This document shows positions 1 through 64,000 of a stretch of 64,000 bases of DNA, in pieces (the first letter of the stretch is position 1; every line of letters begins with the position of its first letter). Made by a program: the position numbers and the translations under genes. The stretch is from Obrimoposthia wandeli (lineage: Eukaryota), in NCBI GenBank assembly GCA_977020255.1, contig CDROCS010000973.1:124001-188000 (forward strand), written 5' to 3'. The notes beneath the pieces were generated by a model. It was not told the DNA's origin and made no database searches. It was given only the letters and a program-made list of their open reading frames with translations.

Positions 1-1249
1 CCAATGCCACTCGCGTTGACAGCAGCAACTACAATCCTCAGGTACCAAAAATGGTCATAAAACTTTTGATAATTAATTGATATAAATGATCTACTTATAT
101 TTGACAATAATAAAACTATAATCAAAATATTGCAGTTGAAATAAAAGTGCATAGTCTCCAATAATCACAAGCCTCTGAGAATATTAAAATGCAATTCCCA
201 TGTTGACCTTAAAATTTAAGATTATGAGAACATATTGAAGTCATATTTTTATTTAACTGGTCATTTCTTTAATCAGAATATTTATTCAAAATAAAATATT
301 TAATAAAAATTGAATAAAACACCTATTTTCACTAACTATTTACTCTCAAATTCAATTATACATTATTAGAAACATTTTTTAAGTTTGTTTACCCTTTTTC
401 CTAAAGAAAATAATACATAATCACACTGTTTAATAAGTATAATCGATCAATTGTAATGTTCAAACATCCTGGATTGATCAAAAGACAAACCCCAAAATGG
501 GCAAAATTAATTCGGGCTCTCGCTGGAGGAAGGCGGCATAAACTTTTGTTATAAGCGTAATGATCTACAAAGTGAAAATAAATTCAATTTTGTCTCCTAA
601 TTTGTCAAACAAGGAAAGTTATCGAAAATCAAACATATTTATAATATATTCAAATTTTCAAACTTATTTTTTGTTTGTTAAAGTTAAAACAGTAACAAAT
701 GTGACACATTTTTAGAATTTAAAAAAAATTAATATGTTTTTTGACAATCACTTCATCTTTAGTAATTTTTGAGGGATTATTTTTAACTTTAGTTACTATC
801 AAAATAGATTTAATTTGTATTTGGAATTGTTTGTATTTACATAAATTTTTAAAACCCTTGACAATGTAGAATTTAAACAACATTATTAGGTATACAATTA
901 ATAATTTAATTTATTTATGTGTCTGATAATATTTTTCGGGAACTTAAATTTTAATATTATGTCTGACTAATTTTTTGAAGAATAATTTGTAAATATGAAT
1001 ATAATTTTTTTACTTTGATCATTTTTATTGTAAGTCAGGAGTTCCGAAATAGTTTTTTTATAGTTTCAACTTTGCTCTCTATAGTGCACAATCAAACATA
1101 TCATTTTGTCTCTCTGATAGATTATCTATTTTAAAACGAAGCTGATACAGTATTTTATCCATTTTTCTTCCGAGGACTAATCGTATTCCATTTAAAACTA
1201 ATTCCGAGTAAACCGTTGCTGGTAAGCAGGCCATCACCCACTCGCACAG

Positions 1250-1489
1250 GACATCTGGAACTGCGGCAGCCAGATGGTGGCTCTCCACTACCAGACGGTG
1301 GGCATGGTGATGGACATACAGGCGGGCTTCTTCATGCGCAACGGCGCTTGTGGCTACGTTCTCAAGCCGGACATGATGCGGCATCAATTGCTACTGGACA
1401 TGACGATGCCGACTGTTGCTGCCACCTCTTCCAGTGCCGCCACTGGACCTCTAGCAGCACCTGCTCCCATGGACTTTCTCAGCATGCAT
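1250..1489 (+). CDS. PLCL: Phospholipase C-like protein, internal exon (end of catalytic Y domain plus linker)
   Basis: Acceptor ctcgcacag|1250, donor 1489|gtgagt, phase 0/0. Translation DIWNCGSQMVALHYQT...FFMRNGACGYVLKPDMMR matches the PI-PLC Y-box end (W..GCQMVALNYQT...NG.CGYVLKP). Confidence 0.9.
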
Positions 1490-2117
1490 GTGAGTCACTG
1501 TATCAGCAAAAAGGTGAAAGTTAGGGAGAAATTTTCAGAAAATATAAAATTTCGTTCATTATTTTATTGACTCTATTATGAAAATGAAAAAGGAAAGTTA
1601 AGTCAAAACCGAAAATGAATAAATAATGATATGAAAAGATAATATTTAAATACTTCAGAAAGTATGGCAAAACTATAGTTTCAGACGATGAAAGGAAAAA
1701 ACACACAATTAAATCTATAAATCATTGATTGTTCCAATTTAATTTTGGGCATTTCACTAGAATGTGTTTTGTATGAAAATCATTACGATACAAAAAATTA
1801 AAAATAGTATAGAAGAACAAAGAATCATTTAGACAAAATTTCTGTGGGTTCTTTATCGCTTAACTAAAAAACTAAGATATAAGGGAAATTAATTACCTAA
1901 GTTACATAATTTTAGATAAAACGATAATGTCTTAAAATCGTTTGAATATGAAATCCAGTCTTTGTTTAGTAATCACTTTTAGTTTATTCCCGTAGAAATA
2001 TATTGCAGAAATTTAAATAGCTTGAAAAATATCGATTTTGGCATCTATCAAAATTTTGGTATTGCACAGCTCTAATTAAGACAGCGTGAATCTGTTTTGA
2101 TTGTGATGCTTCTGCAG

Positions 2118-2433
2118 CAGCAGCAGCAGCAATCACTTCACGTGCGAGTGATTAGTGCCCAACAGCTCCCGAAACCTCGCGGCTCCACTGCCAAAGGTGC
2201 TGTGCTAGACCCTTACGTAGTGGTGCAACTCTGTGGTACACCGTCAGACTGTGCCGAGCAGCGCACAAAAACGGTGCCAGGAAATGCACACAACCCCGTA
2301 TTCGACGAGTCCTTCGAGTTCGATGTCAGCGTTACAGAGCTCGCGCTGTTGCGGTTTTTGGTGCTCGACGATGAGTCCATTGGGGACGACTTCATTGGCC
2401 AGTTCACCATCCCGTTCGACTGTATCCAGACTG
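2118..2433 (+). CDS. PLCL: PLC-like protein, C2-domain exon
   Basis: ttctgcag|2118 in phase 0; [28 protein letters not shown]...[13 protein letters not shown]...[29 protein letters not shown]; donor 2433|gtatgt, phase 1. The exact acceptor within the CAG run is uncertain. Confidence 0.92.
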
Positions 2434-5400
2434 GTATGTTAGAGAAGGGACCTTTTTTGGTTTCTCCTGCAAAAATGTAGCATATACCATACAAGTGTCA
2501 TGGGAAATTTCTATATTATCTTCAATAATCTCTTACACTAAAATATTTTATATATTAAAACTAAAATAAGATAATTTTGTAGGAAATTTAGAAATATATA
2601 TCTGTTTATTCAACTATCATAACTACCATATAAAACAAAATCCAATCAAGAAATATTTATTAGAAAATTTATTACACTCAACAAAATATTTTTGAAATTT
2701 TCACTTTTCAGTCGATTTCATTTTCAGAGTCTGCAATAACATCTGTTAGTTCTTATTTGAGAGTCAAATGAAGCCAGAACTGAACTTTTAAAACGTTTTC
2801 TTCAGATACTTGTGGAAATCGATATTCTTTAATCTTTCTATATTTGTCATTAGATTTTACCGGAATTTGTTTCTGCGAAAAATCCAAAAAGTAACGGACA
2901 GCGTTTTGTGAGCAGGGCTCCGTGATTTCCTTGATACTCTGGCCTGCTATTTCTTGCTGCTGACATTTCCTTGAAAAGAATCCTCAAAACTTCTCTGCTA
3001 TGACTTCTTTACTGAAATTGAACCGTTTTGACGCACTGCCAGTAAATTAGAGTTATATTGCGGTTGCGGCGATCCAAATTTCGGATTGCTGAATTTTCGA
3101 AACTCTCAATTTCTACTTTCAAGAGTTTAAATATTGGAATTATTCTGGGATTTCACTTGCGTTTGTAAGTTGGCTAAATAAAATTACCATATCCAAATTT
3201 ACGATTATTCAAATAAATAGATAAGCAATTGCACCATTTTATTATGAGACCTAAATTGGAACTATTTGTCAACCATTTAAGGAGAGCAATATGTTTTACT
3301 TCTCCACAAATCTTTTCTTAACAACATTTAAAATAAACTGAGACATATACCAAAAAGGCAAATTAATGAAGTACCACGGACTTTGAGAATCAGGAACATG
3401 CTTTTTTAAAGTATGTTTACAAGGGGTTGAATAAACCTTCTTTTTCGCTCAAGTGCCTATTTTATAGATTATTTTACTATCAATTAGAAAGCAAACACTC
3501 CGTATATTCTACACCTTTATACTGTGTTTTTGTATATAGGATTTTCAATAAAAATGAGTTCTAATTATATAATGCAGACCTTTATTGATCTAATTTTAGA
3601 ATTTAATTGAGCTCTAATATCCAAACAATATGTGATTTATTACTCAAAGGGTACTTTCTGTTTTGAAATATTCTTCATAATATTTTTTGAATGGTAAAGT
3701 ATTCAGCTGCTTCTCAAATTTTTCAACGTTTTTACAGTTTCTTATATTCATAGGTAGATTGTTGTAAAGATTCGGAAGATGCATTTCAAATATAATCCGT
3801 CATTGTGTTGGTTATTGGAGAAAATCTTAATATATTTGCCCCAGGCTCGGGTAGATCGTTTAAATATTTGGGCTTTCATGGGAGAATAAAATTTTGATAA
3901 TATAGAAGCATCTTGAAACTAATTCTGGCAAATTTTTGGTTGTAGCTTTTAGATGATAATCAAAATTTGAAGAAAAATAAAATTGGCCCAATATATATTC
4001 ATGGCTTTCATGTTGATTTCATGTTTCGGTTTAAATAGTCGAAAGCTAAAATTAAATTACGTAGTTGTAAATTTAAAAAATTAGGTTCTTTAACGAATGT
4101 TGACATAACTGAAGTACAACATCTTCACATACATTGTCCGAACACACCTTCATGAATGAATGTCATCTTAGTAATTTTTCAACTGAAGTTGCCAGACTGA
4201 CAGTTATGAGTAGCAGATTTGACTATTGACATTGGGGTTGAGAAAGGGGGGAACCCACCATCGTACACCATCGCTATGCTAAACTGCTGACTGCTGTCGA
4301 CATGAACCCAACGATCTACTGGTACCTCTGCATTCCCATTACGCACATTATTATCAATGAAATATTATAAGTATTATTTTCGATCACAATTGTCCAAGAA
4401 CAAGCTAAATACTCTTTTGAAAACGTAGTTGCAACGCGATACAGATATAAACATCGAAACTGTAATTAACGAACATGCCACTCATTACAGAAAGCGGTCT
4501 TTTTGCTTTGTAAATTATCATTAGTACCGTCTAATTGTTGCTTATGTCGATTGTCCAATGGAAATGTTTACCGAATATTTTCAAATCCTCTCGTTCGTGC
4601 TACTCATATAACATGGAACAAAAATGATAGCCCAAGTAAGTTCTGAAGGCAACAGATGAACTCAATTAAAATTATCATAACAGACGACAGGAGTGGGACT
4701 TTTTTGTCACCTTAAAATCCTTGCTAAGTACTTGGATATGATGACAGAATTCACTTATTTCTACTACATTGTGACGAATAATAATAATTTTAATATTTTA
4801 CAATAATGAATATTTTCTCAAGTAATTAGCGACAAGTATTTTCAAAACTGAAACTAATTGAAAGTTGAAAATAATTTCTATCAAATATATTTACCACAAA
4901 TTAATTTCATTTTGAGTCGAACTGGACGAAATATTTTAAAGACTAACCAGAATTTAATTTCTAATCTCCCGGACTTCAGGTAGTAAACACAACAAGTTTT
5001 ACTTTTATGATTAATTAATTTCCCCAAAAAATATCTACTGTAATGTCAGAAAAATTGATTTAGTAATTAAAATTTTAGTCTGAGCTTTAATGTAGACTTT
5101 AATGAAGTTTCAATATTGTGTGGTTTGACCTGAATTTCTAGAAGCAGATGTGTCGAGACCTGATCAGTTTGTACCCCAATCTGGGAGCATTAATCAGGTC
5201 AGCATCTGATGACAACTCGGCTCGATTTCCTTGATTTGACCCAGTTCTTAGGTCACGATGATTGGGAGAGTTTGATCTCCGGCAAGATGAGCTACATTTG
5301 TAGTAACTAGGGAGAGTCATTTGGCCACTATTTTAAATCAACTCTAAATCGGTGTTGATAAATTTGTAAGCAACGAATTGAAAATTGATAATTTAGTTAT

Positions 5401-6639
5401 TTTTCACAATTTTATTGTTGTTTAAAGAAAATGATAATAAAAATTTCCTCTCGACAATGTATTGTTTGTAAACATTTTGATAAATTACCTACACGTCCAG
5501 TGAATATTATTATTGTATTCGCTGTTTAGATTGTTCAATATAACAACAACAAAACTACATCGGCATAAATTTTACACGACCATCTCCGATATCAATAGAA
5601 ATAAAATAATCCAGATTTCAAACTATAGTTTACATAAATTTAAATAAGTGGAAGATGTCGCGCTATGGTGAGTGCCTTTTAAACTGTGAATCGCGTCAAT
5701 TATTATCGATTTTACCATCAATACTCAGTATTTTATTTTGCCAAGTAAATGTCTTGTTCTACAACTATAGCGCGAAAAAACCCCTTGGCATAAAGATAAC
5801 CTTGGTATAAGCTATTGGCACATAACTCGACTTTGCTACAATTTTAACTCACATGATATTGTGCCTCCAAAGCTCTTCGTAATGCTACTTGAATAGGGAA
5901 ATCGTCAACTTGTATTGTGTTACTTCTTAATTTGATAAAAAAAATTTAAACCATTTTAGGAACGTCTGTAGCTAGATATTCCCCAGAAAACCACTATACT
6001 CTAAACACTTATGCTACCTGGTTTTTATTATTTTTAAGCATATCTAGTGTTCTGCTTCAGACCAAATCTACCAACAAAAATTATTTAACATTTATATAAA
6101 TAGAGAAATTGACATTTATATATCCAGGTGTGGTTTTCGAGCGTAATATATGTGCTTTGGTAGAATTAAAATGTAAATCACAATTGCGCCTCATAAAATA
6201 TCATTAAAAATATGCACTCAGTAACAGAAAATGGGTACACTCCGGTCATACGCTAATATAACGTTATTTCACCTGCATAATTCTAATTTATATGTTTTAA
6301 TGCAGCGAAAATTATTTTAAAATCTAACCACTGACTTGAAATAATGTCAAAGTTATCAGATTTAAAGAGAGGAACATTTATCGGTCGACTGAAGATGTTG
6401 CCTTCGGCTAGAGACGCCCATAATACATGTATCCAATTCAACAGTATAAAATGGCTGAAGCGATATTGTGAAGAACGTATTAATTTTTTTTTCTAATTTT
6501 CATAACGTTTTCAGGCAGTGGTTTCTTAAAAAGCTGAAAATCGTTCCAGTTAAAAGATTATGGGCAAATTCATTGTGTTTATATTTCTGTGTTGAAGGTT
6601 CAAAATTTACCTTCTTCTCTTAAAACTAAATGGAGAGGA

Positions 6640-7080
6640 AAATTTGTCTCAAGAATATTCAGATTGGAAAGACGAATGTAATAGTGCTCTTAAGTCAGAT
6701 GAAAGTCGATTTGAGTTAGATTTTCCTAAGGATTACATTAGAGTGCGTATTTGCCTTGTGGTTTGATAAAGGAACAATAATGATATAGGTTGCTATGTGG
6801 TGCAATGTAAAAAACGGAATGTTTCATGATCGAAAGAAACTTTTCACACGAACAATGTATCGAGAATTTTTTTTACCATTCACCTCACAACCATGACAAC
6901 TAAAACAAATATTGATAGAAGAATGAAATAAAATATATATCAATATCATCAGAATTTCAATGGATTATGTACCAAGAAGAAAATCTGAAAGTGTTTCTAA
7001 ACAATGTTGATCCACTCGTTTATCACTTTAATCTGATAGACTTGAAATTGTTTTAATGTATAAATTAGGTGTAGCCATTG
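6640..7080 (+). mobile_element. Decayed Tc1-like transposase remnant
   Basis: tca gat gaa agt cga ttt gag tta = SDESRFEL at 6695-6718, the Tc1 first catalytic-Asp motif; surrounding sequence is broken. Boundaries approximate. Confidence 0.6.
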
Positions 7081-9559
7081 TTATGTAGTTGAATGTTTAT
7101 ACAGCTCTGTATCACATCATATACGTCTGGAATCAGAGAAAGTAAGAATACTTAACCAATCATATTCTTTAAATTTTATGGATTTCACATAATATTTCAA
7201 TAATATGTTTAAAGTTCAGGGAAAAATCCGTACAAAAAGAGGTTACCAAATTTTTATTTTATATTGTCACATCCTCATTTATAGCAAATTTCTATATTCG
7301 TTTCGTTATCCTTAATATAAATCCTGGTGTTGGAAAATTATTTAATATAAAAAATTAAAAGTCGAGAAGGTTTATACAGTAGAACCAACTTGACCTAGAA
7401 AGTAAATTAATCAGGAAAATGTCCATAATACGATGAGAATTAAATTTTTTTTTGAGAAGTCATATTCTTTTTAGTCGACACAGTCATCAACCCTAGTTAG
7501 CAGCCGATACCACAATGGAAAGCATAGAGTTAGTTAGAAGAAGCCTCTTTACAGAGAATTAGAATCTTAGTAACCATCCTTGACTTAGTTTTCTATTTTT
7601 ATTTGATCCCCCCTGTTCTCATACATTGTGAATAGTACTGAGGCTTCGGGAAGTTGACTAATGCGCAAGGACTTGTGACCACTTGAAGGCTTATTGTTTA
7701 CCAAGCACGACTGTCAGGACCAATATAATTTTTTTTTGAAAACTTCAAAACACGATCCCAGCTGGCTGACTTTGAATATATACATACATTCTCTATATTT
7801 GACATTTTTAAATAAATAAAACGTACATATTCAAATTTACACATATTCAAATGTTCATTATTTATTATATAATATAACAATATACATAACAATAATTTAA
7901 CAACATGTAGATCAACCTTCCAAATATAGATATTTTAATTGTGTAGTTAAATAACATTTTATTGTAATATATATGTTTTCAAATAGGCATTTTAAATATA
8001 TTAGTTTGCTAGTGAATTTGTAGCTTTGAAGTCAATGCTTTTTGAAATGTCTTGAAAAATATTTGTTGGTGCATTGTATCGTGATGTATAAAGGCACAAA
8101 TATACTACTAACACGTGTTATGGAATTTCCAGATCCAATTTTAGGTTCTTCAATTGAAATAAATCTCAACTTAAATAACCAGTGGCCCTAAATATTGGTG
8201 TGGCCTCAGACCATAAATAACTTTGGTAATAAACTATGTTGAGGGAATCAATTATCAAGGGAATTTAATTGTCTAATCGATATTAGTGCAGCTTTTTGTC
8301 AGGGTGCCCTATGTATGCAGATAGGTCTAGAGAGGTCCATAGGGGTGGGCAGTCAAGACTGGCAGGTTAATCTGTCAACAGATAAGAAACTGAAGATTGA
8401 TGGGAAAATACCGATAGAGCGATGAAAAGTGGTGGGAGTCAGAACAAGGGAGGCATTTGTCAGCATTGTGGAACACTCTGGTAAATATAGAACTTTATGT
8501 GCAAGATGTCTTTGATTTTAGCTCTTATTTTAACTGTAATTATTTTTCGAAAAAAAGGGATACATTAATGTGACTAAATAATGGTGAGTGTTAAAGTTTT
8601 ACAAATGGTGCTCACTTATTAATATGTCGATACAGAAATATCGAAAAGAAACCTTCAAAAGTGGACTGTAGTTTCGAAGGTACAAATAAAGCACTAGATA
8701 ATGCACTTTTATTTCAGAAAGAGTCCAAACATAATGGTACTTAGTCAGATTAGCAAGGTTTAAACATACAGTATACTTCATTTTCGAAGCATCGATAATT
8801 TATGGATACCTATCACTTAGAATACGCGTGTAAATCAAAGATTTAACCCTAAAACTGTTCACAAATTGCCATTGACGTGGGTTTCACCGTAGTAATTTAG
8901 CAATTACCACATATTTTCTGGCATTATCCGTCCATACCCGGATATTGAAGACGATCCATTACTTCTGTTGTGGTGCTACTGTCAGTGATGCGGCGATCAC
9001 ATTTGATTAAATCAAACAAGACTTCACGGATTAACTTATCATCTGCATCAATATATCTTATTGGCCTTTGTCTGAGACTTCATCAATTACTGTGGATCAA
9101 TTTGAATGTCACCAATAATTTGTATTGATTGGTTTTGTATTGTTTATGACGTGTACGTAAAGTTTTAATCGATTTTTTCATATTATTTGAAAGATTTCAA
9201 TTTCCTACTTTAATTATAAAATGTATTAGACTTGCGAAATTGGATCTTCAATAGTCTCAATCTTATGAGAGTCAATTTTGGTTTATCCTAGATCAAATTT
9301 AAAACCAATAAATATTTTTACAAACTCATCAATATAATGTCCTAGAATTGAGTCTCTATCGCATTTTAAAGAATTACATATTTTATCTGTTCTTTCTTTT
9401 GAGGAGAACCGTTTCATCATAAAAAAAACGAATTCAAATTTCATTCCTCCTGACGCTTTATTCCGAATGTCTTTATTGTCGATTCCATCTATTAAAGTCT
9501 GGTTTTATTTTCTTTACAACAATTAATTCCAAAACTTCCTCCTTTCATTCCACCACACA

Positions 9560-9720
9560 TTTGTTCTTAACCTTCCCAAAGGTTGTTGATGAATACTCGA
9601 AAAAACTCTACTCAAATTTAAACTACTCTCTAAATAGCGTTCTAGAAGATGAACCTTGTGTTGGTCGTCTTAATACCCCATTACAAGAGGACAATGTTTA
9701 AAATGTTCGCATTTTTGGTG
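9560..9720 (+). mobile_element. Decayed mariner-like remnant
   Basis: LEDEPCVGR resembles the mariner N-terminal LEDEPRSGRP motif; no intact ORF. Confidence 0.4.
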
Positions 9721-12700
9721 AAATTGTTGAGATTTATATTAAATTAGATCATCTTCCGGAGGCCCCCGATGTGAGTTCTGTAGCGATAGGGCTTACATAT
9801 GTATGTGGCCTACCTATTTACCGAATTCTAGTCTCAATATCTGAATAAACCTCAGAATAAACATCATTAATCCAATTAAAATCACTTTTTGACAACGAAA
9901 TACCAGTTTTTTATATCGGTAACGAACTCTAGAAGGAATTTTCGAGTCTTGGTTAATGCTTTGAAGTGGTCTGGTGAGTATGGTAGATGCCACAGAGTTC
10001 TTTAGCACAATTCGTTCAGTTTTTGTAGTGATTTGTGAAACACGTGGTAGAGCTTTAAGTTTAAAGCTTTTCTGCATAGTGAACTCGCTGTAATTTATGT
10101 TAAATTTTGTCAATGTATTGATAGGATTTCTCCACAGGGAAAGTTTGGTTTCTATCTAGAAAGTATTTATTGAGAACTAAATAATTTTCATAATCTTCTG
10201 TTAGGGCAACTTCGACATTCATAAGATTATCTTGGAATAAACATGTCAACAATACTTCCAAATGTAATAATAGGAATAATACATAACATAAAACAGGCAC
10301 GAAAGTAGGGGATAGGTCGGGTTTAATCTATTTCCCTTCCACTAGACATGTAAATGTGAAATTGTACTTGTGTCGGGAGGGAAATGTATATTAATGTGTG
10401 TTGAAACCTACGTATGTCTAGAATATTTTCAAACTGAGACATGTATATACTTTCACCCGCTCAACAGCAGGTAACTAGTGGCGAACAGTACAGTGTTCAA
10501 AGTTATAGAATTGTAAGATGGAGAGATGTGGATACTTGATTTCTATCAAGAGCGAGTTTGAACAGGTGACTGCCATTATTGGCCTATCATTTAGGTTAGA
10601 ATGGCTTCTGAAATTCCATACTGATCTTTTGGACGTTGACAGCGTTGGCGTACTGGTAAATTAACCATTTTTATTGGATAAAAATACTTCACAAATATTT
10701 AAAAATCACCACAAGCAATAAGTATAGAGTAACTAATGATAATTTATACAACAAAAAACACACAAAATCTCCCAAGGCGATGGTGTACGGTGGTCTGTTC
10801 CTACTTCCTCAATCCCAACGTTGATAGACAAATCTACTTCTCATGGCTACCGAGCTTGTTTTGATTTAGAAAATAATTATGGACCATATTTTAGTTATAC
10901 GTCTTATGTATAACGTTTAGATGATGAGTCCTTTCACGGCCGATTTTTAAACGAAGAAATCACTTTATTTTGATGTTGAATTACATGTGTAATAATATTT
11001 ATACCATGTACTACACAACGATCCCATTTGGGCACAAGCTAAAATATTAAAAAATAAATAAATGTGTCATGTTATTTTCTTAGATGTCTTAGCTCAGTCA
11101 AAATACTTATAATATGTGAAATTCAGGTTTATACAAATATTTCTAAGCAGGTTTTAAAAATAATCTACTGATAAAAGATTCTTTAGATTTAAAATAATTT
11201 TAGTCGATTGATTCATCTTGGCTTATTTGTAGTGTGTTTATATTTAGGTAATACATTTTAATATTTATAAAAATTCAATGTTGTGTCGGTTATCTTTTGT
11301 ATTGAAAAATCCGAGAAAATAGACTCATTAAGAAATATAGCGATTTTTATCGAATCTTATTTACACAAACTCAAGAAAAATCAATCATTCTCGAGCACAG
11401 CTGCTAATGACGCTAAGTTCATTCTTTCCATTTTGTTTAGATACTTTATGAAATTCTAAATGAGTATAAATTAAGACTTAACAAACTACCAGGCCAATTT
11501 CGATAATCTGTGTGAAAGTTAACATTAAGAAAACAGTTTATAACAAGAATAAACTATCCAAAGTATTAAAATTTAATTGCTGAACCAAACTTAATTAATC
11601 CATATTCTCTATCCTATGCTACTAGAAATTATAAGTAGTGTATATTTCAACTAAATATGATTTATTTTTGATTCAAAGTGTAATTTATTTTAACGTGTTT
11701 ACATTGATCAAAACTTAAACCTAAAAAATTATCATTAAAGCCATTAAATAAAAATGCGGTTATTAAAGAAAATTGCGAAAATATGTTCAAGATGTTATTC
11801 TACATTTTAAATATTTGCCTATTCAAAAATTTCAAGCAAAATAATTCCATTTTTGTAGTTATAGAAAATGTAAATATATAAGACAAAATTTCATTTCGAA
11901 AAAGATGTTCCTGTTCAATAGGTCAATGCATGTATTCTATCAATAATACCATTGTCCCGAACTAAAATAGAATTAAACACACAATATACAGATATAAACA
12001 AATAAAATTTTGAATTTATATAAAGTTGTCTATATTTATAGTGCTGTCCAAGAACATATTCTATTAAGAAAGTTGACTAAAATAATTAAATTAAATAAAA
12101 ATGACTTATCCATACTGACAAAGGAAATCAAAATCAAGATTAATTGACCTGGTCAAGGTCATCTCACGTGTTGTGTAACTTAGTTATGTAGCCAGGTAAG
12201 AAGAGTATTGCATTGTACGTGTCTGAAATTTGCTGAGCCAATTACCAGCAGCGAAAGCCATCGACAATCGTGAAGAGAATACAATTGACACTTAGCACTC
12301 AGGAAAGGAACAAAATTAACACCTTTTTGTCAATTGTTCCTAAACTCACAGTAGACTGTGTTGTACTGACTTTGTTACATTACATTTTATCTTTAATTTA
12401 ATTTACTTCTTATAGAACGCCAACATATTTGTGACAGAATAGCGTATAAGCAACCCACACAGTTGTGGTAATTTCTTCTACAGAATAATCTGTAAGTCGC
12501 ATCAACTTTATCCTGCTGAGGAGGTCCCATATACAGACGGTCGCCTTCAGATTAGAGACAAAATCAGAGTATTCCCTGCATACAAATGCAATAACTTTCA
12601 AAAGAAGTGTATATAACTCCAGCGCCAGAGATTTCAGCCTCTAACCATTATCCAACTGATGGTGAGAATTAAAGTGGAAGAAACAAAGAAACAAAAATAT

Positions 12701-13341
12701 CATCGAATATCAAAGGGAACTGTGCAAAATGGGTGGAATAGATTGTCGAAAAATAATTGAGTTTTGATAATTGAACTTTGAAGATAAATCTGAGTTCAAA
12801 TATATTCCGTGTAAAATATTCGGATCTGAATCTAGTAATGTAGATTCAGCAATGACTACCAATGCCAGTAAAAGTTGGAAAAAGACAACTGAAAAGTTTT
12901 TAAAACATCAATTAAGTTCTTAGACCAATGGTGCTGCTGAAAAATTAAGTCAACGTTTCTTGATAAAAAAAACAATGTAATAATTAAATGTTTCTTTGAA
13001 GTTTTATTTTTTTATTAAAAGGTCACATAGCTCAGCTGAAGAAGATCTGTACTGTTTTATTTTGCACTGCGTGTTAATTAAGAATGGTAAATGATTTTGG
13101 TGGACATTTTAAATTGAAAACAAAACATAGCAAAGAAAATATTATTTTTTGAAATTGTTGAAAATATTTCTCCACGAAACAGGACATGATGTTTTTTTAT
13201 GTAAAACCTTTTTTGAAACGCACTTTGGTCTGTAGGATTTTTAAAAGTGGCCAAGTAAAATTGAAAGGTTACTTATTGGATTGTTGGTCTTCTTCTAACT
13301 TATGTGATACCATTAGACACAACTGACCTTCTTGTATGCAG

Positions 13342-13439
13342 GTTATCGTCACGTGAATCTACTCAGCTCCTCGGGCGAAAAACTGAACAATTCACGCATA
13401 TTTGTCCACGTCGCCATAACCAACAGACGAGGAGGAGGG
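13342..13439 (+). CDS. PLCL: PLC-like protein, exon completing the C2 domain
   Basis: tgtatgcag|GT TAT CGT CAC completes the phase-1 Gly; [33 protein letters not shown]; donor |gtgggt. The [13 protein letters not shown] ending is what I recall for the PLCL1/2 (PRIP) subfamily. Confidence 0.88.
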
Positions 13440-14978
13440 GTGGGTGAATCATAGGACATATTTCTTAATATCTATAGCTGAATAAAATGTAATTTTTGAT
13501 CATATCTACAATGATATTTTGAAATTTAACTTACCATGTTTGTCATTCAAAAGAAGCAATGGTATTTTTATGCTGCAAAATTTTATACCGGAAATGTGAC
13601 AATAACAATAATATATTTAATATAGCACTAATATGTAATACATCTATGATCTATTACTCAAATCCGTCACTTGTTTTTTTATTTACCTTTGTAATATTTT
13701 CTATAGATATTTTTTGAATTTTTGTAAAGATAAGAAGCAAAAAAATTAAATATTCTATCACTTTTCTCTAATTTGAATATGTCTCTATTTGCAAGAAATT
13801 TAATTGATAAGCTGGAATACTAAACAGTATATAATTTTTGTTTAAATGTATTTTAATATATTTTAGTAAATTTCTACTCTATCGAAACACATTATGAAAT
13901 TGTAGGTATGAAACTTATCATATTTGTTTGTATTTAGGAATCGTAATTTCGGGGAATTTATTATTATTATTCTATTAGATCTTAACTGACTGTTTCTCCA
14001 TATTTTGATTAAAAAATTCTTTAATTCACTATCTCGATAGAAATATCGAGATGTTCAGAAAACATACTTTGAAACACAAAATAACGATTTGACATATACG
14101 TAATAAAACAGTATATTTAGTTAAAGCAATTATTTATTAGTTAAATTCTGTTGTGTAAACATGAAATTATTTTATTGATTTCCAATAAATTCCATTGTTG
14201 CAGAAGTGAGCCAAGTATTTCCTATTGGCTTTTACAAAGATTCAAATATCTGACTAAGTCATTTAACTGGCCTTGACTTATTAATAAATGTTCTCTATAC
14301 ATCGGAATTTCATTATCAGAAACCGTGATCATTTTTTAAAAAAGGATAATATAATTAAAATACGTTAACTTTAATAACTTTTGACATGAATTTAGCCTTA
14401 ACTATTCCCTAAAGTGCTAGATTCATTAGATGACAAATTTTCATGTTGCGCTGCGTTATTCTTCAATGTTCAGTGTTCTTATTTGCAAGAGTTGAAATAA
14501 AAATATTAAGTAAAAATTACATAATTTAAAAAACTAAGAAAAAATAGAAAAAAATACATTTACATGGAATATTGTGAACGAACTTATTCGTGACCCATTT
14601 CCAATTTAGTTCGTAGTTAATTTTAAGAGTGATTTTTCATAATTACAGTCTTTTATAGTATTAAATTACAATTTTAAATTAAGATATATTTTAGATTTTT
14701 TCTGTGAATTCTGATTTTTGCCCAAATTCTTTGGTCTGATGCAAAAATGATTCACGGTAAATGGGCCAGATATATACCGATCTTATTGGCGTCATTTGTC
14801 AGACGATATTCTCAAGCGAGTCAGAAGTCAAAAACGAGGTTGTGACATCTTAATTTGGAGAATATTCGATGGGTTTGGTCATTTCCGTATACACTATGCT
14901 GAAAATCAATAAAAAGCTAAGGAATATGTCAAATTGCTTCAGGAAAAAGTCACAACTGTTGTAAGAAATGAGGATTAT

Positions 14979-15120
14979 GATATTGTCTTTCGACATGATA
15001 ATGTGTCGACACATACAGTGACAATTACAAAGATTATCTGGCAAATAACAGCATTCCTAATATACAATGGCCAATATTAGTCTAGGTCTTAACCACATAG
15101 AGAATTTATGGGGAAATTTA
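14979..15120 (+). mobile_element. Decayed Tc1-like transposase remnant (C-terminal DDE region)
   Basis: IVFRHDNVSTHT...QWP...LNHIENLWG resembles Tc1 FQQDNAPCHT...WPAQSPDLNPIENLW; frameshifted. Confidence 0.7.
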
Positions 15121-18100
15121 TGTTTTATGTTATATGGAAATAATCAGCAATATAATTTTACAGTTACTTTAACATCGATCATAATTGAAAACTCCTAAAT
15201 CAAATTTACCTCTAGGGACCTTGAGAGAACTGAGTAGTGTATGCCCCATAGATTACTTTAAGTTATCAAAAATAAAAGTGGATCTACAAAATATTATTAT
15301 GTCTAATAACTGCTAGTTTTTGTTGTCTAAGAACATAGTAATAGTTTAATCTACCGTTTTAGTTGTTATTTTTCCATTTAAGTAAACGTGTTTAATTTTT
15401 AATTTTATTAATTTTAATAAAAATACTGTATCTTTTTTTACCACCATGATTATGACACGTTTTTATACTAAATAACATATCAGACTAAAATTAATACATT
15501 TTGTAATATTAAGCGTATTTCAGAAGTATTTAATAAAAATATATTTCAAAATAAGTATTTGTTCAAATATTAATGTTATAGACTGTTTTTCAACAGCAAT
15601 ATCGATTTAACACTGTTTTCTCGTAGTAATAAATAAACATATCGTAAAAATAAACGCTAAAATGTTTCAAGGATTGTTGATTCTAATATTCGAATAATCT
15701 GACAATTTTCGATTTTCCCTTCAATGCCGACTTATTTGATGTTGTAATTATGAAAATGTTTTTCTTTATTTTCCCAAAAATTGGTACAGATTAATGCACT
15801 CTAATGGTTATCCCGGTTTTCAATTAATCAGACAGATTTCGAATTTCCAAATTGAAATAAGTGCTCACATCGTTTTTTATCAGTTTTTACTTTTACAGTT
15901 GGAAAACATTTTATATGCAAAATTATTACACTATTTTTGTTATTATATCACTCAATTTTTGCCTTTTATTAATCACAACGTTTATTACACAATTATTAAA
16001 TGTTTCTGATTTATTTACTACTTTTCTATTGTTGCTGACTATGGATACAAGCAAGTGGTGGCGGTGTAGTATTGCAAAATCGTGGGCGTTACGTAAAAAT
16101 TAATTAAAAAATAAAAAATCAGTTTTATACTAAGGATTAAAACATTTTTTGCCTAAGAAAATCAATTAAGTATTCGTAATAAATCTTATTAGTTTCGTAT
16201 TAAATTTGTTAAGATTTTTGAAAAAAATACAAAGGAAATCAAGTCAATGAAATACCATTTATTACAAGCTATTTATATCTTTTACACGAAATCATATTTT
16301 CATACAACAGGTATTAACGGGGATCAAGTAGCACAGCTAGTTAAGAATCAACATTACTTATTGCTAATTAAAGTTTTTTTATATTCTCTTAAAAATTTAT
16401 CCACTTAGGTGATGTTTTGATTAGAAAATTTGGAATGTGGTGACATTAAACGAATTACTATCTAAATAAAAGTATGTAGATTAAATAAAATAATTTCAAA
16501 AGTGTTCTCTAAGAAAAATTAACTTTTTTAAATAAATTATTTACTACATTTTTATTTTATTGCTTACAAATTTCTCAACGCTGATTTTTCGCCTACGAGA
16601 GACGTAATGTTTTGGCAATTTTTATCCACACCAATTACAGCGACTTTCGCCGACAAATTATGATTATCCGACTTTCAAGTACACCAGATCAAATCCAAAA
16701 TGTGACCAACCAGATGTGCATGCATACCAATCGATCAGTATTAAAGTGGAAGGGCCGGTATAAATAAATCAATCAATTTACAATGAACCTAATTTGAGTG
16801 TATATCTATTCGTGGGTGAGATTCGTTTTTAATTATGTGACACAAAATCAAACACCATTTTTTAACTCTGTTAGTGTGTTCGTTATTCAGATTTTCACTT
16901 GCTGATACATATATTGTCTGGTTACTCATTGGATAGTACGTTAGCTTTATCTTTTACTGTAGTAAATGAGCCTTTATATAATTGGAATTTATCAAGTTTT
17001 ACAGCCTCGTTATTCAGCTTTACCAGGTCTATTACACAATCATTCAGAATCTGTTTTGATTATATTGATTTATGTTACAAATACAAGGCTTTGAAATCTT
17101 TTTTAATCTTAAATCTTAGTTACAGTATGAAGGTTGACAGTTTGTCAATTATGTCTAGAAAGAATCATTATTAATTATATTAAACAAAATCATTTTATGA
17201 TGGTTTTTATAATTATTTTATACTAAAATAATTATTTGTGTTCTATTTGTGTTCTTTTATTTTTTATAATTTAAATTTATTTGATAATTTGCATCTCATT
17301 CTTGGTGTAATTGTACTTTGTCAAGTCATGGTAACTCAAATATAGCTCAACTGAGTTTGTTAAAATCTCTGACTTCACTTACTATATTTAGAACGTTTGA
17401 CCTAAGCCTAATTACAAAAAAAATCATAAAAGTAAAAATGAACGAATTCTTGTTTTCTAACTGTTACGTTTACAAATTCATACGTTACAGTTATACAAAA
17501 ACTTAAGTCTATATTTAAATATATTCATCCGAGAATTGTCGAATATTTTCACACAGAACAACTTCGTCTTTCAGAACTTACTCGTACTCAAAGTTTCTGT
17601 TGTGGACTACCAATGTAACTGTTGGACGGATTATTGAAAATATGTTCATGTTTAAACGTTTAGCTGCAACGCAATGGCGATTTCACAAAATATGCTGGTT
17701 TTATATTATTACGCATGTGTTGAAATTATTTACTTATAATCTAATACTGTCCATGTTGAGTCTAATTCTGAGGGGGTACATACAATCAACAGTCAGGGGG
17801 TGAACTTCAATAACCGGTTTTGTTGAGAAGCATATTACGATTCTTATGAACATCAGTATCCTATTCTTGTTCGTCACCTAACCCTTGATATGTGGTCTCA
17901 TGCAGGCTTAGAAAACATGGTGCTTTATGGGATGAACCTCGAACTCTATTGATAGGAATTTGTTGATACCAGACGCTCCTCGCCAAATTGTTGAAACTTT
18001 CCGGCTTTCAGTCAATTATTTTACAAAAAGGCTCATTCTTTTTTTTTATTTTTTAGATAAATTTCTAGCCTACTTTCAGGTGTAATTTTTAGACAAATAT

Positions 18101-18705
18101 TTAAGTTAATTCAAATGGCATTACATTTCACTCGAAACATATTTTCTTAACTCCAGGTAAGTCCTCGTTCCCAAACATGTTCTTGCTGGATAAATATTAC
18201 GCCATTTCGTTGCATACTGCTCTTATTTATTTTTTTATTCAAAAAGTTGTAAACTCATTAGAAATATGACTAATTAATTTTTTTTCTCGCACAAAGCTCA
18301 AAATAATTATCATAATTTTACATTTCAGTATAATTTCTCATTTTAGAAAAAGAGCAAACGAGGAAGATCACTTAAAAGCAAAGGAAAAAAGTACTTCTCC
18401 CAGATAAAGAAGCTTGGTGTACCCTTATTGGACGATTCTTATAAAGTAAGACCATATGTTTAATGTCTGGCAACGATAAAGAAATTTTTACTATATCCGA
18501 TAGAGATCTTTTATGGATGTCTTTCTTAGGGCTTCTATTTATTTTATAACCTTTGGGGTAAGCTCATATTAAAAGATTAGCTTTTAATGCAAATGTTAGA
18601 AACCAAATGTGATTGGAAGCTTTTTTTATTGGATTGAGTAGACAGTATAAAAGCAGAAAATATTCTATTTTTAAATTTTAAATGCCAAATTAAAATATTC
18701 TAGAG

Positions 18706-18790
18706 CAGTGGTCCCCAAACTGTGGGGAATTCTCCCTGGGGAATTTCAGTATTCTACGGGGGCGATGAAATGAGTTTGAATAAAAATTTG
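18706..18790 (+). mobile_element. hAT (Charlie-like) element end
   Basis: CAGTGGTCCCCAAACT preceded by ttctagag, matching the Charlie-type TIR and NTCTAGAN target preference; partner end not located. Confidence 0.5.
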
Positions 18791-19301
18791 TATTGGCACA
18801 TTTTGACCTAATACATAGTTCAAGTAATAAATTTAACCTTGCCATTAGATATATATATAGCAGTAATGTTAAATAAAAGAACTAATATTCACCGTTAAGG
18901 TAATTTAATTAGTTTAGAATTGCATAAATTTTTACTATAATATTTTTAAAAATTTTAATTTAAATATACATTTTATATTTTTTTATTTGAAATCACTGAA
19001 AAGTCTTTGAAAGCTGCACGTCTTGATTTTACTGGGATTTTTTTCGGTAGTATAATAAATAATTTTAAATTATTATAGAATCTAGAGCGTATATTTAACA
19101 AATAATTATGTATCATGACATAATTGTGTGTTTATTTAGGAACTTTATGTTTAAGGGAAGAACATCATAATACTGAAAGAACAACTACAAAAAGTTGTAT
19201 GTCCTTTCGTTCAATTTCTTTGTAAGTGTGATGATTTTCTTTCTCTACGCACAACGTTTCTATGATAATATGGCATTATTTATTAAATATATGCCCTAGA
19301 A

Positions 19302-19520
19302 CAGGTCTTCCCTACCTGCAGCTCGGCAGGTTAAATTTTATAGTCGGCTTTGTTAAGTTTAGTAGTGTACTTTTGCCCCTCATTGGGTAGTCGATTTTCC
19401 GATTTTAGAAAATATTGTCAGATGTTTCAAATATTTTCTTTTTCATCTGATGTTGACTTGAACAATGTTCCTGAAAATCTCCAAATGAAATTTGTAGAAT
19501 TAAAATTCACCAATAACTTT
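19302..19520 (+). mobile_element. hAT (Charlie/SPIN/GTF2IRD2-like) deleted element: end plus transposase fragment
   Basis: ctagaa|CAGGTCTTCCC end; RFSDFRKYCQMFQIFSFSSDVDLNNVPENLQMKFVELK resembles the hAT C-terminal RF.DF...F..PF..D....P..LQMELIEL. Confidence 0.6.
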
Positions 19521-19665
19521 TTAACAATGGGTTTATTCAATTTTCCCTATTATCCACTAATATATGAATTACAGTATTCATTCAATTTTATAATTTTTAT
19601 TTATTATTGTTTTCACTACTTATACTTGTCAATAGTATGTATTAACTGCTGCCTTATGATGTCAG

Positions 19666-20142
19666 GGCCTCAGCAGCACTTTGCGTGACAGTTACGATCT
19701 GCGCCACAGCATCTGTGACAGTCTCAGTCAGTTGAGAGCCTCGTGTCAATTGCCGCCGTTCTGTAACCTTAAGCAGTGCCTGCGTACAGTTGTCAACACC
19801 GTTACCGCGGCAACGGCCACCTCACTGCAACCGACAACAACAGTCATCAATGACAACAGCCCCATCACGGACAGTCATATGCCACGACACGCTAACCCCA
19901 TAAGCACAGCTTCTTCCACCTCCGTCATGTTCCGGTCATCACCATCGACACCGTCTCTGGCAACAACCGGATCATCTTCGTCTCCGACCCGGTCTCCCAT
20001 GACAACTGCTACCACTCACTTCCCTGTTGCCATGACACTGGGTAACGACGAAACTCCAAAACTTGTATTCATGCCGAACGAGGTCAGCTCCACTACACTG
20101 GTCCCGGATACAGTGAAGCGGAGTATGCATGACTTTGATGAG
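19666..20142 (+). CDS. PLCL: PLC-like protein, C-terminal helical region exon with Ser/Thr-rich insert
   Basis: gatgtcag|19666, donor 20142|gtcagt, 159 codons, phase 0/0. LRDSYDLRHSICDSLSQLRASCQLPPFCNLKQCL parallels PLCL IRDATDLRENMQ...CGL...NL.QC. Confidence 0.8.
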
Positions 20143-20224
20143 GTCAGTATCATCACAATCTCCTCATCCTCATCATCATCAGCTTTCTTCTTCTTTATCC
20201 TCATTTATAATCGTTCCTCTTCAG

Positions 20225-20278
20225 CTGATGCATGCTTGTCGTACTGCAATACAAGATGGACCAATAATGTTTGAGAAG
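20225..20278 (+). CDS. PLCL: PLC-like protein, short exon
   Basis: Polypyrimidine tract then ttcctcttcag|; LMHACRTAIQDGPIMFEK; |gtcagt; phase 0/0 after an 82-nt intron. Confidence 0.78.
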
Positions 20279-20518
20279 GTCAGTTATGTACATTGTTCAT
20301 TAAAGAATAAACCTTATTTAATATTAATAATGACAAATCAAGAATCACTAATTTCTACATGTATTACAATATGTTAACTCTTATCTTGAGATTGATAAAA
20401 AATGCTCTGAAGATTGATTACGCAGTAAAAATATCAGCTCCCCTGATCTGTGATAATTTTCCAAACTGCAATCCTGAACCAAATGACCATGTGTCTCGGC
20501 TGAAGTAAATATATAGCT

Positions 20519-21626
20519 AATTGATGTCTTATTTATTTTGAAAGGGTGATTGTATATTTTAATTGGAACATTACCTTCATGGTAGTTGAATGTAATGAAT
20601 CACGAAGTGTCCAATCATAATGCATAATTCAAAATGTCCATCTCGATGATTTTAACTTGTCTTTTAACTGTTATTAACTTATTTGATACCAAATTTAATT
20701 CGATTGGTCTATACAAAATGTCAACCCCCATCATATGTCTGGCAATAAAACAAATGTTACAATTTTTACAATGACAAAGAAGGTTAAAGCAAATTTCTCA
20801 CACTTGCACATAGAGTATTGGCAAAATTAAGAAATACAAAAACTATTTTTACCTCCATTTGGGAAACAGTACTGTGAGAAAAGAGAAGTCTTGGGAATTT
20901 GGAGAAGGTGCAGAAAAATACAGCTGATTTCACATTTATCTTGGAGAGAAGAGGGTAAGAGAGCTTGACTGGCATTTGACTCTTTGGTAGAGGGGAAAGG
21001 ATTGTTGGGAACGTGCATTTATAGCAACGATACATCAGTTCATATCCAGATTCATTTATTATTGGACTAGCAACGCTGGTATCCAGGAAACCCTTAGCAA
21101 ACTCATCGAATCAATGCTTCGTAGAAAGAAAACAGCAAAATGAAGCACAAAATATAGCAGCATGAGTTAAATGCATTAAAATAGAAGTAAATTTTATATA
21201 AAATATTTATAAATGCACAATTTAAACAGAAAACTCAATAAAACATGTTTTGGTGTGCGAGAACTGATAAGCTCCGCTGTAAAGTCATAAATTTGGGGAC
21301 AGAACGTCAACATCCTGACAATAGTAAAATCATGAAGTATAGGTAAAAGATTCAAAAAATAAAAAGTTTCGAATGTTCGAAAAAAAATTTAAACTGGGGT
21401 ACTTATAAAAATGATAAACCTAAATTGATGTCTTATTTATTTTGAAAGGGTGATTGTATATTTTAATTGGAACATTACCTTCATGGTAGTTGAATGTAAT
21501 GAATCACGAAGTGTCCAATCATAATGCATAATTCAAAATGTCCATCTCGATGATTTTAACTTGTCTTTTAACTGTTATTAACTTATTTGATACCAAATTT
21601 AATTCGATTGGTCTATACAAAATGTC
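20519..21626. repeat. 204-bp direct repeat pair (20519-20722 and 21423-21626)
   Basis: Both copies start aattgatgtcttatttattttgaaaggg and end ggtctatacaaaatgtc; I found no mismatch by eye. Confidence 0.9.
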
Positions 21627-22711
21627 TATAATGTTTACATAATGTTTACCATTTAGAGGTGGTTGGAGATCAAAAAATGCCTATAAAACGATACAGTGTT
21701 TTTTCATAAAATTCGCACAACATCATAATGTTATTACAACATCCGTGACCTTCTCAACAAGAATAATAAATGCACAAATTGTATTAAAAAACCACACAAA
21801 ACCCCAGTTAATCATATGATAAATACTGGAATATGCAATCGAATAAAATTTGAAATATCTAAGATTTTTAGTAGAACGTCTTTATGGACAAAAAACTAAT
21901 TTCGAACAAAATGTCAGATCTTTTAATGGTAAAGGTAAATCTTCAAAATTTATTTATGTAAAAGTAATTATTCAAGAAATGATTTATGTCATCTATAAGT
22001 ATATTGAAATACTTTTGTGGACTTTACGAATCTTGTTTTAGATTAGTTGTTGTTTATAGAGCCTATTTGTTTCTGAGTCCTTAAAAACTTCAGCGAAAGA
22101 ATCTATAATTATGAAAGCTGAAATTTGATAAATTTAGGAGTCTATAATATTCATCTTGAAAATTCAGATCAATCTATTGTCAAAATATTTTTTCAACTCT
22201 TGAAATTTTTCACTTTTAAATTCTTGAGAGTAAATCAACGCACAGAAATGGCCAAATTCTAGACAAAGTTATATCTAGCAACCTTGTAATGATTTCAAAA
22301 TGGCAATTTTTGACCATTACATTCAATTGAAACAAAGAAATTCATTAAAACCCAAAACTCAAGTTTAGATAGATGCTTTGAGTCAGTGAAAAATGTATCT
22401 AATCTCACTAACATTATAATCATCAGAAAATAAATAAAACAATCAGATATTGATTCTATGTAAGTTCTTGAAAAATTGGTTTCAATACAGTAATGTATTT
22501 TTAAGAAAGAAAAAATTTAATCCTTACTTAGCAATCAGCTTATAGCGTTGAATTAAATAAAAAAATCTAAAAATATCTAATAACAAACTTATATTTATAA
22601 AATTAAAATTAACAAAATAAATTAGAAACAAAAATATTTGAGACATTAAAGTAAATAATGACAAAATCACACTACTGACAGCAGTAAGTAACTGGTAGTT
22701 GGCCTATTTAG

Positions 22712-22903
22712 ATTGACTGTTGTCGGAAGCTAATGCTGAGCCAACACGAAAGTCTGGACAGTCTGTGTGAGCAGAACGACATCAAGATTGGCTCTCGCAA
22801 GGCGGAGCGGGTTTTGGAGAACTATGTGTGGAATCTGCGGCTGTTACAGGGCCAATGTGATCTGCTGTCGCGCCTCATCCAAGAGGCATCTGAGCACATA
22901 CAG
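22712..22903 (+). CDS. PLCL: PLC-like protein, C-terminal exon
   Basis: ctatttag|IDCCRKLMLSQHESL...KAERVLENYVWNLRLLQGQCDLL...EHIQ|gtgagc; parallels PLCL AVESFTWNITILKGQADLL; phase 0/0. Confidence 0.85.
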
Positions 22904-23145
22904 GTGAGCACAACCCAAATCATCGGGCCTGTCAATTTCAACACATCCTTAGCATCGGTTTTTGAAGCTTCCAACGGCGATTGCAAACATAGGTTGTGGA
23001 GTTCATTCAATTTGCTAAGGTCGTCAAGACTTATTCGTGCAAACATCCCTCAAAAGATAATACACAGAGGGTTTAATCAGGTGATCAAACAGGTTTAAAA
23101 CTATTAAAATTTCAAATCTATGTAAATTTTCTTTTAAATTTACAG

Positions 23146-23171
23146 GAGCTTCAAGAAACATGCAGCAAAGA
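23146..23171 (+). CDS. PLCL: PLC-like protein, putative micro-exon (ELQETCSKE)
   Basis: Strong acceptor ttttcttttaaatttacag; a weak donor |gtttgt at phase 2 would join in frame to the long ORF at 24003. Alternatively it reads through as a terminal exon to a TGA about 90 nt in. Confidence 0.5.
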
Positions 23172-24002
23172 GTTTGTGATCAATTATAAAAGTCGCTCAT
23201 TTGTAATTAAAGGTCAATTCAGGCCACGGCAGTGAAATCAAAATGAGTTTCGTCTTTCACGGGCTCATCGGATAGTGGGCAATGTTTCACAGTATTTTAT
23301 TTTATTTCCACACAACCTCTTCACACAAGATATGTGAAACTTCGATCAAGACAAGCCATAAACACTGAAAAAACTCAAACAATTCATTGCAGGTGTATAT
23401 GAATCTGATAAACCTTGGTATCATTGTCAATTAACGGTTTACAAAGTGTTTCTCTTTAAGATGACAGTTAATGCTTGCTGTTAATAATATCTAAATACTA
23501 TTCAATGTTTTTGTCATCTTGGGGACAACACAGTTTTTACCAATCATATAGTTGAAGAACAGTTCAAACATACAATAATCCATACAGGTAGATTAGTTTT
23601 ATATGGTTGTCTAATTGTGTATTTAGCAAGGGATAATTTATTCCATAGTATTACATAATTATTTAATTTAGGTGAATATTATATGGTTAACCTATTTCAC
23701 CATGTATCGTCTTTAATTAGTCACTAACAAATGAACACCAGTTTTGACAAAGATTAACTTAAATAGAGAAAAAAGCCAAAATTTGAATCAAAATTACGAC
23801 ACCTTTTTCACAGGGTCATTCATAATCAGTCTGTTGGAGAAGACTAAAATTGTGAAAAAAACTATCTAATAAATAACTACAATTACAAATATTCAACGCA
23901 TCGTATACAATAATTTAATAAACGGTTGTTATGTGATATAGCGGTTTGCTATATTTACGATTACTTGCTGATTTTATATGATCTGTCAATATTACAATGC
24001 AG

Positions 24003-24267
24003 GCAGCCAAGGACACTGGTACAATTACGGGTCTGCTCAGTTTCTCCTCCATGTACAACTTGCCACCTCCCCACTCCCCTGTGCCCAGTGTCGCAATCCA
24101 CTCCGAGTCTCCGTCAAATAGCACCCCCTGACCAATTGTCCTCCCCCAGTCACGCACACACAATATCTCACATGCACACACGCCAAACAGCATCATTCCA
24201 AGCACCGTTTATGACCCCAGTTCCAGCAGTCAGTCAGCAGTACCGATTTTTACCGACCACAATTTGA
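24003..24267 (+). CDS. PLCL: PLC-like protein, putative last coding exon (Pro/Ser/Thr-rich tail)
   Basis: First AG after a long AG-free stretch (attacaatgcag|24003); GC-richer exon-like composition; lies within ORF 23926-24267. The frame depends on the upstream micro-exon. Confidence 0.5.
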
Positions 24268-25341
24268 CTAAATGTCCTAATATTGTTTATCTCTATTCAG
24301 ATTTGAAATGTACATGCCTATTTACATCAAGTTCTACTTAGTAGAAACGCGGGTACTACTAACTAGCTGTTAGATTTTCGGATGGGAGGGGGAATTGAAA
24401 TTAGTTTAGCACGCAAGTTTCACGATGATTAGTTATTAAAAATTGATTTTCACACAACTATTGAAAACAAATGCATATTCCAAAATGTTTGGAAACTGAC
24501 AGTAGAGTATTATTTTTATTCTGTAAGAAACAACAACAAAAAGATTTAAGATGATTTATGGAAAATTATGTTGCACAAATCGTAAGAGCTTTTGCTACAA
24601 GAACCAAAATTAGTAGCTCGAAACTGATGTACCTGAACCAACAACGAAAACTCAGTGTTACTTATTTGAAAAGTATCCTAAAAATGAGATGTTAAAGAAC
24701 CCCTAATTGCGAAACGAAAGTTATAAGTCCCATTGTTTCTTTAATTTCAAGTTATTCTATGAAACATTTTCAAGTTCTATTGGCTAAACGCATTGCATAT
24801 TTACAGGTATTTCCCAATTTTAAATTTTTTGACAAAACTTTTCACACAAGTTTAGTGATTCCAATAAACGGAGTTCTATCACACTTTTTATTGCCCGTCA
24901 GAGAAGAATTTTATTTCAGATATTGCAACACGGTCAAATAAACCTATATTTACAATTGTCCAGTTTGACGATTTTCTGATTTCCACTGGGTCCCTTTTTT
25001 CTGTCCGTTTGGAGTTCAAAGTAACTTTGTAGCATCTAAATTAGAACAACCTGTATATTGCGAAGACGCTACACAATTTGACAAATACCTTTTGAAGGTG
25101 TATGGTATAGACAGATACCAATTAATCAGGCTTTTTTTACTGGGTATGGTCGCCAAATTTGTTTACCATGGGTAACTGGAGAGTCAAAATGGACTTAGGC
25201 TCTGCTTCATTGCTTGATTGAGAGGATAACATATGTGTCTAGTAGTAATTTGTAAAGCAGTTTAGGATCGATCCCGATGTTTGGGTTAGAGGTTGTGTAC
25301 TTCTTAGGGAAGACTAACTCGTGATTTCGTTAAGGACATGT

Positions 25342-25366
25342 CTTACTTACTTACTTACTTACTTAC
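25342..25366. repeat. (CTTA)n microsatellite
   Basis: cttacttacttacttacttacttac. Confidence 0.9.
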
Positions 25367-25971
25367 CCTGGTTATCTTATCTGAAGGTTATACATAAATT
25401 ATAAATATAAATTGGATTGATAAAATTTAACATAAGTTCCAACTTTAATTAAAAATTTGACAATTCAAAATAAAGTTCATTAATATGTCAATACGTAAAA
25501 GAGTACATAATTGAACAGCAGTGTCAATTCAAAACCAAATGAAGACAATCAAAACTCAAATGTAACATAACAGTGTACTCTTTCTATCTCACATATTACC
25601 ATGTCCAGTAACGCAGGTGAAATCCTATGTAATTTGGGGACCAGGGCCGTGATTGATCTGTAAATGTAGATATAAAGTAAGCAATAAAACATACAATATT
25701 AAAAATAACTACCGAAATTATAACACCAAATTCTTAATTTTATGAGTTATAGTGTAATTTGGGATGTTGCTTTTCGTGAGGATATTTATTTGGATCGGCA
25801 GTTTGCTCGATTGACTGGATTCGTTCCTCCCTTGTGATCAGAAAGGATGTCATTTTAATTCGCAATTACCTTTTTCTCGCTTGTCTCAACTTTTAATTGT
25901 TTCTCTCAATGCTTTTTTTTATCAATTCTAGGTCAATTTCTTTTATCAATTCTCAATTCTAGGTCAATTTC

Positions 25972-26046
25972 TACTGCGATAATCAAAATCTCCCATTTGT
26001 ACTGCGATAATAAAAATCTCCCATTTACACTGCGATAATCAAAATC
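25972..26046. repeat. 28-bp tandem repeat, about 2.7 copies
   Basis: tactgcgataatcaaaatctcccatttg repeated at 25972, 26000 and 26028. Confidence 0.8.
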
Positions 26047-26129
26047 TTCAATTTCAATTTCTTTTGGTTTCGCACTCAACTTGTTTTTTCAAGAGACAAT
26101 TTCTTTTAAAGAGTTTGTCTTATATTTAA

Positions 26130-27056
26130 AGTAGGTGGATGTGTCTGGTCTAATCCACACACCCCCTCCCCCCTTGTCCTTTAAAACCGTGCATGTGTGT
26201 GGAGTGAAATTTCACTCCACACACATGCATAGTTTTAAAGGACAAGGGTGGAGGATTCCCCCTAACAATGTTTCGCGCCTTTAGGCGCGATGGGCTCGGG
26301 ACTGATATAGGTCACAGACTAGCTTGGCGATGTACGAATGTTTCGCTCTCATATATGTCACAGACTAGCTTGGCGATGTACAAATGTCTCGCTCTCGTAT
26401 ATGTCACAGACTAGCTTGGCGATGTACGAATGTCTCGCTCTCGTATCTGTCACAGACTAGCTTGGCAAAATACGAATGTCTCGCTCTCGTATATGTCACA
26501 GACTAGCTTGGCGATGTACGAATGTCTCGCTCTCGTGTATATCACTAACTACCTCGGGTGATGGGTGAAAGTCGACGGGTGTTGGATGGAAACACCCAAC
26601 CGACCACCACCCGCCCCTTAGGGGCGGGCTATATTCTCACGAAAATAACAACGATTGGTGTTGGGTGAAAGTCGATGGGTGATGGGTAAATGTCGGTGGG
26701 CGTTAGGCTGGTGGTGTTTCACCACCAACACTACACCCACAACATCACANNNNNNNNNNNNNNNNNNNNNNNNNNNNNNNNNNNNNNNNNNNNNNNNNNN
26801 NNNNNNNNNNNNNNNNNNNNNNNNNNNNNNNNNNNNNNNNNNNNNNNNNNNNNNNNNNNNNNNNNNNNNNNNNNNNNNNNNNNNNNNNNNNNNNNNNNNN
26901 NNNNNNNNNNNNNNNNNNNNNNNNNNNNNNNNNNNNNNNNNNNNNNNNNNNNNNNNNNNNNNNNNNNNNNNNNNNNNNNNNNNNNNNNNNNNNNNNNNNN
27001 NNNNNNNNNNNNNNNNNNNNNNNNNNNNNNNNNNNNNNNNAACACTCCACCCACTG
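26130..27056 (+). repeat. Left TIR of element 1 (palindrome, 46-bp array, GC hairpins, CCACA-type repeat running into an N gap)
   Basis: Inverted match to about 33656-34632; after the gap, aacactccacccac matches the TIR-internal segment at 53270. Confidence 0.88.
26311..26540 (+). repeat. 46-bp tandem array, 5 copies
   Basis: Unit gtcacagactagcttggcgatgtacgaatgtctcgctctcgtatat starting at 26311, 26357, 26403, 26449 and 26495. Confidence 0.95.
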
Positions 27057-27337
27057 CCTGCCCCAATATATTTTTATCACATTTTTTCATTCAAAATATT
27101 GTCTAAATGTTTCATTTCCAACCAGTAAGAAATTGTCACTTTTATTAACTTTTCAACAAATATCCAGTGGATTATCGTAAGTGCTTAGAAATAAAAGTAT
27201 TTTATAAGTAAGGTACCGTAATCGTTTGCGTATAGGTTACAAGCATGTATGTATACTGTATTTGCGCTAAAATCAGTGATGTTTTAAGTACTTTCTCTAA
27301 GATGTACACTTGCCTTCGTGTGAGCTGTATAAATGAT

Positions 27338-27610
27338 TTAATTATTTATTTGTCTTAATGTGGTACATACCCGTAAAGTATGTATCATTGGCAAGACCAT
27401 AGGCGGAATCGTTGGTTTCTTTTGGTGCCTCAAGTGACTTAATTTCTCTATGAATTCCTTGTAGAACAAGTCATTCCCAATGTCTGTTTGTAATAACAGT
27501 ATTGTGTACCATTGACGTTTCGTGAGATCCGCTTTACATCTTCTAAGATCAAATGAATCATTCCTGGCGTAGTCTACCAATTTGTATCTTATTGTTTCAC
27601 CAACATCCAT
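27338..27610 (-). other. Unassigned ORF fragment inside element 1
   Basis: 90-aa ORF with protein-like composition (QWYTILLLQTDIGNDLFYKEFIEKL); family not established. Confidence 0.35.
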
Positions 27611-28249
27611 GTAGATTTTGTGAACGTCTACATTATCTTCAACAGTAACAAGGTCAGATAATCCTCAGCTCTTTTATCTCACTATATCACAGCATCAACA
27701 ATTTATAAAACAACCACACTTACACACACCCTTGTTAGTAATGGCCAATCGCAGAAAACACAAGATTCAGCAATTTTGAATCACATTATGAAATGTAATC
27801 TAACGTACATTTCATAATTTTCAACATTGAAAAGTCTCCTAAAGAAGCTTATTAGTTTGATCAGACTTATAAAAATAATGATAATAGTATAAAGTGTCGA
27901 TTTTTGTCTGGGAACACGCTTGAGTAATTTTTGATGTTTAAAGATTTTATGTAATGATCATTTGAAAATACTTCGAAAACTTAAAATACTGAAAAACCAG
28001 TTAAAGGCTGAGCACACAGCAAATGAAACAGTTTTAAATTATGCATAGTTTACAAAATAGAAATCCTAATCATCTTGGTCTTAAAGTCAAATTGCATGGT
28101 TTTTTGATTTGTAAAATGTTGATTTCATTTATTAATTTTAAATGAAAACGCTTTTAAACAACTCCTAGGCTTAATCGGTTAATATTATATTAAAATATTT
28201 ATCTGTACTCACTTTCAACTTCTTCAAGCAGTGCAAAAAATTTCGCATA

Positions 28250-29265
28250 AATTATGCCACATTCGGTTCGGTACATTAAGCTCTTGGGAAATTTCTTGTA
28301 TACCTCAAGCTTCAAAGAAATATTTATCTTTAACTGTATATACTGAATTATGTAGTTTAAGATTTATATATTAACTGCAGTTTTTGAGAGGGTCTTTAAA
28401 AAATTTAACGTAATCTTTAAATGCATGGTCAATTACACAGTCAGTGTTCCCAGCTTCGGTTAATCATAAGAATTGTTCCGTATAAATTTGCGAAAACCTT
28501 CTCAGATTTACAAAATACTACAAAAATCGCACCTATAACTGAATTTGAGAGTGTAAGTCTTCAAGACAATAATGAGACCCGTACATTTTGGGAGAATAAT
28601 TGTCGAAATCTTCTAGATTATATGCTTTATTATTTGAAGTTAGATATTTATTTTTTAGCTGATGTGTTTGAGTCTTTTTATGTAAAATCTTTAGCAGAAG
28701 ATGGGCTAGATCCCATACATTTCTTTAGTTTGACTGGTATTTCATGGGCAACGGCAATAAAAATATTTATATTAATATCGAGTTACTGCAAGATCCTGCG
28801 ATGTATCAAATTTATGATTATGGTATACGCGGTGGAATGACTTTTGTCAACAAACATCATGTTGTCAAAAATCAATCCACGGAGATTCTACATCGACATT
28901 AATAATTTGTATGGGTGGGCGCTTACTCAACCTCTACCTCATGCCAACTTTAAGTGGGTTTATGATGAGGAAGAGTTGAATAAGTTGATGACATATTTGG
29001 CTACTGTTGATACAGTTTCATCAGACATCGGCTATTTGGTTAAGGTTGACTTAACAATCCCTTCCAATGTGCATGATAAATTAGATGATCTTCCAGTAGC
29101 ACCTGTTCATCAATGTCCACCTAATTCAAAGGTTAAGAAATTATTCTCAACATATGGAGACAAGTTGAATTACGTGGTGCATTAGTGGTTCCTTAAATTT
29201 TACTTAAAGTTGGGAGCGAAATTCATTCAAATTTATTGTGCTTTAAGCATTAGTCAAAACTTAAA
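28250..29265 (+). pseudogene. Protein-primed DNA polymerase B fragment
   Basis: RFIDSLQF-region homolog, GIFPY-region, KLDIYFLADVFESF, GGMTFV and motif A YIDINNLYG; frameshifts and stops; closely matches 46780-47318 and 63560-64000. Confidence 0.92.
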
Positions 29266-29357
29266 ATAAATAAAAAATAAAAAATACATAATAAAAATAA
29301 AAAATATATAATAAAAAATAAAATATATAATTACAATTTACAAAAATAAAAAAATAC

Positions 29358-29939
29358 CTAATGAAGGCAATCCAAGTTGAGCTGGAATGAAGTCCTCTTC
29401 ATTGACGAAATCCATCCAGCTGTCGTCCGTTGACTCGACGAAATCGGATTCCTCGATGGTCTCCAACCATGAGTTATCGCTCCACTGCTCTATCTCGAAA
29501 TCTGACTGGGATATGTCATTCATCCACTCATTGTTAGACATTTGAATGGATGGGTCAGAATCAGGAGCCGGGAGACCAATCGCAGGACCGTAAAAGGGTT
29601 GATCGACTGCAACTAGAATTGGAGCTGGAGCGACCTGCGAATCGCGCTTCAATTGGACGATATCCCTCTTCTTGTTGTTGGCCGTGAAACACGATAGATG
29701 AGCTCGATGTTCACTGAAGAAGTCTCGAAAATCCTTCTCCTCCATTGTTCTGCAGAATGGGCAGACGAAGAAGTGAACACCTTGAGACTTTGTCCGGTGG
29801 CATGCAGACATTGTCTCCATGCAGGTCTCTCCTCCATGCGGAGCCGAAGCACCACAATATGCAGGGAATAGGTTACAAGTAATCTGAAATAATAAATATT
29901 AATAAGGAAATAATAAATATAGATTCTTACCATAGGCAT
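29358..29939 (-). CDS. Spliced Cys/His-rich (putative Zn-finger) accessory gene B, 3'-truncated
   Basis: Exon 1 29939-29931 (MPM)|gtaaga, 47-nt intron ending tatttcag|, exon 2 29883-29358 in frame (ITCNLFPAYC..C..CH..CPFC..H..H..C, acidic W-rich tail), donor |gtattt conserved at 44809. Confidence 0.72.
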
Positions 29940-30155
29940 TATTTCAAATTGTCGGGGATTTAAATGAAGAAAGTGTTTGCTTATATACTAAAATTTATGC
30001 ACACATGCTCTTTTCCTATTGGATTAAAAAATTGAGAAGGTTTGTTTATCTGTTAAATGGTCGAAAAAAATACTTTTTTATTCCTCCAATCAAATGGCTT
30101 ATTTGTAAATAATTGTAAAATTTTAATAATGAATTTATCCAATTAGAAGAATTGT

Positions 30156-30644
30156 TTATCTACACGTCAAGTAATAATAAGAAAGACTTAAACATTTTTT
30201 ATATGCGCAATGGTCACCATGATTACGATATGGACAGCAAATATTTCGTGGAATTTTTAATAGATGATCACGTGAAATATTTAAAGTTTTCAGCCTCAAT
30301 TTGGAAAAATTTTTTTTTAAAGTCATATACTTTTTGCCATCCATTTCATCTAAAACATAAAAAATTCCATTTTCAATATCAAAATTAGATTTTATTGTAT
30401 TGAAAATACATATTTCATAAAAAGCCTTATGTCCTTCTTTCCATTTTAATAAATGGAAATATTTAGCTAGATATAAATTAGTAAATTTTTTCTTATAATC
30501 TAAACTTTTAAACGGTGTATATATTTGAAATATGAAATGCAATGGATGAAAAACGTCGCATACATCCATAATACATAATTCTTTTATAATATAATCCCCA
30601 TTTTTGTTAATGAAAGCCTCAAAATCTATGATATATTCCTGCAT
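30156..30644 (-). CDS. DnaQ/DEDD-fold nuclease-like protein with C-terminal Cys/His cluster
   Basis: Intact 162 aa: IIDFEAF...IIKELCI...FHLLKWKEG...CCPYRNHGDHCAYKKC. D-x-E in the first strand; I recall this pattern from arthropod Polinton-associated ORFs. Confidence 0.6.
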   Translation of the reverse strand: MQEYIIDFEAFINKNGDYIIKELCIMDVCDVFHPLHFIFQIYTPFKSLDYKKKFTNLYLAKYFHLLKWKEGHKAFYEICIFNTIKSNFDIENGIFYVLDEMDGKKYMTLKKNFSKLRLKTLNISRDHLLKIPRNICCPYRNHGDHCAYKKCLSLSYYYLTCR

Positions 30645-30723
30645 AATTATCTAAATTGCAGCAAATCCCGTTGTTTATAACGAAGTACTTTCATGTTAAG
30701 ATTGGTATATTTTGTCAATTCTC

Positions 30724-31086
30724 CTATGTAACATAATCAATAAAAACAAAATAATAATCAAAAATTTTATTTTTTGTAGAAGGACCCTCTTCCGGTTTAA
30801 TCTGGAAGATTCTCTTTCTTGCTGCTAACCGAACATCCTCCGTCTCTTCTCTTCTTTTTTCCTCCACCTTCTTTTTTTCCATTTCGATTTTCTTGTTCCA
30901 CTCCACGACCCGACGTCGTTCTGCTAGCCTCCTATCATGTATCTCCACCCGACGATTCCACTCGGTCGCGACAGCAGTATACAAATTCTGGTTGAGGATC
31001 CTCTTTCTTAAGTCCCCTTTCTTCTCATTTATTCTGATGTTTGCTTCAATCTTCGTCACCAGACTCTTCATTTTAATGAATTCCAT
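30724..31086 (-). CDS. Charged coiled-coil protein of unknown function
   Basis: Intact 120-aa ORF with internal EWNRRVE/EWNKKIE repeat, co-oriented with neighbouring element genes. Confidence 0.55.
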   Translation of the reverse strand: MEFIKMKSLVTKIEANIRINEKKGDLRKRILNQNLYTAVATEWNRRVEIHDRRLAERRRVVEWNKKIEMEKKKVEEKRREETEDVRLAARKRIFQIKPEEGPSTKNKIFDYYFVFIDYVT

Positions 31087-31289
31087 TTTTTAATTATGAA
31101 GAGGTTAATAAATTTGAACCTATATATATAAATTTAAGATATTTTTTAATCCAATTAAATGATATTTTTTTATTTATCAAATGAGAGTTTAATAAATCTA
31201 TAACTTATCATTGCAAATAAACTTAAAGATAGTATTTCTAAATTTAAAATTTTTTAAAAAAATAAATATTAAGAAGAAAACATATGAAA

Positions 31290-33104
31290 CTAATGTTTAT
31301 AAATTATATTTTTGAACATTTTTACGAAGTCATCATTGGGATCATCCGGGTCGTAATCCCTCCGACTAAGTATAATTGGAGAAAGCGGTACTGGTTCCTT
31401 CTTTGGCCAACTCGGTTTCTTTTTCGGTTTCACCGGTTGCTTTGTAGCAATTGTCCTTCCCTCGGGTTTTGGTAATAGTTGCCGCAACTTTTTGGGAGGA
31501 GGTGCAGCCGATGTTGATGGCCCTGTCATAGAAGTCCTCTTCCTCTTCCGCGGAGCTTTCTTCTGTTTCTCCTCTTTCTCACGCTGAAGCTGGCGTGAGA
31601 CGGCACCCTGTTGCCCTCGCGAATCTGGAAGCATTGCCGGTGAATCCAGTTCCGCCAGGAATTCGTCCAAACCAGCTTCATCCCAGGCCCTCATTAAGTT
31701 CTGGCTGGTTGTTGGATGAGGAGAAGCAGTCTCCTGCAGGCGTCGTTGACTTGAGGGCGGACTTATCTCGATCGGTGAGACTGGGATCCTCTCGTATAAA
31801 ATTGGCCCGTCGTCCACTGGAGATTGGAGAATTTCCTGCCGTCCAATCACCGCCTCAGAATAATGGCCAATTGAGGTTTTAGATTTTCTTGAGCGCCTCG
31901 TCTTCTTCACCTCTGCCCTCTTCGACCGTTTCCGCGAGAAAGGAGTAATTTCTCCCCAAGTCTCCTCAAATATCTGGACGGGTTCCTACAAAATATTAAT
32001 AAAATTTAAACATATAAATAATTTACCTCAATGATGGGCAGGTTAGCCTGTTTCACCAACTTGGCCTTCTTCCTAGTGAGGGTTTTGACCCGATGGCGTT
32101 GCGGTTTCTTAACGGCCGCTTGCTTCCTATCCAGCGGTTGAATAGGCGTCGCCTCTTCGTGGATGTTCTCCATCTATGTGAATTATTAAATTTAATATCT
32201 AAATAAATTACCTGAAAATTATCTGGAGACGCTAGGTATCGGAGCTGACTCCTTGGCAGCTCCTGGCTGCATTGACTCGCCAAGTACTGCGGTTCAATCA
32301 GCCTCTCCGTCATAGTCACTGACGGTGCCAAATCCAGTTGAAGTTTCTGAAAATGAAATTAAAAAACATTTAAAATAAATGATGTCTAACCTCATTCGTC
32401 GCTTTTATTCTCCTAACAGGAGATTTCGGCCTTTTGAATGGTTCAGGCATTGTATTATCTGCTTTCGGAGTAGCAGAGGGAGTGAGACCATCCCAATCGT
32501 CGGTGAACAGGTGCCACTCGTCCTCGTCCAAGTCTGCTATCATCGATTCGTTGGCTCCTGGGGCTCCGATACTTGGCTGTATCCATTAGTCGATGAATGG
32601 AGTCAAGTCCTCCTCCCCATCCGAAGGTACATCATCGGTGAACAGCTCCTCGTCTGAGTCTGGTGCGAGGACTTTCTCCGGTTGAGACAGCGGGATCAAT
32701 TTCCAGGAGCATTTGATTGCCGCCTCAAAATTGTCGAAGAGATTGGATCTCCCTGCTGCTACTGCTGAAGTTGCCGGACGATTGGGTTTTGTGTTTTGTC
32801 TGGGAGTACAGTCTTCCCAATTCTCTATCGAATCCTGATTAGTCAGATCGATATATTGGGATCTCTGTACCCCACCTCTCACGTCCATTGGTTCTTCTCT
32901 TGGAGTTGAGCTGGCCAATGAGGCTTCTTCTTGTAACAGGTTCGCTCTTGCTGCTGCTTCTCCTTCGCTCACCACCGATGACTCTTGACTATCTAAGTCA
33001 AAGTATTGCGACGGTGGTGGCGTTCGCTGCTGCAATGGAGAGAGATCCCCATAGAGTTGAACCTCCGTCTCTTCGTCTAGGTCAACGTTGTTGTAGAATG
33101 GCAT
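31290..33104 (-). pseudogene. Four-exon accessory gene A (acidic N-terminus, basic/NLS-rich C-terminus), one premature stop
   Basis: Exons 33104-32391, 32346-32212, 32173-32027, 31985-31290; GT-AG introns of 44, 38 and 41 nt, all phase 0; about 563 codons; TAA at 32586-32588 where the paralog has GAA. Confidence 0.85.
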
Positions 33105-33179
33105 TGTTGATTTATGAAAAATAATGAACGGAGGTGTCTTTATATACACAAACATCTTACTAACCCTCTTTTATTGTCC

Positions 33180-34632
33180 AATGAGAGCCTCTTATTCAAA
33201 TAATTTATTTTTTGTAATGTTTTTTCGTGCCTGTAGATCAAGAATGAAGTCCGCCCCTAAGGGGCGGGTGGTGTATGTTAGGGTATGACACGGGTCGTTT
33301 ACATTTGTAGTTGTGAGAGGTAAAGTGATACTGTAGCGCATGTTTTTGTAGTTATTTTCGCGAGAATGGAGCCCGCCCCTTAGGGGCGGGCGTATNNNNN
33401 NNNNNNNNNNNNNNNNNNNNNNNNNNNNNNNNNNNNNNNNNNNNNNNNNNNNNNNNNNNNNNNNNNNNNNNNNNNNNNNNNNNNNNNNNNNNNNNNNNNN
33501 NNNNNNNNNNNNNNNNNNNNNNNNNNNNNNNNNNNNNNNNNNNNNNNNNNNNNNNNNNNNNNNNNNNNNNNNNNNNNNNNNNNNNNNNNNNNNNNNNNNN
33601 NNNNNNNNNNNNNNNNNNNNNNNNNNNNNNNNNNNNNNNNNNNNNNNNNNNNNNNTGGGTGTAGTGTTGGTGGTGAACCACCACCAGCCTAACGCCCACC
33701 GACATTTACCCATCACCCATCGACTTTCACCCAACACTCGTCGACTTTCAGCCAACACCCATCGTTGTTATTTTCGTGAGAATAGAGCCCGCCCCGAAGG
33801 GGTGGGTGGGGGTCGGTTGAGTGTTTCCATCCAACACCCGTCGACTTTCACCCATCACCCGAGGTAGTTAGTGATATACACGAGAGCGAGACATTTGCCC
33901 ATCACCCAAGCTAGTCTGTGACATATATGAGAGCGAGACATCCGCCCATCACCCAAGCTAGTCTGTGACATATACGAGAGCGAGACATTCGTACATCGCC
34001 AAGCTAGTCTGTGACATATACGAGAGCGAGACATTCGTACATCGCCAAGCTAGTCTGTGACATATATGAGAGCGAGACATCCGCCCATCACCCAAGCTAG
34101 TCTGTGACATATACGAGAGCGAGACATTCGTACATCGCCAAGCTAGTCTGTGACATATACGAGAGCGAGACATTCGTACATCGTCAAGCTAGTCTGTGAC
34201 ATATACGAGAGCGAGACATTCGTACATCGCCAAGCTAGTCTGTGACATATATGAGAGCGAGACATTCGTACATCGTCAAGCTAGTCTGTGACATATACGA
34301 GAGCGAGACATTCGTACATCGCCAAGCTAGTCTGTGACATATATGAGAGCGAGACATTCGTACATCGTCAAGCTAGTCTGTGACATATACGAGAGCGAGA
34401 CATTCGTACATCGCCAAGCTAGTCTGTGACCTATATCAGTCTCGAGCCCTTCGCGCCGAAAGGCGCAAAAAATTGTTAGGGGGGACCCCCCCTTTGTTTT
34501 TTAAAACTATGCATGTGTGTGGAATGAAATTTCACTCCACACACCTACACGAAATTTCACTCCACACACATGCACGGTTTTAAAGGACAAGGGGGGAGGG
34601 GGTGTGGATTAGACCGGACACATCCACCTACT
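33180..34632 (-). repeat. Right TIR of element 1 and its inward extension
   Basis: 33656-34632 is the reverse complement of the left TIR; 33180-33395 matches 53285-53500 and 57610-57830. Confidence 0.85.
33880..34430 (-). repeat. 46/47-bp tandem array, 12 copies
   Basis: 12 occurrences of gctagtctgtgac; reverse complement of the left-end unit; some units carry a gcccatcaccc variant. Confidence 0.95.
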
Positions 34633-36242
34633 ATTTAATCCTACGAAATGAAGTGTCCAATCAAATACTCACGACAAACACTTACTACCAGACGGTTGCA
34701 GATAAGGAAAGTACCGTCTGGATCGCCTCCTAGGCAAATGGGTCTGCTTGAGACACTCTAACGGACAGAATCTCCCACCGCCGACTGGCCGCGTGACAGA
34801 GTTGCTGATTGTAATGATGAGGCTCGAGCTGCTCTAATGGATTTTCTGCGTGTGTGTGTGGAGAATCAATTCTGATTCCTATTTACAGCACGTACCTCTA
34901 GACTTGATGCCGGCTGCTTCGGTTCCAGTGGTTAATGGCAAATATCTGGCAGATGGTACGATCTCACGCTTATTATATTTTCACTTTTCTGTCGCTATTT
35001 TTGATTATTATTTCTTCTCTCAGCTATTAATTCCGTTCTGGTCTTCTTCTTTTTTCGATAATGATTTATATGTTTTTTCGCAGATTTTATATTTTTGGGC
35101 TTTTAATTAAAATCATCCCCACATGTAACACTACTCACATGACCTCTTCAATCTGATTTTATTTTAAATTAAAAAAATATTTTTTATTTTATTTAACCTT
35201 GCTTTCAGGGTTCTATTTTTCCTATATATATAATTAATTAATTTTATAAATTCTAATCCTAACAAAAGTATAGTAGAAAACAAGGAGTTTATCTTTAATA
35301 AAATCGTAAATAATATACATGGTGTTTTTTAATTAAATTTTTTTTTTCTTAACATTTTATTGGACAAAATGCAGGTTAAAATTAGGTATTCGAAATAACA
35401 TTAAATAAAGAACGCCAATTTTATTCCATGACTATAAATTAATGAAATTAAAATCTAACAGCTTTTTAAATATTATCTCATTTAGATTATTTTACCTAAC
35501 TATTTAAATCTTTTTCGGCTCTATTTATATAAAAATTATATTTAATCCGGATAAACTGAAACAATTTGACAACTTTGTCTAATATAAATTGACAAATTGT
35601 GAAAATATTAAATATATAAAACACTAAATAAATGCCTATCTGAAGGGATAAACAGAAAACAGTAAAATTACTAAAATTCAGAACATTTTACCTTTAGATA
35701 TATTCTCCAAATATTAGAATTTGAGAAAGAATGCCTGAATATTTTTCAAGAAAGCTTTCAGAATTTTGTAATTGTCTTTTTGAGATAAATTGAGAAAAAG
35801 TAACTTACTCTTTATCGTCAGAAAAATTTTGAACTGTAAATATATTTTTCTGATTACAAAACAAACACAAATACCTGTTAAGTATTTCTGTATCTCACAT
35901 TTAGTATTGAATTTGTTGATTACTCTGTATTTCATAACAATTTTTTATTTTATTTGAAGAGTTGATATTCAATTTGACAAACGTGGAATTGAGATTCATT
36001 CAGGTTAACCACATATTTAAAATAAATCAATCCATTGCAAAATATATATTAGTAATGAGCGAAAGAATCAAGTTAATATTTTTTGAAGAAACCTAATTTT
36101 CATAATATGAAATGTATTTACAATGTAGTGAAAATGAAGATAGAATAAATGACATGAAAATGACTGAACTTAGGAGCGTCTAAATGTGTAAAAAAAATTA
36201 AAAGGCACCCAGTTTCTTGAGGACAAGTGTTACTGAATCAAT

Positions 36243-37283
36243 TTATCTGACACGTGACTTTTTGGGAATTGGAGGAAGGGCTATTTTCTTTGTGGTGTTC
36301 AGATTTCTCTGTGACCGAGGAGCAATAAATCTTCTGAAAGAGTCAACATTTTGCAAGGACCACAAGTTGTAGGCTCTATGGATCACGTCATTCAGATCGA
36401 GATGGCTGATTGGTTCTCGAGAACTCGATATTCGGACAACTGGCGCCAAGGTTGGGTCGTCGTTGACATTTCGATCGGCCTGACCGAGAATCGACCTGTA
36501 AATGTAATGAACGTTGAGGATTAATCACTGCTTAATGGTTATAGAATTCCATGTTATGTTCTACAGCATTCTCAACACCACCATCATCACTGGTACTAAC
36601 TCATTAACATATATGTAACAAGTTAAACAGCACGGACCATTCTCGCGGAGTTCTGTGTGTCACAGAGTCACAGGCCGCGGCTGAAACCACACCTGTCTGC
36701 TCCAGGCAGCGTGATATCTCCCGGCGACCGAGCTTGCGTGACAGAAGGTACGGTGTGAGCCCAAGGTCATTGGTTACGTCGCCGCTGACGCCGCGCGCGT
36801 GCATGTGCTCGCATAGGGACCTGAGCACACATGATCAAGTGGTCATTACACAGTTGCACGGTACCCAGCTGAGATACAAGTGTGTGGCGCACTCACCGAA
36901 CGATGGGTAGCACACCAGTCAGCACAGCAAGGTGCAGGTAACAGTTGCCGTCTTGGTCCGGTCTGTGGAAATCGAGATCCCAGGCCAGAGCGGCTTCTGC
37001 CACAGCCTTGAACTCTGTCCAGAGGCCGCGCGCGCAGCACCAGTGTATGGGATCTCTGGGACCACCTTCGCCACTTCGTCTGTGGCTGCTGTTGTCGGGG
37101 TTGTACTGCCGACGCCAGTAGCTGTGTCTATGCATCTCCGTGCGCAGTCGCTCGCGCCAGCTGAGACATCTACCGCCAACTGGTGCTAGCAGAATGGCCA
37201 ACATCGCACGTCTCTTGGCACCGTCCTCGCAGAGAAGACAGGCACTCACCGCCTCTGCAACTGGGGTCGTCCTGCATCGCCAT
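36243..37283 (-). CDS. Small host ankyrin-repeat protein (about 252 aa, 4 exons)
   Basis: Exons 37283-37250, 37185-36897, 36820-36638, 36495-36243 with GT-AG introns and consistent phases (1,2,2), total 759 nt; ANK motifs DQDGNCYLHLAV and NDLGLTPYLLS; GC-rich like the host PLCL exons. Further 5' exons are possible. Confidence 0.82.
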
Positions 37284-40200
37284 CGCCACTATCAACTAAA
37301 GCCACTATCATTGACCCAAACATTATTAAATTTGGCAATCGACGTTAGAATTAAAGAAACAGGAAACCCACCACCATACACCATCTCATTGAAAGACTGA
37401 TTAAGCCTAACTGCTAGCTGCTGCCGACTACAAACAACTACACTTGTTCCTGCACACTGTCTTTTGTTAGGTGGTGCATCTTGTTAGTGTGTCTAATGAA
37501 TGAGAGATACTGTGTGAGTGTATTGTTTATTTATAAAATTACAGATCAATACCTGCGTTTGAATACTTTTTAATTTGAGTAAATTCTGAATACAACAGAC
37601 CTACTGAATTTAAAGTTCCATAACGAATGGCGTGTTGGAGCATTTTTGTAAAAGAAATAAAAACTCAAAGCCTTGTGATATAATCATTCTTAGACCTGTT
37701 TTTTTTTTATTTCATACGACTATTTAACTTAATATTGGTAAAAGAAATATAAAGTAAGGCTTATATTTAAACTAAATTTGTCATTTATCAATAAAAGCAA
37801 ACTTTGCATATCATTTTATATCAATAACAATGCAATTCTAGGCTATATACTTTTTTAATAATAAAATATATTCAAAATTATTCTGCATGCGACTGTTTAG
37901 TTCCTTTTGTATGAAAGCTTAGCTTCTATAAATATGGATTTTATGCTTTTCAGTTTATTTTGTATTATGATTGTTTTCCTTAAAATGGAAAAATAGTTTT
38001 TTCCCATAAGAGGATTTCATTGATATCCGAGTTTGGAAATGAAATTTTCCAATATCAGGAATATAATTTTTTCTATGAATTCAAATCCAGTAAAGTCTTC
38101 TGAAAAGTTATTTTGAAGTTATTTTTGCGGTTTATATTAAACTATGCACGATGTACCATTTCTGTGAGTACCCTAGTCTTTATTACTTGAAACATTTCGC
38201 TCCAGGCTGCTTTTAAATCTTTCTCATTATATAACCCTACACTTTCAACATTTTTTTCAGTTTCGAACCTCATCGTGACTTTAAGTGTTGTCATTTTTAT
38301 CATTTTTGGAGTTGCTATTTGTTTACGGTCAGGTAATGTTATCTATAGATCGTCGAAAGTTAATATTCAGGTGCCATTATATTACAGCAACTGATTTATT
38401 TGATTGGTGCGTCTTTAGGAAGTATCTTTCTTGTTATTGATTCTACAAAATGTTCTTTTAAGTTATAAGTTACTCGCAATTCACTCGTACACAGATCTGT
38501 TTTTCTCAATTGTATCAATACTTTTCTACACTTCCAAGTATAAAACACTTAGTATAAGTATAAAAAGACTAAAACACTTATGTCACGATAGGAATGCTTT
38601 TTAAGTATATATTTAAATAAGTTCTTTGAAATGTCATCATCTAGACTGGGAAAGAGATAATTATTTGGATTTTTGTGTAATTGCATTAATATCCTCAAAT
38701 ACCTAATTTTAAAATATATTTATTAAATAAATTTATGATTATAATTATCATTTAATGACTCTTGTAAGTTATTTATAATACAATACAACATGAAATTTTT
38801 GCATCTAATGAAAATAAGTTTTTTGGGACAGTTAATATCCTTATTACGACTAAAACAGTCTTAATTATATAATAATTAAATAAAGATAAAAATATTAGAA
38901 AATGATAGTGCATTAAAATTATATTTTTTAAAATTAAATATATACTATTTCTTATTATGTGAAATTGTTATTTAGCACAAAAATATACTTTATGTCCATA
39001 AATGAAGATTTGATGACGGATTGCTCCTAGAATTGACTATCTTTAATCAACTTTCTTTCTGGGTGTATTTTTTTATTTTGCATCAAAGTACATTAAGCAA
39101 TTTAAATGAATAAAAAAGTCTGGAGTTACGTGTAATTTGATGAAGCGCTATCTTCTTTATCGTCACCGTCCACGGGAAATTTCACAAACTGTCTCGAGAA
39201 CTCCACCTCGTCACAGTTTCCCTTTGCGATAGATTCAAGGATCCGCTTCACCGTCTCGTTTCGACTCGGATATCGTCCTCCAAGGGTTTTTTTCTCCACC
39301 TTCTCACCATCACCATGTAGTGACTCCTCCTGGACACTATGAAATCCCGCAATATACGTCCTCTCGAAGCCTTCTTCAATATTGATTTCTTCTTCCAAAA
39401 ATGTCAGCTTCAGATAAACATTTCTGTCGTCGGCTTTTCTTGCCAGAATCATCACAAAGACGCAATTGAAAATCCGCTATCAAACAATGAAAGTGGCAGC
39501 AGCAGAATCTGAAGCAGAGGCAGCATTGTTGTAGACAGTTTTGCAGAGCTAATTATCTTAGAGCCACTGAAGAATATGAGAATTGACAGCGATGATGAAA
39601 CTAAATTTATCAGTGATTTACAGACAATATAGTTACGATGATGATTGTGATTGTGTTTCTATCTCTTAACCACTCTGTCTACGTTTTCATGCGCTACAAA
39701 AACTCCACACTCAGCGCCCCACAACTTCTCCGGGTGTCCGTAACTCTGCACCTACAATTATTCATTCTGATTTATAGGCAGACTTCTGTTGACAAACTTA
39801 AGTGTATCTACAGTGTTTTCTTAATTCTTGACTCTATACGACACTCATCTAATCACTCGTAAGTAACAATTTCACTTTTGCTTATGTAAACTGTTTGCCA
39901 GGAAAATACACAAAGGTTCTATGACAACCGTTTCTAAGTGGTTTCTCAAGTATCAAATTCCGTTGTTTAGATATTCATATACATCAATTCATTAATGAAA
40001 CACGTTGGGAAATAAAATCGATTAAAGATTACGTAATTTTGATACTAAATGATTGAAATCTAAGATATTTAGAAATTGAAATATGTGTCAAAATTGATAA
40101 ATCTATTGGTGAATTTCGCTATCAATGTTGAAAATTGACCGAAGTATAATTGCATGTTTCTGATCAATATTTATTTGTTGATAACCATATTCCCTTATCT

Positions 40201-40779
40201 AATATTTTGCTTTACCTCTGCACGATCTTTTCGTCATTTCATTTGATGTTTCTAGCGAGAAAACCGTTAGAAATATAAAAATACATAAAATAGTATAAAA
40301 TACAATGATTTACAAAACAAAGAATTAGTCTTCAAACTAAAATCGTAACAAATTATCAATCAATTATTTACAAAATTATCAACAAAAAAGGTCGATATTT
40401 TAAAAATAATCAATTAATTTTATGTACAATTCTTTATTTTGTGGATAACATTTTGAAACTTGAATTTAATGAAGATTCGTAAATATTCCATAATATACAA
40501 TTAAATATTCCTCCAGATCATCTTTCATTGAAGGAGGTTTAAATTATATATTAGAAATAAATCACAGAAGTAGGAATTAAAATGCTTTATCAGTCTAAGG
40601 TAAAAAACTCTATATATTTAATGCATTACCAATCTTTTTTAAGCTAAAAGCGTATTTATAATGTCAACTTACACTTTTCTTCAGAACATTGGTTCTTTCA
40701 AGTTCATTTTCCCCATGGATCAGGAAGAAGACATTGTCAGTCATATTCTCGAAATGCAATCACATATTTATTGCCTTTT

Positions 40780-40970
40780 TTGCAAAGACTTTCGGCATAT
40801 ATTACTTGCCAATTGACGAGGAAAAGAAAATAGCGCACCATTTTAATCGCGATGTGGGTTTTGATGGTAAATGTTGGTTGCTAGCATTTCTAAAACTAAA
40901 CCCACAATTTGCATCTCGGACACCAGAAACAACGTCTGCTGCGAGGGCACAAGCTTTTAATCAAAAAATA
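40780..40970 (+). mobile_element. pogo/Tigger-like transposase remnant (CENP-B-type HTH region)
   Basis: GKCWLLAFLKLNPQFASRTPETTSAARAQAFN resembles pogo-like GKDWL.GFLKRHP.LS.RTPEATS.ARA.GFN. Confidence 0.75.
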
Positions 40971-41752
40971 TCACCAAATATGTATAATTTGACTGTAAAT
41001 AATTTTACTGTTTTTTACAAATATATTATAAATATAAATTGTAAGTTTACACTTCTGTTGAGAGATTCTCGCTGGGGAAAAAAGTTGTCCCCAAAAGGTG
41101 GTTGTGGCCATTTTTCGGGGTGTGATTAAGAAAATAAAAACCTCTTCGGGAGACAATAAACTTTCCAGGTCCCTGGACATTTGAAAATGAAAGTCATCTT
41201 TTGAAAAATTATATAGGTCATATACTTGATGATCTTCATTTTGAAAAAACGGTTTGCAACCCCGTTTTTTTATTAAAATTTTGGAGGCACTTCTAAAAAA
41301 TATTGCCCCTATATGTTTTCAGATTTTTTTATATACTTCTTTATTTGACCTACTTTTGGAAATTGGTCCGATTTTCAGTACCCTCTTTGTTGCGTTTTTC
41401 CTCGGTTAGAATTATTTTATTTTTTCTGAATAAAGTTTGACTGTGTAGAGAAAAGAAACCTTTACACGTATTAGAATATCATTTCTGACTATAGCGTATT
41501 GGCTGAGAAGTCAATGTTTTTATAATGTTTTTTTAAAAAGACCTAAAAATTGAAATTTTGGGCAAACTGACCTCACCATTTTTCAAAAAAATATAAACAT
41601 GACGTGCTATGGAAAATGTTATTTCTTTATTTACGTTAAGATATTAATAATTATAGTTTATCTGAATATGTAGTCAGCATAACAATGTACATGGGAATGC
41701 GTTTCTTTACATTAATAGTAGACTAAAAAATCAAAGTGCAAATACCGTTAAG

Positions 41753-41849
41753 GATAGTTTCTGGTCAATATCAGATTTTAGCAAAATATCCCAAGGTCTT
41801 TTTGACCTAGGGATATTTTGCTAAAATCTAATATTTACCAGAAACTATC
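41753..41849. repeat. 97-bp near-perfect inverted repeat (MITE-like hairpin)
   Basis: gatagtttctggt...aaaatatcccaaggtc-ttttt-gacctagggatattttgct...accagaaactatc; 46-bp arms with 3 mismatches. Confidence 0.85.
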
Positions 41850-42057
41850 AGAAGGTTTTCAAAGAATGGTTAAAATACGTGAAAGCGGAAGATATTTTTA
41901 CTAAGTAGTTATAAAATTAAATACAGTTTTTAATTTATCATGTCAATCATACCGTAATATGCCAACTTAACCTTTCCTTCTTTCGTGAAATAGTTTTAGG
42001 TTTATTTTTCTTCAATAAAACATATGTTTAGATATGTTTAAATATTCATGTGTATAT

Positions 42058-42190
42058 ATTAGGTGGATATGTTCATTCTAATCCACCTCTCCCCATTCTT
42101 TGGGGGCTACCACCTTCCTTTAAAACTGTGCATGTGTGTGGAGTGAAATTTCGTGCATGTATGGGGAGATGGAGAGGGGGTGTATACCCC
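42058..42190 (+). mobile_element. Degenerate left terminus of a second, related Polinton
   Basis: attaggtggatatg..ctaatccacc..cctttaaaactgtgcatgtgtgtggagtgaaatttc is homologous to 26130-26212. Confidence 0.75.
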
Positions 42191-42392
42191 ACCCCATTTT
42201 TTTTATTTTACTTTGAATTTTACCGCTAATCTCAAAGGTAAGTAGAAAAGACCACAGGAATCCATATTGACCCCAGCTGCTTATCGCAGACGAGATTTCA
42301 AATAATAAGTTTATGTGAATATATTATTACTAATTTTAAGAAAGATTTGAGATTAATAAATTACTACATTTTGTTAAATATTTAGGTCAGTT

Positions 42393-42923
42393 TTATAATT
42401 TATGTGAGAAAAAATAGATAAGATTTATATAATTTATATGAGAAAATACGTTTAAGTCAGATTTATATGAGAAAAAACAAAAACGAGTCAAAATTAATTT
42501 CAAAACATTTATTAAATCAATCATAAAACACCATATTGGCTTCATCAAAGTCCAAAGAGGCTGCATTTTCCCGTCAACAGCAAAATATCCATTGAGACGC
42601 ATTGAAATATTCCATAGTTCTTCATCTAAAATTGGAGCAATTAAATATCCTCGATCATCTCTAAAAGCCAGACTGGGATCAGTTTCAAGCTGGAAAGAAT
42701 TTCCTTCATATGCATAATCAGGTATATAAAATCCCAAAATGTTTTTCTATTGATCAATATCAGATGTTAAAATTTCGATGAGATATTTATTCTCTACTTT
42801 TTATATTTTCACAGGATTTATTACTCGTATAATTTGATGCCTCTTTAATATATTACATAGTTTTCCTTTTGAATTTCTTTCTGGATAATATAAATTTCCA
42901 ACATATCTCAGAAGAGGATCCAT
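42393..42923 (-). pseudogene. Unknown element gene, about 177 codons with 2 in-frame stops
   Basis: ORFs 42801-43019 and 42393-42737 are in the same frame: MDPLLRYVGNLYYPERN...PVKI*KVENKYLIEILTSDIDQ*KNILGFYIPDYAYEG... Confidence 0.6.
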
Positions 42924-43500
42924 TCTAAAATAAACAAACTGATTAAAAAAACAATGTTTATAAAAAATATATAAGATAAGTAGATGGATATGTGCGGTCT
43001 TATCTACCCCCTCTCTCAAGGGTGGCTAATACCATCCTTTAAAACCGTGGATGTGTGTGGAGTGAAATATTGAAAAAGCAACGAACGGGGGTAGTGCGGA
43101 TGCCACTACACGCCCTCCGGGCACTACAGTATTTTTCATTAACTTTATCCATCTACACATACCCCCCCTCACTATTACAACTACACAAATACGAATTCAT
43201 AAAGTCTATTTTTAAGTCATATTTTGAATAAATATTGGGAAATACTTAGACAAAAACTATAAATTATTTAAATAATTCACTCTCATTGCACATTGAACTC
43301 AGCCAACAAAATATTCGAAGTACAATTTTTTATCCAATGACATTCTCACATTCAAACATATTCAAAACTTGAAAAAATCCTATGAATATTCAATTAAATT
43401 ATTTAAATAAGACGCTCTCATTGGACAATAAAAGAGGGTTAGTCTGATCTTTTTGTATAAATGGAGATCTATTTTTAAATATTTTTCATAAATCAACAGA

Positions 43501-45295
43501 ATGCCTTTCTACAATAATGTTGACTTAGAGAAAGAGATAGAGGTGGAGCTGTATGGGGATCTCTCTCCAGTACAGCAGCAAACACCACCACCGTCGCAGT
43601 ACATTGACTAACTTAGTCAAGACTCGTCGGTGGTGAGCGAAGAAGAAGCAGCAGCAAGAGCGGAGCTGATAGAATAAGCATCATTGGCTAGCACAACTCT
43701 GACAGAAGAACCAATGGGTGCGAGAGGCGGGTTACAGAGATCCCAATATATCAACCTGACAAGTCAGGATTCGATTGCAAATTGGGAAGACTGTACTACC
43801 CGGCAGAATACAGAGGCTGCTCGTCCAGTAACTTCGGCAATAGCAGGAAGGAGATCCAATTTCTTTGACAATTTCGAAGCAGCAAACAAATGCCCCTGGA
43901 AATTGATCCCGCTGTCTCAACCGGAGATAGTCCTCGCACCGGACTTTGATGAGGAGCTATTCAGTGATGATGTACCGTCGGATCAAGAGGAAGATTTGAC
44001 TCCATTCATTGACGAATGGATTCAGCCAAGTCTCGGAGCCACTGACAACGCATCTGTCAAACAAGTCAATGGTGGCAAAATTGGACGACAGCGAGTGACG
44101 GCTGTTCACGGACGAATGGGATGGTCTCACTCCGTCTGCTACTCCAACTCCTATAGCAGACAATACAATGCCTGAACCATTCAGAAAGCCACAATCTTCG
44201 ATACGGGCTATTAAGAGAATAAAGGCAAAGAACGAGGTTAGACTTAATTTATTTCAAATGTTTTATAATTTCCTTTTCAGAGACTTCAACTCGATTTGTC
44301 ACAGTCAGTTACCACGGTGGAGAAGCTGATAGAACCGCAATAATTGGCGAGTTAAAGCAGCCAGGAGCAGCCAATGAGCGAGCTCCAATACCTAGCGTCT
44401 TCAGATAATGTAAAGGTAACTTATTTTTTAATTAGATATTAAATTTAATAATACACATAGATGGAAAAATTTCTCGAAGAGGCGACGCTTATTCAACCGG
44501 TGGATAGAAAGCAAGCAGCAGTTAGGAAACCACGACAACATCGGGTCAAAACCCAGACAGTCCTCCGGAAAAAGGCGAAGTTGGTGAAACAGGCAAACCT
44601 GTCTTTTATTGAGGTAAATTATTTATATATTTAAATTTTATTAATTTTTTACAGGAATCAGTCCAGATAATTGAGGAGACATGGTTGACAAACAGCGGGT
44701 TAGAGGACATCGAGGAGTCCGATTTCGTCGAGTTAACAGACGACAGTTGGATGGATGCTGTCAATTAAGAAGACTTCCAACCAGCTACAGTTGGATTGGT
44801 TTCATCAGGTATTTTTTATTACGATTTTTCTTATGATTTTTTAAAATTGTAATTAATAATGTCATATGTTTTATTTAATTTTTTTATATTTAATCCGGAA
44901 ATTCCTTGAGACAAACGTTACCGTCGTCGACTGTGGTAGCTATGCCTCCTTCATCGCGACTGCCTACATCGATGTATGCACGCCTTAGAGGTAATAATTA
45001 AATTAAATGTTATATTTTTAATATATTTTTTTCAGCAGATGCAACATTGGCCTCCACAATAGTCGCTTCCTGAACTTCCTTGCCAGCTACAGGATACCGA
45101 GTGGCCCCAATCTCCTATGCAGCCTCTACAAGCGCCATCGCCTCATTATCTGCAACACCACCTTCTACATCAGCACATACTACAGCAGCACCTTCTACAT
45201 CAGCTGCGATTGCCTCAACTTCAGCAGCACCGACATCTTTTAATATAAATAGTTATATTCTCATTCAATTATGGGAGGCTTGTCAGCGACAGTAG
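43501..45295 (+). pseudogene. Gene A/gene B chimeric paralog, multi-exon, many stops
   Basis: MPFYNNVDL start; introns 44237-44280, 44416-44460 and 44614-44654 at the same positions as gene A; exon 4 switches to gene B sequence (IEESDFVE..DDSWMD); further donors at 44809 and 44991; Ser/Thr/Ala-rich last exon. Confidence 0.85.
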
Positions 45296-47811
45296 GAAGA
45301 AAGAGGCTAGGCCAATTTCTTAATAAGGTCCCACCAAAGAAACGTAGGGAAAACGGTGCTACTATAGAGTATCACCTAAATAATAAATATGTTATAGTTA
45401 AGGTGCCATTAGGAAATGAAATTTTATTAAATGTAGGTGTAGATTCAAATATTGAAAATCTTTTAAAATCAGAAGTGACTAAATTAGGACAGGCTAAGGT
45501 TCAATTTTGCGCAACAGTGCAGTTTAAAAATGTCAATGAGGAAACTAAAACTTGGGTAATTTCACATAAAGCAACTGTTTTTTTATGATAATTTTGTAAC
45601 TGAAATTGGAAGAAACCTTGATGAAAAAATTGCTAATTATAGCGAGTTAAGTAGTGGATGGACTCTAGTTAGAATTCACGATGTTAGCTTTGTTCTAACA
45701 AAGTTCACTGACATGATATATCTTTCGGGGAGTTCATACATTCCTTCACCTAGATCTCTTCAACTTTCACATTCCATTGTTAACGTACAAAACAGTGATA
45801 ACCTTTGCTTTCTATATATCAAAAGGGGTGTAATTACTGAGCATAGAGAGCGTGTCAGTAAATATACCCCTTTTTTAAATGAATTCCAGTATCATGGAAT
45901 AGATTTTCCTGTTAAATTAACTGCGATATCAAGATTTGAACATCTTAATAACTTGAGTATTAATGTATTCAAATATAATACTGATATCCCAGTTAATGTA
46001 ACAGATGAAGAAATTTTTAAAAATCCTTTTGTAGATGTAATTTATAGGAGCAAAAATGAGGGGACTCAGGTCAACTTAATTTTGCTCGAACATAATAAAA
46101 AATTCCATTATGCTGCAATTCCCAATTTAGATCGTCTTCTAAATTTAGATAATGGAGCCTTACCGGTTAGGATAAGGTGTAAGTGGTGTCATAGATGTTT
46201 GCATGGGTTGCGATCCGAGCTCCCTTACAGCAAACATCTGACATTATGTTCACTGAATCCTGATGACAATACGTTATACACCATGCCTAAGGATAAGGAT
46301 TTAAAATTCAGGGATTGGGCAAAATGCATACCCGTGGAATTCAGGGTGTATGCAGATTTTGAGTCAATTTTAGCATTGCACGACCAGTATGAGAGTATTC
46401 TCCTACCGGCTTCGGCAGGACTACTATTCTTAGGCCCCAATATTACCCAGTATCATAAATTTTCCGGTCCAAATTGTATTTTAGATTTTATGTTAAAATT
46501 AGAGGAATTAGGAACAACAATTGTCAAACCGTGGTATGATCTCAATGCTCATCAAGCAATGATCATGACAGGCATAGACTGGGTTAATTTTAATTCTTGT
46601 AGATTATGTTATTTGTGTGGAACCCAGTCTAAGTTAGTCAGAGATCATGATCATGTTACGGGGTGATACTTGGGAGCGGCGTGCAACCTTTGTAACCTTG
46701 GCCGTCGTCTCCCTAAAAAACCACGCATTCCCATCGTGTTTCATAACTTCAAGGATATGATTTCCATCATATACTTAAATACGCTTTGGGTACATTAAGC
46801 TCTTGGGAAATTTCATGTATACCTCAAACTTCAGAGAAATATTTATCTTTAACTGCATATACTGAATTCTGCAGTTTAAGATTCATAGATTCTCTGCAGT
46901 TTTTGAGTGGTTCTTTAAAAAATTTAACGGCATCTTTAAATGCATGGCCAATTACACAGTCAGTGTTCCCAGCTTCGGTTAACGATAAGGGGATTTTTCC
47001 GTATAAATTTGCGAAAACTTTTGTAGATTTAGAAAATACAACTGAAATCCCACCCATAACTGAATTTGAAAGTGTAAGTCTTCAAGACTATAATGAGGCC
47101 CGTACATTTTGGGCGAATAATTGTCGAAATCTTTTAGAATATATGCTTTATTATATGAAGTTAGACATTTATCTTTTAGCTGATGTTTTTGAGTCCTTTC
47201 GTGTAAAATCTTTAGCAGAAGATGGGCTAGATCCCATGCATTTCTTTAGTTTACCTGGACTTTCATGGGCAACAGCAATAAAAACTCTTAAAATTAATAT
47301 CGAGTTACTGCAAGATCCCGCGCAGATCAAAATCGCAGCTGTGAACACTGACTCTTTCTTTTTAGAATGTAAAAATGTTAGTTTAAATAATCAATTATTA
47401 CCGGCAATGTTTAGGGACAACTTATTAGATACCTATAAATATCCCGCTAACCATCCTCTACACTCTATGAGTTTAAAGGATATTATCGGGAAATTTAAGG
47501 ATGAAAGCGAGGGACAGGTTTCGTATGATGATTGTATTTTTCTACGCCATAAATGCTACAGTGTACATGCATCTAATAATACATGTTCAATAAGAGCAAA
47601 GGGTGTGGGAAGAAACAATCTTACACATGAGGCCTACCGGAAAGTTTATGATACTGGGTGTATTGAAAGCGTTGAGCAAACTAGATTTATTTCAAGAGCC
47701 CATCAACTGTATTCCCATAAATCAACAAAAATCGCTTTGAGTAGAAATGACAACAAGCGCTTTTGGGTAGAAAAGAACGCTAGCCTGGCTTATGGACACT
47801 TTAGAATTTAA
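45271..47811 (+). pseudogene. Protein-primed DNA polymerase B (pPolB), frameshifted, with internal deletion
   Basis: SGW..., GSSYIP, NVQNSDNLCF, YADFESI, C..C...RDHDHVTG, RFIDSLQF, GIFPY, TDSFFL, IGKFKDE, RAKGV, KIALSRNDNKR. Jumps from ELLQDP to the motif C region at about 47318. Confidence 0.95.
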
Positions 47812-48073
47812 ACGGATTTCATTCTTGATTTTTTTAGTTTAGTTTTTTAAAATTTTAGATCCCTATGGCACCTTGACTCTAACCTTTTGTTATTTCAATA
47901 CATTTTTAGGATGCACCTTATTTTTGCTGACAGATCTCATTGTGATGTTGTTTTTAATAAATGTATCCAAAAAAATTTCGTCTTATGTCTTTTATTATTT
48001 TACCCTTATATATTTATGGATTTAAAAAAATAATTCAAAATTAAACATTAAAAATATTTATATTTATAACACA

Positions 48074-48373
48074 CTAATCGTTTTGCATCGATAACCATAA
48101 AATACATAAATGTCCACATTTTCTCGTCGCAGGATCCTGATATTGTATCTTGTTGTAAAATACTCTTCTTCGTCCTTTTTGAATAGTTGAAACAAATTTG
48201 TATGGATAATACATTGCAAGTGGATCAAATACATGTATTGTCCACTCTCTAACATAAATAGCTATCCAATGTTCTCCTGGTAAATTCGAAGTATGAGTAT
48301 TGATAATGTAACCTCCAGATTGAAAAAATGGAATCATATCAATAGGATAAACTCCATTGAATTTATCACCCAA
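48074..48373 (-). CDS. Adenain-like cysteine maturation protease (5' end degraded)
   Basis: FNGVYPID...IINTHTSNLPGEHWIAI...FDP...IQYQ...CGHLC gives the His/Asp/Gln/Cys set of adenovirus-type proteases. Confidence 0.9.
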   Translation of the reverse strand: MGDKFNGVYPIDMIPFFQSGGYIINTHTSNLPGEHWIAIYVREWTIHVFDPLAMYYPYKFVSTIQKGRRRVFYNKIQYQDPATRKCGHLCILWLSMQND

Positions 48374-48455
48374 GACCTGCTCTGCTGATTCTTGTACTTG
48401 TACTGAACTAAAAAAATATTAATAAATATAAATTTCAAAAATGTCTTACTTCATT

Positions 48456-49685
48456 CTATAATATGACAGTTCTGTTTTTATTGATTTGTAATTCGGAATC
48501 AAACACTCCGTAAATAAGCACCGTAGTAGGATGTGTTAAAGCTGCATTGAACTTAATTTCTAGTCGTAAATTTCCCTCCTTTGGTAGTTGGCATTGGTTT
48601 ATATCAAAGTTTGGTGCCAAAACAAATGTGAAGAACGGGCAGCTGCTTTTAAACTCAGTGAAAGAAATACCATTGTTTATATTTTTATCTAGTTGGCCCA
48701 ACTTCCGAATAATAGATTGCGTATAAGCCAAAGCATAAGCGTTACCTTCGAAATCTGTTTTATATGTTTCGCGATAATCAGTATTTCTTGAAAGTGTCAC
48801 TGAACTTACATTAAGATTGTCAAATTGAGTTGCATCTGTCGTATAATTTTCTAGATACTTTACAGTTTTTTGAAAAGAAATTAAAATGAATTTCGGTAAT
48901 CTTACATCACCAAAAATTTGATTCTTATTAAAAGCTTGTGTACCCGTACCTAAAGAGTAGAATATAAGTTTAGTTTCTCTTATAGGATTACAAGCATTGA
49001 TTTTTTCCATTCCTATATTATGTGCCATTAAAACTGATTGCTCGGTTTAAACTCCTCGGACATACAATTTTGCATCCAAAATATCAAGTCTAGGTTTTAG
49101 AACGTCTGTACTTATCAAAGAAAAATTCCATTTATTACGTTTCAAATGAAGATGTACATTAACACCGGGAATTAAATATTTTGGTTGTTCAAAGAAATTC
49201 AATCTCAATGACCCACACATTTCGTAAGCTTTAGAACCTGCAATCCATTATTTGCGAGTTGCAACCGTTTTATCATAACCAATGGTTGCCAAATTATTAT
49301 TTTGAGTATCAGTACTATAATTCAAAAGACTTTCAATCAAAGCTTTATTAGCATAGGAAGAAATTCCATCTTCAATTTTGACATTATTAAGAGTAACAAT
49401 GGCATCACTAAATAAAGAATTAAAGAGATAATTTACAGGTGTTACATCTGCATTTTCATCTAAATTAGTACCATCCCGATTTAATACTTTTATTTGAACA
49501 TAAATCAAAGTATAATTCAAATCTAAGTACTCGCTATTGGAACCATTAATATTAAATTCTAAATCGGTTAAAGTGGTTCCTGAAACTGAGTTAACTAGGA
49601 ATATTTCTTCAAAGGAATCATTATCTACAACTACTTCTGGGAGTGGTTTATCAAAAATACATAATTCTGTTTTGGCACAACTCAT
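48456..49685 (-). pseudogene. Major capsid protein (double jelly-roll, Polinton PY type), interrupted
   Basis: N-terminal KTELCIFD...EF.I.GS.SEYLDL..TLIYV; C-terminal GNLRLEIKF..AL...TVLIYG.FDS.LQINKNR.V; split into two ORFs. Confidence 0.88.
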
Positions 49686-49792
49686 TTTGCAAATATTGTT
49701 CCTTCAACTTTCTTACGTTTGTTTATATTAATTTTTAGCTTCTTTTTACTTTTAAATCCACTACCTCCTTGGCTTTTATTTGATTTACGTTT

Positions 49793-50059
49793 TCAAATCA
49801 AATTAGCAACTTCAGGTAAAATATTATCAAGTTCATCAAGCGCATGCTTCATAAAAGTTGGTATTAGTTTGTTGTCATTAGATGAAACGTAATCCTTTCC
49901 TAATTTTGATATAAATCGCCCGAGTCTCTTTAAAAGAGGAAAGGCAAATCTACCTAATGTTCTAAGCCAGCCAGATCCATATTGTTTACCAACAAAATAT
50001 GGTAATTCGCCACCTTGTTTGCTTTGACTATAAGCTTCAATTATTGCCTGATTCGCCAT
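49793..50059 (-). CDS. Small Gly-rich/basic core-like protein (QxGxG motifs), C-terminus frameshifted
   Basis: QGGELPYFVGKQYGSGWLRTLGRFAFPLLKRLG; conserved Polinton position between penton and MCP. Confidence 0.7.
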   Translation of the reverse strand: MANQAIIEAYSQSKQGGELPYFVGKQYGSGWLRTLGRFAFPLLKRLGRFISKLGKDYVSSNDNKLIPTFMKHALDELDNILPEVANLI

Positions 50060-51087
50060 TTTGTTTTCTTAAATGTATTGTTAAACTTGTCTTGGCCCCG
50101 TACGTGAAATGTATTAGTTGTCCGGAATCATCTCTAATATTTACTTCAATATTGTTTATAGAAAATAGAGAAACTGGAAGACACATTGGTTGATCTATAC
50201 ACATACCGACAGCGTCCACATCTTTAGTTTCATTTTGAGAAATCCATATTGGAACTTGTTGTCCTTCTACAAGCGTTGATTCTATTAAATTAGTATAAAT
50301 ATATAAATGATTAACAACATTTAAAAGTGTTGCCTTATTTTTAGCTTTTATGGTTTTTATTGTATGGATTTCAAATGTGTTTATGTTTAAACCAAGGTTT
50401 TATGCGAGTTTATCATCAAATAAAACTCGTATTATATTTCTCTTTACTGTAAACGTTATTTTACCATTTTTAATGTTACACATTTATCTAAATATTCACT
50501 ACATTCCTTCTGTATTAATTTACAGAAATTCACTTCACTATCTAATTTATAATCTTTTGAAAACACTTTTAGTTCCACTTCATACTTTGGTCTCGTTTCA
50601 ACTAAAAACACTTTTGTTATTCTATCAGGAACATTTTTAAACGATTTAGATGAGGCTATATCAGATCTCTTCATACCTACTACATGTCCACTGTCAAAAC
50701 CGAAATGGAGAGTTTCTTTATCAGATCCAAATATAATTTGAATAGGTTTTAAAAAATGTTTTATTCGATTTTTAAATCTGACTTTGTAGTTTTCATATAT
50801 TACTTTCACTTCTTTATCTGTACAATTGTAATAGAATTTTCCTTTACTATCAAACCCAATCACAACTTCAATTGATTTTTCATGATCAACTTCTTTGTAA
50901 ACAAAATATGTGAGTTTTTTTTGATAGTAATTGGAGAATAATAAAAGGAAAATTATGTTAAAGCCGCTTCCCATTCTCCTTGGAGATTTATAGGATTTTC
51001 CCAATCGACAATAAAGGTACTAGCGTAATTATCTGGTTGAGTCTTCGGATATCCGTTACTAGGTAAAACCATATATATAGACTTCAT
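50037..51087 (-). pseudogene. Minor capsid protein (penton, PX type), frameshifted
   Basis: N-terminal IYMVLPSN; C-terminal LYIYTNLIESTLV..QQVP...INNIEVNIRDDSGQLIHF...SLTIHLRK. Confidence 0.8.
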
Positions 51088-51088
51088 A

Positions 51089-52105
51089 TTATATTAGATG
51101 CTGATATCCAAGTTGGATCTGAATAACCATGCCATTTAACATAGTATTGTTTATGTTTACTGGCACCCTTAATATTTTTTGAATACGGAAAACGCTAGGT
51201 TTATTTGATATTACTTGTAGTTCTTGCTCGTAAAATTTACTGTGAACGATATTATTGTCAGCATCTTTAATAGTATACATTATTGGATTACTCTTTTGAT
51301 CAATTTTACTTATACAAAATATTTCATCGCTCCAATTCTGATCAAAGTTTTTAATAAATGGAGTAGAGCTAATTTTCGAAATTCGAACATATTCGTTTTT
51401 CTTATATTTAGCTTTTTTAATATTTTCTTTTTTATTCCTTTTCATCCAAATGTCCAAAGAGTTTTTATTAGTAACATCAACAGATCTCATTCCCTTGAGA
51501 CCTCTATGTTCAGAGTGATTATATGCATGTATTATTTTAGGTAAAACTTGGATCCATATTTTATTTCCATCTTTTGTGAAATACTTTTTTATTCGATCTC
51601 TTAAACTACGATTAAATCTTTCTACTACTGCTGCTTTGTATTGTGAAAACACAGAGTAATGATTTATATTATTTTGTTTAAATAATGATTGAACTTGCTT
51701 ATTATAAAATTCTTTTCCTAAATCAGTTTGCACATTTTGTGGAATGTCCTCTTTTAATATTTCTTTAATGGCTTCAAGCATAGCTATTGAAGACTTTGCT
51801 TTAACTGGAATTGCACGAGCAAACCTGCTAAATACATCAATACATGTTAAAATATATCGATATCCCTTATTAATGGAAGAATATGGGATCATCTCCATCA
51901 AATCCATTTGCCATAAATTATTAGGACCGCTGTTTTTGTAAACTCTAGTTGGAAACCTTCTTCTCATCGGCTTGTTCAGACTGTAGGCTAACTGATCGCT
52001 CAGCCATTTCTGCGTTTTCTTGTAATTTTGTTTTGTTCTTTTTGCTAATTTTGAAACTCCTGTGTAGCCAATTGGATCTTTTGGATTGAACCATATCTTC
52101 TCCAT
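51089..52105 (-). CDS. Retroviral-like (rve) integrase, chromodomain tail frameshifted
   Basis: LWQMDL...YILTCIDVFSRFA...QTDLGKEF...KAAVVERFNRSL: intact D-D-E triad. Confidence 0.95.
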   Translation of the reverse strand: MEKIWFNPKDPIGYTGVSKLAKRTKQNYKKTQKWLSDQLAYSLNKPMRRRFPTRVYKNSGPNNLWQMDLMEMIPYSSINKGYRYILTCIDVFSRFARAIPVKAKSSIAMLEAIKEILKEDIPQNVQTDLGKEFYNKQVQSLFKQNNINHYSVFSQYKAAVVERFNRSLRDRIKKYFTKDGNKIWIQVLPKIIHAYNHSEHRGLKGMRSVDVTNKNSLDIWMKRNKKENIKKAKYKKNEYVRISKISSTPFIKNFDQNWSDEIFCISKIDQKSNPIMYTIKDADNNIVHSKFYEQELQVISNKPSVFRIQKILRVPVNINNTMLNGMVIQIQLGYQHLI

Positions 52106-52163
52106 TACAACAATTTGAATAGAAAGAAAATTTAAATTTTGGTAAAGAAGAGTTAGCACCCAT
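51945..52163 (-). CDS. Putative overprinted 72-aa MG-start (myristoylation-like) ORF overlapping the integrase 5' end
   Basis: MGANSS...CC...basic cluster; same length and stop position in the other arm (58940-59158). Confidence 0.45.
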   Translation of the reverse strand: MGANSSLPKFKFSFYSNCCNGEDMVQSKRSNWLHRSFKISKKNKTKLQENAEMAERSVSLQSEQADEKKVSN

Positions 52164-52191
52164 ATCATTAGGTGATTTTTGAATTAATTGT

Positions 52192-52521
52192 TTATGAACG
52201 TGTCGCAGCTATAATACTACTGATAATTGAAGCAACAACTGGAATAACAGCCCCTAGGAAACCACCATTCTTTATAAGAATAATATTTCGTTTCCTTTTT
52301 TTACTTTTTACATTAGCAATATCTAGAAGAGTTTTTCTATATTTCTTTAATATATTTTTCCGATTTCCAAGTTTTACTCGACCCAAAACTATAATATACA
52401 AAACTTCCAATAAATCATCTACAACAAAAGATGGAAATGCTTTAAGAATAATCATTCTCTTATGAGAAGAGGCTTTGACCAAAGCTTTAAAATAGGGTAT
52501 GCTTCTTTATATTTTCTTCAT
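52192..52521 (-). pseudogene. Conserved small basic Polinton protein ending in GGFL plus hydrophobic helix; premature stop after codon 4
   Basis: MKKI*RSIPYFKALVKAS...GRVKL...KRKRNIILIKNGGFLGAVIPVVASII. Confidence 0.72.
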
Positions 52522-52551
52522 TTTAATAAAAAGGTTCAATTTGAATATTGT

Positions 52552-52692
52552 TTATATTCGAAGCCATTTAAGTTTTTTTTGATTTCTAACTACAGATTTG
52601 ATTAATTTTTTCACTTCTTTTTTCTTAATGATTATTTTATTTGATTTCTTAGGCTTTGTTTTACGTTTTACTATCAACATCGTAAAAGGCAT
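52552..52692 (-). CDS. 46-aa Lys-rich micro-protein
   Basis: MPFTMLIVKRKTKPKKSNKIIIKKKEVKKLIKSVVRNQKKLKWLRI; 18 of 46 residues basic; below the ORF-track cutoff. Confidence 0.45.
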   Translation of the reverse strand: MPFTMLIVKRKTKPKKSNKIIIKKKEVKKLIKSVVRNQKKLKWLRI

Positions 52693-52699
52693 TGTAAAT

Positions 52700-53190
52700 T
52701 TATCTTTTATAATTGTTCTCTATTTGTTTATAAACAGTTACTCCCTTAGAATTAAAAATATCGGTTAAAACACGTAAATCATCTGGGCAAGCTTGTGTAA
52801 AGTCAATAAATATATACCCATGTGCTTGCTTAGCAGCATCCTGGAATGAATCAACTAGAAAGTTCTTATTTTGGGGAAACGCCTGTCAGGCCACAAAATC
52901 TACAACTGTTTGATCTCTAGGATTTTTAAATAAAACTAAGTAATGTACATTAAGATTTCTTGTTCTATGGTGACCTCCTTGGTGAAAAAGATTTTGAGTG
53001 ATAAATATAACTGTTACTTAACGATGTCTTGCAATCTTCGTAAATAAATTAGTAAAGTCTGATTCCTTGTTAGCTTCCTGATACAAATCATCAATTATTA
53101 TTACATCTCCTTTTTTCAATCTTTCACACCAATTTGCATCAAATCCTTCAATAAATTGTATTCCCTTCAACTTGCAAACTTCTGTTTTGG
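52700..53190 (-). pseudogene. Packaging ATPase (A32/FtsK-like), C-terminal half only
   Basis: Walker B VIIIDD, LFTKIARHR*VTVIFITQNLF, YLVLFKNPRD, HGYIFIDF; Walker A region is missing, replaced by a (GTGGT)n tract. Confidence 0.9.
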
Positions 53191-53194
53191 TTAA

Positions 53195-53556
53195 TCCACA
53201 CCACACCACACCACACCTCACCACACCACATTACACCACACCACACCACACCACAAACAACACCACTGAAACACTCCACCCACCGCCCTCCCCATAGGGG
53301 CGGGCTCCATTCTCGCGAAAATAACTACAAAAACATGCGCTACAGTATCACTTTACCTCTCACAACTACACATGTAGACAACCCGTGTCATACCCAAGAC
53401 CCTAACATACACCGCACACCGCCCGCCCCTTTGGGGCAGGCTTCATTCTTGATCTTTAGGCACGAAAAACATTACAAAAAATAAATTATTTGAATAAGAC
53501 GCAATTTTTTTTTCGCCAAATTTAAAATTTTCAAAATGGCTTTTAAACAAAAAAAA
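53195..53556 (+). repeat. TIR-internal segment: (CCACA)n, GC hairpins, promoter-like module
   Basis: Matches the reverse complement of 33180-33395 and the left TIR at 27041; inverted copy at 57557-57910. Confidence 0.85.
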
Positions 53557-53572
53557 TAAAAAATTTTAAAAA

Positions 53573-53843
53573 AGAGTTTTATCGAAGTCATCAATATTAT
53601 CGTTCCAAAGCCAATATTTAAGCATTTCCTCTATTCCTTCTACATTCCTTATGGAGGTTTACATGCTGTTTGTATTGTTATTGTATTTTTATCTCTTTCA
53701 ATGAGTGTTAAAACTGTCTGACATTATCTTTAAAAAAATAGCATACCTAGCTTTGATTTTAATGGAAGGAATGTAGAAGGAATAGATGAAATGCTTAAAT
53801 ATTGGCTTTGGAACGATAATATTGATGACTTCGATAAAACTCT
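53573..53843. repeat. About 77-bp inverted repeat pair (53573-53650 and 53766-53843)
   Basis: gagttttatcgaagtcatc...ctacattcctt versus aaggaatgtag...gacttcgataaaactc. Confidence 0.88.
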
Positions 53844-54599
53844 CTTTGAAAATAACTTATTTACTATGTATTAATGAAATCGTTAATTTTCATTCAATGT
53901 CTTAATATTCATTGATTAAAAGTATTTTTTAATGTCTAATGAAGATAGAATCCATTTATATGAACCAAAACTATTAATAGTAATCATAAAGATTTCACCC
54001 GATTTTTTATAAAAATATGATGACTTTATCAATACTCAGAAGTTGTTTCTTTAAGTTTTCCTTAATACCTATTGACTTATAAGTAGCTATTTACAACATC
54101 ATTGATTATTTTCAACTATAAAATCAATAATTGGGAATATGCCCACTAATCGTTATTACTCAATATCTAACCTAAACCTCTAACTTCTAATACTCTAATT
54201 CTAATATTCTAATTCTAACACTAACATCATTTTCCAAAATATATGCGAAAAATTTACAAGAAGATGGTAAAAGTTTGAATAATATCTCTGCTTTTGTAAA
54301 AATTGTCTTCGTTATGACTGAAATATGAGTAAAATACTTATGATTAATTTTTGGTATAACTCGCTTTGAAGCAGTATAAAGCTGAAATTCAATATGATCG
54401 CTTATATCATAATCTTAAATGAAATGACCGGAATTTTGATAAAATACGATTTCACTACAGTTTTAGAACAGTAGTCTTATTTCCCTTCTAAACCACCAAA
54501 ATATCTTCTAACTCACATTAAATTTCCTTTCAAAGTAAAATATATCCTATATTTTTTCTTTTGAATCCTACTAACCTTATATACATCGTTTTATTTTCA

Positions 54600-55450
54600 T
54601 TCAATCTAGCTATCTAGGCTATATTTACCAAAACCTCCTAAACATCCCTGCTAAATCCCTTCTAAACCCTTCAAAGCTTTAATCTGAACCATCTAAACAT
54701 CATCGTTAAATTTCCCTCTAAATTCATCTAATTTCTTCTGAAACCTCCTGAACTCCCCGTTAAATTTTCCTCTAAATTCATCTAATTTCTTCTTCTGAAA
54801 CCTCTTGAACTCCCTGTTAAATCTCCCTCTAAATTCCTTTAATTTCTTCTGAAACCTCCCCATATAAATTCTCCTCTGAACCAATTTAAGTTATATTTCC
54901 TCTTCTGAAACCTCTTGAAATATCCGTTAAATCCTCCTTTTATCTCCTTTAAGGTTATATTTTCTCTTCTGAACTCTTCGGTTAAATTATCTTTGGAACC
55001 CTTTAATTTCCCCTATGAACCAATTTTAGGTTTTAATTTCTTTTTTCTGAAACTTCCTAAATACTCCTTTTAAATACTTCTCTAAACACCTTTTAAGGCT
55101 ATATTTTCTGATACCTCCTAAACATTCCTGCTAAATCTTTTCTAAACCCTTCAAATCTATAATATATCTTCTGAAACCTCTTGAACACTTTTTCAATTTG
55201 TCTTTTATAACCATTCTATGCATTAATATTTCTTCTATAACCTTCTAAATACCTCGTAAATTTCCTCTTCTATGTAATAAATTATTTTATAAACTTCCTA
55301 AATTCCATTCCTAAATCTCTTAAATAAATCACATCAATTTCACTTCATAATCCAATCTAGGCTATATTTTTGATACCTCCTAAAAGTATCGTTAATTTCT
55401 CCTCTGAACCGCTACTTATCTTTAATCTTCTATGTATTAATTACTCTTCT
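54600..55450 (-). repeat. Degenerate tandem repeat region with coding-like units (RFQKKLDEFRGKFNGEF)
   Basis: Recurrent ttctgaaacc and cctctaaattc motifs with about 54-57-bp local period; strong pyrimidine skew on the + strand. Confidence 0.65.
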
Positions 55451-56842
55451 ATAGAACCTTTTGAACAAATCGTGAGTTTCTCTTCTAAAACTCTATCCAT
55501 TATTTTATATTCTTAAACCTTATAAACACCCATGTCATATCTCATCTAAATGTAACAAATCTCATGCATCTTCTTAATTTCTCTTATAGAACCTTTTATG
55601 TATAATTTCTTTACTAGACCGATTTATTTGAAGTAATAAATCGACTGGTTGTTGATGTTTGAAAATAAGTTTCCATAATATTGATAACATCAATGAATCA
55701 ATAAGCTTGTAGAGTTTTGCAAGAATTTTCTTGTTTGATATATCGATCAATGAAAAATTATGTTTTGAGAATATAGTTATCAATAGACTCAAGTAATATG
55801 AATAAATTATGACTGAGATAAATACATACTCTAAACATTATTGAATAAATTATATCAATAAATGATACTTGAAAATAATTTTAGGTTTAAATGAATCGAA
55901 AGAGAGAATATAATTTAATCCATTTCTAGTCCTGATGTAATAATTTCTAAACAAAATGTTCCAATATAGTATTGATATCCGATGTTTACTAGTGATAATT
56001 TAATTAATTATTTATTACATAGATTAATTTCCTTAAATAAGCTAATCTTCAAACAATATTCTTTGAAACTAATCATTTTTTAGTAACAAAACTTTTAAAG
56101 ATTCTTTTACAAAAAAACCTTTTTAAAAGAAAGTAGAGAACATTTTAGATTTAATGAATCATTTTGAAATTTAATAAAATTCTTAGTTAAAGATGCAGAT
56201 TAATAATATACTCTTGATTGTAAATTGACTAATTGATGAAAGTAATCTCTCTAATTATCCGTATAATTGTCCGTAATAAACTCTCACTTATTGATCATTA
56301 TATACTCTCTTCAAATTATATCTTTATTACACGGAGGAATCCTTTAAATATGTTGAAGAGAAATCCAATTAGTGCATCTACCATATAAGAAACCATGAAA
56401 ACTTTATTGACGCGCTGGCACATAAGAATCGTCAGGAAATACAACTTATTTGTTCTGAAAGTAATTTTGTTCTTAAACTAAAATCAAAGAAAATTTATAG
56501 AAATATGGGTAAATTCATTGAAAAATGATCAATTATTTGCATTATAAATTGCATTATTCTAAAAATCCTTGATAAATGTATCTTCTAATCTATAAATTGA
56601 CTGAAAATCGAACTTTCTAATTCGAAATTTACATTATTCAGAAAAATTACACAGTAAATTCATTTGTCAACTAAAATCCTTATAAATAATCTAAGATTCA
56701 ACTTTGTATCTTAATTTACATTATTCTGAAATATACACGATAAAATGTATTCTAAAATCTATAAATATAAACATAAAATGATTAAAAATCGAACTTTTTA
56801 TATCCAAATTAGAATTTTTTTCTAAAGTGTCATAATGTAGAC

Positions 56843-57346
56843 GTGCAAGCTACACTGTTGTCTGCAATGATTTCAGATGGATTATTAGACACATCAAATT
56901 TTTTTATAAACCATCCTTTAGCCAATACTGCGATAGGCAAGTTTAAGGATGAGAGTAAGCAATGTAGATATAAGCAATGGGTATTTTTATGCTCCAAATC
57001 ATATAGCTTAGAAACTATAGACGGAAAGTCCCAGATGAGAGCAAAGGGAATTAGCCTTAAGCCGACTGTGCTACGCCATGCGAATTATTTAGCTGCATAT
57101 GAGAGTGGGGTTAGTGAACGAGTGCAACAACAACGCATTAGTTCAATTAATCACCAGCTCTATACCGTAAATATGAGTAAGATCGCATTGAGTAGAAATG
57201 ACGATGAGAGAAAATGGGTAGAGAAAAACCGGTCAGTTGTCTACGGACATCATAGATATCCAGATAATTTTTCACTTGAATATTGTTTTTGTATGTTTGA
57301 ATTTGTATGTCACAAATTTATTGTACCTAATTTTCTCTTTGGTTAA
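56843..57346 (+). pseudogene. C-terminal fragment of a second, divergent pPolB
   Basis: LDTSNF..NHPL...IGKFKDE...KSYS...RAKGI...KIALSRNDDERKW...VYGH; clearly different in sequence from 47400-47811. Confidence 0.88.
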
Positions 57347-57914
57347 ATAAATATTTGTATCCAATTCGTCTTTTTCTAAGTTTAAAATTTTAATTCTAAA
57401 GTATAAAAGTTCTGTGTAAAATTTTAATTCTAAAGTATAAAAGTTCTGTGTAAAATTATTTTTTTTAACTATAAAAATTATTGTAAAAAATTATATGGAA
57501 AATTTTATTATTAAAAAATAAAAAATTTTGTAAACAATTTTATTTGAATTTTAAAATTTTTTTGTTTAAAAGCCATTTTGAAAATTTTAAATTTGGTGCA
57601 AAAAAAAATTGCGTCTTATTAAAATAATTTATTTTTTGTAATGTTTTTCGTGCCTAAAGATCAAGAATGAAGCCTGCCCCAAAGGGGCGGGCGGTGTGCG
57701 GTGTATGTTAGGGTCTTGGGTATGACACGGATTGTCTACATGTGTAGTTGTGAGAGGTAAAGTGATACTGTAGCGCATGTTTTTGTAGTTATTTTCGCGA
57801 GAATGGAGCCCGCCCCTTTGGGGCGGGCGGTGGGTGGAGTGTTTCAGTGGTGTTGTCTGTGGTGTGGTGTGGTGTGGTGTAATGTGGTGTGGTGAGGTGT
57901 GGTGTGGATTAACC

Positions 57915-58403
57915 AAAACAGAAGTTTGCAAGTTGAAGGGAATACAATTTATTGAAGGATTTGATGCAAATTGGTGTGAAAGATTGAAAAAAGGAGATGT
58001 AATAATAATTGATGATTTGTATCAGGAAGCTAACAAGGAATCGGACTTTACTAATTTATTTACGAAGATTGCAAGACATCGTTAAGTAACAGTTATATTT
58101 ATCACTCAACATCTTTTTCACCAAGGAGGTCACCATAGAACAAGAAATCTTAATGTACATTACTTAGTTTTATTTAAAAATCCTAGAGATCAAACAGTTG
58201 TAGATTTTGTGGCCTGACAGGCGTTTCCCCAAAATAAGAACTTTCTAGTTGATTCATTCCAGGATGCTGCTAAGCAAGCACATGGGTATATATTTATTGA
58301 CTTTACACAAGCTTGCCCAGATGATTTACGTGTTTTAACCGATATTTTTAATTCTAAGGGAGTAACTGTTTATAAACAAATAGAGAACAATTATAAAAGA
58401 TAA
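57915..58403 (+). pseudogene. Packaging ATPase C-terminal half (right-arm copy)
   Basis: Near-identical inverted copy of 52700-53190 with the same stops. Confidence 0.9.
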
Positions 58404-58410
58404 ATTTACA

Positions 58411-58551
58411 ATGCCTTTTACGATGTTGATAGTAAAACGTAAAACAAAGCCTAAGAAATCAAATAAAATAATCATTAAGAAAAAAGAAGTGAAAAAATTA
58501 ATCAAATCTGTAGTTAGAAATCAAAAAAAACTTAAATGGCTTCGAATATAA
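58411..58551 (+). CDS. 46-aa Lys-rich micro-protein (right-arm copy)
   Basis: Same translation as 52552-52692. Confidence 0.45.
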   Translation: MPFTMLIVKRKTKPKKSNKIIIKKKEVKKLIKSVVRNQKKLKWLRI

Positions 58552-58581
58552 ACAATATTCAAATTGAACCTTTTTATTAAA

Positions 58582-58911
58582 ATGAAGAAAATATAAAGAA
58601 GCATACCCTATTTTAAAGCTTTGGTCAAAGCCTCTTCTCATAAGAGAATAATTATTCTTAAAGCATTTCCATCTTTTGTTGTAGATGATTTATTGGAAGT
58701 TTTGTATATTATAGTTTTGGGTCGAGTAAAACTTGGAAATCGGAAAAATATATTAAAGAAATATAGAAAAACTCTTCTAGATATTGCTAATGTAAAAAGT
58801 AAAAAAAGGAAACGAAATATTATTCTTATAAAGAATGGTGGTTTCCTAGGGGCTGTTATTCCAGTTGTTGCTTCAATTATCAGTAGTATTATAGCTGCGA
58901 CACGTTTATAA
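58582..58911 (+). pseudogene. Small basic GGFL-tail Polinton protein (right-arm copy)
   Basis: Two amino-acid differences from the left copy in the 96-aa ORF; same premature TAA. Confidence 0.72.
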
Positions 58912-58939
58912 ACAATTATTTATAAAATCAGTTAAAGAT

Positions 58940-59158
58940 ATGGGTGCTAACCCTTCTTTACCTAAATTTAAATTATCTTTCTATTCAAATTGTTGTAATG
59001 GAGAAAATATGGTTCAACCCAAAAGATCCAATTGGCTACACCGGAGTTTCAAAATTAGCAAAAAGAACAAAACAAAAATACAAGAAAACGCAGAAACTGC
59101 TGAGCAACCAGTTATCCTACAGTCTGAACAAGCCGATGAGAAGAAGGTTTCCATCTAG
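58940..59158 (+). CDS. Putative overprinted MG-start ORF (right-arm copy)
   Basis: MGANPS...CC...; 72 aa, about 10 substitutions versus the left copy, no stop. Confidence 0.45.
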   Translation: MGANPSLPKFKLSFYSNCCNGENMVQPKRSNWLHRSFKISKKNKTKIQENAETAEQPVILQSEQADEKKVSI

Positions 59159-60020
59159 AGCTTACAAAACCAGCGGTCCTAATAATTTATGGCAAATGGA
59201 TTTGATGGAGATGATCCCATATTCTTCCATTAATAAGGGATATCGATATATTTTAACATGTATTGATGTATTTAGCAGGTTTGCTCGTGCAATTCCAGTT
59301 AAAGCAAAGTCTTCAATAGCTATGCTTGAAGCCATTAAAGAAATATTAAAAGAGGACATTACACAAAATGTGCAAACTGATTTAGGAAAAGAATTTTATA
59401 ATAAGCAAGTTCAATCATTATTTAAACAAAATAATATAAATCATTACTCTGTGTTTTCACAATACAAAGCAGCAGTAGTAGAAAGATTTAATCGTAGTTT
59501 AAGAGATCGAATAAAAAAGTATTTCACAAAAGATGGAAATAAAATATGGATCCAAGTTTTACCTAAAATAATACATGCATATAATCACTCTGAACATAGA
59601 GGTCTCAAGGGAATGAGATCTGTTGATGTTACTAATAAAAACTCTATGGATATTTGGATGAACAGGAATAAAAAAGAAAATATTAAAAAAGCTAAATATA
59701 AGAAAAACGAATATGTTCGAATTTCGAAAATTAGCTCTACTCCATTTATTAAAAACTTTGATCAGAATTGGAGCGATGAAATATTTTGTATAAGTAAAAT
59801 TGATCAAAAGAGTAATCCAATAATGTATACTATTAAATATGCTGACAATACTATCGTTCACGGTAAATTTAACGAGCAAGAACTACAATTAATATCATAT
59901 AAACCTAGCGTTTTCCGTATTCAAAAAATATTAAAATCTTAGGGTACAGGTAAACATAAACAATACTATGTTAAATGGCATGATTAGTCAGACCCAACTT
60001 GGATATCAGCATCTAATATA
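58998..60020 (+). pseudogene. rve integrase with chromodomain tail (two late stops)
   Basis: D-D-E intact; tail FRIQKILKS*GTGKHKQYYVKWHD*SDPTWISAS fits a chromodomain (YYVKW...TW). Confidence 0.93.
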
Positions 60021-60022
60021 AT

Positions 60023-60918
60023 ATGAAGTCTATGTATATGGTGTTACCTAGTAACGAATGCCCGAAGACTCAACCAGATAATGACGCTAGTAACTTTATT
60101 ATCGATTGGGAAATACCTATAAATTCTATTACAATTGTAGAGATAAAGAAGTGAAAGTAATATTTGAAAATAACAAAGTCAGATTTAAAAATCGATTAAA
60201 ATATCTTCAAGTTATTAAAATTAACTTTGAATTTAAAAAAGAAGTTCTTCAATTCAGTTTTGATAGTGAACAAACAGTACCTCGTAAAAAACGGCATATA
60301 GCCCCATGTAAATCAGTTAGAAATGTTCCTGATAGAGTAGCAAACGTGTTGTTACTTGAAACGAGACCAAAGACTGTAGTGGAACTGAAAATGTTTTCAA
60401 AAGATTATAAAATAGATAGTGAAGTGGATTTATGTAAATTAATACAGAAGGAATGTAGTGAATATTTAGATAAATGTGTAACATTAAATGGTAAATTAAC
60501 GTTTACGGTAAAGAGCAACATAAAACGGGTTTCATTTGATGATAAACTCACTAAAAACCTTGGTTTAAACATAAACACATTTGAAATCCATACAATAAAA
60601 ACCATAAAAGCTAAAAATAAGGCAACACTTTTAAATGTTGTTAATCATTTATATATTTATACTAATTTAATAGAATCAACGCTTGTAGGAGGACAACAAG
60701 TTCCAATATGGATTTCTCAAAATGAAACTAAAGATGTGGACGCTGTCGGTATGTGTATAGATCAACCAATGTGTCTTCCAGTTTCTCTATTTTCTATAAA
60801 CAATATTGAAGTAAATATTAGAGATGATTCCGGACAACTAATACATTTCACGTACGGGGCCAAGACAAGTTTAACAATACATTTAAGAAAACAAAATGGC
60901 GAATCAGGCAATAATTGA
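60023..60918 (+). pseudogene. Minor capsid (penton), internally deleted and frameshifted
   Basis: MKSMYMVLPSNECPKTQPDNDASNFIIDWEIP, then ORF 60106-60918 ending SLTIHLRK. Confidence 0.82.
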
Positions 60919-61273
60919 AGCTTATAGTCAAAGCAAACAAGGTGGCGAATTACCATATTTTGTTGGTAAACAATATGGATCTGGCTGGCTTAGAACATTA
61001 GGTAGATTTGCCTTTCCTCTTTTAAAGAGACTCGGGCGATTTATATCAAAATTAGGAAAGGATTACGTTTCATCTAATGACAATAAACTAATACTAACTT
61101 TTAAGAAGCATGCGCTTGATGAACTTGATAATGTTTTACCTGGAGTTGCAAATTTGATTAGGAAAAGTAAATCAAATAAAGGCCAAGCAGGTAATGGATT
61201 TAAACATAAAAAGAAGCAAAAAATTAATATAAACAAACGTAAGAAAGTTGAAGGAACAATATTTGCAAAATGA
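60896..61273 (+). CDS. Small Gly-rich/basic core-like protein, intact 125 aa
   Basis: QGG, QYGSG and QAGNG motifs; Lys-rich C-terminus; stop overlaps the MCP ATG. Confidence 0.75.
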   Translation: MANQAIIEAYSQSKQGGELPYFVGKQYGSGWLRTLGRFAFPLLKRLGRFISKLGKDYVSSNDNKLILTFKKHALDELDNVLPGVANLIRKSKSNKGQAGNGFKHKKKQKININKRKKVEGTIFAK

Positions 61274-62350
61274 GTTGCGCCAAATTCGAATTGTGTATTT
61301 TTGATAAACCACTTCCACAAAATTTTGTAGATAATGCTTCCTTTGAAGAAATATTTCTAGTTAACTCAGTTTCAGGAACCACTTTAACCGATTTAGAATT
61401 TAATATTAATGGTTCCAATAGCGAGTATTTAGATTTGAATGATACTTTGATTTATGTTCAAATAAACGTATTAAATCGGGATGGTACTAATTTAGAGGAA
61501 AAAGCCGATGTAACACATGTTAATCATCTCTTTAATTCTTTATTTAGTGATGCCATTGTTACTCTTAATAATGTCAAAATTGAAGGTGGAAATTCTTCCT
61601 ATGCTCATAAAGCTTTGATTGAAAGTCTATTGAATTATAGTACTGATACTCAAAATAATAATTTGGCAACCATTGGTTATGATAAAACGGTTGCAAATCG
61701 CAAAGAATGGATTGCAGGTTCTAAAGCCTACGAAATGTGTGGGTCTTTGAGATTGAATTTATTTGAACAACTGAAATATTTAAATCCCCGTGTTAATGTA
61801 CATCTTCATTTGAAACGTATTAAATGGAATTTTTCTTTGATAAGCACAGACGTTCTAAAACCTAGACTTGATATTTTGGATGCAAAATTGTATGTCCGAA
61901 GACTTAAAACGGAGCAATCAGTTTTAATGGCACATAATATAAGAATGGAAAAAACAATGCTTGTTATCCTATTAGAGAAACTAAACTTATATCCTATTCT
62001 TTAGGTACGGGTACACAAGCTTTTAATAAGGATCAACGTTTTGGAAATGTAAGATTACCGAAATTCATTTTAATTCCTTTTCAAAAAACTGCAAAGTTTC
62101 TAGGAAATTATACGATAGATGTAACTCAATTTGACAATCTTAATGTAGGTTCATTGACACTTTCAAGAAATACCATTTATCGTGAAACATATAAAATCGA
62201 TTTCGAAGATAACGTTTATGCTTTGGCTTATACGCAATATATTATTCGGAATTTGGGCCAACTAGATAAAAATATAAACAATGGTATTTTTTCACTGAGT
62301 TTAAAAGCAGCTGTCTGTTCTTCACATTTGTTTTGGCACCAGACTTTGAT
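61270..62350 (+). pseudogene. Major capsid protein (right-arm copy), frameshifted and 3'-truncated
   Basis: MSCAKFELCIFDKPLP...; homologous to 48456-49685. Confidence 0.88.
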
Positions 62351-62357
62351 ATAAACC

Positions 62358-62625
62358 ATATGATTCCATTTTATCAATGTGGAGGTTAGATTATCAATAC
62401 TCATACTTCGAATTTATCAGGAGAACATTGGATAGCTATTTATGTTAAAGAATGAACAATAATTGTATTTGAACCACATACAATGTATTATCCACACAAG
62501 CTTGTTTCTACTGTTCAAAAAGGACGAAGAAGAGTTTTTTACAACAAGATACAATACCAGGATCAGCAACGAGAAACTGTGGACATTTATGTATTTTATA
62601 GTTATCGTTGCAAAAGAGCCTAATG
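62358..62625 (+). pseudogene. Cysteine protease fragment
   Basis: INTHTSNLSGEHWIAIYV; fused directly to the truncated MCP. Confidence 0.8.
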
Positions 62626-62879
62626 CGTTATGATGATACATATTTTTTAAAAACATGTTTATTTTGAATTAATTTTAAAAAACCCTACAAGATTAAAATT
62701 TAAGAGCAAAATAATAAAAAAACATAAGACACATTTTTATATACATTTATTCAATAAATATCACAAGGCGATCTGTCAGCAAAGATAAGGCCTAACCTAA
62801 AAAGTATTTAAATAACAAAAGATAGATTCAAAGTGCCATATGGATCTGAAAATTCAAAAAACTAAACAAAAAAATGAAA

Positions 62880-64000
62880 CCCGTTTAAATTCGGAAGTTT
62901 CTATAAGCCATAAGCCAACATGTATTATTAGATGCACGTAAACTGAAGCATTTAGGGCCTAGTAAATACAATCATCATACGAAACCTGACCCTCGCTTCC
63001 ATCCTTAAATTGTCCGATAATATCCTTTCAACTCATCGGGTGTAGAGGGTAATTAACGGGATATTTATGTGTATTAAGTAAGTTATCCCTAAACATTGCC
63101 GGTAATAATTGATTTTGCAAATTAACATTCCTTCATTCTAAAAATAAAGAGTCAGTGTCCCAAGCTATGATTTCGATGTCACAATTGAACTCGTGGCGAT
63201 ATTTCTCTAATTCTATATATTGGAGCTCATACATTCTAAGTTTGGAAATGTCTAAAATCGTTCGACCTATACAACTTGGTTGATCGAGACAAATACTCTG
63301 TTTTCCTAATAACACTGCTACTAAGTCATCTTGAATTGTAAAACAACGATTGGAGTTGTGCTTGTTAGTATATGTCATTAGTTTACGCTCATCATTTCAA
63401 AACCGTAGACAAATACATTTCCACAAGTTCTCTATTGTTTTTCCAAATACACTTTAATTTTTATCTTGTAAAAATCCAGATCGAATTTGCTAGTGGCCAA
63501 ATTACTTTTTCTAGAATTCTTCTCAATATAGTCTTAAAACACAAAGTTTTGACTAATGCTTAAAGCACAATAAATTTGAATGAATTTCGCTCCCAACTTT
63601 AAGTAAAATTTAAGGAACCACTAATGCACCACGTAATTCAACTTGTCTCCATGAGTTGAGAATAATTTCTTAACCTTTGAATTAGGTGGACATTGATGAA
63701 CAGGTGCTACTGGAAGATCATATAATTTATCATGCACATTGGAAGGGATTTTTAAGTTAACCTTAACCAAATAGCCGATGTCTGATGAAACTGTATCAAC
63801 AGTAGCCAAATCTGTCATCAACTTATTCAACTCTTCCTCATCATAAACCCACTTAAAGTTGGCATGAGGTAGAGGTTGAGTAAGCACCCATCCATACAAA
63901 TTATTAATGTCGATGTAGAATCTCCGTGGATTGATTTTTGACAACATGATGTTTGTTGACAAAAGTCATTCCACCGCGTATACCATAATCATAAATTTGA
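62880..64000 (-). pseudogene. pPolB (right-arm copy), motif A to C region, continues beyond the window
   Basis: YIDINNLYG, CIGRTILDISKLRMY, WDTDSLFL, IIGQFKDG; stops and frameshifts. Confidence 0.92.

Follow-up and report, generated by a model that had tools for sequence, protein, structure and literature searches.

Polintons/Mavericks of animals are described with TIRs, a 6-bp target duplication, a protein-primed family B polymerase (pPolB), an rve integrase, a protease, capsid proteins and an ATPase in two facing modules (PMC8097293; PMC11161782). As far as PMC8097293 reports, no introns were seen in the genes that intact vertebrate elements carry. Nematode Mavericks possess intron-bearing, GC-rich accessory (cargo) genes beside the TIR, such as wasp and krma; the preprint presents the cargo as folded enzymes and calls the core genes, including pPolB, intronless (bioRxiv 10.1101/2022.07.12.499685). 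The main text of the adintovirus paper contains no word beginning with "splic" (PMC8502044). Spliceosomal introns do lie inside dinoflagellate maverick-polinton-like elements as introners, which are intron-generating transposons mostly inserted after integration (PMC11957031). Piwi knockdown in planarians is reported to release Polintons from repression (PMC8532177).

The window, a stretch of 64,000 nucleotides from Obrimoposthia wandeli, contains two copies of a high-copy animal Polinton/Maverick with the features listed above, and the stretch described here is its left arm (Table 1). Gene A and the 5' part of pPolB in this element are interrupted by short GT-AG introns, very likely spliced out by the spliceosome of the host. 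The element thus differs from the animal Polintons of PMC8097293 in having three 5' introns in pPolB and a Cys/His leader without a counterpart among the Pfam families and folds searched, and from the nematode Mavericks of the preprint in the introns of pPolB and in a gene A product that is disordered and belongs to no known family. In contrast to the introners of PMC11957031, its introns are 38-53 nt long, consist almost wholly of A/T and have passed to every copy of an active family.

Table 1. Features of the two element copies, in window coordinates.
Feature	Position	Strand	Description
Internally deleted Polinton copy	26131..34632	.	AGTAGG at 26131 to CCTACT at 34632; 6-bp target duplication ATTTAA flanking both sides
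pPolB intron 2 start	29262..29357	-	phase 1; truncated by the internal deletion of copy 26131..34632
pPolB exon 2 ("gene B")	29358..29883	-	75-aa Cys/His domain common to related pPolB N-termini, then acidic Trp-rich stretch
pPolB intron 1	29884..29930	-	47 nt, GT-AG in 25/25 copies, phase 0
pPolB exon 1	29931..29939	-	3 codons, contains start codon
pPolB promoter	29981..30022	-	CCAAT at -83, TATATAA at -48; putative function
Gene C	30156..30644	-	single exon, no Pfam match; AATAAA at 30083
Gene D	30724..31086	-	single exon, basic, own TATA/CCAAT; no Pfam match
Gene A exon 4	31290..31985	-	231 codons and stop; basic, several NLS-like clusters; AATAAA at 31175
Gene A intron 3	31986..32026	-	41 nt (41-49 across copies), GT-AG, phase 0
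Gene A exon 3	32027..32173	-	49 codons; 6 nt longer in most older copies
Gene A intron 2	32174..32211	-	38 nt (44-45 nt in older subfamily), GT-AG, phase 0
Gene A exon 2	32212..32346	-	45 codons; weakest selection signal
Gene A intron 1	32347..32390	-	44 nt, GT-AG, phase 0, TTAAT at -13
Gene A exon 1	32391..33104	-	238 codons, acidic, predicted disordered, two SIM-like motifs
Gene A core promoter	33140..33182	-	CCAAT (as ATTGG) at -78, TATATAA at -42; putative function
TIR at gene A end	33187..34632	-	terminal palindrome, 46-nt tandem repeats, 7 GC boxes; partly N
Second copy, older broken gene A	43501..44684	+	same three introns; deleted early in exon 4
Second copy, remainder of pPolB gene	44698..47811	+	exon 2 tail, intron 2, exon 3, intron 3, exon 4 linker, broken pPolB body
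Second copy, morphogenesis/integration block	48074..53190	-	protease, major and minor capsid, integrase, pX, ATPase

The polymerase was recognized by PF03175 in the window (E 7e-9) and by 42-46% matches to full-length pPolBs, and the retrovirus-like integrase by rve (Pfam, E 4e-13). DJR-like (E 0.0024) and Adeno_PX (E 0.0046) matches, both under the cut-off, point to the capsid and pX genes, and the ATPase is 75% identical to a protein of the metagenome locus L131 bearing Pox_A32 (E 2e-6). One gene of the block, without a Pfam match, we take to be the putative cysteine protease from its place and motifs. The first copy is dead, with an internal deletion and a stop at gene A codon 173 that is found in only one of the 53 copies aligned at that point. 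The lack of introns in core ORFs, a described trait of the group and not its definition, does not extend here to pPolB, with its three introns in the 5' part. The pPolB body and seven other core genes display no shared intron-sized insertion in 6-9 stretches each. A 13-residue insertion in the minor capsid protein was rejected as an intron since its ends are not GT-AG.

The four exons of gene A total 1692 nt, or 563 codons plus stop. The sequence-only reading had joined four ORFs into this gene through AT-rich, phase-0 GT-AG introns of 44, 38 and 41 nt and held that ORF finders miss it; the introns were found at those places, and one four-exon coding gene adjoins the TIR. GC content is 10-18% in the three introns and in pPolB intron 1, versus 49-53% in the exons, and the only AT islands within the gene A span are the three introns and the 3' end. 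GT..AG segments of 35-55 nt with GC of at most 0.2 number four on the coding strand, namely the three introns and an in-frame alternative acceptor, and one on the other strand.

Splice sites of gene A were compared across copies, a check that had been suggested beforehand. In 59 other copies GT is kept at 167 of 177 intron starts and AG at 171 of 177 intron ends, a retention inflated by the choice of copies through similarity to intron-holding queries. Intron lengths (42-48, 38/44/45 and 41-49 nt) drift by non-multiples of three; exon 2 is constant in length, and most older copies have an exon 3 that is longer by 6 nt. Variants present in multiple copies give pN/pS values of 0.22, 0.48, 0.27 and 0.37 for exons 1 to 4, against 0.76-1.16 for singletons, and this contrast is seen only in the proposed frame. 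For variants at 8 or more copies the Fisher p values are 4e-15, 0.038, 0.033 and 5e-5, and at this threshold recurrent stops are absent from the proposed frame versus 1-21 in other frames. At the 4-copy threshold exon 2 gives p 0.079 with two recurrent-stop columns, and at 12 copies p 0.15. These patterns show that the joined frame was under purifying selection while the element was active, weakly so for exon 2.

Contigs from four runs of unrecorded kind, all of one sample that may be the window's own, cover the introns in 31330-33130, and none of the 15 joints listed out of 113 falls at an intron; these contigs look like DNA and carry no information on splicing. Between subfamilies the introns are more alike (~0.9) than the exons (~0.82), which may reflect mutation bias against G/C together with dense splice signals. 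Such conservation could also be expected of unspliced spacers or promoters between short separate ORFs. We consider this very unlikely: the GT/AG ends are exact on the coding strand with an AG|GT donor context, the frame is kept at every junction, the ORFs lack a start or stop of their own, and the same design recurs in five unrelated loci.

The stretch 43501-44808 had been taken for a diverged paralog of gene A. The same three introns are indeed present (44237-44280, 44 nt; 44416-44460, 45 nt; 44614-44654, 41 nt), but the stretch is gene A itself in an older, decayed copy, with 82-83% identity, a frameshift and stops, and exon 4 ending after ~30 nt. A deletion in this copy fuses gene A exon 4 to the tail of gene B exon 2. 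Its pPolB intron 2 starts at donor 44809, with a decayed acceptor, and intron 3 at donor 44991.

Gene B had been described as a zinc-finger accessory gene with a 47-nt intron. The phase-0 GT-AG intron holds, but in other copies two more introns lead into the pPolB frame, and its sequence makes gene B the spliced leader at the 5' end of core pPolB rather than an accessory gene. In measurable copies GT..AG is found for intron 2 in 21/23 and for intron 3 in 22/23; exon 3 is in frame in 20/23 copies and exon 4 is in frame to PPKKR in 16/22, and the frame continues through the pPolB motifs. In seven of 22 copies the exon 4 frame lacks an ATG. The ATG at 45271 was rejected as the family start, as other copies read QLGGG there. 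A selection test on pPolB exons 2-4 was not significant (p 0.06-0.42), so that the absence of recurrent stops is what supports the frame there.

Exon 2 matches residues 3-75 of the pPolB P0001 with 30% identity (pairwise E 6e-11), and against five of 50 pPolBs it scores higher than the best among 200 shuffles; the closest outside pPolBs begin with the same Cys/His domain. The link came via the pPolB body, as a word search with exon 2 gave no match. For the Cys/His domain (AlphaFold pLDDT 72), Foldseek gives nothing at E<=0.001 in either BFVD or PDB, where C2H2 fingers appear only at E 0.8 or worse, and no Pfam family is common to two members. A tiny upstream exon also gives the start codon of the protein-primed polymerase in the adenovirus E2B polymerase/terminal-protein mRNAs; these have long introns and a shared promoter, whereas the element has minimal introns and a 280-residue leader.

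The sequence-only reading had further placed A and B, as separate spliced accessory genes, in one early unit driven from the TIR, in concept like the early units of adenovirus, where one promoter yields alternatively spliced mRNAs for several proteins. Gene A does adjoin the TIR, with 7 GC boxes upstream, and is acidic at the N-terminus and basic with NLS-like clusters at the C-terminus, as had been noted, although the zinc-finger gene of that scheme is the 5' end of pPolB. Adintovirus "Oncoid" genes, similar to adenovirus E1A, typically lie upstream of PolB, and an acidic, likely nuclear protein is a further likeness (PMC8502044). However, a separate TATA and CCAAT are present for each of A, D and B/pPolB, AATAAA follows both A and C, and the gene A TATA/CCAAT falls just outside the TIR homology, within which only GC boxes are found; a single TIR-driven unit is not what this layout displays. 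An Oncoid/E1A-like gene is marked by LxCxE ahead of a CK2 site, together with paired CxxC. Unlike Oncoid/E1A (PMC8502044), gene A has no paired CxxC, with two Cys in exon 1 and none in exons 3-4, no LxCxE was found in gene A exons or gene B exon 2 by a [LIM]xCxE scan, and the Cys/His domain belongs to pPolB. As B runs in frame into pPolB and has homology to the N-termini of pPolBs, the early unit is very unlikely.

Host introns of at least 63 nt in the window had been put forward as a contrast to those of the element. The contrast does not hold, since introns in three sampled host myosin genes are 40-63 nt (in one gene 8/10 are 41-58 nt, and two further genes have introns of 40-45 nt), and the element introns are host-sized. 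GC content is 5-18% for the introns of gene A and pPolB versus 15-43% for host myosin introns, so that the element introns are more AT-rich than most. Those of gene A and pPolB are alike in style, with TTAAT 11-16 nt before AG. GT-AG ends, a branch-point-like motif, a frame kept on removal and host-compatible length all agree with U2-type introns.

Gene A may be a captured host cargo gene that brought its introns, so that only those of pPolB arose in the element. It resembles the cargo genes of 10.1101/2022.07.12.499685 in its GC-rich exons (~50% vs ~30% in core genes), its introns and its position next to the TIR, and it has no homologue in 91 related loci. Against this stand the intron style shared with pPolB, more AT-rich than most host myosin introns, and the lack of a host-like domain or relative, the host donor search having covered the top-scoring repeats; the capture is possible, if rather improbable. 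Note that it concerns origin only and is compatible with splicing of both genes.

Under the spliced reading, host RNA polymerase II would start at the gene-specific TATA/CCAAT promoters, and the U2 spliceosome would remove the host-sized introns. pPolB would be made with a leader of ~280 residues, comprising the Cys/His domain (probably zinc-binding), the acidic stretch and a Ser/Thr/Ala linker. QLGGG forms the end of the leader and would likely be the site at which the cysteine protease of the element cleaves it off; PMC11161782, in its account, proposes a vOTU domain and not the Ulp1-like protease as the pPolB-processing enzyme. The element would likely need the host splicing machinery to make its replication protein.

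Related metagenome Polintons have two to four phase-1 introns in the same linker, and others have none. In five loci a total of 14 introns of 44-53 nt, all phase 1, were found in the same leader, their ends read by eye before the frame check. All nine internal exons are multiples of three, and the frame counted back from pPolB reaches a start codon in 3/3 loci with one in view. The tree, in which the out-of-frame row L129 forms a meaningless long branch assigned to no group, needs at least three intron changes. Most likely, introns were repeatedly gained, and some lost, in disordered, weakly constrained coding regions.

The leader might also be skipped or retained on purpose, with the host splicing state switching replication on or off. 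The symmetric linker exons could be skipped in frame, retention of any intron that is not a multiple of three would end the frame, and in one locus exons are duplicated in tandem, with a TGG motif repeated in two of them. Symmetric phase also follows from duplicating one intron-exon block, though, and close relatives have no introns, so we hold such a switch unlikely. A wider speculation, doubtful to a like degree, is that an animal Polinton clade repeatedly gains minimal host-type introns in the pPolB leader, that its symmetric, skippable, duplicable linker exons carry protease sites, and that host splicing state decides replication timing and the released leader protein.

No homologue of gene A was accepted from a 9-row profile against 1.84 billion representatives, where the sole match, a repetitive 2553-aa protein, was rejected on its sequence; there was also no match by Pfam, by tblastn in the 91 related loci, or by a word search that looked for longer proteins using exon 1 as far as its stop. 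AlphaFold predicts no fold for exon 1 (pLDDT 47). Since there is no homologue, the role of gene A is read from composition and motifs: its product is most likely a disordered, acidic-then-basic nuclear protein acting as a transcription or SUMO-linked regulator of the element.

A spliced pPolB was not found in our literature search. The polymerase is the newer half of the finding, and the accessory gene the less new, as intron-bearing Maverick cargo genes are published. Because Polinton surveys rely on intact single ORFs for both detection and grading, they truncate or miscall spliced pPolB leaders and overlook genes such as A; in L131 an ORF scan places the pPolB start at an internal Met, so that the Cys/His domain is lost. 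A splicing-dependent core replication gene would tie the element to nuclear Pol II transcription and to the intron-size class of its host, a matter relevant both to host range and to the question of whether such elements live as viruses. Some close relatives have introns in the pPolB linker and others have none there, which provides a compact and testable setting for the study of intron gain and exon duplication.

A candidate intron at the gene D end was rejected, as 21 stretches show no GT donor. The neighbouring gene C may resemble a DEDD exonuclease, as judged by eye.

The window carries several decayed copies of a single Polinton/Maverick family (animal host, 1.35-Gb assembly), a Polinton with an accessory gene A and a core polymerase leader made of small exons with host-sized introns. 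The sequence-only reading made a real observation, part of which it misread. Pfam matches in the window were found to the protein-primed DNA polymerase, pPolB (PF03175, E = 7e-9), and the rve integrase (E = 4e-13), with weak matches to the DJR capsid and pX. As seen in longer stretches from other copies, the gene order is terminal inverted repeat (TIR), A, D, C and B/pPolB, facing protease, major capsid, minor capsid, integrase, pX, ATPase and TIR. The family is very abundant genome-wide, with 2300-11734 first-look candidates per query, figures which are not copy numbers. All 150 of the 150 genome matches scored lie at 94% or above, and at least two age classes of copies are present, with divergence of about 2-5% and 12-18%.

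Four segments, three in gene A and one in the region first named gene B (29358-29939), run from GT to AG in phase 0 with a length of 38-47 nt and a GC content of 10-18%, and each has TTAAT 11-16 nt upstream of the AG. The joined exons of gene A total 564 codons counting the final stop. Such GT..AG candidates in the gene A span number four on the coding strand (the three introns and one alternative acceptor) and one on the opposite strand. Two DNA searches of the genome (best 40 matches and 30 loci each) provided 59 other copies of gene A, in which the intron ends keep GT in 167/177 and AG in 171/177 cases. This fits the AT-rich, phase-0 GT-AG introns proposed to join the gene, with a retention inflated because the copies were picked by similarity to queries containing the introns. 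Intron lengths drift freely across copies (42-48; 38 versus 44-45; 41-49 nt); exon 2 is constant in length, and most older copies have a 6-nt difference in exon 3. In copy 26131-34632, gene A has a stop at codon 173, which is present in 1 of 53 copies aligned at that place. The supposed diverged paralog at 43501-44808 does have three introns (44, 45 and 41 nt), but is an older, broken copy of gene A itself in the next element, where a deletion has joined it to the last part of exon 2 of gene B.

Selection was assessed by comparing variants common to at least four copies, mostly from the active phase of the element, with singletons. The pN/pS values of the shared variants are 0.22, 0.48, 0.27 and 0.37 for exons 1-4 of gene A, against 0.76-1.16 for singletons; the other forward frames give 0.47-2.15, with recurrent stops. 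At a threshold of eight copies, shared and singleton variants differ with p of 4e-15, 0.038, 0.033 and 5e-5 (exons 1-4), and exon 2 shows no significance at thresholds of 4 or 12 copies. Gene A was therefore a single selected coding gene, whose frame requires all three segments to be removed. Its introns are probably taken out of the RNA. The predicted structure of exon 1 is disordered (pLDDT 47). The N-terminal half of the protein is acidic, and sequence patterns point to a pair of SIM-like motifs and to clusters of basic, NLS-like residues. A disordered nuclear regulator is the most likely reading of the protein, and this role is put forward tentatively.

Gene B had been regarded as a separate accessory gene, which is not upheld: judged from sequence, it is the start of the pPolB gene, as its frame runs into pPolB and its Cys/His domain is common to related pPolBs. 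With the gene B region as query, 25 loci were found in the genome. The 47-nt intron (intron 1) and the donor at 29357 are both confirmed, the former with GT..AG in 25/25 loci and the latter opening an intron of 69-113 nt with GT..AG in 21/23 measurable copies. Exon 3, of 87 nt, keeps frame in 20/23 copies, and is followed by intron 3 of 43-50 nt (GT..AG in 22/23). Exon 4 encodes a Ser/Thr/Ala linker and QLGGG leading into PPKKR (in frame in 16/22 copies), and its frame, which lacks an ATG in 7/22 copies, runs on through the pPolB motifs with private indels as the sole breaks. The proposed frame alone is without recurrent stops in the leader exons, where the selection test was not significant (p 0.06-0.42). 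Among 50 pPolBs gathered with the polymerase body as query, the closest ones have the same Cys/His domain at their start within one called ORF, and 5/50 score above the best of 200 shuffles for this domain. Gene B exon 2 matches one related pPolB, P0001, at 30% over 74 residues (pairwise E 6e-11), and C3, C10, C21, C41, F55, H59, H62 and L63 are kept in eight aligned rows. The domain has a predicted fold (pLDDT 72) without a match to named folds or families, and probably binds zinc. Taken jointly, the introns and the pPolB leader are very probably correct.

Host genes were obtained by a myosin-head search of the genome. One myosin gene, which reads as 624 open codons once its introns are taken out, has introns of 240, 50, 48, 50, 63, 58, 46, 50, 53 and 41 nt, and two others have introns of 44, 45, 85 and 40 nt. 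The element introns fall among the shortest of the host's short-intron class in these three genes, and only the 38-nt one is shorter than any host intron measured in them. Their shortness does not set them apart from the host, contrary to what had been proposed. In the portions of the literature consulted, intact vertebrate elements are without introns (PMC8097293), nematode Maverick core genes are intronless with GC-rich intron-bearing cargo genes between the left TIR and integrase (bioRxiv 10.1101/2022.07.12.499685), Oncoid genes lie upstream of PolB (PMC8502044), and introners occur in dinoflagellate elements (PMC11957031). The portions of PMC11161782, PMC11296320, PMC12220804, PMC6431247, PMC8532177, PMC11071296, 10.1101/2023.08.22.554363 and 10.64898/2026.10.13.758929 consulted have no spliced pPolB; none was found in the literature searched, and subscription papers, Repbase or supplements could still carry such annotations.

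TATA and CCAAT are present at -42 to -83 before each of A, D and pPolB; C has a CCAAT but no TATA, and an AATAAA lies downstream of A and of C. The TIR homology stops at 33187, and thus the GC boxes are the sole part of the gene A upstream signals inside the TIR. The sequence does not support the proposed TIR-promoter-driven region, as TATA and CCAAT of A lie outside the TIR homology and are separate for A, D and pPolB. Pol II would transcribe the genes one by one, host splicing by intron definition would remove the introns, and the 280-residue pPolB leader may be cut free at QLGGG. Adenovirus-type proteases follow an xGG cleavage rule. A vOTU was proposed instead as the pPolB-processing enzyme, in the part of PMC11161782 consulted.

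The region upstream of pPolB was inspected in 12 of the 80 closest metagenome loci, with L129 and L137 left unscored. Leaders are open without introns in L124, L125, L127 and L132, and have introns of 44-53 nt (GC 4-19%) in L128 (3), L130 with the matching L131 (3), L126 (4), and the sisters L123 and L136 (2 each). With ends read by eye, 14/14 of these introns are phase 1 and 9/9 internal exons are multiples of three; counting the frame back from pPolB reaches an ATG in 3/3 cases. L131 has the gene order of the window's family and single-ORF core genes. In the window's family, no shared intron-sized insertion is present in the body of pPolB or in seven further core genes; the introns are restricted to disordered parts. 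On a 29-row tree, three changes are needed for the spliced state and three for the open state, forced by well-supported branches, and a single origin appears in 0/200 bootstrap trees; 33/500 shuffles are as low for the spliced state, so the clustering is weak. The nearest rows to the window's family are open leaders. Since the related linkers do not align, intron places are not matchable. The simplest reading is that introns were gained repeatedly and some of them lost.

Coordinates of features in the window and in related metagenome loci
Feature	Location	Strand	Description
Element copy	26131-34632		Termini AGTAGG...CCTACT; 6-bp target duplication ATTTAA; middle deleted
Palindromes	26168-26260, 34488-34600		Centre GAAATTTC, just inside both element ends; 46-nt tandem repeats behind
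Gene A	31290-33104	-	Four exons; single-exon D and C beside it
Second AG	32168-32173	-	6 nt past gene A intron 2 acceptor; would be in-frame alternative 3' splice site
Older gene A remnant	43501-44684	+	
Inverted duplication	49001-53580, 57533-62292		Long; block of capsid and integrase genes, its pieces at 83-98%; makes a third decayed copy that faces the second head to head
Host phospholipase-C-like gene	1135-2480, 19660-20274, 22712-23098	+	Exons with long introns (by eye)
Host ORF pieces	36243-37288	-	GC-rich, ankyrin-repeat look (by eye); single piece scanned without Pfam match
L126 leader	L126:1-470		Three exons of 66 nt set between four phase-1 introns (50, 46, 50, 46 nt); IQTGGA (GG motif) opens two of the exons, a tandem duplication of exon-plus-intron blocks
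L123, L136 leaders	L123:348-489, L136:881-1033		No Cys/His domain; tiny duplicated exons, two 44-46-nt introns
TATA-binding-protein homologue	L131:10318-10764	-	Pfam TBP E 2e-17; arm beyond ATPase
Two-exon accessory gene	L131:11437-10801, L136:644-about 180	-	43- or 41-nt phase-0 GT-AG intron; second exons weakly alike (score 58 versus best of 500 shuffles 46); different arms
Element-end-like sequences	42107-43090		Two further ends flanking short minus-strand ORF 42393-42746 (no Pfam match); perhaps a small non-autonomous derivative
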